Assembly: GCA_035693825.1 (NCBI GenBank)
Contig: DASSGB010000207.1
Span: 384 to 64,383, forward strand
Source of the DNA: Anaerolineales bacterium
GTDB taxonomy: Bacteria > Chloroflexota > Anaerolineae > Anaerolineales > E44-bin32
Direction of reading: 5' to 3'
Length of the DNA stretch: 64,000 nt
In this document: positions 1-64,000 of the stretch, piece after piece
How the letters are laid out: each line of letters starts with the position of its first letter
How positions within the stretch are numbered: position 1 is the first letter of the stretch
Made by a program: the position numbers and the translations under genes
Notes under the pieces: model-generated
Database searches by the model: none
Told to the model about the DNA's origin: nothing
What the model saw: the letters and a program-made list of their open reading frames with translations, nothing else

Positions 1-436
1 GCGCATACACGTCGAGCGGCACGCCGTTGTGGATGACCAGCGCCGCGCCGTTCGCCGGTCCATGGGCTCGCTCCCACCAGTCACGAACGAATTGGCTCTG
101 ATACACCACGACGTCCGCCGCCCGACGCGTGGCGCGCAGCAGCAGGTTGTTGATTTCGGCTCGAAGAAAGTGACGCAGACCCGTGCGGGCACGGCGATGG
201 ATCCAGTTCATGCCGTCCAGGCGCTGCACGACGCGAATCCCGTTCTTCTGGGCCCGGCGCACCGCGGATAGCTGACGCGTGCCACCGCTGATCAGGATGG
301 CGTCGTAGGGGAGATCTTCGAGGCGCCGCGTGACATCGTGGCCGCGCTTCTCAACCCCTGCGACGAAGCGGCGTTGAAAGCCGGCCGGGCCGGCCACGCC
401 TTCCCGCGGACCCAGAAGACACAGTCGGTGACTCAT
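1..436 (-). CDS. glycosyltransferase, GT-B fold (GT4-like), 5' part only; runs off the window start
   Basis: Own translation from ATG 436..434 stays open to nt 1: MSHRLCLLGPREGVAGPAGFQRRFVAGVEKRGHDV...VVYQSQFVRDWWERAHG, like the N-terminal half of GT4 enzymes. It lies 26 nt downstream of wecB on the same strand. It is absent from the ORF track because it is truncated. Confidence 0.5.
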   Translation of the reverse strand, partial: MSHRLCLLGPREGVAGPAGFQRRFVAGVEKRGHDVTRRLEDLPYDAILISGGTRQLSAVRRAQKNGIRVVQRLDGMNWIHRRARTGLRHFLRAEINNLLLRATRRAADVVVYQSQFVRDWWERAHGPANGAALVIHNGVPLDVYA

Positions 437-462
437 GTTGGGATCACCGCAGAGGTCTTCCG

Positions 463-1584
463 TTAAGCTGCAGCGAGCAGCGCCTCGATGATCCGCTCGG
501 CGGCATGCCCGTCGCCGAAGGGATTGACGGCGCGGGCCATGGCGGCATAGGCCTCCGAATCGTCGAGAAGGCGGCGGGTTTCACGCACGATCGCCTCAGG
601 GTCGGTGCCCACGAGTTTCGCCGTACCGGCCTCAACGGCTTCGGGCCGTTCGGTGACGCGGCGCATCACGAGCACGGGTTTGCCCAGCGCCGGCGCCTCC
701 TCCTGCAGGCCCCCGGAATCGGTCAGCACCAGCGTGCTGGCCTGAAGCAGATGCACCATGGGAAGGTAGTCGAGCGGCGCGGTCAGGCTGATGTTCGACG
801 TTCGACCCAGCCTGGCGCGCGCCGGCTCGCGGACATTGGGATTGAGGTGCACGGGATACACCAGGTGGACGTCGCCGGCATAGATCGAGGCCAGCTCGCC
901 CAACGCGGCAAAGATGTCCTCCAGCGGTTTGCCGAAGTTCTCCCGTCGATGGGCCGTCACGAGAATCAGCCGACGGTCGCGCGGGACGTCGGCCAAGGGG
1001 CCGCTGCTCCAGTCGTAGGGCCGGCGAGCGATACCCTGCAGAGCGTCGATCACCGGATTCCCGGTCACGACAACCCGGTCGGGCGGGGTGCCCTCGCGCA
1101 GCAGATTGTCCCTCGCCCAATTCGTCGGCGCGAAGTGAAGATCGGCGACAACGCCGGCGATCCGCCGGTTGATTTCCTCCGGGAAGGGCTGCCACTTGTC
1201 GCCCGTGCGAAGACCCGCCTCGACGTGGGCGACTTTGCAGCGGTGGTAGTAGGCCGACAGCGAGGCCGCCATGACGGTGGTCGTGTCGCCCTGCACCAAG
1301 ACCCAATCCGGCCGTTCGTCGCGCAGCACACCGTCCAGGGCGCGAAACAAGGAGGCCGTCAGGTCGCCCAGGGATTGGTCGGACTGCATCAAGTCGAGGT
1401 CGATGTCGGGGGAGATTCCGAACAGACTCAAGACCTGGTCGAGCATCTCGCGATGCTGGGCGGTCACACACACTCGAGATGTGACGCCCGGCGTCCACTG
1501 CAGGCGCTCGACCACCGGGGCCATCTTGACCGCCTCCGGCCGCGTCCCGAAGACGCTCAACACCTTCAACGGGCGATCAGGCAT
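463..1584 (-). CDS. wecB: UDP-N-acetylglucosamine 2-epimerase (non-hydrolysing)
   Basis: ORF 463..1608. It has KVLSVFGTRPEAVKMAPV, HVEAGLRT and TGNPVIDAL, typical of WecB/MnaA. Start placed at ATG 1584 (GGAG..GAGG upstream; avoids a 32-nt overlap with wecC). 1608 is the alternative start. Confidence 0.9.
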   Translation of the reverse strand: MPDRPLKVLSVFGTRPEAVKMAPVVERLQWTPGVTSRVCVTAQHREMLDQVLSLFGISPDIDLDLMQSDQSLGDLTASLFRALDGVLRDERPDWVLVQGDTTTVMAASLSAYYHRCKVAHVEAGLRTGDKWQPFPEEINRRIAGVVADLHFAPTNWARDNLLREGTPPDRVVVTGNPVIDALQGIARRPYDWSSGPLADVPRDRRLILVTAHRRENFGKPLEDIFAALGELASIYAGDVHLVYPVHLNPNVREPARARLGRTSNISLTAPLDYLPMVHLLQASTLVLTDSGGLQEEAPALGKPVLVMRRVTERPEAVEAGTAKLVGTDPEAIVRETRRLLDDSEAYAAMARAVNPFGDGHAAERIIEALLAAA

Positions 1585-2860
1585 TCGCCTCGCCTGCTCC
1601 CAGGACATGCAGACGGAACCCGGCCGCTTTCCAGGCGCGGCGCGAGAGTGCGCCGCGCGCGTCGAAAGCCAGCCGTCCCTTCATCGATCGGGCAACGGCG
1701 GCGGCGTCCATCGAGCGCAGCTCCCGATGGTCCACGAGCAAGACGAAGGCCTCCGCTCCGGCCAGCGCTTCCTCCAGCGTCTCGGCCGCCTCCGCCCCCT
1801 CGACCTTCGCCCCCCTCGCCATAGGCTCGTAGGTCCTCACCCTTGCGCCTCGCGCCACCAGCTGCCTCACGACTTCGATGGCCGGGCTCTCGCGCAGATC
1901 GTCCACGTCTTGTTTATAAGCCAGCCCCAACGCGGCGATCGTCTTTCCCTGCAGGCCCCCCAGAGCCTGCTGCATGCGATCGACCCACCATGCCGGCTGG
2001 CCGTCGTTGACCATCCGCGCCTGGCGAATGAGCGGCGACGCCTCCGGGGCCGCCTCCACCAGGAACCACGGGTCCACGCTGATGCAGTGCCCTCCAACGC
2101 CCGGCCCCGGGCGAAGGACCGAAACGCGAGGATGACGGTTGGCCAGGTCGATCGCTTCCCAAACATCGATCCCCAGGCGCTCCGATAATCGGGCAAATTC
2201 ATTGGCCAGGGCGATGTTGGTGTCGCGATAGGTGTTTTCCATCAACTTGACGAACTCGGCCGTGGTGGCGTCGGTCAGCAGGATCTCGCCCTTGACGAAC
2301 ACGGCATACAGATCGCGCCCGGCCTCGGCCGAGGCGCGATTGATTCCGCCGATCACCCGGGCGTTGTCGATCAGCTCGCGCAGGATCTGCCCCGGCAGGA
2401 CTCGCTCGGGTGTGTACGCCAGATAGAAATCCTCGCCGGCGCGCAGACCCGATTCTTCGAGGATGGGCGCCAGGACGTCGACCGTGGTGCGCGGCGGCGA
2501 GGTCGATTCCAGGACGACAAGACATCCCCGGCGCAGATGAGGCACGATGGACGAGGCTGCGGCGCGAACGTAGGTGAGATCCGCCGTCTGCTGGGCGGTG
2601 ATGGGTGTGGGGACGGCCAGAATGAAGGCCTCCGACGGCTCGGGCGCATCGAGGATGCGAAGATGGCCCGAACGAAAAGCGGCCTGCACGAGCGTGCGCA
2701 GGCCCGGTTCCTGAATGTGGATCTCGCCGTTGCGGAGGACATCGACCACACGCTGATTGACGTCCACCCCGACGACGCGCAGCCCGTGCGTGGCGAAAGT
2801 GCTGGCGGTGGGCAGCCCGATGTAGCCCAGGCCGAGCACACACAGCGAATGGAATTCCAC
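1577..2860 (-). CDS. wecC: UDP-N-acetyl-D-mannosamine (UDP-sugar) 6-dehydrogenase
   Basis: GTG start. N-terminal Rossmann motif LGLGYIGLP and catalytic Cys motif GPGVGGHCISVDP of the UDP-glucose/GDP-mannose dehydrogenase family. Its position directly upstream of wecB favours WecC specificity. Confidence 0.85.
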   Translation of the reverse strand: MEFHSLCVLGLGYIGLPTASTFATHGLRVVGVDVNQRVVDVLRNGEIHIQEPGLRTLVQAAFRSGHLRILDAPEPSEAFILAVPTPITAQQTADLTYVRAAASSIVPHLRRGCLVVLESTSPPRTTVDVLAPILEESGLRAGEDFYLAYTPERVLPGQILRELIDNARVIGGINRASAEAGRDLYAVFVKGEILLTDATTAEFVKLMENTYRDTNIALANEFARLSERLGIDVWEAIDLANRHPRVSVLRPGPGVGGHCISVDPWFLVEAAPEASPLIRQARMVNDGQPAWWVDRMQQALGGLQGKTIAALGLAYKQDVDDLRESPAIEVVRQLVARGARVRTYEPMARGAKVEGAEAAETLEEALAGAEAFVLLVDHRELRSMDAAAVARSMKGRLAFDARGALSRRAWKAAGFRLHVLGAGEANA

Positions 2861-2915
2861 GTGAACCTCGGAATCGCCGGGTCATTATCGCACATTCGTC
2901 GAATCGACCGCGGTC

Positions 2916-2921
2916 TATAAT
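2916..2921 (+). promoter_or_regulatory. candidate -10 hexamer TATAAT for the membrane-EEP gene (GGAGGA RBS at 2936..2941)
   Basis: The 84-nt divergent intergenic region between wecC and the EEP gene reads ggtcTATAATcccccgaccgctccGGAGGAcgcATG. Confidence 0.35.
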
Positions 2922-2944
2922 CCCCCGACCGCTCCGGAGGACGC

Positions 2945-4873
2945 ATGAGCTACGCCGGTCGTTCTATGTGGAATCGGACGACTCTGCTCGCCTTGGCCCT
3001 TCCGACCCTCGTCGTCACCATGGGCCTGCAGCTGCTGCGGGTTTACTCCCCCAGCCTGGCATGGTATCTGCGCGATACCGTCGGCGTCGGTTCGGCGACG
3101 TTGGGCGGGGTGGCCTTCGCCGCATTCCTTCCGGGCTTCTTTGCGCCGCTGATCCGGCGGGCGTTCGGCTCGCGCGGCAGCCTATGGTTCGCCGCCGGCG
3201 GCGTGGCGCTTCTCCGCCTTGCAGAGCAGATCTCGAGGAGTCCGGCGGCCGATCTGTGGTTCAGCCTGACCGGCACCACGTGCTTCGTTCTGTTCGTTTC
3301 GCTTTTCATCGCCCATGCGCGATCCCTGGGCGGGGATCCTGGCTACCGGTGGGCCGGCGGCTTTCTGCTGGGGATCGCCCTCGACAGCATGATCAAAGGT
3401 GCCGCACGTTCCCTGGACCTGAGTTGGATTCCCGGCCCCGCCCCGATCGTGATCATGGCCGTGCTGGTGGTGCTGGTCTTCCTGCTTCTGCGCGGCGAGC
3501 CCGCTCCGGATCGCGGCGCCCATTCGGATGTGACCTGGGGAGAAGCCATACCCCTCCTCATGCCGGGATCGATCATTCTCCTGGGTTCCATGCTCCTGCA
3601 AAACCAGGGCTGGATCTCCCAGGTGTCGGGGCTTTCAGGGTCGATGGCTTTCGTGGTGATCCTTCTCGGGAACCTTGCGGCCCTGGCGGGATTCCTGGCA
3701 GCGCAAGCCTGGCCGCGATGGTTCCGCCCGGTATCGGTCCTGGCGGCGGCCGCGGTCGTCGTGTTCGTCACCCTCGTCGCCATTGCCGCGGGCAGTCTGT
3801 TCCCCCTGGCGGTCCTCGTCGCGCAGGCGCTCCTGGGCTGGGGGCTGAGGTTGGTCTCCCTGGCATCTCAAGCTTCGCGGCCGGGGGTTGGCCGGACGTC
3901 GGCGATGGTGACGACCGGGCTCATCCTGTATCTGTTGCTGTCCTTCATCTACTACGTTTCCCTCGACCTTCCTCTCCCCATGCCGCGGGAGGCCGTCCTG
4001 CCGGCGGCGGCGCTGGTTGCGGGCCTGGCGATGCTCGTCGCCACGAAGGGCGCCCAACGGGCCAACGCTGTGTACGATCGAACGCTTCTCACGCCGGGAC
4101 TCGTCCTCGCTCTCCTGGGCGCGGCGGTGGCCCTCCTGGGCGGCCGGGCTGCAGAAAACCGCGCCGACGACGGACGCCTGCTGGTGATGACCTACAACAT
4201 TCACTCTTCCGTCGATACCCAAGGCCGCCTCGATCCGGAAGCCATCGCCCAGGTGATCGAGGCCAGCGGCGCCGACATCGTTGCCCTGCAGGAGATCTCG
4301 CGCGGCTGGCTGATCGATGGCGCCACGGATATGGTCGATTGGCTCTCCCGCCGGCTGGGAATGCAGATCTTCTTCGTCGGCACGGCCGATCCGATCTGGG
4401 GCAATGCCTTGCTCAGCCGCCGCGGCTTCCTCGAGACGGGCTCGTCGCCGCTGCCTCTCGCCGGAACGCTCCTCCCGCGCGGGTTCGTCTGGGCCCGCAT
4501 CCCTGTCGACGCCGGAGAACCCTGGCTTGTGGTGGGCACCCATTTGCATCACATCGACCAAGAACCCGGGCCGCGTCTCGAGCAGCTCGAGGTCATCCTC
4601 GAGTTCCTCGAAGGGAACCCGCGCACCCTGCTGCTGGGCGACCTCAACTCGGAGCCGACCTGGCCCGAAATGGATCTCCCGCGGGAGGCTGGGCTGATCG
4701 ACGCCTGGGCCGAGGCCGGGGAGGGTCCCGGCCTCACATGGCCGGCGGACACGCCCATTCAGCGACTCGACTACATCTTGCACACGTCCGATCTGCACGT
4801 GCTTTCCGTCGAGATCCTGGATGCGACCGCGTCCGATCACAAACCCGTACTGGCCGAATTCAGTCTCCCTTGA
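2945..4873 (+). CDS. polytopic membrane protein fused to a C-terminal endonuclease/exonuclease/phosphatase (EEP) domain
   Basis: 642 aa. About 400 aa of hydrophobic helices are followed by LLVMTYNIHSSVD...GADIVALQEISRGW...GTHLHH...LLLGDLNSEP...ASDHKPVLAEF, the conserved EEP catalytic blocks (N, E, D-N, D-H). Confidence 0.75.
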   Translation: MSYAGRSMWNRTTLLALALPTLVVTMGLQLLRVYSPSLAWYLRDTVGVGSATLGGVAFAAFLPGFFAPLIRRAFGSRGSLWFAAGGVALLRLAEQISRSPAADLWFSLTGTTCFVLFVSLFIAHARSLGGDPGYRWAGGFLLGIALDSMIKGAARSLDLSWIPGPAPIVIMAVLVVLVFLLLRGEPAPDRGAHSDVTWGEAIPLLMPGSIILLGSMLLQNQGWISQVSGLSGSMAFVVILLGNLAALAGFLAAQAWPRWFRPVSVLAAAAVVVFVTLVAIAAGSLFPLAVLVAQALLGWGLRLVSLASQASRPGVGRTSAMVTTGLILYLLLSFIYYVSLDLPLPMPREAVLPAAALVAGLAMLVATKGAQRANAVYDRTLLTPGLVLALLGAAVALLGGRAAENRADDGRLLVMTYNIHSSVDTQGRLDPEAIAQVIEASGADIVALQEISRGWLIDGATDMVDWLSRRLGMQIFFVGTADPIWGNALLSRRGFLETGSSPLPLAGTLLPRGFVWARIPVDAGEPWLVVGTHLHHIDQEPGPRLEQLEVILEFLEGNPRTLLLGDLNSEPTWPEMDLPREAGLIDAWAEAGEGPGLTWPADTPIQRLDYILHTSDLHVLSVEILDATASDHKPVLAEFSLP

Positions 4874-4910
4874 GACGTCCTTCATTTGACGCCTAGGTAG
4901 GCGCCGGAGC

Positions 4911-5027
4911 CAGTGGTCAGTGGTTAGTGGTCAGTGGTCAGAATTCGTCCCAGTGCTGGAGGCGGAAGAACTGAACGCCGAAAGCTGAACGCTGAAAGCT
5001 GAAGACTGATGCCTGATGACTGATGGC
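4911..5027. repeat. composite heptamer tandem-repeat element: (CAGTGGT)x4 - CAGAATTC - spacer - (GCTGAAN/NCTGATG)x6
   Basis: Read directly: CAGTGGTCAGTGGTTAGTGGTCAGTGGTCAGAATTC...GCTGAACGCTGAAAGCTGAAGACTGATGCCTGATGACTGATGG. An inverted copy lies at 10081..10168. Confidence 0.85.
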
Positions 5028-5076
5028 TGCCCAAGGTACAATACATCCTCGTTCTCCCCTCCCTGAGCGGAGTTCC

Positions 5077-6015
5077 ATGAGGTCGCAAGTGCAAAGCGCC
5101 TGGCGCGTTCTCGTCGCCGACGGGATGACGGACGATGCCCTGAGACGGCTGCGGCAGGAGGCTCAGGTGATCGAAGCCGGGCTGGAAGCCGCCACCGACG
5201 TCGATGCCATCATCGTGCGCGGAGGCTCGCGGGTCACGGCCGAGGTCATCTCGCGGGCGGGGCCCCGCCTTCGAGTTGTTGGGCGCGCCGGCGTGGGCGT
5301 CGACAATATCGACCTCGAAGCCGCCCGCCGGGCCGGCGTGGCCGTGGTGAATGCGCCTCTGTCGTCGACCCTGTCGGTCGCCGAGCACGTGTTGGCGCTG
5401 ATGTTCGCCCTGGCTCGCAGGATCCCGGCCGGCGATGCCAGCCTGCGTCGAGGCGAGTGGCGCAAGGCGGAGCTCGAAGGCAGCGAGCTCTTCGACAAGA
5501 CTCTGGGCGTCCTCGGCCTGGGACGGATCGGACGGGCGGTGGCGCAGCGGGCGGCCGCCCTGGGCATGCGCGTCGTGGGCCATGATCCGCTGATCTCCGC
5601 CGAGGCCATTCGGCAGGCAGGCGCCACGCCGGTCGATTTCGACACGCTGCTCGAAGAATCCGATTACATCAGCCTGCATGTGCCGCTCGACGAGCAGACC
5701 CGCGGGCTGTTGGGAGCCGACGAGTTGCAGAAGATGAAGCCCGGAGCTCGCGTGATTTCCACCTCACGCGGAGGAATTGTCGACGAGACAGCCCTGCTCC
5801 AGGCACTGGAGAGCGGGCGTCTCGCCGGCGCTGCCCTGGATGTCTTCGAACGCGAACCGCCGGGAGCCAGCCCGCTTCTGCAGCACCCGGCGGTCGTCGT
5901 GACGCCGCATATCGCCGCCCAGACAGCCGAGGCCCAGACGCGTGCATCGGCAGACATCGCCGCCGAAGTCCTGGCGGCCTTGCGGGGCGAACCTTTGCGC
6001 TGGCGCGTCGTCTGA
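5077..6015 (+). CDS. D-isomer-specific 2-hydroxyacid dehydrogenase (short phosphoglycerate-dehydrogenase-like, no ACT domain)
   Basis: NAD motif GVLGLGRIGRAVAQRA, plus SLHVPL, SRGGIVDE and TPHIAAQT. Start moved to ATG 5077 because ORF-track start 5023 lies inside the heptamer repeat. Confidence 0.8.
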   Translation: MRSQVQSAWRVLVADGMTDDALRRLRQEAQVIEAGLEAATDVDAIIVRGGSRVTAEVISRAGPRLRVVGRAGVGVDNIDLEAARRAGVAVVNAPLSSTLSVAEHVLALMFALARRIPAGDASLRRGEWRKAELEGSELFDKTLGVLGLGRIGRAVAQRAAALGMRVVGHDPLISAEAIRQAGATPVDFDTLLEESDYISLHVPLDEQTRGLLGADELQKMKPGARVISTSRGGIVDETALLQALESGRLAGAALDVFEREPPGASPLLQHPAVVVTPHIAAQTAEAQTRASADIAAEVLAALRGEPLRWRVV

Positions 6016-6040
6016 CGCCCGCGCCGACAACGAGGCTTGC

Positions 6041-7549
6041 ATGGGAAAACACTTGGAACAACTACGCCAGTTGCTGGGAGAGGTGTTCGACCTGAGAGCG
6101 GCCTCCGCCGTCCTGCAGTGGGATCAACAGGTCAACATGCCCTCCGGCGGGGCGGCCAACCGCGCTTCGCAGCTCGCCACGCTGGAAGGCTTGGCCCATA
6201 CCAAGTTCACCTCGGATGAGTTGGGCCAGGCTCTGGAGGCGGCTCAAGGCGAAGCCGCTTCCCTCGACCCGGATGCGGACGATCCGCGCCTCGTCCGCAA
6301 GGTGCGCCGGGACTACGACAAGGCGCGCAAGGTGCCGACGGATTTCGTCGCCGAGTTCGCCCGCGTCTCCGCCCTGGCCCAGGAAACCTGGACGCGGGCT
6401 CGTCCGGCCAACGACTACGCTTCCTTCCGGCCGCATCTCCAGCGCGTTTTCGAGATGCGCCGGCAGTACGCCGATTTCTTCGCGCCCTTCGATCACCGTT
6501 ACGACGCCATGCTCGATGACTTCGAACCGGGCCTCAAGTCGGCCCAGGTCAGGGCTGTCTTCGATGAGCTGCGGCCGCGCCAGGTGGCTCTGGTGCGCGC
6601 CATTCAGGAGCGGGGCCGTCCGGTGGATGACGCCTTCCTGCACCTCGAATACGACGTTCAGAAGCAGTGGGACTTCGGAATGGAAGTCGCCCGCGCCTAC
6701 GGATACGACTTCGAGCGCGGGCGCCAGGACAAATCCGCCCATCCTTTCACCACCACCTTCGGCCTGGGCGACGTTCGTATCACAACCCGCTTCTACCCGA
6801 ACCTGCTGACGTCGTCCATCTTCAGCACGATGCACGAGACCGGCCATGCCCTCTACGATCAGGGCTCGCGGCCCGAGCTGGATCGCACGCCACTCCTCGG
6901 CGGTACCTCGCTGGCGATTCACGAGTCGCAGTCACGCATGTGGGAAAACTTCGTCGGTCGCAGCCGCTCCTTCTGGACCGCCTTCCTGCCGCGCCTCAAG
7001 ACCTACTTCCCCACCCAGCTCGGCTCGGTCGATCTGGACGCCTTCTACCGCGCCATCAACAAGGTCGAACCCTCCCTCATCCGTGTCGAAGCGGACGAAG
7101 CCACCTACAACCTGCACATCATGCTGCGCTTCGATCTCGAGCTGGCTCTGGCCGAAGGCAACCTGGACGTGCGTGATCTGCCCGAGCAGTGGAACGCCAA
7201 GATGCGCGAGTATCTGGGCTTGACCCCGCCCAACGACTCGCAGGGCGTGATGCAGGACGTGCACTGGTCCACCGGCCTGATGGGCTACTTCCCCACCTAC
7301 GCCCTGGGCAACCTTGTCGCCGCCCAGCTGTGGGAACGCATCCACGCCGACCTGCCCCGGCTCAAGGACGAGATCGCTCGGGGCCAGTTCGGCTCGCTGC
7401 TGGCCTGGCTGCGCGAACACATCCACCAGCACGGAGGCAAGTTCGAACCGGTCGAGTTGCTGCAGCGAGTCGTCGGATCCGGGCTGTCCGCCCAGCCGTA
7501 TCTGCGCTATCTCGAAACCAAGTTCAGCGAAATCTACGGACTGAGCTGA
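6041..7549 (+). CDS. carboxypeptidase Taq-type metallopeptidase (family M32)
   Basis: HETGHALYDQG (HExxH zinc site), HESQSRMWEN, IRVEADEATYNLHI and DVHWS are M32 hallmarks. Start at MGKHLEQL (ATG 6041). Confidence 0.9.
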   Translation: MGKHLEQLRQLLGEVFDLRAASAVLQWDQQVNMPSGGAANRASQLATLEGLAHTKFTSDELGQALEAAQGEAASLDPDADDPRLVRKVRRDYDKARKVPTDFVAEFARVSALAQETWTRARPANDYASFRPHLQRVFEMRRQYADFFAPFDHRYDAMLDDFEPGLKSAQVRAVFDELRPRQVALVRAIQERGRPVDDAFLHLEYDVQKQWDFGMEVARAYGYDFERGRQDKSAHPFTTTFGLGDVRITTRFYPNLLTSSIFSTMHETGHALYDQGSRPELDRTPLLGGTSLAIHESQSRMWENFVGRSRSFWTAFLPRLKTYFPTQLGSVDLDAFYRAINKVEPSLIRVEADEATYNLHIMLRFDLELALAEGNLDVRDLPEQWNAKMREYLGLTPPNDSQGVMQDVHWSTGLMGYFPTYALGNLVAAQLWERIHADLPRLKDEIARGQFGSLLAWLREHIHQHGGKFEPVELLQRVVGSGLSAQPYLRYLETKFSEIYGLS

Positions 7550-7556
7550 GCTCTCG

Positions 7557-7621
7557 CTCAACCCCTCTCCCGCGGAGCGGCCGAAGGTCCCCGAAGGGGG
7601 GAGAGGGGTTGGGGTGAGGGC
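7557..7621. repeat. G-rich palindromic intergenic element (CCCCTCTCCC...GGGAGAGGGGTTGGGGTGAGGGC family)
   Basis: CTCAACCCCTCTCCCGCGGAGCGGCCGAAGGTCCCCGAAGGGGGGAGAGGGGTTGGGGTGAGGGC. Related copies at 22304..22366, 22537..22579, 26457..26499 and 54438..54497. Confidence 0.85.
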
Positions 7622-7655
7622 AACATTGCCGACTGATACAATCCGCGCCACGCCG

Positions 7656-8021
7656 ATGCCGACTCTCGAAATCCTCCACGCCCGCCTGGCCGACAGCCTT
7701 CTCATCTTCATGGCCATAGCCGGTCTCTGGTGTCTGATCGCCGCCTTGCGCGGGCAAGGCATCAGCTCACAAACGTGGGGCATCCTGGCAATCGGCGCGC
7801 TCCTGGCTCTGGCGCAGGCGGCCCTGGGCCTGATGCTCTACCTCGGCGGAGATCGACCGGCACGCGGCATCCACATCCTGTATGGAGCCGTCGCCGTCCT
7901 CGGTTTACCGGCGTACTATGCGCTGAGTCATGGCCGCGATGACCGTCGCGCGGCCTGGACGTACGCCCTGCTGTGTCTGTTTCTTGCCGGCATCAGCCTG
8001 CGGGCCGCGACCACGGCCTAG
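7656..8021 (+). CDS. small 4-TM membrane protein, unknown function
   Basis: Four hydrophobic helices (LLIFMAIAGLWCLIAAL, WGILAIGALLALAQAALGLMLYL, ILYGAVAVLGLPAYYAL, YALLCLFLAGISL). Start placed at ATG 7656, downstream of the palindromic repeat. Confidence 0.5.
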   Translation: MPTLEILHARLADSLLIFMAIAGLWCLIAALRGQGISSQTWGILAIGALLALAQAALGLMLYLGGDRPARGIHILYGAVAVLGLPAYYALSHGRDDRRAAWTYALLCLFLAGISLRAATTA

Positions 8022-8027
8022 CTCCCC

Positions 8028-9161
8028 ATGCCCGGTCCCGTGAACGAGGCTGCCTCACCGACCATCGTCGTCCTCGAGGGTGATCAAACCGGCCAGGAGT
8101 TGCTCATCGAGGCTCTGCGCGTCCTCGACCCCTCCGTGGTTCGCGTGCCGCTGCGCTTCGAGCATTTCGATCTGAGCCTCGAGAATCGCCGCCGAACAGG
8201 CAATGCGGTCATCCTCGAAGCGGCCGAGGCCGTCCGCCGCACCGGCCTGGGGCTCAAAGCGGCCACGATCACCCCCGCCCCGTCGAATGGAAGCGCGCGA
8301 GGCGGAAGCGACCCCGACGACGTCGGAAGCCCCAACGCCATCCTGCGCGAAGCCATTGACGGCACGGTCATCTTGCGCACGGGGCGAAGGTTGCCCAACA
8401 TCCGCCCCGTCGGCGGAGTCCATGCCCCGATCTCCGTCGTACGCATGGCCGTGGGCGACGCGTACGGGGCGAAGGAGGCCCGGCGGCCGACGCCGGACGG
8501 CGACGAGATCGCCGAACGGACCGAGCGCATCAGCCGATCGGTCTGCCGGTCGGTGGCGGAGTTTTCCTTCCAGCATGCCGAGCGCACCGGCGCCAAGGTT
8601 TTCGGCGGCCCCAAATTCACCGTGAGTCCGGTGTACGAGGGCATGTTCAAGGAAGAGTTGGATGCTGCAGCCGCCCGGCATCCCACAGTGCCCTACGAAC
8701 CTCAACTCATCGACGCCACCTACGCCCTCTTGCTGCGCTCCTCCGGCGAAGCCATGGTCATCCCGGCCCTCAACCGCGATGGAGATTGCCTGTCGGATCT
8801 GGTGTTACAGATGTACGGCTCCATCGCCGGGTCCGAATCCCTTATCCTGGCCTTCGATGCCGAAGCCCTGCGAGTCGATACGGTGGTGGCCGAAGCGCCG
8901 CATGGCACGGCCCCCGCCCTGCAAGGCAAGAACATCGCCAATCCCATGGCGATGATCCTCGCCGGCGCGGCGCTTCTGACGTACTGGAGGAGGCCTCACG
9001 CCGATCGCGCCGCACGCGCCATCTACGAGTCGGTCTTCGAGTGCGTGTATCAGGGAGTGGCCACGCCCGACCTCGGCGGTCAGACGGGCACGTCGCAGTT
9101 CACCGACGAGGTCATCCGGCGTGTGACCACCAAGCTGGACGTGTGGACGACCCTCGCCTGA
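8028..9161 (+). CDS. isocitrate/isopropylmalate dehydrogenase-family (beta-decarboxylating) dehydrogenase, divergent
   Basis: IVVLEGDQTGQELL N-terminus, KAATITP, and the metal-site block ALNRDGDCLSDLVLQMYGSIAGSES in place of the canonical N-L-[FY]-G-D-I-L-S-D. Also EAPHGTAP and GKNIANPMAMIL. Confidence 0.75.
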   Translation: MPGPVNEAASPTIVVLEGDQTGQELLIEALRVLDPSVVRVPLRFEHFDLSLENRRRTGNAVILEAAEAVRRTGLGLKAATITPAPSNGSARGGSDPDDVGSPNAILREAIDGTVILRTGRRLPNIRPVGGVHAPISVVRMAVGDAYGAKEARRPTPDGDEIAERTERISRSVCRSVAEFSFQHAERTGAKVFGGPKFTVSPVYEGMFKEELDAAAARHPTVPYEPQLIDATYALLLRSSGEAMVIPALNRDGDCLSDLVLQMYGSIAGSESLILAFDAEALRVDTVVAEAPHGTAPALQGKNIANPMAMILAGAALLTYWRRPHADRAARAIYESVFECVYQGVATPDLGGQTGTSQFTDEVIRRVTTKLDVWTTLA

Positions 9162-9172
9162 CGCCGTGCGTC

Positions 9173-10075
9173 GTGCGCAACCGGAGCGGCCGCTGGCAGG
9201 CGGCGGTTCTGGCCGCGATCCTCAGCGCCTGCGCGGCTCCGCCCGCAAGCCCAACGCCGACGAGCGTTGCCCTGCCGACGCTTCCCCCGCCGCCTACCGC
9301 CACCATCCCTGCAGGATCGGAGTGGCTGCCGCTGGTCGATCTCACCCCATCGCTCATTCTCGAACCTCCGGAGTTCGTTCCCAGCGCCACCCCGACGCTG
9401 CTCTCGCTGCCCCTGCCCCCGGAGAAACTGATCCTCGAGGCTCCCGGGCCCGGTTCGCAATCCGGCACGCCGGTGCGTGTCGTCGGCTATGCCGGGCCCG
9501 CGGCTCGCGATCTTGTGACTCTGCGACTGTTGGGCGAGGACGGCCGGGAGCTGTCGCTTGTGCGAACCTACCTCCTGGTGCCCTCCGGGCGCGCCGGCCG
9601 CTTCGTGGCCGACCTGAGCTTCCAGATTCCCACCGTCGCCGAGGCGGCGATCGTCGAGGCCAGCTACCAGAACCCGTTCACCGGCCGATTGGACCATCTC
9701 GCGACGCGGCGACTCATCCTGCTGACCACCGGCCGGCCGCTCCTTCGATCCGGCATGGTCGGCGCAGAGAAGCTGTCGATCTTCACTCCGCGAGAGGACC
9801 AGGTGATCGAGGGCGGCTCGGTCCATATTCGCGGCGCGGCGTGGCTGGACGAGGATGTGCCTCTCCTGGTCGAGCTCATCGACCGGCAGGGGAATCTTCT
9901 TTCTTATACCGAGACGATGCCTGCAGCTCCCAAGCCGGGGGAACTGGGCACGTTCGAGGTCACGCTGCCCTACACCGTCCCGTATCCACAGTACGGCTGG
10001 GTGGCGGTCTCGGAGCGCGGTCTCGATCCCCCCACGCTCCTGCACTACACCAGCCTCAGGGTGTACCTCAAGTAA
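9173..10075 (+). CDS. lipoprotein with two Gmad2/Ig-like repeats (putative)
   Basis: In-frame GTG at 9173 gives VRNRSGRWQAAVLAAILSAC (lipobox). Pro/Thr-rich linker, then two similar beta-rich modules (VRVVGYAG..., VHIRGAAW...). The ORF-track extension back to 8786 overlaps the ICDH-family gene and is rejected. Confidence 0.55.
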   Translation: MRNRSGRWQAAVLAAILSACAAPPASPTPTSVALPTLPPPPTATIPAGSEWLPLVDLTPSLILEPPEFVPSATPTLLSLPLPPEKLILEAPGPGSQSGTPVRVVGYAGPAARDLVTLRLLGEDGRELSLVRTYLLVPSGRAGRFVADLSFQIPTVAEAAIVEASYQNPFTGRLDHLATRRLILLTTGRPLLRSGMVGAEKLSIFTPREDQVIEGGSVHIRGAAWLDEDVPLLVELIDRQGNLLSYTETMPAAPKPGELGTFEVTLPYTVPYPQYGWVAVSERGLDPPTLLHYTSLRVYLK

Positions 10076-10080
10076 CGGGT

Positions 10081-10168
10081 GCTGAGTCTTCAGCGTTCAG
10101 CGCTCAGCTTTCCGCTTCCGGACACCGAGATGAATTCTGACCACCGACCACTGACAACTGACCACTGA
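10081..10168. repeat. composite heptamer element, inverted copy of 4911..5027
   Basis: The reverse complement reads TCAGTGGTCAGTTGTCAGTGGTCGGTGGTCAGAATTCATC...GGAAAGCTGAGCGCTGAACGCTGAAGACTCAGC. Architecture and the central CAGAATTC match the 4911 copy. Confidence 0.85.
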
Positions 10169-10174
10169 TATAAT
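10169..10174 (+). promoter_or_regulatory. candidate -10 hexamer TATAAT 21 nt upstream of the VanW-family start (short or no leader)
   Basis: ccactgaTATAATgcccggccggtcatagcccgATG. No obvious RBS in between. Confidence 0.3.
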
Positions 10175-10194
10175 GCCCGGCCGGTCATAGCCCG

Positions 10195-12063
10195 ATGAAC
10201 CTGTCTCGTTCGCTCCTCCGCCCATCGATCGAGCCGTCGACATTGGTCGTGCGTCTTCTCAGCGCGTCCCTTGCCGCCGGTCTCGCGTTCGTTCTGGCGT
10301 TTTTCAGCTTCCTGGTGCTGACGCGACTGGCCTACGGCGGTCGCGCGCTGCCCGGCGTGCGCGTGGGCCACGTCGATGTCAGTGGACAGACCGAACCCGA
10401 GATCGCCACGACGCTCGGTGAGAAGATGACCTACCCGCAATCCGGAAGGCTCGTGCTGCGCGACGCCGATCATGTGTGGACGGCCGCGCCAGCCGAGCTG
10501 GGCGTGGTTCTGGATGTCCCCACCATGACCGCGCAGGCGCTGGCCGTCGGCCGGCGCGGCAGTCTCATGGAGCGACTGGGCGATCAGATGCAGGCCTGGT
10601 TCCGCGGGCGGGCCCTGTCCCCCATCGTGTTGATCGATGGGCGCGTGGCCTCGGCCTACTTCGCCCGCCTGTCGGCCGAGATCGATCGCCCGGTGGTCGA
10701 GGCCAGCCTGTCCGTCGACGGCCTCGAGGTCGAGGTCCAGCCGGGTCAGATCGGCCGGCATCTCGATACCACGGCCAGCCTGGCTTCGGTGGCTTCCGCC
10801 GCGGCCTCCCTGCGTGACGCGTCGATCGACCTGGCCGTGGTCGAGTCGTCGCCGCAGGTGCTGGATGTCAGCCAGCAGGCGGCCCAGGCCAGAGCCATTC
10901 TCAGCGCGCCGCTGACCCTGACGGCCGAGGGCGCCGGCCCATGGACCTTCGAGCCTCGCGAGCTGGCGCAAATGATGCGCTTCAATCGGGTCAATGACGA
11001 AAGCGGCTCGCGCTACGTTGTCGGACTCGACCCGGTCGTCCTGACCGAGTTTCTGACCGGCCTGGCTCCCGATCTGGAACGCAAGCCCGAGAACGCACGC
11101 TTCATCTTCAACGATGACACGCGTCAGCTCGATCTGCTGCAGTCGGCGGTCATCGGCCGCAGCCTCGACATTCCCGCCGCGGTGGAGGCCGTCAACGAGG
11201 GCCTGGCGCGCGGCACGCATGACATCCCGCTGGTGTTCGTCACCACCGATCCCGCCGTGGGGGACACGGCGACCGCCGAACAGTTGGGCATCACCGAAAA
11301 CATCCTGGTGGCTTCCTACGGCACGCAAGGCGCCACCAGCTACTTCGCCGGCTCGAGCCCGGAGCGCGTTCAGAACATCAAGACCGCTTCCGCCGTCTTC
11401 CACGGCCTGCTCATCGCCCCCGGCCAGACTTTCTCCATGGGAGACTACCTCGGCGACATCAGCCTCGACACGGGTTACGCCGAGGCGCTCATCATTCTGG
11501 GCAACCGCACCATCAAGGGCGTCGGCGGCGGGGTGTGCCAGGTCAGCACGACTCTCTTCCGGGCCGCGTTCTACGCAGGATTCCCGATCGTCGAGCGCCA
11601 TCCGCATGCCTATCGCGTCGGCTACTACGAGCAGGGGACCGGATCGCCGGGCCCCGGCCTCGACGCGACCGTCTTCCTGCCGCTGGTCGACTTCAAGTTC
11701 ACCAACGACACGCCTTACTGGCTGCTGATGGAAACGTACATCTACGGCAACCAGCTGCTGTGGAAGTTCTATTCCACCTCCGACGGCCGCACCGTCGAAT
11801 GGAGCAAGGACACCTCCAACAAGGTCGACGCGCCCGAGGCGATCTATCGCGAGAATGAGGATCTGCCCGAAGGCAAGATCGAACAGGTCGACTGGGAGGC
11901 CGACGGCCTGGACGTGGTCGTCTACCGGACGGTGACCCGCAACGGCGAGGTTCTGTACGAGGACCGCATCAAGACCCACTACCTCCCCTGGCGGGCGATC
12001 TACGAATTCGGCCCCGGCACGGATCTGCCCGACGATGCCAACGTCGAGGATAAAGACGACTGA
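10195..12063 (+). CDS. VanW-family protein with N-terminal membrane anchor and C-terminal G5-like domain
   Basis: N-terminal TM (LAAGLAFVLAFFSFLVL). VanW core GGGVCQVSTTLFRAAFYAGFPIVERHPH...YYEQG...GLDATVF. C-terminal EQVDWEADGLDVVVYRTVTRNGEVLYED resembles G5. Confidence 0.8.
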   Translation: MNLSRSLLRPSIEPSTLVVRLLSASLAAGLAFVLAFFSFLVLTRLAYGGRALPGVRVGHVDVSGQTEPEIATTLGEKMTYPQSGRLVLRDADHVWTAAPAELGVVLDVPTMTAQALAVGRRGSLMERLGDQMQAWFRGRALSPIVLIDGRVASAYFARLSAEIDRPVVEASLSVDGLEVEVQPGQIGRHLDTTASLASVASAAASLRDASIDLAVVESSPQVLDVSQQAAQARAILSAPLTLTAEGAGPWTFEPRELAQMMRFNRVNDESGSRYVVGLDPVVLTEFLTGLAPDLERKPENARFIFNDDTRQLDLLQSAVIGRSLDIPAAVEAVNEGLARGTHDIPLVFVTTDPAVGDTATAEQLGITENILVASYGTQGATSYFAGSSPERVQNIKTASAVFHGLLIAPGQTFSMGDYLGDISLDTGYAEALIILGNRTIKGVGGGVCQVSTTLFRAAFYAGFPIVERHPHAYRVGYYEQGTGSPGPGLDATVFLPLVDFKFTNDTPYWLLMETYIYGNQLLWKFYSTSDGRTVEWSKDTSNKVDAPEAIYRENEDLPEGKIEQVDWEADGLDVVVYRTVTRNGEVLYEDRIKTHYLPWRAIYEFGPGTDLPDDANVEDKDD

Positions 12064-12120
12064 CGCCCGGATGCCCGGCGCGACCCTCGATGATAGAATG
12101 AGCCACCGCGGAGCGCCGCC

Positions 12121-12345
12121 ATGATCAGCCCCGACCTGCTCGAAATCCTGCGCTGTCCGCATTGCGTGCGCGACAAAGACGGCCTGCTGGTCCTGGTCAG
12201 GGAAAGCTGGCTGGTCTGTCAGGAACCGGATTGTCGTCGCAAGTACCCCATCCGCGACGACATCCCGGTGATGTTGATCGACGAGGGGACCAAGTGGATC
12301 AACGTCGCCGAGGCGAATCTACCGATCCCACCGCCGGGAGATTGA
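12121..12345 (+). CDS. Trm112/UPF0434-family small zinc-ribbon-like protein
   Basis: LLEILRCPHC...LVCQEPDCRRKYPIRDDIPVMLIDE is the typical Trm112p-like signature. A TAGAAT -10-like hexamer lies at 12094..12099. Confidence 0.75.
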   Translation: MISPDLLEILRCPHCVRDKDGLLVLVRESWLVCQEPDCRRKYPIRDDIPVMLIDEGTKWINVAEANLPIPPPGD

Positions 12346-12352
12346 CCTGCAC

Positions 12353-12928
12353 GTGACCGATCTGGCCGGCACGATCCGGCAGCTTCTTGGTGGGGATGAA
12401 GCCCGGGCCGAGGCCGCCGCCAGCCTCCTGCCACCCTTCGGTCCCCCAGCCCTGCAGAAGCTCCTCGAACTCACCGGCGCCTCCGAGGCGGACACGCGTT
12501 GGTGGGCGGCGCGCGCCCTGGCCGGTTTTGCCGAAGCGGCCACGCGGGAAGCCCTGCTTCGACTCTTGAAGGACGACGACAGCGCCGTGCGCCAGTGCGC
12601 CGCGCTTGGATTGCGCCTCCATCCTTCGAGCGATTCATTGCCGGCGCTCCTCCAGGCCATGGCCGACGATGACCCCCTGGTCGCTCGCCTCGCGGCTGAC
12701 GCCGTGACCGCCTGCGGGCCTGAGGCCGTGCCGCATCTCGAGAGTGCCCTCCGCTCGGAGCACCCTCGGGTCCGGATCGAAGCCGCGCGGGCCCTGGCCG
12801 AGCTGCGCCATCCCAGCGCGATCCCCGCCTTGTATTTCGCGCTGCGCGACCCCACGCCTCTGGTCGAGCATTGGGCCACGCGCGGGCTCGAGGTCCTGGG
12901 GCAGGGAATGGTGTACTTCAAGCCATAG
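12353..12928 (+). CDS. HEAT-repeat protein
   Basis: GTG start. Repeated units: D..VR..AA.AL (DTRWWAARALAG, DSAVRQCAALGL, DPLVARLAADAV, HPRVRIEAARALA). Confidence 0.7.
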   Translation: MTDLAGTIRQLLGGDEARAEAAASLLPPFGPPALQKLLELTGASEADTRWWAARALAGFAEAATREALLRLLKDDDSAVRQCAALGLRLHPSSDSLPALLQAMADDDPLVARLAADAVTACGPEAVPHLESALRSEHPRVRIEAARALAELRHPSAIPALYFALRDPTPLVEHWATRGLEVLGQGMVYFKP

Positions 12929-12967
12929 AAACCGAAAACCCGGCTTGCCCGGCAAACCGGGTTTCGC
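12928..12967. repeat. GAAACCCGG-TTGC hairpin family, copy 1 (between convergent genes; possible bidirectional terminator)
   Basis: GAAACCGAAAACCCGGCTTGCCCGGCAAACCGGGTTTCGC. Confidence 0.8.
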
Positions 12968-12991
12968 ATCTCCGCACCTCAGACCGTCTGA

Positions 12992-13480
12992 TTACCCCGC
13001 CAGGACCCATCCCACCCAGGCCGCTGCCATCAGCAACGCCAGGCCCAGTTTCACGCCCATCGAGGCCCCGCAGCCCAGGGCCATGCCGACCGCCCCGCGC
13101 AGGGCCTGCCGGGCATCGCGCAGCCGGAGATACTCCGCCAGGAAGGTGCCGGCCAACAAGCCGATGACCGCGCCGACGACAGAGAAGAACACGAATCCGA
13201 TCAGCCCCAGCACGAGCCCGCCGAGAATCGCCCAACCGGAGGCGCCGCCCAGGCGCGCACCGGCCGAGCTCACCCAGACCTCGGCCACCAGGCCCGCCAG
13301 AGCCGCCAGCGTCATCAAACCGAACAGCCACGGCCCCCAGGTTCCCCAACCCACGACGACGCCGTAGATCAAACCTGCAACCCACATCATCACCAAATCG
13401 GGAAGCGCCGGAACCACGGCGCCCACCACCCCGAGCAGCATCACCAAGGCGATGACAATCGTGACCGCGTCCGCGTTCAC
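12992..13480 (-). CDS. DUF456-family membrane protein
   Basis: Four glycine-rich helices ending in [17 protein letters not shown], typical of DUF456. In-frame GTG at 13480 overlaps the serS stop (GTGA), so I prefer it over 13519. Confidence 0.65.
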
Positions 13481-14754
13481 GTCGTCTCCGGTTCGATCAG
13501 CTCGAGCCCGCCCATCCACGGCCGAAGCACTTCGGGAATGTGCACGGTTCCATCGGCCTGCTGGAAATTCTCCAGCACGGCGATCATCGTGCGGGGCAAT
13601 CCCAGGCCCGAGCCGTTGAGGGTGTGCAGCGGGCGCGGCTTACCGCCGTCGGCGGGCCGATAGCGAGCGTTCGCCCGGCGCGCCTGGAAATCGCCGCAGT
13701 TGGACACCGATGAGACCTCCAGCCATTCCTCGATCCCTGGCGCCCAGACCTCGACGTCGAAAGTCTTGCGCGCCGTGAAGCCCAGGTCGCCGGTGCACAG
13801 CAGCCGTACTCGATGCGTCAGCCCAAGGTCGACGCACGTAGCCTCGGCATCCGCCAGCATGCGCTCAAGCTCTCGGTCCGATTCTTCGGGCAGGCAGAAG
13901 GCATACATTTCCACTTTGTCGAACTGATGCCCGCGTTTGATGCCCCGCACGTCGCGCCCGGCCGACATCTTTTCACGGCGGAAGCAGGGCGTGTAGGCGG
14001 TGTAACGCCGCGGCAGCGAGTCGGCGTCGAGGATCTCGTCCATGTGCAGCCCGGTCAGGGGCACCTCGGCGGTGGGCACGAGCCACAGGTCTTCCTCGTG
14101 GTCCCGGTATAGATTGTCGGCAAACTTCGGCAGCTGACCGGCGGCGAACAGAGTCTCACCACGCACCAGGAACGGCGGGTAATACTCGGTGTAGCCCTGT
14201 CGCCGGTGAAGGTCGAGCATCCAGGCGATCAGGGCGCGCTGCAAACGCGCCCCGGCTCCGCGCAGCACGTAGAAGCGCGAGCCGGTGATCTTCACCCCGC
14301 GCTCGAAGTCCAGGATCCCAAGGCCCGGCCCCAGATCCCAATGCGGGCGCGCGGCAAAGGGCAGGTGCCGAGGCTCAGCCGCCGTGCGGACGACAACATT
14401 GGCGCTTTCGTCGGGGCCGTCGGGAACATCCTCGGCCGGGAGGTTGGGAAGGCCCGCCAGCAGTTCGTGCAAGCTTTGATCGACCTGGCGCACTTCGCCG
14501 TCGAGGCCGTCGATGCGGTCGCCGATCAGGCGCATCTCGTCGATGCGCGCCTGGCGAGCCGCGGCGTCCTTCATGGCCCCGATCTCTTTGGAGACGCGGT
14601 TGCGCTCGGCCTTGAGCGATTCCACCTCGCTCAGCAGGCGGCGCCGCCGGCCGTCGAGGTCGAGCGCCTCGTCCAGCGGAGGTTCGAAGCCGCGCCGCCG
14701 GAGTCCGGCGCGCACGATCTCCGGGTGATCACGGACGTACTGAATGTCGAGCAT
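13477..14754 (-). CDS. serS: seryl-tRNA synthetase
   Basis: [12 protein letters not shown] start (ATG 14754), N-terminal coiled-coil arm, class II motifs TPCFRRE and [18 protein letters not shown]. Confidence 0.95.
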
Positions 14755-14786
14755 CGGCCCTCCCCGACGGCGAGCCCCCATGATAG

Positions 14787-14950
14787 CAGTGGACAGTGGA
14801 CAGTAGTGGGTGGTCAGCTGGAATGCGTACGGACCACCGGCCACTCACCCTGCGCTTCGTCTTGCGGAAGTAAGGTAAGCGCAGGGGTCACCCCTGCGCT
14901 TCGTCTTGCGGAAGCAAGGTAAGCGCAGGGGTCACCACTGACCACTGATC
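14787..14950. repeat. composite palindromic element: (CAGTGGA/T)n - two tandem 43/44-nt hairpin units - (ACCACTG)n
   Basis: Units at 14846..14888 and 14889..14932: CACCC(C)TGCGCTTCGTCTTGCGGAAG(T/C)AAGGTAAGCGCAGGGGT. Flanked by CAGTGGACAGTGGACAGTAGTGGGTGGTCAG on the left and CACCACTGACCACTGA on the right. Confidence 0.9.
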
Positions 14951-15411
14951 TAGCCCCGGCTGGCCTCTGTTTCCTTCAGCCCATCGAGAAGCTGTTGGAG
15001 CAGACGCAGCAAGGCCAGCTGGTCGGACCGATTCATTCCGCGCAGCGCCCTTCGCCAGCGAAGATCGAGTCGCCGCGGCACCGCTCGCAGCAGGGCCCGG
15101 CCGCGAAGCGTCAAACGCACCGCCACCCGCCGACGATCGCTCGACGAGCGGCGCCGGGCGACCCAGCCGCGCCGCACGAGCAGGTCGACGATGGCCGTCA
15201 TCGTGGCCGGGTCCTGCAGGCTGGCCTGCGCCAGCTCGGCCATCCCCACCTCGCGCCGGGCCGTCGCCAGGTAGACCAGCGGCACGTATTGGGCCACCGT
15301 CAGTCGGAACGGGTCCAGATCCTCGGCCAACTCCCGCCGCACCCGCCACCATAGGTGGAGCGCCAGAGGCAGAAGGGAGCGCGCTTCCAGCGAAGTTTCG
15401 GTTCGTGCCAT
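14950..15411 (-). CDS. MarR-family transcriptional regulator
   Basis: Winged-helix core TVAQYVPLVYLATARREVGMAELAQ...LVRRGWVARRRSSSDRRRVAVRLTLRG. Confidence 0.85.
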   Translation of the reverse strand: MARTETSLEARSLLPLALHLWWRVRRELAEDLDPFRLTVAQYVPLVYLATARREVGMAELAQASLQDPATMTAIVDLLVRRGWVARRRSSSDRRRVAVRLTLRGRALLRAVPRRLDLRWRRALRGMNRSDQLALLRLLQQLLDGLKETEASRG

Positions 15412-15541
15412 AGATTATTTGTATCACGAAACGAAATTGCCTATCGACAGACAGCCGAACAGCAATTGACAAACCTCCGGGGCGCGCCGTATGCTTGACA
15501 CACAGTTTCCGAGTCTCCGTTCCTCCTGGATGTAAGCGACC
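15412..15541. promoter_or_regulatory. divergent MarR / alpha-oxoamine synthase control region (lower GC, promoter-like hexamers)
   Basis: The most AT-rich intergenic stretch nearby. TTGACA at 15466..15471 with TATGCT 18 nt downstream (15490..15495), and a second TTGACA at 15495..15500. A likely site of MarR autoregulation or control. Confidence 0.3.
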
Positions 15542-16774
15542 ATGACCGCATCGAATCTGTCGTCCGCCTCCGCCGCCCCGGCGAAGGCACCCCTGGATAT
15601 CTTCGCCAAGTGCGGCGAATTCACCGACGCGCGTTTGGCGCAGGCCGCCGGCCTGTACCCCTACTTTCTTCCCCTGGAAGACACCGAGGGGACCGAGGTC
15701 GTGGTCAACGGCCGCCGCATTTTGATGATCGGCTCGAACAATTATCTCGGGCTGACCCAGGACCCGCGCGTGCGCAAGGCCTCCATGGAGGCCGTCGAGC
15801 GCTACGGCACGTCGTGCACCGGCTCGCGCTTTCTGAATGGGACCCTCAAGCTCCACCAGGAACTCGAGGCGCGGCTGGCTGCCTTCGTGGCCAAGCCGGC
15901 CGCCCTGGTCTTCAGCACCGGTTACCAGGTCAACGTGGGCACGATCTCATGTCTCGTCGGCCGGGGCGATGTCGTCATCGCCGACAAGGACGATCACGCG
16001 TCGATCGTCGACGGCTGCATGCTGGCGCTGGGCGAGCTGCGGCGCTTCAACCACAATGACCTGCCCCATCTGCAACGCGTCCTGGCGGGCCTCGACGACA
16101 AGGTCGGCCGCCTGGTGGTCGTCGACGGGGTGTATTCGATGGGCGGGGATCTGGCGCCGCTGCCCGAGCTCGTTCCGATGTGCCACCGATACGGCGCCCG
16201 GATCATGGTCGACGACGCCCACAGCCTGGGAGTCATGGGTCGCGGGCGCGGCACGGCGGCGCACTTCGGCCTCACCGACCAGGTCGATCTGATCATGGGC
16301 ACGTTCAGCAAGTCATTCGCCTCGCTGGGCGGGTTCATCGCCGGAGACGACGACGTCGTTCACTACATCCAGCACCACGCCCGATCGCTGATCTTCAGCG
16401 CCTCCATGCCGGCCTCGAATGTGGCCGCCGTCCTGGCGTCGGTGGACATCATGGAGAACGAACCCGAGCGCGTCGACCGACTGTGGGCCGTCACCGAGCG
16501 TATGCGCACCGGGTTGAAAGCCATGGGCTTCCACATGGGCCCCAGCGTGACGCCTATCATCCCTATCGTCACCGGCGATATGGCGACGACGATCCTGGCG
16601 TGGAAGAAATGCTTCGAGGCCGGCCTGTACACCAACGCCGTCCTGGCGCCGGCGGTGCCGCCCGATGAGTGCCTGCTGCGCACGTCGTATATGGCGACCC
16701 ACACCGACGAGCAGATCGATCGGGCCTTGAGCATCCTGGGCGACGTCGGGCTGGAACTCGGCCTGATCAGCTGA
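15542..16774 (+). CDS. PLP-dependent alpha-oxoamine synthase, serine-palmitoyltransferase-like
   Basis: LYPYFLPLEDTEGTEVVVNGRRILMIGSNNYLGLT, VDDAHSLG, and PLP-lysine block GTFSKSFASLGGFIAGD. As I recall, TFSKS..GGF is the SPT-type form, versus GTLGKA in KBL/ALAS and TFGK in BioF. Confidence 0.8.
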   Translation: MTASNLSSASAAPAKAPLDIFAKCGEFTDARLAQAAGLYPYFLPLEDTEGTEVVVNGRRILMIGSNNYLGLTQDPRVRKASMEAVERYGTSCTGSRFLNGTLKLHQELEARLAAFVAKPAALVFSTGYQVNVGTISCLVGRGDVVIADKDDHASIVDGCMLALGELRRFNHNDLPHLQRVLAGLDDKVGRLVVVDGVYSMGGDLAPLPELVPMCHRYGARIMVDDAHSLGVMGRGRGTAAHFGLTDQVDLIMGTFSKSFASLGGFIAGDDDVVHYIQHHARSLIFSASMPASNVAAVLASVDIMENEPERVDRLWAVTERMRTGLKAMGFHMGPSVTPIIPIVTGDMATTILAWKKCFEAGLYTNAVLAPAVPPDECLLRTSYMATHTDEQIDRALSILGDVGLELGLIS

Positions 16775-16918
16775 AGCTGCGCGCTCTCCGCGCGTTCGCC
16801 GCCGACGCCAAGCCTCATGCCGGACCAGTCTTCCCTGCCGATCACGGCAAGCCGCGGTCTTCTGCCTCCTTCAGCACACCTTCGTAAGATCGAGCCTTCG
16901 ACCCACCCGGGATAGGAC

Positions 16919-17998
16919 ATGGGCACCAAACGGGAGTATCCTCGCCCGGTGAGCTCGCTCGGGTTGGAAATGACGCCTCCAGAAACGTCCCGTGCCCATC
17001 GCTCCTTTGGCGTGGCGCTCGTCACAGGCGCCAGCGGCTTTCTCGGCTCGCGGCTGTGCCGGGCGCTATGCGCTCAAGGAGTCCAGGTCCGGGCCCTGCA
17101 TCGCTCGACCTCGTCGCTCGTCGGGTTGGAAGGTTTGCCGGTGGAAACGTCGGTCGGCGACATCCTCGACTCCTCGACTCTGGCGCCGGCCGTGCGAGGG
17201 GTGGACATCGTCTTCCACGTCGCCGCCCAATCAGACTACTGGCGAAACCCTCAAGGCGTCGTTCGGGCGGCCGCCGATGGAACGCGCAACGTCATCCAAG
17301 CCGCCGCCGACGCCCGCGTCCGACGGGTCGTGTTGACCAGCTCGGTGGGAGCGCTGGGAGTACCGCGGCGCGGCGAGCTGCTCAACGAGCAACACGCCTT
17401 CAATCTGGCCCCGCGCGCTTTTCCCTACGGCTATGCCAAGCACGCCTCCGAACAAGTCGCCCGGCGCGCGGCCGAGGGCCGCCTGGAGCTGGTGATCGTC
17501 AATCCGTCGATCGTCCTGGGGCCGGGAGACCTCAACCGCATCAGCGGTTCGATCATTCTGGAGGCGGCGCGCGGCCTGGCGTTTGTCACGACCGGCGGCG
17601 GCGCCAACTACATCCACGTCGACGACGTGGCCGACGGCCACCTAGCGGCTGCCGACCGAGGCCGCCCGGGTGAGCGCTACATCCTCGGCGCAGAGAACCT
17701 CACCCACACCGAGGCCCTGACCGCTGTCGCCCACATGGTTGGGCGCAGGGGGCCGTGGCTCCACCTCCCAGACGCGGCCATCCCGGTTGTCGCTTGGCTG
17801 ATGGACATCGCCGGGCGCTTCGCCCGCCTGCCGATGAACGCCGCCCAGATGCGCCTGAGCCGCCACCGGCTGTTCTGCGATGTGAACAAGGCACGCACCG
17901 AGCTGGGATTTGCAGCTTCGCGAAGCTTCCAGCAAGCGGCTCAGGAGGCGTATGATTGGTACCGCGCCCAGGGGATGCTCCCGGGCGCGTCGACATAG
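16919..17998 (+). CDS. NAD(P)-dependent epimerase/dehydratase-family SDR (HpnA/dihydroflavonol-reductase-like)
   Basis: VTGASGFLGSRLCRAL Rossmann motif and YGYAKHASE (YxxxK). Start uncertain: 16919, or ATG 16970 (MTPPETS). Confidence 0.8.
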   Translation: MGTKREYPRPVSSLGLEMTPPETSRAHRSFGVALVTGASGFLGSRLCRALCAQGVQVRALHRSTSSLVGLEGLPVETSVGDILDSSTLAPAVRGVDIVFHVAAQSDYWRNPQGVVRAAADGTRNVIQAAADARVRRVVLTSSVGALGVPRRGELLNEQHAFNLAPRAFPYGYAKHASEQVARRAAEGRLELVIVNPSIVLGPGDLNRISGSIILEAARGLAFVTTGGGANYIHVDDVADGHLAAADRGRPGERYILGAENLTHTEALTAVAHMVGRRGPWLHLPDAAIPVVAWLMDIAGRFARLPMNAAQMRLSRHRLFCDVNKARTELGFAASRSFQQAAQEAYDWYRAQGMLPGAST

Positions 17999-18053
17999 TC
18001 GCAGAGAGGGGATGGGCGACGTCGACACCGATCCATGAACGTGCGGGGGTGGG

Positions 18054-19193
18054 GTGTCTAGAACCAGGTCTTCGCCGAAGGTCGGCCCGGAGTCGACCCC
18101 TTTCGTCCCTCCTTATCCACCCAGCTGGTTCGATCGCTTCACCACTTGGGTGGATCGCTTGCCCGGCCCCGCCTGGCTGACCTATCTTGTAATGGCCGCG
18201 GCAGGATCTGCGCTGTTCATCCTAGCCGCGAGAACCGGCGGCGACTACCGTCCCGGTGAATTCCTCGCCTTCCACGTCTGGATCGCCGCGCAAGCCGTCT
18301 ATATGCTGGGCCTCATGCATTACCTCGACCGGTCTGCAGGATCCGCGGTGGTCAACTTCCGGTCCATGATCGACGGGCATCGGCCCTCGGCCAGATCGGG
18401 TGTCGACGACTCCACCACCTTCGCCGACCTTCGCTACCGGCTGACGACCTTGCCGCCGCGGCCGACGTGGCTGGCGGCCCTGGCCGGCGCCGCTTTTGGA
18501 TTCGCGCTTCCCTTCCTGTTCCTTGGCTCCGACGTCGCCGATCCGCGGTCGGCCGCGGTCCTCGCCCGGTTCGGATTCTCCTCCCCTTCGGTCTTCTTCC
18601 TTCGCTTCTTCCAGGCGTACTTCATCCTTATCGAAGCCGTCTCGGGCACGCTCGTATTCCACACCGTTCATCAGCTGCGCCAGATCAGTCAGGTCTATGC
18701 CTCCCAGACACGGCTAAACTTGTATCGTCTTCAGCCCTTGTATGCCTTCTCCGTTCCCGCCGGCCTGACCTCCGCCGGCCTCATCCTCTACACCTACGCG
18801 TGGTTCGGGACCGCTCCGATGCTCCTGGCCGAGCCCATCAGCCGCATGATCGGCTTCTTCTTCGTCGCCGTGGCGGCGATGACCTTCGCCTGGCCTCTTC
18901 TCGGCATCCATCGCCGCCTGGTGGATGAGAAGAAGCGTTTGCTGGCGAAGAGCGCGGAGAAGTTCGAGGCCACGGTTGCTGAATTGCATCGCAGGGTGGA
19001 CGAGAACGCCCTGAAGGCCATGGACGATCTCAACAAGACATTGAGCAGTCTGGAAATCGAGCAGACAGCGTTGAGGCGGATACCCACCTGGCCCTGGGAG
19101 CCGGGCACGCTGCGCGGCGTCATCGCCGCGCTCATCCTGCCCATCGCCATCTGGCTGATTCAACTTCTCCTCGGCCGGTGGCTGGCGGCCTGA
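18054..19193 (+). CDS. polytopic membrane protein of unknown function, paralog A
   Basis: GTG start. PPYPPSWFDRFTTWVDRLPGPAW, about 7 TM helices, then a coiled-coil (VAELHRRVDENALKAMDDLNKTLSSLEIEQ), PTWPWEPGT and a final TM. Clear paralog of the next gene. Confidence 0.6.
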   Translation: MSRTRSSPKVGPESTPFVPPYPPSWFDRFTTWVDRLPGPAWLTYLVMAAAGSALFILAARTGGDYRPGEFLAFHVWIAAQAVYMLGLMHYLDRSAGSAVVNFRSMIDGHRPSARSGVDDSTTFADLRYRLTTLPPRPTWLAALAGAAFGFALPFLFLGSDVADPRSAAVLARFGFSSPSVFFLRFFQAYFILIEAVSGTLVFHTVHQLRQISQVYASQTRLNLYRLQPLYAFSVPAGLTSAGLILYTYAWFGTAPMLLAEPISRMIGFFFVAVAAMTFAWPLLGIHRRLVDEKKRLLAKSAEKFEATVAELHRRVDENALKAMDDLNKTLSSLEIEQTALRRIPTWPWEPGTLRGVIAALILPIAIWLIQLLLGRWLAA

Positions 19194-19218
19194 GCCCAAC
19201 AGTTCCCGGGAGTCCCTT

Positions 19219-20352
19219 ATGAAGAAGCCCGTCAAGCCACGTCCCGATCCTCTGGCAGCCAAGGGCGCCCCCGTCTTCGTTCCTCCCTACTACCCCAGCT
19301 GGGTGGACCGCCTCACGCAGCGCATCGATCGGTTCCCGGGCCCCGCGTGGGCTTTCTACCTCGTCACCGGATTGTTGGCCTATCTCCTGATCAGCATGGT
19401 CCAGTGGTCCGCTGGCACGTATCCCGTGGGCACGTTCAGCCGCGTGCACGCCGTGGGGGCGTTCCTCACGCCCTACGCGCTGGGCCTGATGCATTACCTC
19501 GACGAATCGGCGAGCGCCTCAATGAAGGCTTTCCGTCCGGCCCTGCGCGCCGATGAGTCGTACCCGAGTCTGGCCTACATCCTGACCACCCTTCCGCCGC
19601 GCGCCGCGTGGTGGAGCGGCATCGCCAGCGTCGCGGTCGGCCTGGGGCTGGTGTTGACCGCCATCGTCCTCTTGCCTCATCCCGCCTCGCAGGCCGGCGG
19701 TCTCGCGCCCCTCACGGTTGGCTTCGCTCACATCTTCGAAGTCTCGCCGACGCCCTTGTCCTACGCGGTGACCCTGGCGCTGCTGGTCGTCAACTGGTTT
19801 GTGGGCGGCGCCCTCATCCTGCACACGGTCCGACGACTCACATTGGTAGCTCGACTCTATCGGCGGCACACGAACGTCGACGTCTTCCGGCAAGGACCCT
19901 TGTATGCCCTCTCGCGCCTGACGGCGCAGACCACCATCGGCGCCGCGGTTGTCCTCTACGGCATCGCCAGTGTGCCGACCTATACCGAACAGCTCCCCGG
20001 GCAGGTCATGGTTGCCGCGATAGCTCTGCTGGCGGCGGCGTCTTTTGCCTCTCCGTTGCTCGGCGTTCATCGGGTTCTGGCCACCGAGAGGGACCGCCTG
20101 ATGGAAGGGATTTCCGACAGGTTGCGTGTGGCGGGAGACGAGCTGCACCGCCGCATCGATCAGCGGCAGTACAAGGGCATGGATGAGCTCCACAAGGCCG
20201 TGGCGGCCCTCGAGATCGAACGCAACATGATCGCCGCCATGCCCACCTGGCCCTGGCAACCGGACACTTTCCGCTGGGTCCTGGCGGCGATGATCCTGCC
20301 CGTGGTCATCTGGGTGGTCCAGCTTCTCCTGGAGCGAGCGCTTACGCCCTGA
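19219..20352 (+). CDS. polytopic membrane protein of unknown function, paralog B
   Basis: PPYYPSWVDRLTQRIDRFPGPAW ... GDELHRRIDQRQYKGMDELHKAVAALEIER ... PTWPWQPDT ... VVIWVVQLLLE. Collinear with paralog A over the full length. Confidence 0.6.
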   Translation: MKKPVKPRPDPLAAKGAPVFVPPYYPSWVDRLTQRIDRFPGPAWAFYLVTGLLAYLLISMVQWSAGTYPVGTFSRVHAVGAFLTPYALGLMHYLDESASASMKAFRPALRADESYPSLAYILTTLPPRAAWWSGIASVAVGLGLVLTAIVLLPHPASQAGGLAPLTVGFAHIFEVSPTPLSYAVTLALLVVNWFVGGALILHTVRRLTLVARLYRRHTNVDVFRQGPLYALSRLTAQTTIGAAVVLYGIASVPTYTEQLPGQVMVAAIALLAAASFASPLLGVHRVLATERDRLMEGISDRLRVAGDELHRRIDQRQYKGMDELHKAVAALEIERNMIAAMPTWPWQPDTFRWVLAAMILPVVIWVVQLLLERALTP

Positions 20353-20387
20353 CCCAAACCCGTTTTGCTGCGCAAAACGGGTTTGGG
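20353..20387. repeat. GAAACCCGG-TTGC hairpin family, copy 2 (perfect 16-bp stem, directly after the stop codon)
   Basis: CCCAAACCCGTTTTGC-TGC-GCAAAACGGGTTTGGG. Confidence 0.85.
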
Positions 20388-20445
20388 TTCTCACCTCGCC
20401 TTTTGGACGGGTGACGTCCGCTGCGCGGGTGTTACGATTCGCCGC

Positions 20446-22293
20446 ATGACAAATCCGGTGATCGGGTGGCGGGCTCGGTGGGCGGCGACGCGACTCAAGG
20501 TCGGCGACGCCGCCCACAACGTGCTCCGCGCCTTTCGTCTCGTGTGGGAATCGCACCCGCCGACGGCGCTGCTGATGGGCGTCTGGACGCTGGTGGGCTC
20601 GGCTCTGCCGGCCGGGCAGGCCTGGGTGGGGAAATTGATCGTGGACGCGGTGGTCGCCTCGATCCGCGATTCCGTCGGGGCCGAGGCCGGCCTGCGCGCC
20701 ATCCTGCCTCTTCTGGGGGCGGAGTTCGCGCTGTTGTTCCTGCAGTCGGGCATCAGCCAGGCGCGCAGTCTGACCGAACACATCCTCCATTCACGCCTCA
20801 ACCTCAGCATCAACGCCCGCATCATCCGCAAGGCCCTCGAACTCGATCTCTCCCACTTCGAGAACGCCGAGTATTACGACAAGTTGCAGAACGCCCGCCG
20901 GGAAGCTGATTGGCGCGGCCTGCAGATCGTCAACGGCGGGTTCTATCTCGTCCAGAATATCCTGACGCTCTTGTCCTTCAGCGCCCTGCTGCTGCGCTTC
21001 AGCCCGTGGCTGGCGTTGATTCTGTTTCTGGCAACGTTGCCGGCCTTCGTCGCCCAGAGCAACTACGCCGATTTGACGTTCCGCGTCATCTCGTGGCGCG
21101 CCCCCGAGTCCCGCAAATTGAAGTACCTCGAGCACCTGCTCACGGACTACGAATCCGCCAAGGAGGTCAAGCTGTTCGGGCTGGGGGAGCCGCTGCTCGG
21201 CCGCTACGCCGACCTGTTCTGGAAGTTCCTGAAGGAAGACCAGGTCATTGCCCAGAAGCGCAGCCTGGCTTCGCTCGGATGGGGCTTGCTGGCAACGCTG
21301 ACCTACTACGGATCGTACGCGTGGATTGTCTTCCGCGCCGTCGGCGGAACCATCACCCTGGGCGACATGACGCTCTACCTCGGCATTTTCCGCAGCAGCC
21401 AGCAGACGTTCGAGTCGATCTTCTGGGGTCTGAGCGAGCTCTACGAGAACGGCCTGTTCATGAGCAATCTGTTCGCGTTCCTCGAACTCAAGCCCCTCAT
21501 GCCGGTGGCGGCCCACCCGGTGCGGCAGGCGCCGCGGCCGCCGCGCGGCATCGAAGTCCAGCACGTCTACTTCCGCTACGACGGTCACGAAGACGATGCG
21601 CTTCGAGATGTCAATCTGGTGATCCGGCCGGGGGAGAAAATCGCCCTGGTCGGGCCCAACGGCGCAGGCAAGACGACCCTGATCAAGCTCCTCACGCGTC
21701 TCTACGATCCCACCCAGGGACGAATCCTGTTCGATGGCGTCGACCTGCGGGATTACGACCCCGACGTTCTTCGCCGCCGGATCGGCGTCATCTTCCAGGA
21801 CTACGTTCGTTTCCATCTCACCGCCGCCGAAAACGTCGGCTTCGGCCAGATCGACGCCTTGCAGGACCGGCCGCGCATCGAGACGGCCGCCGGAAAGAGC
21901 GGCGCCCATCCGGTCATTGCTGCGCTGCCCGAAGGCTACGAGACGACTCTCGGCCGGTGGTTTTCCAAGGGCCGCGATCTCTCCGGCGGGGAGTGGCAGA
22001 AGATCGCCCTGGCCCGGGCCTTCATGCGCAGCTGCGACATCCTTGTGCTCGACGAGCCCACGGCCGCCCTCGACGCCGAGAATGAGCTGCGTGTCTTCCA
22101 GCAGTTCAAAGCGCTGACCGAGGACAAGATGGCGGTGCTGATCAGCCACCGTTTCTCAACGGTGCGCATGGCCGATCGCATCTACGTCCTCGACGAAGGC
22201 CGCATCATCGAACAAGGCACCCACGCCGAGCTGCTCGCCCAGGGCGGCACCTACGCCCGGCTGTTCACCCTGCAGGCGGAGTCGTACCGGTAG
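20446..22293 (+). CDS. ABC exporter, fused permease/ATPase (MsbA/lipid- or multidrug-type half transporter)
   Basis: Six-TM domain, then Walker [10 protein letters not shown], signature [14 protein letters not shown], Walker [14 protein letters not shown]-loop ISHRF. Start at ATG 20446, downstream of the hairpin. Confidence 0.85.
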
Positions 22294-22303
22294 GCGGGGG
22301 TCC

Positions 22304-22366
22304 GGCCCTCACCCCAACCCCTCTCCCCCTTTCAGGGACCTTCGGCCGCGGAGCGGGAGAGGGGCT
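22304..22366. repeat. G-rich palindromic element (inverted orientation)
   Basis: GGCCCTCACCCCAACCCCTCTCCCCCTTTCAGGGACCTTCGGCCGCGGAGCGGGAGAGGGGC. Confidence 0.85.
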
Positions 22367-22536
22367 AGTCACCCACTGTCGACCCACGCCACGTCCTTCG
22401 ACAAGCTCAGGACGTGGCAAGCAGCCCCGTTCTGCATCAGCCCGCGCTTCGAGACCTTCGGCAGCGCGTGGAGCAGCGTCCCTCGCTATCCGCCCGCGCT
22501 TTGACACCTTCGGCCGCGGGGGCCCAACCCTGAGGC

Positions 22537-22579
22537 ACCCCTCCCCCGCTGCGCGGGGGAGGGGATGGGGGTGAGGGCC
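22537..22579. repeat. G-rich palindromic element
   Basis: CACCCCTCCCCCGCTGCGCGGGGGAGGGGATGGGGGTGAGGGC. Confidence 0.85.
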
Positions 22580-22595
22580 ACCAACACCCCAACAA

Positions 22596-22652
22596 AACCG
22601 AAACCCGGTTTGCGGGGCAAACCGGGTTTCAACTTCCGGGTTTCGACTTCGG
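22596..22652. repeat. GAAACCCGG-TTGC hairpin family, copy 3 plus a half copy (between convergent ABC exporter and PFOR)
   Basis: AAACCGAAACCCGGTTTGCGGGGCAAACCGGGTTTCAACTTCCGGGTTTCGACTTCGG. Confidence 0.85.
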
Positions 22653-22664
22653 TCCGAATCTCGT

Positions 22665-26231
<3,567 letters not shown>

Positions 26232-26361
26232 GGCGGCTCCTGCCCCTTGCGGGGATTGCTGTCGCCCAAGTCTAGGATTCAGGCCAGGGGGCAGATAGTT
26301 AGGAAGGGCAGTGGAAACTGGAGGACAGTTGTCACGATTTGACCGGAAGCTTCAAAACCAC

Positions 26362-26582
26362 GGCCCTACCGGGGACTTGGAGCGAACTACGCGGCCCAGG
26401 TAGCTGTCGGGCGAGCGCCGGGCCCGCCCGGATGATCGTCCCGGGTGGTGCCTTCCGCCCCTCCCCCGCTCCGCGGGGGAGGGGTTGGGGGTGAGGGCCA
26501 TACCCGTCGCCCAACGTCCCCTGGGATGCGTTCCCGGCTTCAAGTCCCCTACGGGATGCGAAGCGCGATCCCCGGCAGGGCC
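26362..26582. repeat. about 220-nt nested-palindrome MITE-like element, copy 1
   Basis: Outer inverted repeat GGCCCTACCGGGGACTTGG ... CTTCAAGTCCCC...CCCCGGCAGGGCC. Middle inverted repeat GTCGGGCGA / TCGCCCAAC. Core CCCCTCCCCCGCTCCGCGGGGGAGGGGTTGGGGGTGAGGGC. The right end overlaps the last 11 codons of the prenyltransferase gene. Confidence 0.8.
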
Positions 26583-27583
26583 CGGATAATCCACGGCACC
26601 AGGAGATTCAAGGCCAGCCCGAGGACGAACATGCCGCCCGCCAGTTTGTTGTGGTAGAAAGCCGCCGCCACGTACCATAACGGCCAGACGGGGTAGTTTT
26701 CCGGCGGCTTCTCGGGCCGAGGCTCGCGGTAGATCTTCCACACACGCCGCAATCGGGGGAGGGCTGCAGCCACCAGCAGCACCCACGGCCCGAGTGTGCC
26801 GGTCAGAACCAGCGCCAGAACGATGATGTAGTAGGCAACCATCAGCCCCAGGTTGACCGACAGGGAGGCCTGCTCGCCGATCAGCACGGGGATGGTGCGG
26901 ATGCCTTTGGCCTCGTCGGCCTTGCGCTTGTCGATATGCTTGCCTATGAGCACCGTCGTCACCACCAGCGCGTAGGGAACGCACGCCCACCACACGCCGG
27001 CCGGGGGCAAGACCCCTGCCGATACGAAGTACGTTCCGCCAATCATCAGCGGGCCCCACACCAGAAAGACGCCCGGCTCGCCCAGGCCGTGGTGCTTGAG
27101 GCGGATAGGCGGCGCGACGTAGAACACGCTGATGAACAGCCCCAGCGCGGCGAAGACCAGCACCGGCCAACCGGTTCGCAAAAACAACACCAAGAGGATG
27201 AGGGCATCGACCAGGTTGAAGGCCAGGATCGCCAGGCCCAGCCCCCGGCGCGAGATCAAACCGCCCAGGATAGGGTGCGGCGCGTACTGCGCCCGCGCGT
27301 AATCCTGCGTGTCCACGCCGGCTTCCAGGTCGAAGAAGTCGTTGATCATGTTGTTGGAGGCATGAGCGATGAGCAGCCCCACCCAGGCCAGGACGAAGTT
27401 GAGCCCGTCGATTCGCCCGACGGTCGCCAGCGCCAGAAGGCCGCCGATGAGACCGGAGATGCCGGTCATCGAAAAGACGGCCGCCCGCGTGATGATCAGC
27501 CAGCGGCTGATGAAATCCATGCGCTTGCCGGCTGACAGGTTGGCGGTGTCGATGACTTCTTTCCAGTTCGCCAGGAGGGACAT
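26549..27583 (-). CDS. UbiA-family aromatic prenyltransferase (MenA-like)
   Basis: NNMINDFFDLEAGVD (NxxxDxxxD) and a second Asp-rich region, about 9 TM helices. The C-terminal ...RALPGIALRIP is encoded by the repeat element. Confidence 0.8.
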   Translation of the reverse strand: MSLLANWKEVIDTANLSAGKRMDFISRWLIITRAAVFSMTGISGLIGGLLALATVGRIDGLNFVLAWVGLLIAHASNNMINDFFDLEAGVDTQDYARAQYAPHPILGGLISRRGLGLAILAFNLVDALILLVLFLRTGWPVLVFAALGLFISVFYVAPPIRLKHHGLGEPGVFLVWGPLMIGGTYFVSAGVLPPAGVWWACVPYALVVTTVLIGKHIDKRKADEAKGIRTIPVLIGEQASLSVNLGLMVAYYIIVLALVLTGTLGPWVLLVAAALPRLRRVWKIYREPRPEKPPENYPVWPLWYVAAAFYHNKLAGGMFVLGLALNLLVPWIIRALPGIALRIP

Positions 27584-27640
27584 CGAGGACTCCGTCGGTC
27601 AGGTGCGCTTCAAGTGTAACAGGCTGAGCGTTCGGAAATC

Positions 27641-27673
27641 GAAACCCGGTCTGTTGCGCAGGCCGGGTTTCGC
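27641..27673. repeat. GAAACCCGG-TTGC hairpin family, copy 4
   Basis: GAAACCCGGTCTGTTGCGCAGGCCGGGTTTCGC, between two same-strand (minus) genes. Confidence 0.8.
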
Positions 27674-27681
27674 ATTTCAAC

Positions 27682-28920
27682 TTAGGCTGGGCGACTTCGA
27701 ATCCAAAGGTAGCCGCCCACGAGCAGGATAGCCAAGAGCGCGGCGACGGTCGCGACCGAACTCGGGTCGTCGCCGTCCGTCGACGCAGGCCGGGTCGCAG
27801 CCGGGTGCGCCGTGGGCGAGGCAGCAGCCGTAGGACGAGCGGTTGCAGCCTCTGTCGGCGTCGAGGGCGGTTCGAAGCTCGGCTGGGCGCGAGCGGCCAG
27901 GAACCAACCGGCCGCCAGGGGATCCGTCTTGAAGAACGCCATCAACAGGCCGGCGACCTTCTCCCGTCCGCCGGGAGAGGGATGGGTGCAGTCTTCCGTC
28001 AGATCCTCGGGCGTCCAGATCAACCCGTCGGGGCGCGGGTTCATGCCGTCGACCCACAAGTATGGTCCCCAGACGAGAACAGGAGCCACGACCTCTCCCC
28101 TTTCCGGATCGAAGTTGAGCTCAGCCTCGCCGTTGATTTGCTCTTCGATCAACCAGCGCACGGCAAATCCGGTTTCGAACGCGACCGGCTCCGGGCTGAT
28201 GCCGCGGTCATACAGAAAGGATCGTGTGCGACTCGACAGGAAGGCGATGCGCAAGTTAGGAAAGCGGCTCTTGAGATTTCGGACGATGTCTCCCAACGCG
28301 GCCTGCAGCTCGCGGGCCTTGTCGGGGAAATCTCCGCCCCCGAGCAGCGTCTGTTTGACCCAGGCGACTTGTACTTGAAGATGCGTGACCTCCGCTCGCT
28401 CCAGCCGGGCGTCGAGCTCCGTCCAGGCGAGGGCCTCCGAGTTGACCCAGCGATCCGCCGTCTGCCCACTGAGCGCGCCGTTGGTGATCGTCAGACTTGG
28501 ATTGATCTCCGGATCCCCGTGCCCCAGGTCCATGAAGCCCTGGAATTCCATCTGGGCGTTGGACATGCCCACGGAGATCAGAACGATTCGGCCGCCTGAA
28601 GGATCGGGGTCTCCCTGCGAGTTAAGCGGGGTGATCCGAGCCGCGGCTTCCAGGGCAGCGGCTGCGTGCGCGGCCGACGGCACGTTGGACCCGTTTGGAT
28701 ACAGGCCTCCAACATAGCCCGTCGCTCTTCCATCCATGCGGATGTACTCCGCTGCCTCCAGTTGGGGAAGCGGCAGGCTGACGTCGCGGTGCACGCCAGC
28801 GCAGACTTCGCGGGCGCGTTCGCGCTCCGAATGCGCGGATACAGGCGAGGTCGGCCCCAGGCGATACAAAAGCCCTATGGCGGCGATCAAGCCGGGAAAG
28901 ACACGGATCAAGGAACGCAT
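27682..28920 (-). CDS. secreted protein, possibly SGNH-hydrolase-like, with Pro/Thr/Ala-rich linker and C-terminal TM anchor
   Basis: N-terminal signal (LIAAIGLLYRL...SAHS), ISVGMSNA / NGALSGQTA / CTHPSPGG blocks, linker PSTPTEAATARPTAAASPTAHPAATRPAS, then VATVAALLAILLVGGYLWIRSRPA. Confidence 0.45.
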   Translation of the reverse strand: MRSLIRVFPGLIAAIGLLYRLGPTSPVSAHSERERAREVCAGVHRDVSLPLPQLEAAEYIRMDGRATGYVGGLYPNGSNVPSAAHAAAALEAAARITPLNSQGDPDPSGGRIVLISVGMSNAQMEFQGFMDLGHGDPEINPSLTITNGALSGQTADRWVNSEALAWTELDARLERAEVTHLQVQVAWVKQTLLGGGDFPDKARELQAALGDIVRNLKSRFPNLRIAFLSSRTRSFLYDRGISPEPVAFETGFAVRWLIEEQINGEAELNFDPERGEVVAPVLVWGPYLWVDGMNPRPDGLIWTPEDLTEDCTHPSPGGREKVAGLLMAFFKTDPLAAGWFLAARAQPSFEPPSTPTEAATARPTAAASPTAHPAATRPASTDGDDPSSVATVAALLAILLVGGYLWIRSRPA

Positions 28921-29026
28921 GGGTCAGGCGGATAAGGATACCCCACCCAACTTCGGCGCCCTCGCAGGCGCGGTATGATCACCGCCCCGATGCGGCCGCG
29001 TTTTCGGCCGTACCCCAGGTGCCGGC

Positions 29027-30058
29027 GTGCGTGTCCTCGTCACAGGTGCTACGGGCTTCCTCGGCTCCAATATCACCCGCGGGCTCGTCGCCGCCGGTCA
29101 TCGTGTCCGCGTCTTGGCCCGGCCGCAGAGTCCCCTCGACTTGCTCACGGCCTTGCCGATAGAGATCGTTCGAGGCGATGTGCGCGCTCCGGCGAGTCTC
29201 GCTCCCGCCGTCGACGGGATGGAGGCGGTCATCCATTGCGCAGCTCAGATGCGCGGCGGTCGCAACCTCGCCGAGCGGATCCGCAGCCACCTGGATGGAA
29301 CCCGCAAGATGCTCGCCGCCGCCCGAGACGCGCGCCTCGCTCGATTCGTCCACGTTTCATCGGTGGCCGCCCTGGGCATCCCCGATGCGCCGCCGGCGGC
29401 CAGCGACGCCGGGGCCATCGCTCTGGATGAGACGCACACCTGGAATGCGCCTGCAGAAATGTGGCCGTACGGATTCGCCAAACATCAAGCCGAAGAGGAA
29501 GTCCGGTCGGCCGCAGCCTCGGGCCTAGAAGCGGTGATCGTCAATCCGTCCATCGTCTTCGGCGCGGGCGATCGCAACCGCGTGTCGAACGCGCTTCTGC
29601 TGCACGCGGCTCGCGGCCGTCTGCCTCCCATCCTCCCGGGCGGTGTGGGCGTCGTGCATGTCGAGGATGTCGTGGACGGGACCCTGGCCGCATTGGAGAA
29701 GGGCCGGAGCGGAGAGCGTTACATCCTCAACAGCGAGAACCTGACGGTCGAGCGTCTCCTGCAGATGGCGGCCGAGGTCGCCGGTGTCGAGCCGCCGCGA
29801 GTGCGTCTCTCGCTGAGGACGGCCCGCAGGCTGGCCTGGATGGCGAATGTGCTGGCGTTTCGATTCCGAATCGGAACGCGTCCGGTGCTGCTCGACCTGG
29901 CCGGGCGCTATTTCTACTACGATTCTCGCAAGGCGCGTCGTGAGCTCGGGGTGTCGCTGGCCCGGCCGGCGCGGCTGGGAGCGCAACAGGCCCTGGCCTG
30001 GTACGCCGATCCGACGCCTTTGCGGGCCCGCAACGAGCGTCCTGAATCCGGTGTGTGA
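29027..30058 (+). CDS. NAD(P)-dependent epimerase/dehydratase-family SDR (paralog of 16919..17998)
   Basis: GTG start. VTGATGFLGSNITRGL and YGFAKHQAE. Collinear similarity to the 16919 gene (APAVxGxxxVxHxAAQ, DGTRxxxxAAxDARxxRxVxxSSVxALGxP). Confidence 0.8.
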   Translation: MRVLVTGATGFLGSNITRGLVAAGHRVRVLARPQSPLDLLTALPIEIVRGDVRAPASLAPAVDGMEAVIHCAAQMRGGRNLAERIRSHLDGTRKMLAAARDARLARFVHVSSVAALGIPDAPPAASDAGAIALDETHTWNAPAEMWPYGFAKHQAEEEVRSAAASGLEAVIVNPSIVFGAGDRNRVSNALLLHAARGRLPPILPGGVGVVHVEDVVDGTLAALEKGRSGERYILNSENLTVERLLQMAAEVAGVEPPRVRLSLRTARRLAWMANVLAFRFRIGTRPVLLDLAGRYFYYDSRKARRELGVSLARPARLGAQQALAWYADPTPLRARNERPESGV

Positions 30059-33000
30059 TACACTCCTCCAGGGGAATGCCCGCCAAGACGCGTCTCTCTC
30101 CCCCCAGCACCCTCCGCCGCGGCGAAACAGACACCATCTGGGCGTCCACCTTGCGCGCCGCCGCGGGCGTTGCCAGTCGCGCCGCGGCAAGCGAAGAAGA
30201 CGTCCTGCACGCGGTGACCGAAGAGCTGCGCCGCCTCAAACTGCGCGGCTCGGTCATGCTCTTCACCCCCGACGGCAAACTCGAGGTCCGCACCTCCGCC
30301 ATCAGCCAGTCGCTGGAGACCACCCTGGCGCGGTTGACGCGCCTGAGCATCGTCGGTTACCGGTTCGAACCCTCCCAGGTCGATCTGATCCGGGAGAGCC
30401 TGCGGACCGGCCAACCCGGCTTCGCCCCCTTCTCGACCGACCTGATACGCCAGCTCCTGCCTCCTTCCCTGCGCGGGTTGATGCCGCGCCTGATGCGCAT
30501 GCTCGGCGACAACCCCATCCTTACGGCGCCGCTCACCCTGGGCGATCGGAAACTGGGAATGCTCACCCTGACCGCCCCTTGGCTGACGGCCGCCGACGGT
30601 CCGATGCTGGCCGCGCTGGCGGATCACATCGCCATCGCCCTGAGCCACGTTCGCAGCCGGGCCGAAATGCGAGCGGCCCTCGAACGCGAGCATCTGCTCA
30701 ACCAGGTGGCCGAGGCCGTCGCCAGCGCCCTCGACTTGCCGGAAGTCCTGCAGCGAGTCGCCCGCCTGGCGGCCGAACTGACGGGCAGCGACTTCTCGGC
30801 GATCTCGCTGCTCGAGCCCGGAGGCGATCGGCTGGGCCCGCCGTACCTCTACGGTCTTCCCAACGATCCCCGCTTCACGCCTGGACCGCGCGGTCGCGGG
30901 CTCGTCTGGAGGGTCATCGAAAAGGCCGGTCCGGTCGTGCTGGATGAGTACGCCGCCGATCCGCACGCGCTCCCGGCGTGGGTCGAGGCCGGAGTCCAGG
31001 CCTTCCTGGGGATTCCTCTCGTCGCCGGCGACCAGGTTATCGGCGCGATGGGCTTGTTCACCCGGCACCGCGGCAAGGCGTTCGGAAAAGAGCAGCTGGC
31101 CATCGCCGAGGGAATTGCCCGCATGGCGGCCATCGCTGTCAGCAATGCCCGCCTGTACTCCGAAGCCAGCCGTCGCGCCGAGGAAGCACAGGCCCTGATC
31201 CGCACGGCGCGCTCGATCACGGCCTCGCTGGATCTGGTCACCGTCTTGAGCATGATCGCCGAGCAGGCCCGCGACCTGCTGCACGCCGACGGCAGCCGCA
31301 TCCACCTGCTCGATCCCGAACGGGGCGTGCTTCGCTGCCTGGTGGCCCTCGACACGCACGCCGAGGCTCTGCTCTCGCTCGAACTCCCGCGCGGCTCAGG
31401 CCTGGTGGGCTGGGTCATGGAGCACGGCGCGCCGCTCCTGAGCAACGAGCCCACCTCCGACCCGCGCAGCCTGCACGTTCCCGGCACGCCACAGGACGAG
31501 CCCGAGTGCATCATCATGGCCCCGCTCACCGTCCGCCAGCGGACCATGGGCGTCATGGTCGTGATGCGCGAGGGACGCGCCCGCCCCTTCCATAATTCGG
31601 ACCTTGACCTGCTGACGGCGCTGGCGGCGCAGGCGGCCGTCGCCATCGAGAACGCCCACCTCTTCGGCCAGATTCAGGCTCAGGCGGCCCATCTGGAGGC
31701 CCAGGTCGCCGAACGCACGCGCGACCTGGCCCTGTCCGAGGCACGCTATCGATCCCTGGTCGAGACCTCCATCGCCGCCATCGCTCAGGTCGACTTCAAC
31801 GGCCGGGTGATCTACGCCAATCAGGCGTTCGCCTCGCTGATGGGTACGACCACCGACATGTTGTTGGGCAAGCCGATGTCGGCCCTGATGCCTCCCGACA
31901 TGGTCGACCGACACCGTACGATCCTGGAGAAGCGGCTGCACGGGGAGGCCCCGCCGGCCGATGTGATCGAGGCGGAGTTTGTTTCGCCATCCGGCCGACG
32001 CGTCCCGGTGCTGATGGGTGTGCGTGTCATCCACGACGAGGAGGGCCAGGCGCAGGGCGTGACGATCCTGGTGCTCGACATTTCCGATCGCCGCGACCTC
32101 GAGGCCGCGCTGCGAGGCGAACGCGACCGCCTGGACGCCATCCTGTTCAATGTCGGCGATGCCGTGGTCGTGACCGACGCCGACGGCATCATCGAATACG
32201 TCAATCCGGCCTGGGAGAGACTCAACGGCTACAGCGCCGATGAGGCCGTCGGCCAGCCGGCCAGCATTCTGAAGAGCGGCCAGCACACGCCCGATGTTTA
32301 CGCCGACCTGTGGCGCACGGTGAAGTCCGGCAAGACCTGGCACGGCGATTTGATCAACCGCCGCAAAGACGGCACCACCTACGACGTGGCCCTGACCGTC
32401 ACGCCGCTGCTCGACGAGGCCGGCAATGTGGCCAACATCGTCGCCGTGCTGTACGACATCAGCGCCCTCAAGCAGGTCGACCGCCTCAAGACGCAGTTCG
32501 TCTCGGATGTCTCGCATGAGCTGCGCACCCCGCTGACCAACATCCGTCTGTACCTGGATCTGCTGCGGACAACCTCCGACCGCATGAAGGTCGAACGCTA
32601 CCTGGACACCCTGTCCCGCGAGAGCGACCGCCTGGCCTATCTCATCGACGATCTGCTTTCGCTCTCGCGTCTGGATTCGGGGACGACCACCTTCGACGTG
32701 CGCCCGGTCGACCTCAATCGCCTCTTGCGCTCGCTGGTCGACGACCGTCACGCGCTGGCCTCCAACCGCGGGCTCAACCTTCGCCTGGAGGCGGACGCCA
32801 ATCTGCCCCTGGCCCTGGGCGACGAGCGATTGCTGACTCAGGTTTTCACCAACCTCCTGACCAACGCCATCAACTACACGCCGGATCACGGCAGGATCAC
32901 CATTCGCACCTACATCGAAGACCTTGTCGAGGCTCCCGGCGTGGCGACGGACGTGGAGGACACCGGACCCGGCATTCCGCCCGAGGAACGCGCCCACCTC

Positions 33001-33201
33001 TTCGAGCGCTTCTTCCGCGGCCGTGCCGGCCGCGCCACAGGCGCCGCCGGCACGGGGCTCGGGCTGGCGATCTGCAAGGAGATTGTGGACCGGCACGGAG
33101 GGCGAATCAGCCTGGAAAGCGGCACCGGCGGCATCGGAGCCCGGTTCACCGTTTGGCTTCCCACTCGCCCGCTGGCGGAAGTTGAGAAAGCGGCCGGCTA
33201 G
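30055..33201 (+). CDS. multi-sensor histidine kinase (unknown N-terminal domain, GAF x2, PAS x2, HisKA, HATPase_c)
   Basis: H-box FVSDVSHELRTPLTNI, N-box LLTNAINYTP, G1 DTGPGIPPEE, G2 GTGLGLAICKEIV. Start could be GTG 30055 (overlaps the upstream stop) or ATG 30076. Confidence 0.85.
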   Translation: MIHSSRGMPAKTRLSPPSTLRRGETDTIWASTLRAAAGVASRAAASEEDVLHAVTEELRRLKLRGSVMLFTPDGKLEVRTSAISQSLETTLARLTRLSIVGYRFEPSQVDLIRESLRTGQPGFAPFSTDLIRQLLPPSLRGLMPRLMRMLGDNPILTAPLTLGDRKLGMLTLTAPWLTAADGPMLAALADHIAIALSHVRSRAEMRAALEREHLLNQVAEAVASALDLPEVLQRVARLAAELTGSDFSAISLLEPGGDRLGPPYLYGLPNDPRFTPGPRGRGLVWRVIEKAGPVVLDEYAADPHALPAWVEAGVQAFLGIPLVAGDQVIGAMGLFTRHRGKAFGKEQLAIAEGIARMAAIAVSNARLYSEASRRAEEAQALIRTARSITASLDLVTVLSMIAEQARDLLHADGSRIHLLDPERGVLRCLVALDTHAEALLSLELPRGSGLVGWVMEHGAPLLSNEPTSDPRSLHVPGTPQDEPECIIMAPLTVRQRTMGVMVVMREGRARPFHNSDLDLLTALAAQAAVAIENAHLFGQIQAQAAHLEAQVAERTRDLALSEARYRSLVETSIAAIAQVDFNGRVIYANQAFASLMGTTTDMLLGKPMSALMPPDMVDRHRTILEKRLHGEAPPADVIEAEFVSPSGRRVPVLMGVRVIHDEEGQAQGVTILVLDISDRRDLEAALRGERDRLDAILFNVGDAVVVTDADGIIEYVNPAWERLNGYSADEAVGQPASILKSGQHTPDVYADLWRTVKSGKTWHGDLINRRKDGTTYDVALTVTPLLDEAGNVANIVAVLYDISALKQVDRLKTQFVSDVSHELRTPLTNIRLYLDLLRTTSDRMKVERYLDTLSRESDRLAYLIDDLLSLSRLDSGTTTFDVRPVDLNRLLRSLVDDRHALASNRGLNLRLEADANLPLALGDERLLTQVFTNLLTNAINYTPDHGRITIRTYIEDLVEAPGVATDVEDTGPGIPPEERAHLFERFFRGRAGRATGAAGTGLGLAICKEIVDRHGGRISLESGTGGIGARFTVWLPTRPLAEVEKAAG

Positions 33202-34242
33202 CTAGGGACCTGTACCCCGGGGCCGAGAGCGGCTGGCCAGCCACAGCGCCTCTTCCGCCAGCAACGTCTCCCGCCAGGCCTGCTCCGCGGGCCGGAACTT
33301 CAGCCCGAGATCCGCCTCAGCCTTGCTCGACGTGTAGCGAAACGAGACGTAGGCGCTTCGAACCGCCTCCAGCGACACGAACTCGCGAAGCCCCAGCATG
33401 GGGAGGGCTGGCCCGAGGACCGCGCTCTGCGCCAGAGCCAGGCTGCGCGGAAGCCACAGCCACACGGCTTTTCGGTGCATGGTTTCTTCCCAGACGTCGA
33501 TCATTTCTCGCACGGTAAGGATGTGGCCGCCGAGAAAGTAGATCTCGCCGGGCCGGCCCCGTTCGGCGACGGCCAGCATGCCATCGGCCACATCGTCGAC
33601 GTGGGCGAAAGTGAACGCGCCGTCCGGTGCCCACGCCAGGGGAGGCAGTCTTCGCCGGACGAAAAGGCGGGCCGGGATTCCGAACACGGAGTGGTCCCCG
33701 GGGCCGATGACCTGCGCCGGACAGGCGATGATCACCGGCTCGCCCGCGGCCTGGTGCCTCAAGGCGAGGCGGTGGGCCTCGGCCTTGGTATGTTCATAGA
33801 AGGAATTCCACGGCTTCCGGCGCTCGAACGACTCATCCTCGACCGCGCCTCCTGTGTCTCCCAGGGCCGTCGTGGAGGAGGTGAACACCGTGCGCGCGAC
33901 GCCGGCCTCGGCCGCGAGCGTCAAGGCATGCTCGGTGCCTTCGACGTTCACCGCCCACATGCGCCGCTGGAGTCGCCGCGGGATTCCGTACTCGTACCAC
34001 CCGGCGTTGTGGAAAAGGAATCTCGGACGGGCAACGTCCAGCGCGGCCTTCAGCGTCTCTCGCTGGGTCACGTCCCCCAGCAACAGCCGCGCCCCTTGAG
34101 CCGCCAGGCCGCGGGCCCGGTCTGAATCCGGCTGACGGACGAGGACATACACCTCCCAGCCGCGACGCAGCGCGGCCTTGGTCAGCTGGCGCCCGATGAA
34201 ACCCGTCGCGCCCGTGATCAGGGCCCGCGGCTTCACGCTCAT
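33202..34242 (-). CDS. NAD(P)-dependent epimerase/dehydratase-family SDR
   Basis: ITGATGFIGRQLTKAAL and YEHTKAEAH (YxxxK). The ATG overlaps the sbcC stop (ATGA at 34239..34242). Confidence 0.8.
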   Translation of the reverse strand: MSVKPRALITGATGFIGRQLTKAALRRGWEVYVLVRQPDSDRARGLAAQGARLLLGDVTQRETLKAALDVARPRFLFHNAGWYEYGIPRRLQRRMWAVNVEGTEHALTLAAEAGVARTVFTSSTTALGDTGGAVEDESFERRKPWNSFYEHTKAEAHRLALRHQAAGEPVIIACPAQVIGPGDHSVFGIPARLFVRRRLPPLAWAPDGAFTFAHVDDVADGMLAVAERGRPGEIYFLGGHILTVREMIDVWEETMHRKAVWLWLPRSLALAQSAVLGPALPMLGLREFVSLEAVRSAYVSFRYTSSKAEADLGLKFRPAEQAWRETLLAEEALWLASRSRPRGTGP

Positions 34243-36332
34243 GACAGGCTGTAGACCGAACCTTCAGGAGTTTTCCGGACTTCGATCCGCACGGGGAAAG
34301 CGTCTTTCATTTCATCCAGGTGCGTGATGACCAGAATGCGGTCGAAATCATCCTGGATGCTGTTGATCGTCGCCACCAGTTGTTCGCGGCCGCGCGCGTC
34401 TTGCGTGCCGAAACCCTCGTCCAGAAACAGGCAGCGCAGCTGAGCCCCCGCGCGCCGCGCCAGCAGACGCGACAGCGCGATGCGGACGGCAAAATCGATG
34501 CGGAAGGCTTCGCCGCCCGAATACAGTTCGTAGGGCCGGGTGCCCAACTCGTCGGAGATGAGGATGTCCAACACCTCGCGCAGTTCTCCTTCCTTGCTTT
34601 CGCGCTGCGTCTCGATGCGCACGTGCATCCGCCCGTCGCTCATCTTGCCCAGCAGGTCGTTCGCCGCGCGTTCGAGTTCCGGAACAACGGTCTCGATGAC
34701 CATGGCGGGGACGCCGCGTTTGGAGAACGCCTGGCGCAGGTCCTCATACAGGCCGAGATCATCCGCCAGGCGCTGGCGTTCGACCAGCCGTTCCTGCCGC
34801 TGTCGGGCGAACGATTCCAGCGCCAACAGCTGCTGGCGGGCCCCGCCAACTCGCTCGACCGCCAGCCGATTCTCCAGTCGCAGGCGATCCACGTCGGCCT
34901 GCGTCAGCGCGGCGGCCCGGAGCGCGGCTTCGAGGGCATCGGCGTGCTCCTCCAGGCTGTGGCGCGCCCCCTGGTCGGCGGTCATCTCCTGAGCCCAGCG
35001 TTGTGCTCGAGCGTCGAGTTGAGCCGCTCGTTCCGCCGCCGACTCGGCATGCTGCCAGGCCGTCTCGAGCTCGCCCAGCCGTTTTTCGAGCGCCGGACGT
35101 TCGCGCGTGCGCGCCTGAAGCGCAGCATGATCGCGTTCCAGGCCGGCGGCCTGAGCCTCGAGCTCCTTCAGGCGTGCCTGCTGGGTTCGATAGCGTTCGC
35201 GGCGCTCCTCGAGATTCGCGTGAAGCTCCTCCACCAGACGATGGCGATGGTCGTCGGTCAACTCCTGACCGCAGGTCGGGCAGGTGGGCGACTGCGATTC
35301 CTGCAGCACGGTCAGCCGGGTCTTGAGCGGATCGCTTTCGGCGACCATGACCTGATTCTGGCCGCGCAGTCGCGCCGCCTCATCCCGCGCCGCGGCCAAA
35401 GCTGTCGCCACTTGCGCCAGGTCGGCCTCCAGCAAAGGAAAGGCCTCCAGCGCCAGGCGCACATCGGTCAGGCTGCTCTCTAGCGCGGAGCGATCGGCCT
35501 GAGCGCGGGCCGCAGTGAGTTCGCGCTCGGCCTCGCGCGCCTCCCGCTCGGCAGCCACGATCCTCCGGGTCAGGTCGTCGATCTGCCGCTGGACCGTGAC
35601 CAATTCGGTGCGCGTCTGCTCGAGGTCGGCCCATTGGCGCTCGGCGTGAGCCAGGCGTTCGGCCGCAGTTTCGGCAGCGGCCAGGGCCGTCTCCAACGCG
35701 GTCCGGTATTCGCCTTCGCGTTCGAGCTCGGCCTCGACCTCGTGCAGCCAGCCGTCCAGGCGCTGCATGGATTCGCGCGTCTGCCCGATGCGATCGCGCG
35801 CCCGCTGTTCGAACACTTCCCATCGCTCGAGGCCCAGGATTTTGCCCAGGACCTGTTTGCGTTCCGCGGGCGTCTTGGTGGTGAACTCATCCGCCCGGCC
35901 CTGCACCAGGAAGGCCGAGTTGACGAAGGTCTCGTAGTCGAGGCGCAGGAGGCGATCGATGGCCTGCTGGGTTTCGCGCAGGCCGGCTTCCGAAAGACTC
36001 TGCCACGACCCGGCCTGCTCATTCCAGACCTGGAGCTCGAGCAGACTGGCGCCGCGCTTCCCGGCTCGCCGCTGGCGCATGACGCGGTAGCGAGTCGCCC
36101 CCTGATCGAAGGTCAGATCGACGCGCATGTCGGTCTCGCCCTGATGGATCAGTTCGTCCGGAGAGCTGCCGCGCGCCTTGCCCCACAGCGCCCAGGTGAT
36201 GGCATCCAACAGCGACGACTTGCCGGCCCCATTCGGCCCGGCCAGACACGCAATGTGAATCCCATCCAACCGCAGAGGTCCCGGGTGTCGATAGGCGAGG
36301 AAGTTGACCGGCTCCAACTCGACCGGGATCAC
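34239..36332 (-). CDS. sbcC: SbcC/Rad50-type SMC-like ATPase (short coiled-coil form)
   Basis: Walker A GPNGAGKSSLLDAITWALWG, long coiled coil with zinc hook CPTC (35271..35285), signature YSGGEAF, Walker B LFLDEGFGTQD. The GTG start lies inside repeat unit 1. Confidence 0.85.
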   Translation of the reverse strand: MIPVELEPVNFLAYRHPGPLRLDGIHIACLAGPNGAGKSSLLDAITWALWGKARGSSPDELIHQGETDMRVDLTFDQGATRYRVMRQRRAGKRGASLLELQVWNEQAGSWQSLSEAGLRETQQAIDRLLRLDYETFVNSAFLVQGRADEFTTKTPAERKQVLGKILGLERWEVFEQRARDRIGQTRESMQRLDGWLHEVEAELEREGEYRTALETALAAAETAAERLAHAERQWADLEQTRTELVTVQRQIDDLTRRIVAAEREAREAERELTAARAQADRSALESSLTDVRLALEAFPLLEADLAQVATALAAARDEAARLRGQNQVMVAESDPLKTRLTVLQESQSPTCPTCGQELTDDHRHRLVEELHANLEERRERYRTQQARLKELEAQAAGLERDHAALQARTRERPALEKRLGELETAWQHAESAAERAAQLDARAQRWAQEMTADQGARHSLEEHADALEAALRAAALTQADVDRLRLENRLAVERVGGARQQLLALESFARQRQERLVERQRLADDLGLYEDLRQAFSKRGVPAMVIETVVPELERAANDLLGKMSDGRMHVRIETQRESKEGELREVLDILISDELGTRPYELYSGGEAFRIDFAVRIALSRLLARRAGAQLRCLFLDEGFGTQDARGREQLVATINSIQDDFDRILVITHLDEMKDAFPVRIEVRKTPEGSVYSLS

Positions 36333-36445
36333 CCCTGCACCTCATCTGAAGAAAGTGAGGTAAGTGCAGGGGTCACCCCTGCGCCTCCTTTGGCGGAAGA
36401 GCGGTAAGCGCAGGGGTCACCCCTGCGCCTCATCCAAGGCAAGAG
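36330..36445. repeat. tandem array of 2.7 x 44-nt hairpin units between sbcD and sbcC
   Basis: 36330..36373 CACCCCTGCACCTCATCTGAAGAAAGTGAGGTAAGTGCAGGGGT. 36374..36417 CACCCCTGCGCCTCCTTTGGCGGAAGAGCGGTAAGCGCAGGGGT. A partial third unit follows. Same family as 14846..14932, 47021..47063 and 61608..61691. Confidence 0.9.
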
Positions 36446-37705
36446 TCACTTTCGCCCTCCGCGGCCCGTTGCAGTCGGCGCGGGCGGGTTCTCCTCGACG
36501 AGTTCTTCCGCCCGCTGGAGGAGCGACTCCACGCGCGCGTCTTTCACGCCCCTGCCCCGGAAATACTGCTCGACGAGCTGCAACGGCGTCAGCGTTTCGA
36601 AGGCCGCCTCGCCCAGCCGGGCACGCGCCTCGCTCTCCATCAGGCGCGAGATGGTCAGGTTGTTGGCGCCCTCCAGGGCCGCCTCGATCTCGCGCTCGCG
36701 CAGCTGCGCCTGCTGATCGACTCGCAGGGTGACCAGCACGCGCACAATCGCTCCGTCGATCGGGATCGAGCTCGCCGCCCGAACGACGGCGGCCGTAGGG
36801 TCGGACTCGCTGCGCACGTCGACGGTGACGGTGCGAAAGGGCCGCGCCGCGACCGGCTGGAACGACCAGCGCGTCGACCCGCGCGCCAGCTCCACCCAGC
36901 AAAAACCTTTCGGCTCGTCCTCCTCGCCGAAATCGATTCTCTCGAGAGAGCCGCTGTAGACGACCTGGGGATAGCCGCCGGGATTGAGCACCTGGTGCTT
37001 GTGGATGTGGCCCAGGGCGACGTAGTCCCAGGCCGTGTCGTTGAGGGTGGATGTCAGCACGGCCACATCGCGGCCAAGCATGACGGTGCGTTCGGATCCC
37101 AGGCGCGCCTCGGCCACCGAGAGATGGCCCGCCAGCAAGCGCGGCATCGGCTGCGACCGGGCTTCCTCGGCCAGCCCCGCCAACACCTCCGACACCGTCT
37201 GGCGAAGTGCGGCCTCGAGCTGCTCGATGGTCTTGCCGGCGTGCTCCTCACGCGTGAGCAGCCGGTTGCGCATCGGGTAGGGAATCCAGGCCAGATACAC
37301 CGGGCCTCGACGGGTCTCGACGACGCGGCCCTCGGCCTTGTGGCCGACGATGACGCCGGGCACGTCCAGGGCCTGGAAGATGTCGACGCTGCTGGCTTTG
37401 GCGGCCATGCCCGGCATGTCGTGATTGCCCACCAGAAGCAGCGTGGGCATGTGATCGGCCAGACGCTTCATGCGCTGAGCGAACTCCCGCTGCTGCGTGG
37501 GCTCGGGATCCCGGTTCTTGAATGCGTCTCCGGCGAAGACCGCCAGGTCGCCATCCTGGAGAATGGCGAAGTCGATCACTTCGTCCAGGCGATCCAGGAA
37601 ATCGCGCACGCGGCTGGAGGTGCCGGTTTCGGGATCCAGCCGGCCGTAGTTCTCCATGCCGATATGGGCGTCGGCGAAATGCAGGACTCGCAGCGGTTCG
37701 GCCAT
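36446..37705 (-). CDS. sbcD: SbcD/Mre11-type nuclease
   Basis: Calcineurin-like phosphoesterase motifs HFADAHIG, GDAFKN, GNHD and LGHIH. C-terminal capping domain. Confidence 0.85.
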   Translation of the reverse strand: MAEPLRVLHFADAHIGMENYGRLDPETGTSSRVRDFLDRLDEVIDFAILQDGDLAVFAGDAFKNRDPEPTQQREFAQRMKRLADHMPTLLLVGNHDMPGMAAKASSVDIFQALDVPGVIVGHKAEGRVVETRRGPVYLAWIPYPMRNRLLTREEHAGKTIEQLEAALRQTVSEVLAGLAEEARSQPMPRLLAGHLSVAEARLGSERTVMLGRDVAVLTSTLNDTAWDYVALGHIHKHQVLNPGGYPQVVYSGSLERIDFGEEDEPKGFCWVELARGSTRWSFQPVAARPFRTVTVDVRSESDPTAAVVRAASSIPIDGAIVRVLVTLRVDQQAQLREREIEAALEGANNLTISRLMESEARARLGEAAFETLTPLQLVEQYFRGRGVKDARVESLLQRAEELVEENPPAPTATGRGGRK

Positions 37706-37748
37706 CGAGGTCGCGTGGGCGCGCCGCCGGCCCTCGGCGCGGAGGGTT

Positions 37749-38210
37749 CTACTCAGGCCGGTCGATCTTCGGCCGGCCCATGCCCAGAAGGCTCAGACAC
37801 AAGAACAGTTCGCCGCGGTGATGGATCACCTGCTCGAGAACGTGCCACAAGATCCATCCCAGCATCGGAGTTCCGTCGCCCGGCACCTGAACGATGCGGT
37901 CCAGGTCCTCCATGGGCACCGTGGCCAGGTAGGCCATGGTCTCCTTGTGGACGCGCTCCAGGTCCGAGCGCAGGGAAGCGACGTCTCGACCAAGGGCGTT
38001 CTCGTCCGGCCAGGCCGGGACATCACGGCGGACGACGAAGCCGACCCAACCCTGCTGCAGGTTGATGATGTGACGCAAGATGCCGCCGACCGTGCGCGGG
38101 TAGGTCTCCGACGGCCGGAAGTCGAGATGCGCGTCCTTCAGCATCGACACCCCGCGCATCAGGTCACGCTGGACGACGTCCCAGTGATCGAAGTACTCGG
38201 CTGCGTTCAT
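37749..38210 (-). CDS. DinB-family (four-helix-bundle metal-binding) protein
   Basis: MNAAEYFDHW...RHIINLQQGW...WHVLEQVIHHRGE (His triad pattern). ATG 38210 overlaps the LOG stop (ATGA). Confidence 0.7.
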   Translation of the reverse strand: MNAAEYFDHWDVVQRDLMRGVSMLKDAHLDFRPSETYPRTVGGILRHIINLQQGWVGFVVRRDVPAWPDENALGRDVASLRSDLERVHKETMAYLATVPMEDLDRIVQVPGDGTPMLGWILWHVLEQVIHHRGELFLCLSLLGMGRPKIDRPE

Positions 38211-38797
38211 CGATCGGCCTCCGTCCGGGTCATCCACCTCTCCAGTCCCTCGGGGCGGCGGTAGGCCTCGAGCCCATCCAGCAGCGCCTCCGGCTCGCTG
38301 GCCCAGACGTACAGCTGACGGTGCTCGGGATAGATGAAACCTTCCATCGCCGCTCTTTCCATCCAGCGCAACAGGTGCGCGTAGTAGTCATCCGTGTTCA
38401 GCATGCCGACCGGGCGCTGATGAAGGCCGATTTGAGCCCAGGTCAGGACTTCGAACAGCTCCTCGAGCGTGCCGAAGCCTCCCGGCAGAGCGACGAAGGC
38501 CTGGCTGAGTTCGACCATGGTCGCCTTACGTTCGTGCATCGAATCGACGAGCCGCAGATCGGTCAGGCGGCCGTGACGAAGGACGGGCGAATCGAACATG
38601 CGCGGCAGGATGCCCACCACCCGGCCTCCCTCGGCCAGAGCGCCGTCGGCCACCGCGCCCATCAATCCGGTCCCGCCTCCGCCGTAGACCATGGTCAGCC
38701 CGCGGCGGGCGATCGTCCGCCCCATAGCCTCGGCCGCGCGCACGTATTCGGGCGCCACATTGTCGCTCGATCCGCAGAAGACGCAGATGGTTTCCAT
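38207..38797 (-). CDS. LOG-family (TIGR00730) nucleotide phosphoribohydrolase
   Basis: ICVFCGSS, GGGTGLMGAVADGA, PGGFGTLEELFEVLTWAQIG. Confidence 0.85.
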   Translation of the reverse strand: METICVFCGSSDNVAPEYVRAAEAMGRTIARRGLTMVYGGGGTGLMGAVADGALAEGGRVVGILPRMFDSPVLRHGRLTDLRLVDSMHERKATMVELSQAFVALPGGFGTLEELFEVLTWAQIGLHQRPVGMLNTDDYYAHLLRWMERAAMEGFIYPEHRQLYVWASEPEALLDGLEAYRRPEGLERWMTRTEADR

Positions 38798-39243
38798 CAG
38801 GCGCGGCCTGCCGGCATGGAAGCGCGCACCCGGGCGGCGATTTCGTCGAGAGCTTTGCGGTTGGGAGTCGGTCGAACGCCGAACGGCATGCGCAACCCGA
38901 AACCATCACCTGCGTGTCGAGGGATGACGTGCAGGTGCGCGTGGAAGACCGACTGGCCGGCGGCCGTCCCATCCGCCAGATGCAGGTTGACTCCGTCCGC
39001 GCCCCAGGCCTCATGCCGCAGAGCCAGGGCCACGCGCCGCGCGACGGCGAACATCCGCGCCCCGCTCTCGTCATCCAGATCTTCAAGACCGGAAGCGTGG
39101 CGCCGGGGCACCACCAGGACGTGCCCGGTCGCCACCGGATGGCTGTCGAGAAAGGCCACGACCGTTTCGTCCTCGTGGACCATACTGGCCTCGGCCTGAC
39201 CGCGCACGATGCGGCAGAAGATGCAATTCGTCGGGATGTCCAT
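38797..39243 (-). CDS. HIT-family nucleotide hydrolase/transferase
   Basis: CIFCRIV...GHVLVVPRRH...HAHLHVIPR histidine triad. Start at ATG 39243. The stop overlaps the LOG start (ATGA). Confidence 0.85.
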   Translation of the reverse strand: MDIPTNCIFCRIVRGQAEASMVHEDETVVAFLDSHPVATGHVLVVPRRHASGLEDLDDESGARMFAVARRVALALRHEAWGADGVNLHLADGTAAGQSVFHAHLHVIPRHAGDGFGLRMPFGVRPTPNRKALDEIAARVRASMPAGRA

Positions 39244-39331
39244 CCACAGCAGGGGACGCGCCCGGGTTACCCTCCCGGCCGCGCGGAACGCCATTCTACC
39301 ATGCGGCCTCGCAGCCTACTCAAGATGCGGT

Positions 39332-39364
39332 CCGGTTTCCTGCGGAAACCGGGTTTGGGTTTCG
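39332..39364. repeat. GAAACCCGG-TTGC hairpin family, copy 5 (in a divergent intergenic region)
   Basis: CCGGTTTCCTGCGGAAACCGGGTTTGGGTTTCG. Confidence 0.75.
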
Positions 39365-39404
39365 ATCCACCGCGTGATATCCTGCGCCGCCACAGGAGCA
39401 TCCA

Positions 39405-40010
39405 TTGACCGGCCCCGTCCTCGCCTTTGCCGCAGTCATTCTCTACGCCGCGCTTCACAGCGCACTCGCCAGCCCTTGGGCCAAGGCTGCCACGCGCCGC
39501 GCTTTCGGCGAAGCTGCTGACCGATGGTACCGGCTGGCCTACAACGTCATCGGAGTGGTGACGCTGCTGCCTGTGCTTGCGGTACCCGCGCTCGAACCGG
39601 GACGGACGCTGTACGCCGTGCCGCTGCCGTGGAGTGCGTTCATGGTCGCCGGCCAGCTTGCGGCCGCGGGCGTTGTCGCCCTCGGGCTCCTGCAGACCGA
39701 CGTCTGGCATTTCTTGGGCTTGCGGCAACTCGTGGAGACCGGCAAGGGTGGCCCCAGCCGCTTCGTGGCGACCGGTCTGTACAGCTACGTTCGCCATCCG
39801 CTTTACACCGCGGGCCTCGTCTTCTTGTGGCTGACTCCCGTCCTGACCACGACGTTGATGGCCCTGTTCGCCGGCCTCAGCCTCTATCTGTACGTCGGCA
39901 GCGTGTTCGAGGAGCGACGGCTTCTGGCGGAGTTCGGCCAGCCCTACGCCGAATACCAGCGGCTGGTTCCCCGTCTGATCCCTCGGCTGCGCCGTCCTGC
40001 GCCTCCGTAG
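39405..40010 (+). CDS. membrane methyltransferase of the ICMT/PEMT/NnrU clan
   Basis: TTG start with AGGAGC upstream. GLYSYVRHPLYTAGLVFLW...EERRLLAEFGQPYAEYQ is the ICMT-type AdoMet region. The N-terminal helices are NnrU-like. Confidence 0.65.
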   Translation: MTGPVLAFAAVILYAALHSALASPWAKAATRRAFGEAADRWYRLAYNVIGVVTLLPVLAVPALEPGRTLYAVPLPWSAFMVAGQLAAAGVVALGLLQTDVWHFLGLRQLVETGKGGPSRFVATGLYSYVRHPLYTAGLVFLWLTPVLTTTLMALFAGLSLYLYVGSVFEERRLLAEFGQPYAEYQRLVPRLIPRLRRPAPP

Positions 40011-40199
40011 CTCCGCCCGCAAGCAGGATCGGAGCAGCCATTGCGTTGTCGCGCCCTCGGCGGTATAGTCTCGCATTGCTGCCGCCCCGGGTGAGGGAGC
40101 GGCAGCCTGTCCATATCGTCCGAATCCGCCTGGAGCTATCACCCGGGCATCTATCGTCATCTCTGTGCGGCCTGCCGCGCCGGGCCCTGGAGGCTTCCG

Positions 40200-40688
40200 A
40201 TGTACCGTTGGCTCGTCTTCGTTCACATCCTGGCGGTGTTCGTCTTTCTCCTGGCGCATGGCGGATCGGCCAGCGTTGCATTTCGACTGCGGCGGGAAAC
40301 CGAGCGCGCGCGTTTGGCCGCCCTGCTCGACCTCTCGGCCGCGGCCACAGGCCTAATGTACGCTTCGCTTCTCGTCCTGCTCGTCGCTGGAATCATCCTC
40401 GGCTTCCTGGGGCAATGGTGGCGGCTGGGCTGGATCTGGACCTCTCTGGCTTTGCTCATCCTCACAGCTGTCGGCATGTACCTGCGGGCCTCGATTCCTT
40501 TCAACCGGGTCCGCCAGGCAGCCGGTCTGCCCTATTTCGATGGTCGCCGCGAACACCCGGCGCAGGCTCCGGCCGGCGACGAGGCGATCAAGGCAGCCGC
40601 CGAAGCCGTTCGACCTTTCGAAGTGGCGGCGATGGGCGTGGTGCCGGTTGCCCTGATCCTTTGGCTGATGATGTTCAAGCCGTTCTGA
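40200..40688 (+). CDS. small integral membrane protein (DUF2269-like)
   Basis: Four TM helices, WLVFVHILAVFVFLLAHGG start. TTGCGT-17 nt-TATAGT promoter-like pair at 40041..40069. Confidence 0.45.
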   Translation: MYRWLVFVHILAVFVFLLAHGGSASVAFRLRRETERARLAALLDLSAAATGLMYASLLVLLVAGIILGFLGQWWRLGWIWTSLALLILTAVGMYLRASIPFNRVRQAAGLPYFDGRREHPAQAPAGDEAIKAAAEAVRPFEVAAMGVVPVALILWLMMFKPF

Positions 40689-42224
40689 GTGGATCGCCGA
40701 GTGTCAGCCAAGCCACGCTCCGCCCGTGCCCGGCCGGCGTCGAAGGCATCATGCCGCACGCGCTCTACGCCTCCAGCTCCGGCGCCGGTCGACCCGCGCC
40801 CCAAGAGCCCCTGGCTTCGCCTTGCGCAGGCTGCCTGGCCCTTCACTCTGCTTGTTTCGATTCTGATCCTTGTGGCCTCGCTCGGCGGTTACGCCGACTG
40901 GTTCCGCGGCCAAAACCCGTTCACGCCGGGACTTGAGGTTCATAGCCCGTTCTACGTTCTCAGTGGTCTTGCCTCACTGGCAACCGCCCTGATCTGCTTG
41001 GCCCTGTCGTTTACGCTCTTTCGGCGAAAACGAAACGATCCCATGGCCCTCTTTGTGTCCTTCTTCGTGCTGGTCTATGGGGTCGTCATGGCTGGGCCGA
41101 TGGAGTTCATGGAGTTGTTCTACTCCGGTGCCACGGACCTCACCACCGGTGTCATCCAGCCCCTGTTTCTCACCACACCCACGGTGGCCCTGCTGGCGCT
41201 CTTCCCGGACGGCCGACCGGTCCCAGCCTGGAGCCGCTGGCTGATCCTCGTCGCTTTGGTCACCGCAATCTACCTGCCATTCCTGGATCCCGGATCCGCA
41301 AGTGCACTGAACACTTTGCCCGCTCAGATTTGGGCCGTGTTGCTCGTCCTCTTGTTTGGGGTAGCCTTTGGATGTCAGGTGTATCGCTACCGGCGGGTGT
41401 CCACTCCCGCAGCCCGGGAACAGACTCGCTGGGTTGTCCTAGGTCTGGCGACGTGGATGACACTCATGGTGCTTTCGGGCGCGCCCTATGTCTATCTTCA
41501 GAACCTGCCGGCCGGCGCACCTCTGCCGGGATGGGCCGCGGCGAGCACGACGGCCTGGTGGCTGGGTCTCTCGGCGATCCCGGTGACGCTGACCATCTCC
41601 ATCCTGCGACACCGGCTGTTCGACATCGACGTCATCATCAATCGCGCTCTGGTGTACGGCGCGCTGACGGCCATCCTGGCCGGCCTGTACACCGCCTCCA
41701 TCAGCCTCTTTCAACGTCTGTTTCAGGCCGCCACCGGCGAGAAATCGGATGCCGCCATCGTCCTGACCACGCTCGTGCTGGCCTCGGCCTTCACGCCCAT
41801 TCGCACACGCCTGCAATCGGCGGTGGACCGGCGATTCAAAGACGTCCACGATGCACGCGGCCGCCTCGATGCCCTGCGGACCGAGGTGCGGCAGGGTCTG
41901 TGGGTGGTTTCACCCGTGCACGCCTCGAGGCGCCTGCTGGATGAGGCAGTGGCCGCCTTCGACGCCGAAGGCGGCGCCGTTTACCTCGGAGCCGGCGCGC
42001 GGGAGCGCCTTTCCCACAAGAACGGAAACTGGAGCGGCGGCGAGGTTCTCGGCGTTCCCATCGCCGCGAACGGAAAGCAGTACGGCCGCCTCGCCCTCGG
42101 TCCGAGGCACAACAGCGCCCGCTACACGGCCGAGGATGCGGACCTCTTGGCCCGCACGGCGGAGGCCGTCGCTTCGGCCTTTCCGGGGGGCAAGGCCCCC
42201 CTCGCAGGACGCGGCGCCCGATGA
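40689..42224 (+). CDS. sensor-like polytopic membrane protein with a small C-terminal GAF-like domain and no output domain
   Basis: About 8 TM helices, then ILRHRLFDIDVIINRALVYG...RTRLQSAVDRRF, the juxtamembrane module seen at the N-termini of many sensor kinases. About 110 C-terminal residues follow, but no HisKA or HATPase. Start uncertain. Confidence 0.5.
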   Translation: MDRRVSAKPRSARARPASKASCRTRSTPPAPAPVDPRPKSPWLRLAQAAWPFTLLVSILILVASLGGYADWFRGQNPFTPGLEVHSPFYVLSGLASLATALICLALSFTLFRRKRNDPMALFVSFFVLVYGVVMAGPMEFMELFYSGATDLTTGVIQPLFLTTPTVALLALFPDGRPVPAWSRWLILVALVTAIYLPFLDPGSASALNTLPAQIWAVLLVLLFGVAFGCQVYRYRRVSTPAAREQTRWVVLGLATWMTLMVLSGAPYVYLQNLPAGAPLPGWAAASTTAWWLGLSAIPVTLTISILRHRLFDIDVIINRALVYGALTAILAGLYTASISLFQRLFQAATGEKSDAAIVLTTLVLASAFTPIRTRLQSAVDRRFKDVHDARGRLDALRTEVRQGLWVVSPVHASRRLLDEAVAAFDAEGGAVYLGAGARERLSHKNGNWSGGEVLGVPIAANGKQYGRLALGPRHNSARYTAEDADLLARTAEAVASAFPGGKAPLAGRGAR

Positions 42225-43057
42225 AAGATCGCCGCAGCGCAAAACGATACGTCCCACAGACTTCTCCCCGGAGACGATCATCTTCCGCTCGACGTGACTC
42301 GAATGGAGCCAACGGCGCCGCTCGCGATGGGCGCAGCGCGACCGATCGCTCCATCCTCCATCCAGCCTTCCGCGACGCCCGAATCCTTGCCGGGCTGACC
42401 CGCGACGAAATCCACGAGGTGGCCCGCGCCTTTCGCCCACGCACGTTCACCCGAGGCGAAACCCTCTTCCACGAAGGCCACCGTGCGGCGACGTACTACT
42501 TGATCGCCAAAGGCCAGGTCAAGATCCTCCAGACCACGGCCGAAGGATTCGAGGTCATCCTGCACATCTTCGGGGAGGGCGAGCTGGTGGGCGCCCTCCC
42601 CAACCTGGGCGAGGGCACCTATCCGGCAACGGCCGCCGCGCTCGGCGATGTCGAGGCCTTCTCCATCAGCTCCGGCGCCTTCGATTCCATCCTCGAACGC
42701 TTCCCTCCGATCGCCGTGAACATGCTGCGCTTCGCCGCGGGGGTGATCCAGCATTCCCATCGCCGCCTGCGCGAGATGGCGACCGAACGCGTCGAGCAGC
42801 GTATCGCCCGGACGTTGGTCCGCCTGGTCCGCCAGATGGGGGTCAAGACCGACGAGGGCATCCTCCTGACGGCGCCCCTCTCGCGGCAGGACCTGGCCAA
42901 CCTGGCGGGCACGACTCTGTTCACCGTCAGCCGCACGTTGAAAGCCTGGGAACGGCGAGGCATCCTTCGCACCGGCCGCGGCCGGCTGACCATCCTCGAC
43001 CCGCATGGACTGATCGTCATCGGCGAAGACCTGCCAAAACCCTCCGAAACCTCCTGA
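42221..43057 (+). CDS. Crp/Fnr-family transcriptional regulator (NnrR/Dnr-like by context)
   Basis: cNMP-binding-like barrel (FTRGETLFHEGHRAATYYLIAKGQVKI, GEGELVGAL). C-terminal HTH SRQDLANLAGTTLFTVSRTLKAWE. ATG 42221 overlaps the upstream stop (ATGA). The Arg/Ser-rich first 45 aa make the true start uncertain. Confidence 0.8.
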   Translation: MKDRRSAKRYVPQTSPRRRSSSARRDSNGANGAARDGRSATDRSILHPAFRDARILAGLTRDEIHEVARAFRPRTFTRGETLFHEGHRAATYYLIAKGQVKILQTTAEGFEVILHIFGEGELVGALPNLGEGTYPATAAALGDVEAFSISSGAFDSILERFPPIAVNMLRFAAGVIQHSHRRLREMATERVEQRIARTLVRLVRQMGVKTDEGILLTAPLSRQDLANLAGTTLFTVSRTLKAWERRGILRTGRGRLTILDPHGLIVIGEDLPKPSETS

Positions 43058-43063
43058 AGCTGT

Positions 43064-43077
43064 TTGCGCCAGCGCAA
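43064..43077 (+). promoter_or_regulatory. FNR/NnrR-type binding box TTGCG-CCAG-CGCAA
   Basis: Perfect 5-4-5 inverted repeat TTGCGCCAGCGCAA. Its centre lies about 41.5 nt upstream of the position expected to start transcription from the TAGACT hexamer at 43100..43105. Confidence 0.6.
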
Positions 43078-43099
43078 CGACAGCCGCAGCCCAACCGGC

Positions 43100-43105
43100 T
43101 AGACT
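43100..43105 (+). promoter_or_regulatory. candidate -10 hexamer TAGACT; predicts a leaderless DUF1858-nirK mRNA
   Basis: ggcTAGACTgttggcgATG. The ATG at 43113 is 7 nt after the hexamer, and no RBS is possible. Confidence 0.4.
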
Positions 43106-43112
43106 GTTGGCG

Positions 43113-43361
43113 ATGCTCACTTCCGCGAGCCGTGGGTCGTTGCTGGACCTCCCCGTAGCCGATGTGCTCGAACGTTGGCCGGCGGCCATGCGCCTGTTTC
43201 TGGATCATGGTATGGCGTGCCTCGGCTGCCCGTTCAACACGTTCGACTCCCTGGGCGAGGCCCTGGCGATCCACCACATCTCCACTGCAGCCTTCGTCGA
43301 CGGCCTCCAGAAGGTGAGCGATCTTGGCGGATACGCCCTGCCTCAAGGAGAGCAAAGATGA
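43113..43361 (+). CDS. DUF1858 (ScdA/hybrid-cluster-protein-associated redox-disulfide) domain protein
   Basis: VADVLERWPAAMRLFLDHGMACLGCPFNTFDSLGEA, the characteristic CxxC-containing DUF1858. The ORF track starts at TTG 43107, but ATG 43113 is preferred. Confidence 0.75.
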   Translation: MLTSASRGSLLDLPVADVLERWPAAMRLFLDHGMACLGCPFNTFDSLGEALAIHHISTAAFVDGLQKVSDLGGYALPQGEQR

Positions 43362-44779
43362 AGGCATTCCTCAAGTTTTCGGTGGCCCTCCTGGCAGCTG
43401 CCTTCCTGGCGGCTGCTTGCGCGCCCCCGCCGACTCCCATTCCCCCGACCGCGCCGCCTCAGAACCTCGCTTCGCCCACGCCGGAGGTTTCCGGTCCGGA
43501 ACCCACGGTGCGTTACACCCTGGTCACCGGCGGCGGAACCGGCAAGCTGGTGTTCGTCGGCCGGGGAGGCGATATCGACGGACAGGAGAACCCCACCCTG
43601 ACGGCCCAGCCCGGTGACGTCGTCGAAATCACGCTGGTCAACGGCGACTACATCCTGCACGATCTGGTGATCGACGAATTCAACGTGAAAACGGCGCAGG
43701 TCCAGGCACTGGACGACACCGCCACGGTGACTTTCGAGGTCGATCAGCAGGGTGAATTCGATTACTACTGTTCCGTGCCCGGTCACCGCCAAGCCGGGAT
43801 GGTCGGTGTATTCCGCGCCGGTGAACCGGCCGCCGAGGCCGAAACCGCTCCTTCCGTCATCAAGGACCCGGCTGATCTTCCGGGCCCGCTCGACCGGCGG
43901 ACGGCCGAAGTGATCGACATCGAGCTGACAGCCGAGGAAGTCGTCGGCCAATTGGCGGACGGAGCCACCTACCCCTACTTCACCTTCAACGGGACCGTCC
44001 CCGGCCCCTTCCTGCGCGTGCGCGTGGGCGACACGGTCAATGTGTCCTTGCTCAACGCAACCTCGAGCACCCTTGCGCACTCGATCGACCTGCACGCCGT
44101 CAACGGCCCGGGCGGCGGAGCGGTATACACGCAGACGCCCCCAGGCGAGACCCACGTCTTCTCGTTCCTGGCGATGAATCCGGGGTTGTATGTGTATCAC
44201 TGCGCCACGCCGAGCGTCCCGCACCACATCACCTCGGGCATGTACGGCTTGATCCTGGTCGAGCCCGAAGGCGGCCTGCCTCCGGTGGACCGCGAGTTCT
44301 ACGTCATGCAGGGCGATATGTACACCGCCGAGCCGTACGGTTCCCAGGGCCCTTTGACCTTCAGCATGGAAAAGATGCTGGCCGAGGCGCCGGAGTACTT
44401 CGTCTTCAACGGTGCGGCCAACGCCCTGACCCTGGATGATTTCGTCCTGCAAGCCGAAGTCGGCGAGACCGTGCGTATCTTCTTCGGCGTCGGCGGCCCA
44501 AATGCGACGTCGTCCTTCCATGTCATCGGCGAGATCTTCGACCGCGTGTTTCCCTTTGCGTCGCTCACGTCTCCGCCGCTGACCGACGTCCAGACGGTGA
44601 CCGTGCCTCCGGGCGGCGCGACCATGGTCGAGTTCACGGTTGACGTCCCCGGCCGTTATCTCCTGGTCGACCATGCGCTCAGCCGTCTGGAACGCGGGCT
44701 GGTGGGCTTCCTGGTGGTCGAGGGTGAAGAGAATCCGGCTATCTTCTCGGGTGAGTTGACGGAAGGCTCGGGGCACTAA
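43358..44779 (+). CDS. nirK: copper-containing nitrite reductase with extra N-terminal cupredoxin domain, lipoprotein
   Basis: ATG 43358 (AAGGAGAG RBS; ATGA overlap with DUF1858). Lipobox FLAAAC. N-terminal cupredoxin YYCSVPGHRQAGMVGVF. NirK T2Cu site AHSIDLHAVNG and T1Cu site YVYHCATPSVPHHITSGMYGLILVEP. Confidence 0.9.
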   Translation: MKAFLKFSVALLAAAFLAAACAPPPTPIPPTAPPQNLASPTPEVSGPEPTVRYTLVTGGGTGKLVFVGRGGDIDGQENPTLTAQPGDVVEITLVNGDYILHDLVIDEFNVKTAQVQALDDTATVTFEVDQQGEFDYYCSVPGHRQAGMVGVFRAGEPAAEAETAPSVIKDPADLPGPLDRRTAEVIDIELTAEEVVGQLADGATYPYFTFNGTVPGPFLRVRVGDTVNVSLLNATSSTLAHSIDLHAVNGPGGGAVYTQTPPGETHVFSFLAMNPGLYVYHCATPSVPHHITSGMYGLILVEPEGGLPPVDREFYVMQGDMYTAEPYGSQGPLTFSMEKMLAEAPEYFVFNGAANALTLDDFVLQAEVGETVRIFFGVGGPNATSSFHVIGEIFDRVFPFASLTSPPLTDVQTVTVPPGGATMVEFTVDVPGRYLLVDHALSRLERGLVGFLVVEGEENPAIFSGELTEGSGH

Positions 44780-44781
44780 TC

Positions 44782-44887
44782 GAGTGGCCAGTGGTCGGTG
44801 GTCAGTGGCCGGCAGGGAACTGATGGCTCGCCACTGGCCACTCACCACTGGCCACTGTTTCTCGGTGCCCTGGTGCCACGGTGCCCG
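44782..44887. repeat. inverted heptamer arrays (GAGTGGC CAGTGGT CGGTGGT CAGTGGC ... CCACTGG CCACTCA CCACTGG CCACTGT) plus GGTGCCC heptamers
   Basis: Read directly downstream of the nirK stop. The two arrays can form a long imperfect hairpin. Confidence 0.85.
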
Positions 44888-44900
44888 TCATCCGAGGTCG

Positions 44901-44906
44901 TATAAT
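44901..44906 (+). promoter_or_regulatory. candidate -10 hexamer TATAAT upstream of tatA
   Basis: gaggtcgTATAATggcttcc, 54 nt before ATG 44960. Confidence 0.3.
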
Positions 44907-44959
44907 GGCTTCCACCGGAGGCGCGAGCCGAAGGCAGTCTGACCTACAGGACGGACAGC

Positions 44960-45154
44960 ATGTTGCGAAGCATAGGAATGCCGGAGCTTCTGATCATCGT
45001 GGGGATCATCGTGCTGATCTTCGGGATCGGCCGGATTTCCAAGCTGGGGGGCGAGCTGGGCAAGGGAATCCGCGCCTTCCGCGAAGGGATCTCCGGCAAG
45101 GACGACGAGACCACGACGCCGCAGAACCAGGGCGACGACAAGCCCAGTTCCTGA
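44960..45154 (+). CDS. tatA: twin-arginine translocase subunit TatA/E
   Basis: MLRSIGMPELLIIVGIIVLIFGIGRISKLGGELGKGIRAFREG, the canonical TatA TM plus amphipathic helix. Confidence 0.85.
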   Translation: MLRSIGMPELLIIVGIIVLIFGIGRISKLGGELGKGIRAFREGISGKDDETTTPQNQGDDKPSS

Positions 45155-45205
45155 CCGATCGTCCCCGACACGCCAGCGCCTGATTCGCATCGAACGGCAG
45201 AGCCG

Positions 45206-45535
45206 ATGAACGACGAAGCCGTTGTCATCCCCGATCTGGCTTCCCTGGTCTCGGGAGCTCCGGCCGAAAGCATCGTCAGCCGGAGCGTCTTCTCCGACGA
45301 GCACCTCAAAGCGAGCATTTTCGCCTTCGCGCCCGGTCAGGAGCTCAGCGAGCACACGGCCTCCTGGCCGGCGATCCTGCACATCCTTCAAGGTGAGGCT
45401 CAGCTCACCCTGGGCGAGAAGACGGTGCACGGTCGCGCGGGAACCTGGGCATATATGCCCGCCCATCTGCCGCACAGCGTGCTGGCGGAAACTCACCTGC
45501 TCATGCTTCTGGTGCTGCTGAAGAACGAATCCTGA
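45206..45535 (+). CDS. cupin-domain protein
   Basis: 109 aa. FAFAPGQELSEHTASWPAILHILQGEA...AGTWAYMPAHLPHSV is a cupin_2-like two-motif pattern. Confidence 0.65.
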   Translation: MNDEAVVIPDLASLVSGAPAESIVSRSVFSDEHLKASIFAFAPGQELSEHTASWPAILHILQGEAQLTLGEKTVHGRAGTWAYMPAHLPHSVLAETHLLMLLVLLKNES

Positions 45536-45544
45536 GGGCGCCGC

Positions 45545-46618
45545 ATGCGACGGCGCCTTCCCCTCCTCGCCGCCAGTCTCCTGTCTTTGCTCATCGGGTT
45601 GTGGGTCGGCCTCGTGCGCATGGGCTGGGCCTTGCCCGTGGCCCCGCCAAGTCTGCCTCTGGCGCACGGCCCCATCATGGTTTCCGGTTTTCTTGGAACA
45701 CTCATCGCGCTGGAACGAGCCGTCGCGCTCAACGCGCTGCGCAGGCAGTCCTGGCCCTACGCCGCACCGGCCCTCTCGGCGCTTGGCGTCATCGTCCTCA
45801 TCGCCGGTTTTCAGACCGCCGCCGCCTGGCTGTTTTCGCTGGCGGCGCTGGTGTTCGCCGCCGCCAGCCTCTTGATTTGGCGAATGCAGCCGGGCCTGCA
45901 CACCGGCTCGATGGCCGCCGGCGCGGTCGCGTGGTTGAGCGGGAACGCGCTGTGGGCCGGCGGCCGGGCGCCGGCGGATATCGTGCCGTGGTGGATGGCG
46001 TATGTGGTCCTGACCATCGCCGGAGAACGTCTCGACCTCGGGCGGATCCTGCGCATCCCGGAGGGTTGGAAGTGGGCGTTTGGCGCAGTCGTCATCGTCA
46101 TACTTGCCGCTCTGCCGCTCGCTGACGCTCAGCCCCAGGCCGGCGCCCTCCTGCTAGGCGTGTCTCTTCTCGTTCTGGCGGGCTGGTTATTCGCACACGA
46201 CATCGCCCGACGCAATATTCGCCAGCCCGGCCTCACAGGCTACATCGCCCGCTGCATGCTGATGGCCTATGGGTGGCTGGCCGTGGCCGGACTGTTGCGC
46301 GCTGGGCTGGGGCCGGCTGCGGCGGGCTTCGTCTACGATTCGCAGGTCCACGCGCTGTTCCTCGGCTTCACCTTCTCGATGGTCTTCGGCCACGCCCCCA
46401 TCATTCTTCCCGCGATCACCGGCCGCAGCATCGTCTACGCTCCGGGACTGAATGTTCCTTTGATCCTTCTCCAGGCGTCCCTCGTTCTTCGCCTGGCGGG
46501 TGACTTCGCCGCGCGCAGCGTGTGGCGGCAGTGGGGAGGGATCTTGGGCGCGCTGGCCATCGTGGGTTTCTTCGGGCTCATGGCGTTGAGCCTTCTGCGG
46601 TCGGCCGACACAGGCTAG
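45545..46618 (+). CDS. polytopic (about 10 TM) membrane protein, unknown; loosely NnrS-like
   Basis: His-bearing helices LAHGPIMVSGFLGTLIALERAVAL and HALFLGFTFSMVFGHAPIILPAITGR, plus the repeated pair ..IALER.. / ..IAGER... It starts 9 nt after the cupin gene. Confidence 0.4.
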   Translation: MRRRLPLLAASLLSLLIGLWVGLVRMGWALPVAPPSLPLAHGPIMVSGFLGTLIALERAVALNALRRQSWPYAAPALSALGVIVLIAGFQTAAAWLFSLAALVFAAASLLIWRMQPGLHTGSMAAGAVAWLSGNALWAGGRAPADIVPWWMAYVVLTIAGERLDLGRILRIPEGWKWAFGAVVIVILAALPLADAQPQAGALLLGVSLLVLAGWLFAHDIARRNIRQPGLTGYIARCMLMAYGWLAVAGLLRAGLGPAAAGFVYDSQVHALFLGFTFSMVFGHAPIILPAITGRSIVYAPGLNVPLILLQASLVLRLAGDFAARSVWRQWGGILGALAIVGFFGLMALSLLRSADTG

Positions 46619-46620
46619 GC

Positions 46621-47052
46621 ATGCCCACACTGACCCGCTGGTACATCAAGAGCTCCCTGGTGTGGTTCGTCGCCGGCCTGACCTTGGGCATTGTCTCGTA
46701 CCTTCTTCCCGAAGACGTCCCCTCGTCGGCTTTTCGTCAGCCGTTCTTTCACATGCTCGTCGTAGGGTGGTTGACGCAGCTGATCTTTGGCGTCGTGTAC
46801 TGGATGTTCCCCAAAGCAAGCCTCGATCAGCCCAGAGGAAGCACTGCTCTGGCCGCGATCACATTCGCTCTGCTTAATCTCGGTCTCCTGGCAAGAGTCA
46901 TCGGCGAGCCGGCGGCCACTCTCGGATCGACCGCCGTGGGCGGAACATTGATGCTGGCCTCGGCAGTTCTCCAATGGTGTGCGGGCGTGGGCTTCCTCGT
47001 CAACACATGGCCGCGGGTGACACCTGCGCCTCATTCAACGGAAAGACGGTAG
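46621..47052 (+). CDS. small 4-TM membrane protein, unknown, paralog 1
   Basis: The ATG is 2 nt after the upstream stop. MPTLTRWYIK..., FHMLVVGWLTQLIFGVVYWMFPK, LLNLG, WPRV. The last about 10 codons lie in a 44-nt repeat unit. Confidence 0.5.
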   Translation: MPTLTRWYIKSSLVWFVAGLTLGIVSYLLPEDVPSSAFRQPFFHMLVVGWLTQLIFGVVYWMFPKASLDQPRGSTALAAITFALLNLGLLARVIGEPAATLGSTAVGGTLMLASAVLQWCAGVGFLVNTWPRVTPAPHSTERR

Positions 47053-47063
47053 GCGCAGGCGTG
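47021..47063. repeat. single 44-nt-family hairpin unit between the two small-TM paralogs
   Basis: CACCTGCGCCTCATTCAACGGAAAGACGGTAGGCGCAGGCGTG. Overlaps the 3' end of 46621..47052. Confidence 0.75.
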
Positions 47064-47076
47064 AAAGAGCGCTGAC

Positions 47077-47481
47077 GTGCCTCGCCTGACGTGCTGGGCG
47101 ATCCGCCTGGCCCTGATTCACCTGGTGCTGGGCTTCACCCTGGGCGGATGGCTCCTGTGCAGCAAAGCCTCGAGCGCCTGCGCGGGCGCGTGGCCGTTGC
47201 TGCCACTGCATGTCGAGTTGCTGCTGCTGGGCTGGACGGCGCAGCTGGCGATGGCCGTGGCCTACTGGATCCTGCCTCGCTTCGCAGGCGGCATCCGCAG
47301 CCGGGAGACCGCGGCCTGGTTGTCGTTCGTCCTGCTGAACCTGGGCGTGTGGCTGGCCGGTCTGACTCCCGCCCTGGCCGGACCGCGCGAGATGATCGCC
47401 GCCGGACGCGCCCTCGAAGGCATGGCGGCGGTGTCCTTCGCCGTCCATGCCTGGCCGCGGGTCAAGAAGTTCGGAACTTGA
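47077..47481 (+). CDS. small 4-TM membrane protein, unknown, paralog 2
   Basis: GTG start. MPRLTCWAIR..., LHVELLLLGWTAQLAMAVAYWILPR, LLNLG, WPRV. Collinear with paralog 1. Confidence 0.5.
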   Translation: MPRLTCWAIRLALIHLVLGFTLGGWLLCSKASSACAGAWPLLPLHVELLLLGWTAQLAMAVAYWILPRFAGGIRSRETAAWLSFVLLNLGVWLAGLTPALAGPREMIAAGRALEGMAAVSFAVHAWPRVKKFGT

Positions 47482-47505
47482 CTCCAGGACGAAGAGGCCC
47501 GTTCG

Positions 47506-50500
47506 TCACGGGCCCTCGGATCTTCGACCTGGCTGCTCCCACACGTCCAGCTTCACGCTGGCAGAACGCCCCCACGATTCGAGGTCGTACATGGCCCAGG
47601 CCTCGGCCGGCTGGGCAATATAACGACCGGCCGTCGTCGCACGCGCGTAGTACGAGAAGGTGTGGCTGCCCTTCGACAGGGAACTCACGAAGAAACTGAC
47701 TCGACCCTCGCGGATTTCCTTGTAGTTGTAGCCGTACTCTTCCCAGAAGAACAAGTCGCCTGAGTCATAGTAGTAGTAGTCCTCCGGCCTGGCTGAGAAG
47801 CTGGTGGTGTTCAAGCCTTCGTTCAACGGTTCTAGGCCGGCCGGTGGATGATCCTCGATGATCAGGTACGACAGGTCGTCCGGCAGCCGCACCTGAACCT
47901 CCACCAACACCAACTGCCCTGCTTCGATCCGCTCCAGAGGACGTTTTGTTGCCGGGTGGAGGTACCTTCGGGTGACTCGGATCGTCCCCTCTTCCTGGAG
48001 CTCCTGGCGTGAGATTCGAAACTCGGAACGCACCATATAGAAAAGGCGCCCCGGGCCGTCCTCGGTCAACTGAACCGTGTTCTCGCCCTCCTTCAGCCGG
48101 GACGCCGGAATCTCCAGCGACAGATCGGGCTCAGCGAGGCTCAGTTCGCCGGAGGCGAGCTCCTCGCCGTTGAGCCGAACAATGTAGCTCGTCGATCCGC
48201 TCATGGCCTCGATCCCCACCAGGTGGTCGGTCAGGCCCAGGATGGCGAAGGCCGTCTCGTTGGTGGTGCCCCAGCCGAAACTCTTCCGCTGAGCCATGAG
48301 CCAGCGCGCCATGTCGCCGCGCAGGTCTGCGGATCCTTCTGCCAGGCGCTCGAAAGCCGACAGCGCCAGAGCCGTCGCCCGGACGTCGGAAGCCATGGTC
48401 TTTCGGTTGTACTCGCCGTCTTCCCAGGGAATCGAGTAACGCACATAGCCTTGCTCGTGAACGGAGCTCTCCTGGAGGAGGTCCAGCACCTCACGGGCTC
48501 CTTGCGCGTCGCCACCGGCATCCAGCGCAAGGGCCAGGGCCGCCTGACTGAAGGGATCCAGATCCTCAGCCCGTTCGAGCAGCCCTGCAGCCCACGTCGG
48601 CTCGGAGCGGCCGACAACGGCCAGGCTGTACAGGGCGAAGGCTCGCGTCCGAAGATCCATTCCTCCCAGATTCCCCGTCAGCCACTCCGCGCCTCGCTCG
48701 ATGACGCCGTCATCGACCGGATAGCCTGCCTCCCTGGTCAGGCCGAGACCCAGCATGACCCAGGCCGTCTGATAGTCGTCGCTGTTGTCGTCGAACCACC
48801 ATCCCCACCCACCGTCGAAATGCTGCAGCGCATACAGCCGCGCCAGACCGGAATGAACCTTGGGGGCGATGGATTCCTCGAAACCGGGCGGCGAGACGCC
48901 AAGCTCGGCGAAGGCTCGGGCGATTACGGCGTTCGGCAGCACGGCGCTCATCGTCTGTTCGACACAGCCGTATGGAAAGCCCGTCAGGTCCTCGAGTCCG
49001 TCGAGCAGGCTGGCGGCTACGGTGCGGCTGAGTTCGATGCGAAGCTCGCCGTCCGCAAGAGCATCTTGCGGATAGTCGAACGTCGCCGTCAGCCGCCCGT
49101 CGAAGTCTCCCGCCTGGAGGTCGATGTCGCGCGTGGCCAGCGGCTGGACGTCGAGCGGGAGCTCGATCGCGTCCGCCTCCGTGTCCCCCTGGGCGCGGAA
49201 GACCAGAGTGGCCTCGCCGAGTCTGTTGGCCAGGATCGGCCAGAACACGACCTGCGAGGCTCCCGGCTCCAGGGTGATCAACTGCACGGAGGCCGTCCGC
49301 AAAGACACACCCTGCGTCCCCAGCGAGGCTCTGACCTCCTGAACTTCGGATGAGCCGTTGTGAATGCTGGCGGCGATGACGGCCGTGTCGCCGACGACCA
49401 GCATCCTGGGGAGCATCGGGCGAATCACAAGGGGTTGTTCGGTCGTGACGAATTGCCGCGTCTCGCCCACCCGGCTGTCCAGCGCCACGGCGCGCACCGT
49501 CAGGCGCCACGTCGTCAGACTGTCGGGCATCACCACCTGGACTTCGACCACTCCATCGTCGCCTGTCTCCACGTGAGGCAGCCAGAGGGCGGTGTCGGGA
49601 AAATCACTGCGCGGCGAGGCCATACCTCCATCCCCGCCTCCGCCGCCGCATCCGTCCCCTCCTCCCAGATACTGCGCGATGGTGAACGTATCGAAGGTCG
49701 CAACCCGGTGTGCCCGCGGCCCGTAGAAGGTATCGAAAATCGCCGGCGAAAGGTCCTCGCTCAGGCGAAAGATGGCCTCGTCCACCAGCGCCAGCGACAG
49801 CTCGGCGGGCGCCGGCGCCCCGCCGGGGCCGGTCACCTCGACGCGGAAGGTGGCCGTCTCCCCGGGTTGGTAGGTCTCTTGATCCGGCGTCACGCGGACA
49901 TCGAGGCGGCGGCCGACGGCTGGCACCATCAGTTCAACGCTGCTGGTGACCAGCGATCCATACCGTTCAAGGCCATACCCCTCTTCGTTGGGAGGCGCCC
50001 AGACGCTTACCGTGGCGAAGATGTTGGGGACATCATCCGTGCGGACGGGGACCTCGACGACGGTCACCGGCGGCGTCAGGGTCAGCAGTTCCTGCCGGCG
50101 TACCGATGCTCTCTCCATGGTCAGCAGGGCTGTGCCGGCGAACTCCGTTTCGATCATGAGTTTCGCGGTGTCACCCGGCAAGTAGCTCTCCCGGTCGGAC
50201 GAGACCCTCAAGCCCCATCCCTCGGCCCGACCCGAACCAACGCCCTGCACATAGAACCAATCCTCAACCTCCATTTCGTGGCGGCCCGCGTCCTGCCCGA
50301 TCACCTTCACCTCATACCAGCCCGGGAACTCGGGAACATAGTCGACGACGGCCCGCCCGTTCGCCGCCGTGACGGCCTCGGCGCGGAAGACTTCCTCCTG
50401 GTCCCAGTCGTAGGGTCTCCAGCGCAGGATCGTGAGCTCGAGGGTTCTGCCTTCCACCGGATCTCCATCGATCGTGCGCACTTCGGATTGGAGCGGCACC

Positions 50501-53148
50501 GTCTGGCCGCGGCGGTGGAAGTAGCCGCCGGTCTCCAGCGTGACGTCCTCCCCGGCGCTGTAGACAGTCACCTTCGCCAGGCCGGAGACGAGTTGATGGC
50601 TTCCGTCATCGACGGTTGCCTCGATGCCCAGTTCCAGCGAGGACAGGCTGCTGCGCCAGTTTCCCCACCAATCCGGAACCTGCGGCGCCCGGATCTCGAT
50701 GGTGGCCCGGCCTTCATCGTCGGTCGTGATCGTCCTACCTCCGGGCACCTGATCGGTGTAGAAGTCGCCCCACCATCTGTCGTACATCTGGAACAGCCGG
50801 ACGATGACCCGGGCGTCGGCCACGGGCTGGCCGAAGAAGTAGTCGGCCTCCACGGTCACGTAGATCTTGTCGCCGGCGAGGTAGCGCCCGGCGTCGGAGG
50901 CCACGGTCACATCGATATCCGGCTTGCGATAGTCCTCGACCTTGAAGATCTGCTCCGCGAGATCCTGGCCGAGGGAGACTTCGATGGTGTATGGACCGAG
51001 CATCGCACCCTCGGTGAGCTGGAAATCTCCACTGACGGTCCCGAAACGGCTGAACTCGAGTTCGGCCGTTTGAAGGACGTTGTTCCGGCCGTCGAGAATC
51101 CGGACAGCCACCGGGGCGCTCAAGTCGGGCAGATCGAGGAGTGCGTCCTGGTCCCGCCGCACGACCGCCTTGAAGTGAACCGTGTCTCCCGGGCGATAGA
51201 TGGGCCGATCGGTGTGGATGTGGACCAACGTGTCGAGGCTGTCGTCCTCGATCGTCTCGTGGTCGCTCACCCTCCATGAACTGCACCCGTAGGAAGCCGC
51301 GCTCCAGGCCCACTCGATTCCGACGGCGCTGGTCTCCGGTCCGGCCTGAGACAGGACGAGCACCGGCGGGCTTGCGCCGAAGACCCAGGTTTCGAACAGT
51401 CCGTCGTGATCGGTGTCGCCCTCGGCGGCCAGCTGGCCGTCTGCCGTGAAGACCCGGATATCTGCATCGGCAACCGGCCGTCCTTCCCGCGTGGTGACCC
51501 AGGCCAACACCTGGCCTCCGTACGATTTCACGGTGATGAACTCACCGGTCACGATCAAGAAACGCTGGGCCTCGATCTCCTGTGTGACCAGATTGACCAG
51601 ATAGAAGCCGGCGGGCAAGCCCTCCAGCTCGGCCTCCCAGCTGCACCCGTAGAACGAGCTGCATCTCCGCGACGGCTCCTCCCAGGTGGCGGCCAGCGGC
51701 GCACCGGCCCAGGAGATCTCACTCACACCCGCCTGCCGGGAGTGATAGCGCCGCGTGTACCGCTGCGCGAACTGGGCATCGGTGAGCCGGTAGACGTCGA
51801 ATCTGACGGCGATTTCCTGACTGGAATCGCGGCTATACGGAATCCCCACGGGCTCCCATGGCTCAGCGATGAGAACCTCGACATCATAGCGAAACGATGC
51901 CAGAGGCTGGCGCTCGAGGGTGATGAACGAACGACTCCACGGCCGGGTGAGGACCACTTGCCCGGTGGCGTCGCGGATCCCGGCCTCGACCGACACGACG
52001 TAGTTGGTCTCCGGTTGCAGGAAGCCGCCCGACGGCCGAAAGACAAGCGAGGAGCCCCTCCAGAGGAACTCTCCCTCGGTGGCAGGCTCGAGCGTGAAGG
52101 CGTCTTCGACGGAAGCCCTGTCCATCTTCCTGGCAAACACCAAGGTGACCTCACTCGTGATGGGAGCGCCGGCAGTATCGCCAGGTGTCATCGAGACAAT
52201 AGCTGGTGGCGTGCGGAATCCGACGCGGTCCAGCGAACCCAGCGACCTGCCCTTGGGATCCTTCACATCGCCTTCCACCGAAAGCGTGTATGAGGTCTCC
52301 AGCGGCAGCGGGGGATCGGGCCTGAAAGAGAGGCGGTGACCCCTCTCGTCGTAGGTCAGTGTCCCTGTGACACTGGGTGTGAACCGAAGCGAAGCCTCCA
52401 GAGCTTCGATGTCGATGGGGTAGTTGAATTCGATGAGCAGGGGGACGTCGGCGCCCTCCGGTCCGGGCGTGCGCACACGCGAGACCAGGGCGGGCATCGT
52501 CTGAGTCCAGCTGTAGGTCGAATGGAAGAGACCTCCTTCAACGCTCTTGGCCGACGTCCCGATCTCGAATCGGTAAGCGACACCGGGCTCGAGGACATCG
52601 AGCGTCTCGACGACCAGAGTCCTGTCTGTCCATTCGGTGGACAGGCGAACGTCCGGAGTCACCGTCAGGGCCTCGAGGACGCTGGCCGTATCCATGGCCA
52701 TGCTGAACGTCAGGCGATAGCGGAACTGTCGTCCAATCTCGTCGATGGGCTCCGCCTTGCGTTCCGAGACGACCGGAGACATCGGGAGGGAGAAAGTCCA
52801 GCCCAGCGGCTTGTCAAACGCCTCGCCCTCGGCCGTTCGCAGTTCGGGGCTCAGCCACAGGGTGTAGGTGCGGCCTGGGGCAAAGCCACGCTGCGCTGAG
52901 AAGGTGAGGTGGGTGTGTTCGTCATCCCAGCGGTAGTTGGCGGCGATCGGCGGGTCCCACTCGAGCGGCCGGAGGGCGCTTTCGGGATCCATGGGGCGGC
53001 TGAACTCAATGGTGAACTCCGCCTGCGGGGTGACCGCATCCATAGATGTGGCGCTCAGCAAAGACGCGGAAAGCGCCTTTTGACAACCGGCCAACACCAA
53101 TACCGCGGCACAGCCGCCGATCAGGCGACATACCCAGCGTGGCGACAT
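47506..53148 (-). CDS. bacterial alpha-2-macroglobulin-family lipoprotein with intact thioester, N-terminal Ig-like (SbsA/Big_5-like) extension
   Basis: 1880 aa. Lipobox VLAGCQK. Thioester GFPYGCVEQTMS (GCVEQ at 48955..48969). GGGDGCGGGGGDGG...SDFPDTALW block. Terpenoid-like TED helices (YALQHFDGGWGWW). Confidence 0.85.
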   Translation of the reverse strand: MSPRWVCRLIGGCAAVLVLAGCQKALSASLLSATSMDAVTPQAEFTIEFSRPMDPESALRPLEWDPPIAANYRWDDEHTHLTFSAQRGFAPGRTYTLWLSPELRTAEGEAFDKPLGWTFSLPMSPVVSERKAEPIDEIGRQFRYRLTFSMAMDTASVLEALTVTPDVRLSTEWTDRTLVVETLDVLEPGVAYRFEIGTSAKSVEGGLFHSTYSWTQTMPALVSRVRTPGPEGADVPLLIEFNYPIDIEALEASLRFTPSVTGTLTYDERGHRLSFRPDPPLPLETSYTLSVEGDVKDPKGRSLGSLDRVGFRTPPAIVSMTPGDTAGAPITSEVTLVFARKMDRASVEDAFTLEPATEGEFLWRGSSLVFRPSGGFLQPETNYVVSVEAGIRDATGQVVLTRPWSRSFITLERQPLASFRYDVEVLIAEPWEPVGIPYSRDSSQEIAVRFDVYRLTDAQFAQRYTRRYHSRQAGVSEISWAGAPLAATWEEPSRRCSSFYGCSWEAELEGLPAGFYLVNLVTQEIEAQRFLIVTGEFITVKSYGGQVLAWVTTREGRPVADADIRVFTADGQLAAEGDTDHDGLFETWVFGASPPVLVLSQAGPETSAVGIEWAWSAASYGCSSWRVSDHETIEDDSLDTLVHIHTDRPIYRPGDTVHFKAVVRRDQDALLDLPDLSAPVAVRILDGRNNVLQTAELEFSRFGTVSGDFQLTEGAMLGPYTIEVSLGQDLAEQIFKVEDYRKPDIDVTVASDAGRYLAGDKIYVTVEADYFFGQPVADARVIVRLFQMYDRWWGDFYTDQVPGGRTITTDDEGRATIEIRAPQVPDWWGNWRSSLSSLELGIEATVDDGSHQLVSGLAKVTVYSAGEDVTLETGGYFHRRGQTVPLQSEVRTIDGDPVEGRTLELTILRWRPYDWDQEEVFRAEAVTAANGRAVVDYVPEFPGWYEVKVIGQDAGRHEMEVEDWFYVQGVGSGRAEGWGLRVSSDRESYLPGDTAKLMIETEFAGTALLTMERASVRRQELLTLTPPVTVVEVPVRTDDVPNIFATVSVWAPPNEEGYGLERYGSLVTSSVELMVPAVGRRLDVRVTPDQETYQPGETATFRVEVTGPGGAPAPAELSLALVDEAIFRLSEDLSPAIFDTFYGPRAHRVATFDTFTIAQYLGGGDGCGGGGGDGGMASPRSDFPDTALWLPHVETGDDGVVEVQVVMPDSLTTWRLTVRAVALDSRVGETRQFVTTEQPLVIRPMLPRMLVVGDTAVIAASIHNGSSEVQEVRASLGTQGVSLRTASVQLITLEPGASQVVFWPILANRLGEATLVFRAQGDTEADAIELPLDVQPLATRDIDLQAGDFDGRLTATFDYPQDALADGELRIELSRTVAASLLDGLEDLTGFPYGCVEQTMSAVLPNAVIARAFAELGVSPPGFEESIAPKVHSGLARLYALQHFDGGWGWWFDDNSDDYQTAWVMLGLGLTREAGYPVDDGVIERGAEWLTGNLGGMDLRTRAFALYSLAVVGRSEPTWAAGLLERAEDLDPFSQAALALALDAGGDAQGAREVLDLLQESSVHEQGYVRYSIPWEDGEYNRKTMASDVRATALALSAFERLAEGSADLRGDMARWLMAQRKSFGWGTTNETAFAILGLTDHLVGIEAMSGSTSYIVRLNGEELASGELSLAEPDLSLEIPASRLKEGENTVQLTEDGPGRLFYMVRSEFRISRQELQEEGTIRVTRRYLHPATKRPLERIEAGQLVLVEVQVRLPDDLSYLIIEDHPPAGLEPLNEGLNTTSFSARPEDYYYYDSGDLFFWEEYGYNYKEIREGRVSFFVSSLSKGSHTFSYYARATTAGRYIAQPAEAWAMYDLESWGRSASVKLDVWEQPGRRSEGP

Positions 53149-53288
53149 GGGTTTCCTTTCCGGAGGAGAACGGGCCCCCTTGTGCTGCCCGGAAACGGCG
53201 CTCCGGTGCGCCTATGAGCGTACAGCGACCTCGGGCGCTTCTCCTAGTGGAGGAGGTCACTTCCAAGCGCAGTCTGGCACCCTGCTCC

Positions 53289-54311
53289 TCACGCCACCGC
53301 CCACCAATCCCGGCCTTCCTCCAGCCCCATCGCCGTCAGGCGATCGCGAATGAGCCGGCGCGCCCCACGCGCCCCGACCGCCGCCAGAACGACGGCAGGC
53401 TGATGTTCGAGCAATAACCGCGGCAGGTCCGCCGGGTCATGGATCGGCCGACCGCGCCTTACGCGGCCGATCTTCTCGGGGTCGATATCGACGAAAGCTG
53501 CCAGGTCGACTCCTTCGCGCAGCAGGTGCTTGCTCAATCGCCGCCCCATTTGCCCGGCACCCCATAGGATGACCTTCGGGGCGTGCCCCAGGGGCCCCCG
53601 TCGAAGGTAGTGCGCCTTCGCCCGGAGGAAGGCTTCCACCGAGTAGCGTGGGTCGATGCGCGTCAGACGGCGGGCGTGCTCCCTCCAGCGAACGAGCAGA
53701 CGCGGGACTTTCCCGAAACGGGCGCCGGCCAGGTGCAGCCGCAGCAAGAGATCGTAGTCCTCCGGCCAGGCGTTGTCCTGGTATCCGCCGACGCGCTCCA
53801 GCCATGCCCTTCGAATCATCAGGGAGGGATGCGCCAGCGGGCTCTCGACGAAGATCTGGCGGGCGATGGCCTCCGGCGTCAGCAGACCGTTCTGCCATTC
53901 GAGATACACACGCAAGCCCTCGCGCACGTCTTCCTCCGGGAACGCCTCGACCATGCATCCGACAGCCGCCAGGGAAGGTTCGCTCTGAAGCAGGCCGAGT
54001 TGAGCCTCGAGGCGTTCCGGCCGCGCGATGTCATCCGCATCATGCCGCGCGATCACCTGCACCCGGCACAGCCTCAGCCCGGCCTGCAGGCTGGGCACCA
54101 GGCCCGCGTGCTCGCCTCGCGCGAGGCAGACGCGCCGGTCCTTTCCGGCCCAGTTCTCCAGCCGCGCCGCCGTGCCGTCGGTCGAACCATCGTCGACGGC
54201 GATCAGCTCGAGGTCTTGCAGGGTCTGCTGGAGGATCGAGGCGACGGCTTCGTCGACCGTCGCTTCGGCGTTGTAGCACGGCATGAGGACAGACACGAGG
54301 GGCTGGATCAT
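53289..54311 (-). CDS. family 2 glycosyltransferase with C-terminal Rossmann-like domain
   Basis: VSVLMPCYNAE...LIAVDDGSTDGT...RHDADD. C-terminal VILWGAGQMGRRLSKHL. Start at ATG 54311; the ORF-track extension to 54452 is encoded by the MITE-like repeat. Confidence 0.8.
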   Translation of the reverse strand: MIQPLVSVLMPCYNAEATVDEAVASILQQTLQDLELIAVDDGSTDGTAARLENWAGKDRRVCLARGEHAGLVPSLQAGLRLCRVQVIARHDADDIARPERLEAQLGLLQSEPSLAAVGCMVEAFPEEDVREGLRVYLEWQNGLLTPEAIARQIFVESPLAHPSLMIRRAWLERVGGYQDNAWPEDYDLLLRLHLAGARFGKVPRLLVRWREHARRLTRIDPRYSVEAFLRAKAHYLRRGPLGHAPKVILWGAGQMGRRLSKHLLREGVDLAAFVDIDPEKIGRVRRGRPIHDPADLPRLLLEHQPAVVLAAVGARGARRLIRDRLTAMGLEEGRDWWAVA

Positions 54312-54342
54312 GGAACGCACCACAGACCTAAGCTGATTCCCA

Positions 54343-54558
54343 GCCCTACCGGGGATCGCGCTTCGCATCCCCTTGGGGGACTTGAAGCTTGATGCCGCAT
54401 CCGCGAGTCCGTTGGGCGACGGGCGGACCGCGCCTTGGCCCCTCTCCCCCAAGGGGCCTTCGGCCGCCGGAGCGGGAGAGGGGTTGGGGGGAGGGTCATT
54501 ACGCTCTCGCCCAACGGTCTCCGGGATGCGAACCTTGATTCAAGTCCCCGGCAGGGCC
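54343..54558. repeat. about 220-nt nested-palindrome MITE-like element, copy 2
   Basis: GCCCTACCGGGGATCGCGCTTCGCATCCCC..GGGGACTTGAAGC ... GTTGGGCGA ... CCCCTCTCCCCC..GGGAGAGGGGTTGGGGGGAGGG ... TCGCCCAAC ... TTCAAGTCCCCGGCAGGGCC. Its terminal module is the reverse complement of the right end of copy 1. Confidence 0.8.
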
Positions 54559-54609
54559 ATGATCTTATGGTCGCACGTTTGAACGACAGATGCGGAAGAC
54601 GGAAACGAG

Positions 54610-55581
54610 CTAGGCTTCGCCGAGCTTGGTGCCCTCGCGGCCCAGGCGAGGGTCGAGGGCGTCGCGCAGCCCGTCCCCCAGAAGATTGAATCCCAGCACG
54701 GTCAGCATGATGCCGAGCCCCGGGAAGAACACCAGGTGGGGAGCGGTAAAGACCTGATTGCGGTCTTTGCCCAGCATCGAGCCCCACTCCGGCGTCGGCG
54801 GCTGCGCGCCCAGCCCGAGAAACGACAGCGCTGCGGCGTCCAGAATGGCCGTGGCGATGCCGAGAGTCCCCTGGACGATCAGCGGTGTGAGCGCGTTGGG
54901 CAGCACCGAACGGAACAGGATCGTCCCCATCCCGGCGCCCAGGGCCCGCGAGGCGGCGACGAAGTCGGTTTCTTTGACCGAAAGCACGCTGGCGCGAACG
55001 ACGCGGGCGTAGACCGGGATGGAAACGATGCCGATGGCGATCAGCGCGTTGATCAGCCCCGGCCCGAGCACGGCGACGATGGCAATGGCCAGCAGGAGGG
55101 CCGGGAACGCCAGCAGCACATCCATCACGCGCATGATCAAGTCTTCCACCCAGCCGCCCAGGTATCCCGCCAGCGCCCCGAGCAGAGTCCCGACGACGAT
55201 GGCGAAGCTGACGGAGGTCACACCGATGATCAGCGAGTACTGAGCGCCGTAGAGGACGCGGCTGAACAGGTCGCGCACGTTGCTGTCGATGCCCATCAGG
55301 TGTTGAGGCCGATCCGCCGGGCAACCGAGCAGATGAATGCAGGGTGGATCGCGATCGTCGACGGCTTCGACGCCGATGAGAACCTGGTAGGGATCATAGG
55401 GCGCGATCCACGGCGCTGTGACCGCCACCACGACCAGCGCGCCGAGGATGGCCATGCCCAGCAAGGCGGACCGGCGCTGAAACAGGCGCCGCCAGGCGGT
55501 CCGCCACAGGCTGACCGGCTTGCCGGTCAGTTCTTCGGCGGGCAGCAGGCGCAATCCGGGCGCGGTGGCGTCGGCGGTCAT
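54610..55581 (-). CDS. peptide/nickel ABC transporter permease (DppC/OppC-type)
   Basis: Six TM helices. Conserved loop FVAASRALGAGMGTILFRSVLPNAL. Confidence 0.85.
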   Translation of the reverse strand: MTADATAPGLRLLPAEELTGKPVSLWRTAWRRLFQRRSALLGMAILGALVVVAVTAPWIAPYDPYQVLIGVEAVDDRDPPCIHLLGCPADRPQHLMGIDSNVRDLFSRVLYGAQYSLIIGVTSVSFAIVVGTLLGALAGYLGGWVEDLIMRVMDVLLAFPALLLAIAIVAVLGPGLINALIAIGIVSIPVYARVVRASVLSVKETDFVAASRALGAGMGTILFRSVLPNALTPLIVQGTLGIATAILDAAALSFLGLGAQPPTPEWGSMLGKDRNQVFTAPHLVFFPGLGIMLTVLGFNLLGDGLRDALDPRLGREGTKLGEA

Positions 55582-55590
55582 AGCCGGGAT

Positions 55591-56718
55591 CTACTGCAGC
55601 CGGATGCGGGGATCGAGATACGAATACGAGATGTCGACGATCATGTTGATGACGACGTAGCTGACGGCGATCACCAGCGTGAAGGCCTGGATGATGGGAT
55701 AGTCGCGGGCGGTGATGGCTTCGAACAAGATGCGTCCCACGCCGGAGAGTTTGAAGACCGTCTCGGTGAGCACGGCCCCGCCCAGCAGCCCGCCGAGCGA
55801 CAGGCCGATGATCGTCACCACAGGCAGCAGCGCGTTACGCAAGGCGTGCCGGACCACCAGCCGAACCCGCGGCACGCCTTTGGCCTTGGCCGCCCGGATG
55901 TACTCCTGGCCGAGCACTTCGAGCAGGCTGGAGCGGGTCATGCGGGCGATGATCGACAGGGGGATGGTCGACAGCGCGGCCGCCGGAAGGATCAGGTGCT
56001 TCAGAACGTCAAAGAGGACCTCGAAGTCCAGGGTCAGGATCGAGTTGAGGATATACAGGTTGGAGAAAAACTCCAGGAGTGTATAGATGGCCGTGCCTTT
56101 GGCCAGGTACAACCCCCAGACCTGGTAGAACGGCTCGGCCGTCAAGCCGGCCGAGATCCTCCCGGAGGGAGGCAAGATGGGGATGACAATCGAAAACAGG
56201 AAGGCCAACATCAAGCCGAGCCAGAAGACCGGCATGGATACGCCGATGTTGGCTCCGGCCATGGTGGCGATGTCCACCGCCGAGTTGTGGCGGATGGCCG
56301 ACAAGATCCCGGCCGGGACGCCGATGAGGACGGCCAGCGCCAGCGCCGCCAGACTGAGCTCGATCGTGGTGGGGATCTGCTCGACCAGGATGATCGAAAC
56401 CGGCCGACTGAAACGGATCGACTGGCCGAAGTCGCCTCGCAACAGCTGGCCAGCGTAGATGAACAGTTGAGTCTCGACCGGATTGACGAAACAGCCACCG
56501 AAACGCAACGGGCGGACCGACTTGATGCAGTTAATGACCGGCTTGTCCAGGCCATTCGCCCGATCGAATCGTTCGCAGGCCGCCTCGGTGGCTTTTTCCC
56601 CCAACATCGCCTTGCACGCGCCGCCGGGGATCAGCCTCGCCAGCACGAACACGACCACGACAATCCCCACCAGCACCGGGATCGAGGTCAGGAGTCGGCG
56701 GGCCCCATACTGCAGCAT
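55591..56718 (-). CDS. peptide/nickel ABC transporter permease (DppB/OppB-type) with Cys-containing periplasmic insertion
   Basis: YIRAAKAKGVPRVRLVVRHALRNAL. Extra loop EAACERFDRANGLDKPVINCIKSVRPLRFGGCF. Confidence 0.85.
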   Translation of the reverse strand: MLQYGARRLLTSIPVLVGIVVVVFVLARLIPGGACKAMLGEKATEAACERFDRANGLDKPVINCIKSVRPLRFGGCFVNPVETQLFIYAGQLLRGDFGQSIRFSRPVSIILVEQIPTTIELSLAALALAVLIGVPAGILSAIRHNSAVDIATMAGANIGVSMPVFWLGLMLAFLFSIVIPILPPSGRISAGLTAEPFYQVWGLYLAKGTAIYTLLEFFSNLYILNSILTLDFEVLFDVLKHLILPAAALSTIPLSIIARMTRSSLLEVLGQEYIRAAKAKGVPRVRLVVRHALRNALLPVVTIIGLSLGGLLGGAVLTETVFKLSGVGRILFEAITARDYPIIQAFTLVIAVSYVVINMIVDISYSYLDPRIRLQ

Positions 56719-56800
56719 AGGTCAGGCCTCCACAGGGCTCGGATGGGACAACGCGGGGCCGGAGCCCCGCGTTGTCCATACCGTCAAGCGAAATCCTCGG

Positions 56801-58477
56801 CTACGGGGCCGGGACGTTCATCAAGCTGGTCCACAGATACGCGTAGTACTCCCAGGCGTTGGTGTTGCCGTTGTGCAGCGGCGAAGACGCGTCCAACCCC
56901 ATGGTGAAGGTGGCCACGACGTCGTTGGCATCGAACGACGTACCGTCGTGGAACTTCACTCCCTGGCGCAGGGCGCAGGTCCATACCGTCAGGTCTTCGC
57001 TGGCAGTGCACTCGGTCGCCAGGGCCGGCTCGAGAGCCGTGTCGTTGACGACGTAGGAGTACAGCCCCTCCACGATCTGGGTGCAGCCACGCAGCGACTC
57101 GCCGTCGGTCTCATCGGCGCAGAACAGGCTGATCGGTTCGGCGTTCTGCATCCAGACCAGGGTATCGCCCTCGCCCGGAGCCGAGAACGCGAAGCGCTCT
57201 TCGGTCAGCGGGCTGGCCTGAGGCGTGTCGAAATCGGCGCGGTAAGCCGCCGCCGATCCACCGTGGGCCACCGGCACCATCGGCACGAGCTCCTTGATGG
57301 CGTTGTTGGCCTCGGCGTACAGCGGCTCGGCTTCCGCCGGATCGACGATCGCCGCCGCCTCGACCAGAGTCTCATAGATCTCCGGATGCGGCGTACCGAA
57401 CTGCGGGTTGGCTTCCCCGAAGTGGAAGTCGAGGAAGTTGGTCACATGCGGGTAGTCGGCGCCCCAGCCCAGCAGGTACAGCCCATCCAGCCGGCCGGCG
57501 CCCGACTCTTCGATGAAGGCGCCCGACTCCATGACCACGATTTCGGCGTCGATGTTGAGGTTCTGGAGCAGCTGAGCCTGGATCTCTTCCGCCACCCGGG
57601 GGACCTCGGGCAGATAGCCGCGCACGACATCGCGGTAGTAAAGTCGGGTCGAGAAGCCGTCGGCCAGGCCAGCCTCGGCCAGCAGGGCCTTGGCGGCTGC
57701 GGGATCGAAGTCATACCACGCATCGCCGGTGCAGCCGTTGGGGATAGCACACGGCGTGAAGTGCGTCGCGACCTCAGAGCCGCGCGGGTAGAAGGTATCG
57801 ACGATTCGCTGCCGGTCGATGCCCATGGCCACGGCCTGGCGTACCTTCACGTCGTCAAAGGGCTCGAAGGTGTTGGTCATGGCGATGTAGAACGTGTTCA
57901 GGGCCGGGCGCTCGACCAACTGCAGGTTGGCGTCGGCCTCGATGACCTCGAAGTCATCCGGGCCGGGGTTGTCGATCCCGGCGACCGTGCCAGCCTGCAA
58001 CTCGAGCACGCGAGCCGCCGATTCTGAGCTCCAGCGGAAGACCAGCGTCTCGGTCTTCGCCGGCTCGCCCCAGTAGTCGTCAAAGCGCTTGAAGGTCAGG
58101 CTCTCGCCGGCGGTCCATTCCGACACCACATAGGGACCTGTCCCGACGGGGGCTCGCAGCCGGACTTCGGCCGGAGTCTCGGCCTTGGTCGCATATTCCA
58201 GCCACTCGCGGGGGTAGATGCCGAAGACGCTGAAGCCCATCTTCGACAGGAAGCCCGGATCGAAGGCGCACAGCGTGAAGCGAACGGTGAATTGATCGAC
58301 CGCTTCGACGCTGCGCATCAGGCCGCCATAGTCGCAATTGCCGGCGTCCAGGATCATGGGCTCGCTGTACGGGATTTCCTCATACGGCCGCGCCGGGCCG
58401 GCTGGCGCACAACTCGCCAGGACCATGGCCAGAGCCGAGAGGACGCCGAGGGCCAAATACAAGGAACGGCGTTTCAC
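56801..58477 (-). CDS. ABC transporter substrate-binding lipoprotein, family 5 (peptide/nickel)
   Basis: Signal and lipobox MVLASCAP. 558 aa with SBP_bac_5-like blocks (FTLCAFDPGF, VSEWTAGESLTFKRFDDYWG). Confidence 0.8.
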   Translation of the reverse strand: MKRRSLYLALGVLSALAMVLASCAPAGPARPYEEIPYSEPMILDAGNCDYGGLMRSVEAVDQFTVRFTLCAFDPGFLSKMGFSVFGIYPREWLEYATKAETPAEVRLRAPVGTGPYVVSEWTAGESLTFKRFDDYWGEPAKTETLVFRWSSESAARVLELQAGTVAGIDNPGPDDFEVIEADANLQLVERPALNTFYIAMTNTFEPFDDVKVRQAVAMGIDRQRIVDTFYPRGSEVATHFTPCAIPNGCTGDAWYDFDPAAAKALLAEAGLADGFSTRLYYRDVVRGYLPEVPRVAEEIQAQLLQNLNIDAEIVVMESGAFIEESGAGRLDGLYLLGWGADYPHVTNFLDFHFGEANPQFGTPHPEIYETLVEAAAIVDPAEAEPLYAEANNAIKELVPMVPVAHGGSAAAYRADFDTPQASPLTEERFAFSAPGEGDTLVWMQNAEPISLFCADETDGESLRGCTQIVEGLYSYVVNDTALEPALATECTASEDLTVWTCALRQGVKFHDGTSFDANDVVATFTMGLDASSPLHNGNTNAWEYYAYLWTSLMNVPAP

Positions 58478-58693
58478 GGGGTTCTCCTCCTAGTCGATAA
58501 GAGTCGGGTCATTCCGTGGAACCGCACGGTCAGGGGTTGCTGAGCCATCAACCTCCTTCCCCCGAACTCGACCGGCCCGGCGGGCCGGCGGCAGGGGCTG
58601 ACTTGAATTGAGTGCGGAACGAAAGGGGTTTGTCCGGCGTAACTCGGTATTGTAGCAGGAATTGGGACCCCGTCAAACAGCGGCTCCCAGAGC

Positions 58694-58726
58694 CCCAAAC
58701 CCGGTTTTCTGCGGAAACCGGGTTTG
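58694..58726. repeat. GAAACCCGG-TTGC hairpin family, copy 6 (divergent intergenic region)
   Basis: CCCAAACCCGGTTTTCTGCGGAAACCGGGTTTG. Confidence 0.8.
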
Positions 58727-58775
58727 TTTCCTCGGCCGGCTCCATCTACAATCCGGTCCCCGCCCCGGAGGCCCC

Positions 58776-60005
58776 ATGCGGCGCTTTCCCTATGCTTCAA
58801 CCTTCGTCCTGGGCTTGGGCTTCTTCGGCATCAGCATCGTCTGGCCCCTGTTCAACAGTCTGATCCCTCCCATGTTGACGGACCTGGGGCTGACGGCGGT
58901 GGCCGTCGGGTTCGTCATGACCTGGGACAACATCCTGAACGTCGTCTTCCAGCCGTGGGTCGGTGCCCGATCGGACGCCACCCGCACGCGCTTCGGCCGG
59001 CGGCGACCATGGCTCATGCTGGGTGCACCGCTGGCGGCCGTGTTCTTCGCCTTGGTTCCGTTCGCGCGCCAGTCTCTCATTACCCTGGCATTGGCGATCC
59101 TCGGCACCAATATCGCCATGGCCCTGTTCCGCTCCCCGACCATCGCCTACCTGGGAGACTTATTCGAGCCCCGGGAGCGCAGTCAGGCCAACGGCGTCAT
59201 CAATCTGATGGGCGGCATCGGGGGAGCGGTCGCCCTTTTCGGCGGCGGCGCGCTCTACCGAATGGGCGTTCCGCTGCCATTCGTGGCCGGCGCGGCGGTC
59301 ATGTTGATCGCCGTCCTGATGGTTATCCTCACGGTGCGCGAGCCCATCGCGAGCGGCGCGCAGAAGGACTCAACTTCGACGGCTCCGTCCGGCGGAGTCC
59401 TGGCCAGCCTGCAGCGGCTTCGGCGACCCGAGGGGCGCAGTCTGCTCCAGATGCTCATTGCGATCTTCGCCTGGTTCGTCGCCTGGAACGCGGTCGAGGC
59501 CTTCTTCACCGTGTATGCGCGTCAGATCCTGGGCATCGAAGTGGGAAGCGCCACTCAGATGCTGACGGCCTTCGCCGCGGCTCTGGTAATCTTCGCCATC
59601 CCGGCCGGGCTGTTAGCCACGCGTATCGGACGCAAGACGACCATCCGCGTGGGCCTGGCCGGGATGACCGTCGGCCTCCTGGCCGCGACCTTCGTCCGGT
59701 CGCCCGGTGTGCTGCTGGGACTGCTTGCGGCGATGGGCGCCTGCTGGGCGCTGGTGAACATCAATTCGCTTCCCATGGTCTATGACCTCGAAGGTCAAGG
59801 GGGCATCGGCGTCGCCACCGGACTGTACTATCTCGCCTCGTCCGCGGCAGCCATCAGCGGCCCGATCCTGGCCGGGCTGGCCATCGATCTCGGCGGACAC
59901 GTCTCCATGTGGCCGTTCAGCCTGGTCTTCATGCTGGCCGCGTGGCTGGTGATGGGAAGCGTGCCGTCGTCGAGCGGTCCTCGGGCAGAGGGCACCACGG
60001 CGTAA
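58776..60005 (+). CDS. MFS transporter (GPH/SLC45-like)
   Basis: 12 predicted TM helices. GARSDATRTRFGRRRPW loop motif. Start at ATG 58776, downstream of the hairpin repeat. Confidence 0.75.
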   Translation: MRRFPYASTFVLGLGFFGISIVWPLFNSLIPPMLTDLGLTAVAVGFVMTWDNILNVVFQPWVGARSDATRTRFGRRRPWLMLGAPLAAVFFALVPFARQSLITLALAILGTNIAMALFRSPTIAYLGDLFEPRERSQANGVINLMGGIGGAVALFGGGALYRMGVPLPFVAGAAVMLIAVLMVILTVREPIASGAQKDSTSTAPSGGVLASLQRLRRPEGRSLLQMLIAIFAWFVAWNAVEAFFTVYARQILGIEVGSATQMLTAFAAALVIFAIPAGLLATRIGRKTTIRVGLAGMTVGLLAATFVRSPGVLLGLLAAMGACWALVNINSLPMVYDLEGQGGIGVATGLYYLASSAAAISGPILAGLAIDLGGHVSMWPFSLVFMLAAWLVMGSVPSSSGPRAEGTTA

Positions 60006-60007
60006 AT

Positions 60008-60042
60008 GCGAAACCAGGTTTGCTGCGCAAACCTGGTTTCGG
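60008..60042. repeat. GAAACCCGG-TTGC hairpin family, copy 7 (between convergent MFS and glgC; possible bidirectional terminator)
   Basis: GCGAAACCAGGTTTGCTGCGCAAACCTGGTTTCGG. Confidence 0.8.
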
Positions 60043-60056
60043 TTCTTGACTGACGT

Positions 60057-61316
60057 CTATTCCGGCCCGATCCTCACCCCATCGGGCAGAACGGCGTTCT
60101 TGGGCACGACGACGATGCCGTCGCGCACCGACCAATCCTCGCCGTCGATCTCGGTGCCGCGCGGGAAGGGCTCGATGCGCACGTTCTTCCCGATACGCGT
60201 GTTCTTATCCAGAATGGCGCCGCGGATCGTCGATCCGGTGCCCACGCCGATGGGCGTGCCGGAGGACACGGGCAACGAAGCTTCGGTTTCGTAGTAGTCC
60301 GCCCCCATCATGATCGTGTCCTGGATGTGCACCCCGTCGCCGATGAGGCTGCGGATGCCGACGACGGTGTTGACGATTTCCGCCCCCTCGACGAAACAGC
60401 CGTCGGCCAGCAACACCCGATCCAGGCGCACGTCGTATATGCGCGAGCCGGGCAGCAGCCGGGGCCGGGTGTAGATGGGCGCGACCGGATCGTGGAAGGA
60501 GAACGGCGGATCCGGTTGCACCAGGGCCAGATTGGCCTCGTAGAAGGCGCGAATGGATCCGATGTCTTCCCAGTAGCCGTCGAAGGTGAAGCCGAAGACG
60601 CGATGCGAGGCGATGGCGGCCGGGATGACATCGCCCCCGAAGTCGTCGTGCGGGTTGCCCAGGAGCTCGGTCAGCGCCCGGCGGCGGAAGATGTAGATTC
60701 CCATCGACCCGAAGTAGGGTTGCTCCGGATCCTCCCGGCTCACCAGCTGCTTCAATTGCCCGCGCTCGCGGGGCTTCTCGGCGAAGGCCGTGATGCGCCG
60801 ATCGCCGCTCAGACGCAGCACGCCGAAGCGAGCCGCGTCCGCGGCGGCGATCGGCCTCACGGCGACGGTCACATCGGCTTCCACCTGGCGGTGGAAGCCG
60901 ATCATGGCGCTGTAATCCATGCGGTACAGGTGATCCCCGGCCAGGATCAAGACGTCGTCGGCGCCCGTGACCTCGATCTCGAACAACTGCTTGCGCACGG
61001 CGTCGGCCGTGCCCTGATACCAGTCGAGGTTGGTCGTCGTCTGCTCGGCGGCCAGGATCTGCACCCAGCCGGGGTGGAACAGGTCGAAGTGGTACGTTTG
61101 CGAGATATGCCGGATGAGGGAGACCGAATTGAACTGCGTCAGGATCGCCACCTGATCGACGCCGGAGTTGAGACAGTTGCTGAGCGGAATGTCGATCAGG
61201 CGGTACTTGCCGGCAATGGGCACGGCCGGCTTGGCGCGCTCCTTGGTGAGCGGCCACAGCCGCGTGCCGCGACCCCCTCCAAGGATCACCGCCAGCACAC
61301 GATCGTGCGTTGCCAC
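60057..61316 (-). CDS. glgC: glucose-1-phosphate adenylyltransferase
   Basis: [45 protein letters not shown]-terminal left-handed beta-helix. Confidence 0.9.
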
Positions 61317-61371
61317 CCGACTCCTCCCGCGGAGAGGCGCGCGCCTATTGTACGGCCAATGCCCGTCGGAC

Positions 61372-61575
61372 CTAGCGCCGGACCTCGCCCTTCACTTCGA
61401 AATGCAGCCGCTCTGCCGACTGGCGGCCGTAGTCCGTCAGATCCTCGAGGACGAACTTCAGGTGCAGCGGGCCCGGGTGCTGGACCCGTTCCAGGTGGCG
61501 GATGATCGCCTCATCCGCACCGACGCCGAAGGTCTTCAGCAACCGGCGGATGTCGTCGCGACTTGTTTCCTCCAT
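61372..61575 (-). CDS. small conserved hypothetical protein (67 aa)
   Basis: Non-biased composition: [55 protein letters not shown]-like RBS context. No function assignable. Confidence 0.45.
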
Positions 61576-61585
61576 GGAAATCCTC

Positions 61586-61705
61586 CAGTGGTCAGTGGTC
61601 AGTGACGACCCCTGCGCCTACCCCGTTCGGGCCGCGAGCCCCGGCCCGCCGGGGCGAGACGGCCTTTCTTCCGCCAGACGAAGCGCAGGGGCGAGTGGCC
61701 AGTAT
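61586..61705. repeat. composite element: (CAGTGGT)n - split ACCCCTGCGCC...GAAGCGCAGGGG hairpin with GC-rich insert - GAGTGGCCAGT
   Basis: CAGTGGTCAGTGGTCAGTGACGACCCCTGCGCC...GAGCCCCGGCCCGCCGGGGCGAG...CAGACGAAGCGCAGGGGCGAGTGGCCAGTAT. Confidence 0.8.
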
Positions 61706-61707
61706 CT

Positions 61708-62499
61708 TCACACGAGAAACAGCCCTACAGCTACCACGGCGCCGGCGAGGGAGGCGGCGAAGTTGACGCCGTCGTTGCGCAGCCAGGAAAGTCCGCGCAG
61801 GCGCGTCGTCGCCGTCCCACAACTGTGAAAAGGATGGCGCTCGGTCTCCTTCCGGCAGGCGGGGCACCAATAGATCGCCTGAATGGTGGCGCCCAGGAGG
61901 CTGTCGACCTGCGCTCCGACGAAGCCCCCGATCCATGCCGCGAATCCCAGGCCGGAACTTGAAGTCATGGCGGCGCTGGTTGCTCCCACCAGTCCCGCGC
62001 CTCCCAGCGCCGCCAGAATCCCCTGCCCGCTGACCGCTCCCGAGGTGCCGGGCTCGACTGTACGGCCGTCGAGAATCCTTCGCGGCCAGCCTCGGGCCAG
62101 CACTCCCAACTCCGTGGCCCACGTGTCCGCCGTTGTGGCGGCCAGCGCTCCGGCAACAGCCGCCAGCCATATCGGCTCGCCCGACAGGCCGTAGGCCGCA
62201 GAGGCTACAGCCGCCAAGGAACCGTTGGCAAACACCTGACCTGCGTCGCGCTCACCGCCCTTGTCGAAGGCCGCCGCCACGGCCGCCTTGCGGTTCGAGC
62301 CGATGCGCGAAAGGATGCTGGACGAGACGAAGAACAACAGAAGCAGGACCGCGGGAACCGCGCCCCCGACGCCGAAGGTCAACGCACCGACGGCCAGGGC
62401 CGCCCATGCGCCGCTCGGCGACAGGGCCCGGGCTTTCCGCGCGACGGCGGAGACGGCGGCCGCCAGCACCACCCCGGAAATCAGCTGTGTGGAAATCAT
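61708..62499 (-). CDS. DUF92/TMEM19-family integral membrane protein
   Basis: MISTQLISGVVLAAAVSAVARKARALSPSGAWAA..., ATTADTWATELG, GAVSGQGILAALGGA, plus a C-terminal CPAC...H..C zinc-ribbon-like insert. Start at ATG 62499. Confidence 0.65.
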   Translation of the reverse strand: MISTQLISGVVLAAAVSAVARKARALSPSGAWAALAVGALTFGVGGAVPAVLLLLFFVSSSILSRIGSNRKAAVAAAFDKGGERDAGQVFANGSLAAVASAAYGLSGEPIWLAAVAGALAATTADTWATELGVLARGWPRRILDGRTVEPGTSGAVSGQGILAALGGAGLVGATSAAMTSSSGLGFAAWIGGFVGAQVDSLLGATIQAIYWCPACRKETERHPFHSCGTATTRLRGLSWLRNDGVNFAASLAGAVVAVGLFLV

Positions 62500-62572
62500 C
62501 CGGGTTGCCTGTGGATAACCACCGTGGGATCTGTGGATAAGGCGCTCAAACCTGTGGAAACGATAGGGAAAT

Positions 62573-63478
62573 TCAGGCGGCCGAGACGAGCTGGACAGCC
62601 GCACCCCACAACAGGATACCAACCGCCACGGCCAGCGCCCAGGTGCCGTAGGCCAGGGGGCGGTCCTTCTCCACCCGGTAGATGACACCCGCCAGAACCA
62701 TGTCCGTCAACCAGCACATCACCCCGATCAGGGGCAGGAAAAGTAGCCGGGTGGGGGGCACCATGGGCCCCGGCTGCCCGGCGATATCGAATCCGAACGG
62801 CACGAGATTGGGCAGACCAGCGGAGACCACCCCGAGATAGCCGAGCAGAGCCAGGGGCAGTGCCAACCCCAGCAGAATGAGAATCCGGGCGAGCCCGTCC
62901 TCCCAGATCCGAATGGTGAAGAACTCGGGCCGAACGGAGCGAATCGCCGTCTTGCGCAGGGACCCCATGCGCGTCGCGGCCACGAAGGCCTGGACGAAGG
63001 CCTGCGGGTTGGGAGGGGAAATGGCCAGCGTTTTGTTTCCCGTGAAAACGAGCAGCATGCCGCCCGCAGGTCGGGAGGCGAAGAACTCCACCGTACCGAC
63101 GTCCGGGATCTGCTTCACGCCGACCAGACAACCCGGCCACCACAGCCCCCGCCCCGGGCGAAGACTCGAACGAAGCGTCTCGGGGACCGTTTGCAGCGTG
63201 ACGTCGCTCAGCCGCGCCGTCTCCTCCGCCCAGCCCCAGCGCACACTCAACATGTCTCGATCGACAGAGTAGCTGGCTGTGGCCAGGCCGAACAGACGGT
63301 AAGCGACGGCCAGCGCCATCGGCACTCCCAGCAGCGGCAAAACCGTCCACAAGAACAGAGGCGGCGAGAGGGTGGCCTGCGTGACCTGCGACAGCCCCAG
63401 GGCAGACACCCCGAGACTGGCAGCCAGCAGGCCGAGCCCGATGGCCATTCCAGGGAGAAGAGGAGGGCGGCAGGTCAT
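62573..63478 (-). CDS. membrane protein with central bacterial PH-like domain (putative)
   Basis: Two N-terminal TM helices, a soluble segment YSVDRDMLSVRWGWAEETARLSDV...LLVFTGNKTLAISP, then about 4 C-terminal TM helices. Confidence 0.4.
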   Translation of the reverse strand: MTCRPPLLPGMAIGLGLLAASLGVSALGLSQVTQATLSPPLFLWTVLPLLGVPMALAVAYRLFGLATASYSVDRDMLSVRWGWAEETARLSDVTLQTVPETLRSSLRPGRGLWWPGCLVGVKQIPDVGTVEFFASRPAGGMLLVFTGNKTLAISPPNPQAFVQAFVAATRMGSLRKTAIRSVRPEFFTIRIWEDGLARILILLGLALPLALLGYLGVVSAGLPNLVPFGFDIAGQPGPMVPPTRLLFLPLIGVMCWLTDMVLAGVIYRVEKDRPLAYGTWALAVAVGILLWGAAVQLVSAA

Positions 63479-63541
63479 CAGGGAACAGTGCGGGGGTGCC
63501 AGAGCCTCGGCACCCCCGCCGGATCGTGACGCGTCGGTCGC

Positions 63542-64000
63542 TCAGCGGGCGGCGGCCGCCTCCCGAACGTAGACAGGTTCGTTCCAGTGCCGATACTTCG
63601 GCAGGCGCCCACGGACCGCGTCATAGTAGAGCTGGCGAAGCTGCGACGCCACCGGCCCCATCACGCCTGCCCCGATGGGCCGGTGATCGACGCGCGTCAC
63701 GGCCGTGATCTGCGCCGCCGTCCCGGTCAGCAGAAGTTCGTCGCAGACGTAAACCTCAGTCCGATCGATGGGCCGCTCGACGACGCGCAGACCGAGCTCG
63801 TCCTGCGCCAGGGTCATGACCGTCCGGCGCGTGATGCCCTCCAGGATGTTGTCGGTCACCGGAGGCGTGATCAACACATCGTTTCGGACGATGAACACGT
63901 TTTCGGCGCTGCCTTCGGAGATGTGACCGTCGTTGGTCAGCACCAGGGCTTCGTCGAAACCGGCGCGCACGGCATCCGTCTTGATGAAGGCCGAATTGAT
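63542..64000 (-). CDS. ilvE: branched-chain amino acid aminotransferase, 3' part (gene continues beyond window end)
   Basis: Fold-type IV aminotransferase blocks EGSAENVFIV, ILEGITRRTV and LLTGTAAQITAV. The frame stays open to nt 64000 (INSAFIKTDA...). Confidence 0.85.
   Translation of the reverse strand: MNSAFIKTDAVRAGFDEALVLTNDGHISEGSAENVFIVRNDVLITPPVTDNILEGITRRTVMTLAQDELGLRVVERPIDRTEVYVCDELLLTGTAAQITAVTRVDHRPIGAGVMGPVASQLRQLYYDAVRGRLPKYRHWNEPVYVREAAAAR

Follow-up and report, generated by a model that had tools for sequence, protein, structure and literature searches.

In Caulobacter, ceramide synthesis by Spt, bCerS and CerR couples an Spt-type enzyme to an NAD(P)-dependent reductase of the epimerase superfamily (PMC11087976; queries in PMC11334938). 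The bacterial serine palmitoyltransferases (SPTs) of Sphingobacterium multivorum (SmSPT; PDB 3A2B/8GUH) and Sphingomonas paucimobilis are soluble alpha-oxoamine synthases (AOSs) of ~400 aa, and SPT enzymes accept alanine and glycine at low efficiency (PMC10196870). The AOS fold and an AOS-then-reductase logic are also found for the cysteate acyltransferases SulA and CapB of capnine sulfonolipid synthesis (PDB 7U7H). A flippase for sphingolipids is not yet known from bacteria (PMC11087976).

Here, we compared these systems with a locus in a 64-kb stretch of DNA (the window) from an uncultured Anaerolineales (Chloroflexota) bacterium, in which a MarR gene diverges from five genes on the same strand (Table 1). 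It is moderately probable that this locus is a MarR-headed sphingoid-base operon, composed of a core of an AOS and an extended short-chain dehydrogenase/reductase (SDR) and an accessory module of seven-transmembrane (7-TM) proteins, an ABC exporter and MarR. The coupling of an Spt-type enzyme to an epimerase-superfamily reductase and the predicted product, a ceramide backbone, resemble the Caulobacter pathway, whereas the bCerS (GNAT), ACP and acyl-ACP synthetase genes are not nearby here.

Table 1. Features of the locus (positions within the window)
Feature	Position	Strand	Remarks
MarR-family transcriptional regulator	14950..15411	-	153 aa; Pfam MarR; opposite-facing to operon
Divergent intergenic control region	15412..15541	.	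Contains both of the sigma-70-like promoter matches of the 7.9 kb scanned
SPT-like AOS, PLP enzyme (core gene 1)	15542..16774	+	410 aa
Extended SDR, putative 3-keto reductase (core gene 2)	16919..17998	+	359 aa
Membrane protein A ("memA" orthogroup)	18054..19193	+	379 aa
Membrane protein B ("memB" orthogroup)	19219..20352	+	377 aa
ABCB-type half transporter	20446..22293	+	615 aa counted from ATG

All six open reading frames were recovered at the positions given by the initial annotation, and their codon-position GC contents (GC3 of 0.80–0.88 versus GC2 of 0.43–0.52) indicate that they are real coding frames. With these starts, the five same-strand genes are separated by 144, 55, 25 and 93 nt, in agreement with the initial annotation. 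Homologs of the SDR are typically 326–328 aa long and cover ~90% of the query, and its true start is probably downstream of 16919, at Met18 (16970) or later, which would widen the AOS–SDR gap to at least 195 nt. The reading frame of the ABC gene extends open as far upstream as a TTG at 20365, and the 615-aa start is backed by relatives of 615–616 aa.

In the 7.9 kb scanned, two sigma-70-like sites were found versus 0.7 expected by chance, and both are confined to the marR–AOS spacer: TTGACA-18-TATGCT on the plus strand (15466–15495, 10/12) and TAGGCA-18-AATAAT on the minus strand (15443–15414). The -35/-10 block and the marR-adjacent CATAGAnTATTTnTAnCACGAAA block are conserved with the related locus L013 and partly with L003 (L numbers denote loci of relatives). 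Inverted repeats of at least 8 nt were absent from the spacer, whose function as an operator is only inferred. The intergenic gaps of the operon contain no terminator-like sites.

The strings LYPYF, TEVVVNG, ILMIGSNNYLGLT and GTFSKSFASLGGFIAGD were all found in the AOS, which the initial annotation had assigned to the SPT flavour rather than to BioF, KBL or ALAS. Pfam identified it as an Aminotran_1_2 protein. Among the NCBIfam models, the CFB-type SPT model scored highest with 521 bits, which is under the curated equivalog cut-off of 640 bits, so that the enzyme may use Ser, Ala or Gly as its amino acid; this model was followed by beta-type SPT (409), BioF (371), KBL (333), ALAS (231) and CqsA (215). 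The top PDB match was SmSPT (420 bits over residues 23–397), compared to ~245 bits for the cysteate acyltransferases and 225 bits for KBL. SPT thus leads every other class by at least 110 bits in both models and structures, and the AOS is, by these scores, clearly of the SPT type.

The active-site residues agree with this assignment. In the alignment, N66, G94, S95, F97, H152, S199, D224, A226, H227, T254, S256 and K257 of the AOS correspond to N52, G80, S81, F83, H138, S185, D210, A212, H213, T241, S243 and K244 of SmSPT, respectively, and R380 corresponds to its carboxylate-binding Arg (PMC10196870). The AOS thereby shares with the bacterial SPTs the PLP lysine, the stacking His, the Asp/His pair, the serine-contacting Asn and Gly-Ser, and the PAVP loop. 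The sole exception among the residues checked is Met271, a main-chain contact, which is replaced by Ile; other differences are that the AOS is from Chloroflexota, scores under the cut-off of the Bacteroidota SPT model and has no adjacent ACP gene. At the position of the diagnostic Lys281 of SulA, the AOS has the Spt-type Ala (A287) (PMC9304779).

In JGI and in some NCBI records, homologs are named 8-amino-7-oxononanoate synthase or 2-amino-3-ketobutyrate CoA ligase, and the BioF and KBL models do match, which would suit a housekeeping enzyme of biotin synthesis or threonine catabolism. This assignment was rejected and is very improbable, because both scores are under their curated cut-offs (426 and 460 bits, respectively) and far under the SPT score, and the KBL and BioF matches in the PDB reach about half of that of SPT. 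As noted in the initial annotation, bioA, bioB, bioD and tdh are not nearby: none was found among the ~50 GC3-supported open reading frames of the window. In addition, the constant partner of the AOS is an SDR, joined in a sister clade by an acyl-ACP thioesterase.

For the SDR, Pfam confirmed the epimerase-family assignment (Epimerase, 119.8 bits; Epimerase/3Beta_HSD). The top NCBIfam match was HpnA (282 bits, under its cut-off of 368), and the top PDB match was the "putative oxidoreductase" 3WJ7 (191 bits), with cinnamoyl-CoA and dihydroflavonol reductases coming next. The Rossmann motif (G37xxG40xxG43) and the Ser-Tyr-Lys triad (S141, Y170xxxK174) are intact, and the protein groups with keto and thioester reductases; it looks like a working reductase. 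The reaction proposed for it, NAD(P)H-dependent reduction of the 3-keto group of a long-chain base, is identical to that of Bacteroides BT_0972 and eukaryotic KDSR. These two are classical short SDRs, whereas the SDR here is an extended SDR of ~330 aa in the HpnA/CCR/DFR-type group. CerR, in contrast, is described as NDUFA9-like and periplasmic, and the SDR here has no N-terminal hydrophobic leader. The SDR family is present in three copies within the window.

An SDR gene lies directly 3' of the AOS gene in L002/5, L003, L004, L011, L013, L042–L044, L047–L050, L053, L054, L060 and L062, and a second SDR clade (29–32% identity) occupies that position in 10 more loci. The two reading frames share 8 nt in L002 and L044 and are 8–14 nt apart in most metagenome loci with an AOS of at least 71% identity. 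In nine loci of a sister lineage, the SDR gene is followed by an acyl-ACP thioesterase gene, and this links the pair with long-chain acyl metabolism. Since almost all close relatives have an SDR from either of two clades behind the AOS, the two genes form a conserved core, and the functional tie between them suggested earlier is borne out by this recurrence. Part of the conservation may be mere shared descent, as neighbouring genes of unrelated function (SerRS, PFOR) are syntenic in the clade as well. The core most likely makes a sphingoid base.

By its domain matches, the last gene encodes a generic half transporter of the ABCB type (type IV exporter), in which an N-terminal TMD is followed by the NBD at the C-terminus and which presumably forms a homodimer. 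Pfam recognized the ATPase (ABC_tran, 114.5 bits) and, weakly, the TMD (ABC_membrane, E = 0.0014), and the PDB matches were ABCB19, ABCB4, ABCB1, Sav1866 and MsbA. It shares the half-transporter plan and all of the ATPase motifs (Walker A at 403, LSGG at 512, Walker B at 532 and H-loop at 568) with lipid floppases of the MsbA/ABCB4 type, whereas its TMD barely matches Pfam ABC_membrane and its best NCBIfam scores (MsbA_rel, 280 bits; MsbA, 274.7 bits) are far under the cut-offs (602 bits for MsbA). The label "MsbA-like" used previously is therefore too narrow. Chloroflexota are generally regarded as lacking LPS.

The MarR protein exceeded the Pfam cut-off (37.6 versus 24.6 bits) and reached no NCBIfam equivalog. 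In L003, L013, L042, L043 and L049, a MarR orthologue (59–78% identity) diverges from the operon in the same place and an ABC orthologue (70–84% identity) ends it, so that the order MarR–AOS–SDR–mem(2–4)–ABC is shared by these loci and the window. Among the loci whose completeness allows a judgement, MarR and the ABC gene never occur one without the other, and the exporter is missing from most AOS–SDR loci.

A regulator and an exporter that strictly co-occur around a short biosynthetic core are a typical export/resistance layout, and would also fit a small natural-product or signal cluster instead of a membrane-lipid pathway. The AOS and SDR would then make a secreted long-chain amino alcohol, either a 1-deoxy-sphingoid base from alanine or glycine, which SPTs use at low efficiency as described above, or a CqsA-like amino- or hydroxy-ketone signal; the ABC protein would export it, MarR would sense it, and the 7-TM paralogs would be receptors or give self-protection against a membrane-active product. 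Consistent with this, no N-acyltransferase was found in the window, and the 7-TM family also occurs in accessory, detox-like gene neighbourhoods elsewhere. We nevertheless regard this explanation as doubtful: with more than 120 homologous clusters at 80% identity or higher in Anaerolineales, the AOS shows extreme conservation in a syntenic housekeeping setting, which fits a core membrane function, its serine-contacting residues are intact, CqsA scored lowest of the AOS classes, and most AOS–SDR loci have no exporter.

Membrane proteins A and B are paralogs (36% identity, BLASTP E = 5e-70), as proposed, and neither matched a Pfam or NCBIfam model; protein A had no sequence match in the PDB. Their family comprises 2,309 clusters, almost only in Chloroflexota. 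The AlphaFold2 models are confident (pLDDT 87.6 and pTM 0.82 for A; 88.3 and 0.83 for B), and that of protein A is all-alpha with a 56-residue helix (261–316). For protein B, hydropathy and Lys+Arg counts fit an N-in/C-out topology with seven TM helices. Among 146 aligned sequences, 144 of which are representatives of 50%-identity clusters, Y21, S24, W25, D27, H203, Q207, H286, K293, T345-W-P-W348, R354 and P363 of protein A are conserved.

In Foldseek searches, protein A gave no significant match in the PDB or a viral set, and its only full-length alignments were with insect gustatory and odorant receptor channels (TM 0.28). For protein B, nothing in the PDB was below E = 0.001, and insect gustatory and odorant receptors were the top five and eight of the 11 best matches (Gr43a, 8X84: E = 0.047, probability 0.93, TM 0.33; Orco, 6C70: TM 0.30). 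The best structural analogy of the predicted models is thus the 7-TM ion-channel (7TMIC) fold of the insect chemoreceptors, whose superfamily includes the bacterial Bac7TMICs (Himmel et al., bioRxiv 10.1101/2023.08.30.555482). The seven TM helices and the predicted N-in/C-out orientation are shared, as are short outer and long inner loops, a TM6 with a cytoplasmic extension of ~35 residues, a cytoplasmic helix, kink (TWPW) and last TM helix that resemble the split TM7a/7b, a short conserved N-terminal helix at the place of TM0, and tandem paralog arrays. In contrast, none of the structural matches reaches significance (E = 0.047 at best; TM 0.33–0.34), and there is no sequence similarity.

The initial annotation had cast the two proteins as the missing acyltransferase or flippase steps. 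As integral-membrane enzymes they would N-acylate the base, like a non-GNAT ceramide synthase, or transfer a head group to it, and several observations are in keeping with this: invariant or nearly invariant polar residues (D27, H203, Q207, H286, K293 and R354) map to the predicted boundary between the membrane and the cytoplasm, the membrane genes are translationally coupled to the SDR gene in L002 (SDR/mem/mem spacers of +3 and -4 nt), and bCerS and CerR may have non-homologous replacements in some phyla (PMC11334938). A GNAT-type or bCerS-like domain was indeed absent, as previously noted, from the ~50 GC3-supported open reading frames of the window, as were ACP and acyl-CoA synthetase domains. 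Nothing supports an acyltransferase role, however, and an enzymatic role is quite unlikely. No similarity to acyltransferase, TLC/Lag1, MBOAT, PAP2, GT or flippase families was found with Pfam, NCBIfam, PDB profiles or Foldseek, and channel-type 7-TM receptors rank highest for both folds. Furthermore, the copies form tandem arrays of one to ~9, with 0 to ~9 beside the same AOS–SDR core, the family is unlinked to the AOS in 33 of 38 species-level loci, and the AOS-linked copies do not form one specialised clade.

Because most of the family is unlinked to the AOS, and L044, L054, L060 and L062 contain the AOS–SDR pair without it, operon position is its sole link to a lipid. The 7-TM paralogs, possibly with ABC and MarR, could be unrelated passengers between the AOS–SDR pair and the next housekeeping gene, kept by descent in one sub-lineage. 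The series VanW, HEAT, DUF456, SerRS, AOS, SDR, ..., PFOR is syntenic in the clade with or without the insert, the family has no conserved partner elsewhere, and MarR plus ABC would make a self-sufficient efflux unit. Such passengers are unlikely, since the genes share one strand, are closely spaced or overlap, and are not interrupted by promoter- or terminator-like sites, at least two orthogroups (memA and memB types) keep their place in genomes that share only 51–63% identity between their SDRs, and L045 contains a second, independent mem–SDR adjacency (abhydrolase–mem–SDR).

In the sphingoid-base pathway that we favour, the AOS would form 3-ketodihydrosphingosine by condensation of L-serine and a long-chain acyl thioester, and the SDR would reduce the 3-keto group, on the free base or its N-acylated form, to yield a sphingoid long-chain base for membrane sphingolipids; homology and residue conservation establish the enzyme identities, and the chemistry is inferred. 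This window contains no gene for the N-acylation step. In one sub-lineage, the core would have gained the accessory module with a variable number of 7-TM paralogs, which the ABCB-type exporter and MarR would join in some genomes. Given its family and co-occurrence, the exporter, controlled by MarR, would most plausibly carry the amphiphilic product (base or ceramide) across the cytoplasmic membrane by flipping or expelling it, and the 7-TM proteins would act on or respond to the lipid as channel-, sensor- or lipid-handling-type proteins rather than as the missing N-acyltransferase. Of the original interpretation, the SPT-type AOS, its SDR partner and the sphingoid base are retained, whereas the acyltransferase/flippase roles and the MsbA label are not.

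A sphingoid-base product is the best reading of the locus and agrees with metagenomic predictions for Anaerolineae: Spt-like proteins occur in 218 Chloroflexota MAGs, and ceramides of the deep Black Sea correlate with Anaerolineae (PMC11334938). Sphingolipid synthesis by Anaerolineae having already been predicted in this way (PMC11334938), the core is not new in kind; the new part of the locus, by Pfam and NCBIfam, is the membrane family, which may be among the published Bac7TMICs.

The six genes of the locus, which belongs to an uncultured Anaerolineales bacterium (Chloroflexota), were found as the initial annotation had placed them, on the plus strand except for the MarR gene, with gaps of 144, 55, 25 and 93 nt between the alpha-oxoamine synthase (AOS), the short-chain reductase (SDR), the two membrane protein genes (memA and memB) and the ABC transporter gene. 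The codon-position GC contents of the six genes (GC3 of 0.80–0.88 versus GC2 of 0.43–0.52) indicate that these are genuine coding frames and that the many overlapping ORFs are shadows.

Genes of the AOS locus in the window
Gene	Coordinates	Strand	Basis
MarR	14950-15411	-	ORF list and PF01047
AOS	15542-16774	+	ORF list
SDR	16919-17998	+	ORF list
Membrane protein A (memA)	18054-19193	+	ORF list
Membrane protein B (memB)	19219-20352	+	ORF list
ABC protein	20446-22293	+	ORF list

Nearly all of the SDR homologs are 326–328 aa in length and about 90% of the 359-aa ORF is covered; the true SDR start is probably Met18 or later, which would widen the AOS–SDR gap to at least 195 nt. The ATG at 20446 for the ABC protein is backed by orthologues of 615–616 aa. 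Only two sigma-70-like promoter matches were seen in 7.9 kb, back to back inside the marR–AOS spacer, and all of the terminator-like matches in the operon region lie within coding sequence. The -35/-10 block and the block adjoining marR are kept in a related locus, L013, and a conserved block is common to two relatives. No inverted repeat of at least 8 nt or palindrome that might serve as a MarR operator was found in the marR–AOS spacer, and no tRNA, tmRNA or Rfam match (riboswitches and small RNAs) came up to threshold across window positions 1–64000.

For the AOS, the serine palmitoyltransferase (SPT) profiles and structures headed all of the AOS classes. Among the NCBIfam models, the scores were 521 bits for the SPT of the CFB type, 409 for the beta type and 333 for the alpha type, and 371 for BioF, 333 for KBL, 231 for ALAS and 215 for CqsA. 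The curated equivalog cut-offs of the three SPT models (640, 500 and 670 bits, respectively) were not reached, but these models are taxon-specific, and the miss limits the naming of the enzyme without excluding the activity. In the PDB, the SPT of Sphingobacterium multivorum (SmSPT) gave 420 bits and that of Sphingomonas ~295–301 bits, whereas the non-SPT structures gave at most 263 bits (Thermus-type broad AOS, 263; cysteate acyltransferases, ~245; KBL, 225; BioF, 211).

The PDB alignment showed that the PLP lysine and the catalytic His/Asp/His are kept, with K257, H152, D224 and H227 of the AOS corresponding to K244, H138, D210 and H213 of SmSPT. The contacts to the serine carboxylate and hydroxyl are also kept (N66, G94-S95, S256 and R380, for Asn52, Gly80-Ser81, Ser243 and the carboxylate Arg), as are F97, S199, A226 and T254 (Phe83, Ser185, Ala212 and Thr241). 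The sole change among the SmSPT roles checked is Met271 to Ile, at a residue whose contact with the substrate is made by main-chain atoms (residue roles from PMC10196870). In addition, the single reported active-site difference between Spt and the sulfonolipid enzyme is Lys281 in SulA versus Ala in Spt (PMC9304779), and the AOS carries A287 in an FSAS motif, 30 residues past the PLP lysine, that is, the Spt-type Ala and not the Lys of the cysteate acyltransferases.

A BioF or KBL identity was rejected, since both scores fall below the cut-offs (371 versus 426 bits and 333 versus 460 bits, respectively) and the 64-kb window holds no bioA, bioB, bioD or tdh gene, the absence of which had already been remarked in the initial annotation. 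The scores, the conserved active site, Ala287 and the lack of biotin and threonine-dehydrogenase genes in the window together indicate that the AOS is SPT-like by every test run, as first proposed, with serine as the predicted substrate.

The SDR matches the Pfam Epimerase (119.8 bits) and 3beta-HSD families, and is an extended SDR with the Rossmann motif G37xxG40xxG43 and the Ser-Tyr-Lys triad S141 and Y170xxxK174. Its nearest structure is PDB 3WJ7, a “putative oxidoreductase”, followed by cinnamoyl-CoA and dihydroflavonol reductases, which represent the keto/thioester-reductase branch. An HpnA identity was rejected, with a score of 282 versus 367.65 bits for TIGR03466 and no squalene-hopene cyclase or hpn genes nearby. 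According to published work, Caulobacter CerR is an NDUFA9-like protein of the periplasm (PMC11087976). Matches to the SDR in the PDB (E ≤ 1e-10) were of the HpnA/CCR/DFR type and included no NDUFA9 chain, and the SDR has no N-terminal hydrophobic leader. We suspect that the SDR belongs to a subfamily other than CerR and would do the same job.

A second HpnA-like extended SDR, 42% identical to that of the operon, lies at 29027-30058 and has as neighbours a UbiA-family prenyltransferase (26549-27583) and a 412-aa ORF without a family (27682-28920), and a third HpnA-like SDR lies at 33202-34242. These two copies indicate an expansion of the HpnA-like SDR family in this genome, and the second SDR with its neighbours may point to a further lipid- or quinone-related locus.

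The loci of relatives were gathered in three ways, via the membrane protein family, via AOS homologs and via a metagenome scan. An extended SDR directly follows the AOS in almost all of the relatives whose AOS is at least 71% identical, often at a spacing of 8–14 nt and with an 8-nt overlap in two loci, and more distant AOS homologs (≤67% identity) are mostly solitary, amid sugar-metabolism genes. Two SDR clades occupy the slot after the AOS, one 55–79% and the other only 29–32% identical to the window SDR (the latter in 10 loci), and in nine loci with this second clade the SDR gene is followed by one for an acyl-ACP thioesterase. The recurrent adjacency, the two SDR clades in the same slot and the thioesterase partner indicate that AOS and SDR are a predicted functional pair under selection, tied to long-chain acyl metabolism. 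[quoted passage not shown]

At L071 (5271-8430) and in eight further loci from metagenomes, the AOS is 66–80% identical, the SDR is 29–32% identical and an acyl-ACP thioesterase (PF01643/PF13279) comes next. In this sister lineage, the putative sphingoid-base module takes another form, one of three genes.

No GNAT- or bCerS-like acyltransferase was found among the ~50 ORFs of the window, including those without a Pfam match, in agreement with the initial annotation, and no ACP or acyl-CoA synthetase gene was found in the same set. To our knowledge, the few bacteria in which sphingolipid synthesis has been elucidated are all Gram-negative models, and Chloroflexota have been predicted as sphingolipid producers from metagenomes alone. 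Spt-like proteins were reported in 218 Chloroflexota MAGs, and the abundance of ceramide and glycosyl-ceramide correlates with Anaerolineae (PMC11334938). The same study points out that the bCerS and CerR genes frequently lie apart, and that other proteins may take their place; its supplement holds no per-phylum co-localisation data. No lipid analysis reporting ceramides in cultured Anaerolineae was found in the literature.

Several other genes of the window were recorded. A 1,880-aa bacterial alpha-2-macroglobulin-like protein with MG2, A2M, bait-region, TED, bMG10 and Big_5 domains is encoded at 47506-53148 on the minus strand. The stretch 39405-42224 on the plus strand encodes an ICMT/MddA-like membrane methyltransferase (39405-40010) and, after it, two ORFs (162 and 511 aa) that match no family. 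At 34239-37705 on the minus strand, a 697-aa Rad50/SbcC-like ATPase with a zinc hook adjoins a 419-aa calcineurin-like phosphoesterase (Mre11/SbcD-like).

For the ABC protein, the ATPase motifs (Walker A at 403, signature at 512, Walker B at 532 and H-loop at 568) follow an N-terminal TMD, and the alignments to ABCB19 and the bacterial half transporter 8WCW run from residue ~90–105, covering much of the TMD, through the NBD. The PDB matches include ABCB19, ABCB4, ABCB1, Sav1866 and MsbA, that is, ABCB-type exporters generally. The label “MsbA-like” given in the initial annotation is too narrow, since the scores are far under the MsbA cut-offs (274.7 versus 602 bits and 218 versus 867 bits), and the protein is better termed an ABCB-type half transporter. 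The MarR protein carries the winged-helix domain PF01047 (37.6 bits, cut-off 24.6).

Among the loci complete enough to be judged, the ABC gene occurs in all of those with marR (the window, L003, L013, L042, L043 and L049) and in none of those without it (L002/L005, L004, L011, L044, L054, L060 and L062). This strict co-occurrence suggests that a MarR–exporter unit wraps the AOS–SDR–membrane protein genes.

The two membrane proteins are paralogs (36% identity, E of 5e-70) of a family for which no Pfam or NCBIfam model was matched, even when the 41 aligned members were all searched at E ≤ 5; the sole weak family match was PRK07377, a “hypothetical” and uninformative entry. Searching the PDB with a profile of the aligned family gave just coiled-coil lamin noise and no sequence relative. 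The family gave 243 matches in a word-indexed search and 2,309 clusters at 50% identity in an exhaustive profile search (E ≤ 1e-3), among the listed matches of which the members are single-domain proteins of mostly 330–395 aa. In the GTDB species representatives it occurs in 38 loci, nearly all in Chloroflexota MAGs (Anaerolineales, Thermoflexus, Litorilinea and Ca. Aquidulcis), with single matches in Methylomirabilota, Deinococcaceae and Microbacteriaceae MAGs.

An AOS/SDR lies within 10 kb of the membrane protein genes in only five of these 38 loci and a partial sixth, and no recurrent neighbour was found among them outside the close AOS-linked clade. The unlinked copies are single or tandem, and often lie amid small stress/detox-type genes or transposases. 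Beside the AOS–SDR pair, the number of copies is zero in L044, L054, L060 and L062, one in L011, two in the window, three in L042, L043 and L049, four in L003 and L013, six in L050 and ~9 in L002/L005. For L002, the spacing of the SDR and the next two membrane protein genes (+3 and -4 nt) indicates that these genes belong to the operon where present. A crude neighbour-joining tree showed at least two orthogroups, memA-type and memB-type, kept across the AOS-linked loci and interleaved with unlinked copies; in this tree the AOS-linked copies do not make up a single specialised clade. The accessory module, comprising the membrane proteins, the ABC protein and MarR, is lineage-restricted.

The array in L002/L005 (CAVZPO010000028.1, 8811-19384) holds ~9 tandem seven-TM (7-TM) paralogs after the AOS and SDR with no ABC or MarR gene, and is unusually large for a bacterial membrane protein family. 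In L042 (12520-15893), the three 7-TM genes between the SDR and the ABC gene are split into ORFs of 125–180 aa and the ABC protein matches in three pieces; the breaks may reflect pseudogenes or else frameshifts introduced by long-read assembly. In L045 (JBBDZX010000002.1, 16097-19046), an alpha/beta-hydrolase, a 7-TM member and an extended SDR are closely packed on one strand, with an overlap of 4 nt and no AOS nearby, which is a second, independent link of the family to an SDR. In L001, a 7-TM member adjoins a PEMT/ICMT-family gene, a parallel to the ICMT/MddA-like gene of the window that may be coincidental.

AlphaFold2 models, built on a 41-sequence alignment, are all-helical for both memA (pLDDT 87.6, pTM 0.82) and memB (pLDDT 88.3, pTM 0.83). 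The union of the model helices and hydropathy, together with the K+R counts, predicts seven TM helices in an N-in/C-out topology; the K+R residues number 5–8, 5–7, 4–7 and 12–14 in the N-terminus and inner loops, versus 0–2 in the outer loops. The outer loops are predicted to be short and the inner loops long. The predicted TM4 has 38–39 residues and TM6 has 56, with cytoplasmic extensions of ~15 and ~35 residues, respectively, and TM5 is unextended. A cytoplasmic helix (323-342), an invariant T-W-P-W kink and the last TM helix (350-378) resemble the TM7a/TM7b split of the 7-TM ion-channel superfamily (7TMIC), to which the insect odorant and gustatory receptors belong. The predicted fold also appears to fit the qualitative criteria of that superfamily and the remark that its prokaryotic members have short TM4/5 (bioRxiv 10.1101/2023.08.30.555482). 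In 146 aligned sequences, 144 of which are cluster representatives, the conserved positions fall in the N-terminal helix (Y21, S24, W25 and D27), at the inner ends of TM4 and TM6 (H203, Q207, H286 and K293) and in the TWPW/TM7 region.

Foldseek searches with both models gave no match at E ≤ 0.001 in the PDB and no significant match among the predicted viral structures of BFVD. The order of the PDB matches is consistent all the same. For memB, the insect gustatory and odorant receptor channels ranked as the top five and eight of the 11 best PDB matches, all non-significant. The top five were Gr43a and OR10 (E of 0.047–0.2, probability 0.72–0.93, TM score 0.29–0.34), with Gr43a at E of 0.047, probability 0.93 and TM score 0.33–0.34, and Orco gave a TM score of 0.30. 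For memA, the only full-length alignments, also non-significant, were to BmGr9 (E of 0.46, TM score 0.28), MhOR5 (TM score 0.28) and AgamOR28 (TM score 0.16–0.17). The likeness of the modelled fold to insect chemoreceptor channels is a lead, not a finding, and suggests that the membrane proteins may be channel- or receptor-like. The acyltransferase or flippase role first proposed for them found no positive support, and the channel-receptor ranking argues against it. CREST/PAQR, PAP2, CPBP and desaturase identities were rejected, the signature motifs of these families being missing from the conserved positions.

Overall, the core is real and a sphingoid-base pathway is the best supported reading; our confidence in this statement as a whole is slightly better than even, and it is higher for the AOS/SDR part. 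The undescribed 7-TM family, with a possible chemoreceptor-channel architecture in the models, is the element of greatest interest. In a joint reading that we consider unlikely, the paralogs would be bacterial homologs of the insect odorant/gustatory receptor channels with the 7TMIC fold, forming a large family almost confined to Chloroflexota, tandem-expanded with at least two orthogroups side by side and incorporated, in this lineage, into the sphingoid-base operon alongside the ABC exporter. Their role there would be that of channels or sensors, perhaps heteromeric, gated by lipids or long-chain bases.

The Spt-like AOS and the HpnA/CCR-type SDR provide a concrete, clonable two-gene core, with which the production of long-chain bases by Anaerolineae, and the type of reductase used, could be tested. 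A candidate for the export or flipping of sphingolipids is also encoded at the locus; bacteria have no known protein for this step (PMC11087976). The two membrane proteins expose a family without a Pfam or NCBIfam model, for which the structure models are confident and the closest analogy is an insect chemoreceptor channel. If this analogy is real, the operon becomes a testable hypothesis on the role of the bacterial members of the 7TMIC superfamily, and the joint reading, if true, would be the first to place a prokaryotic 7TMIC in a functional context.
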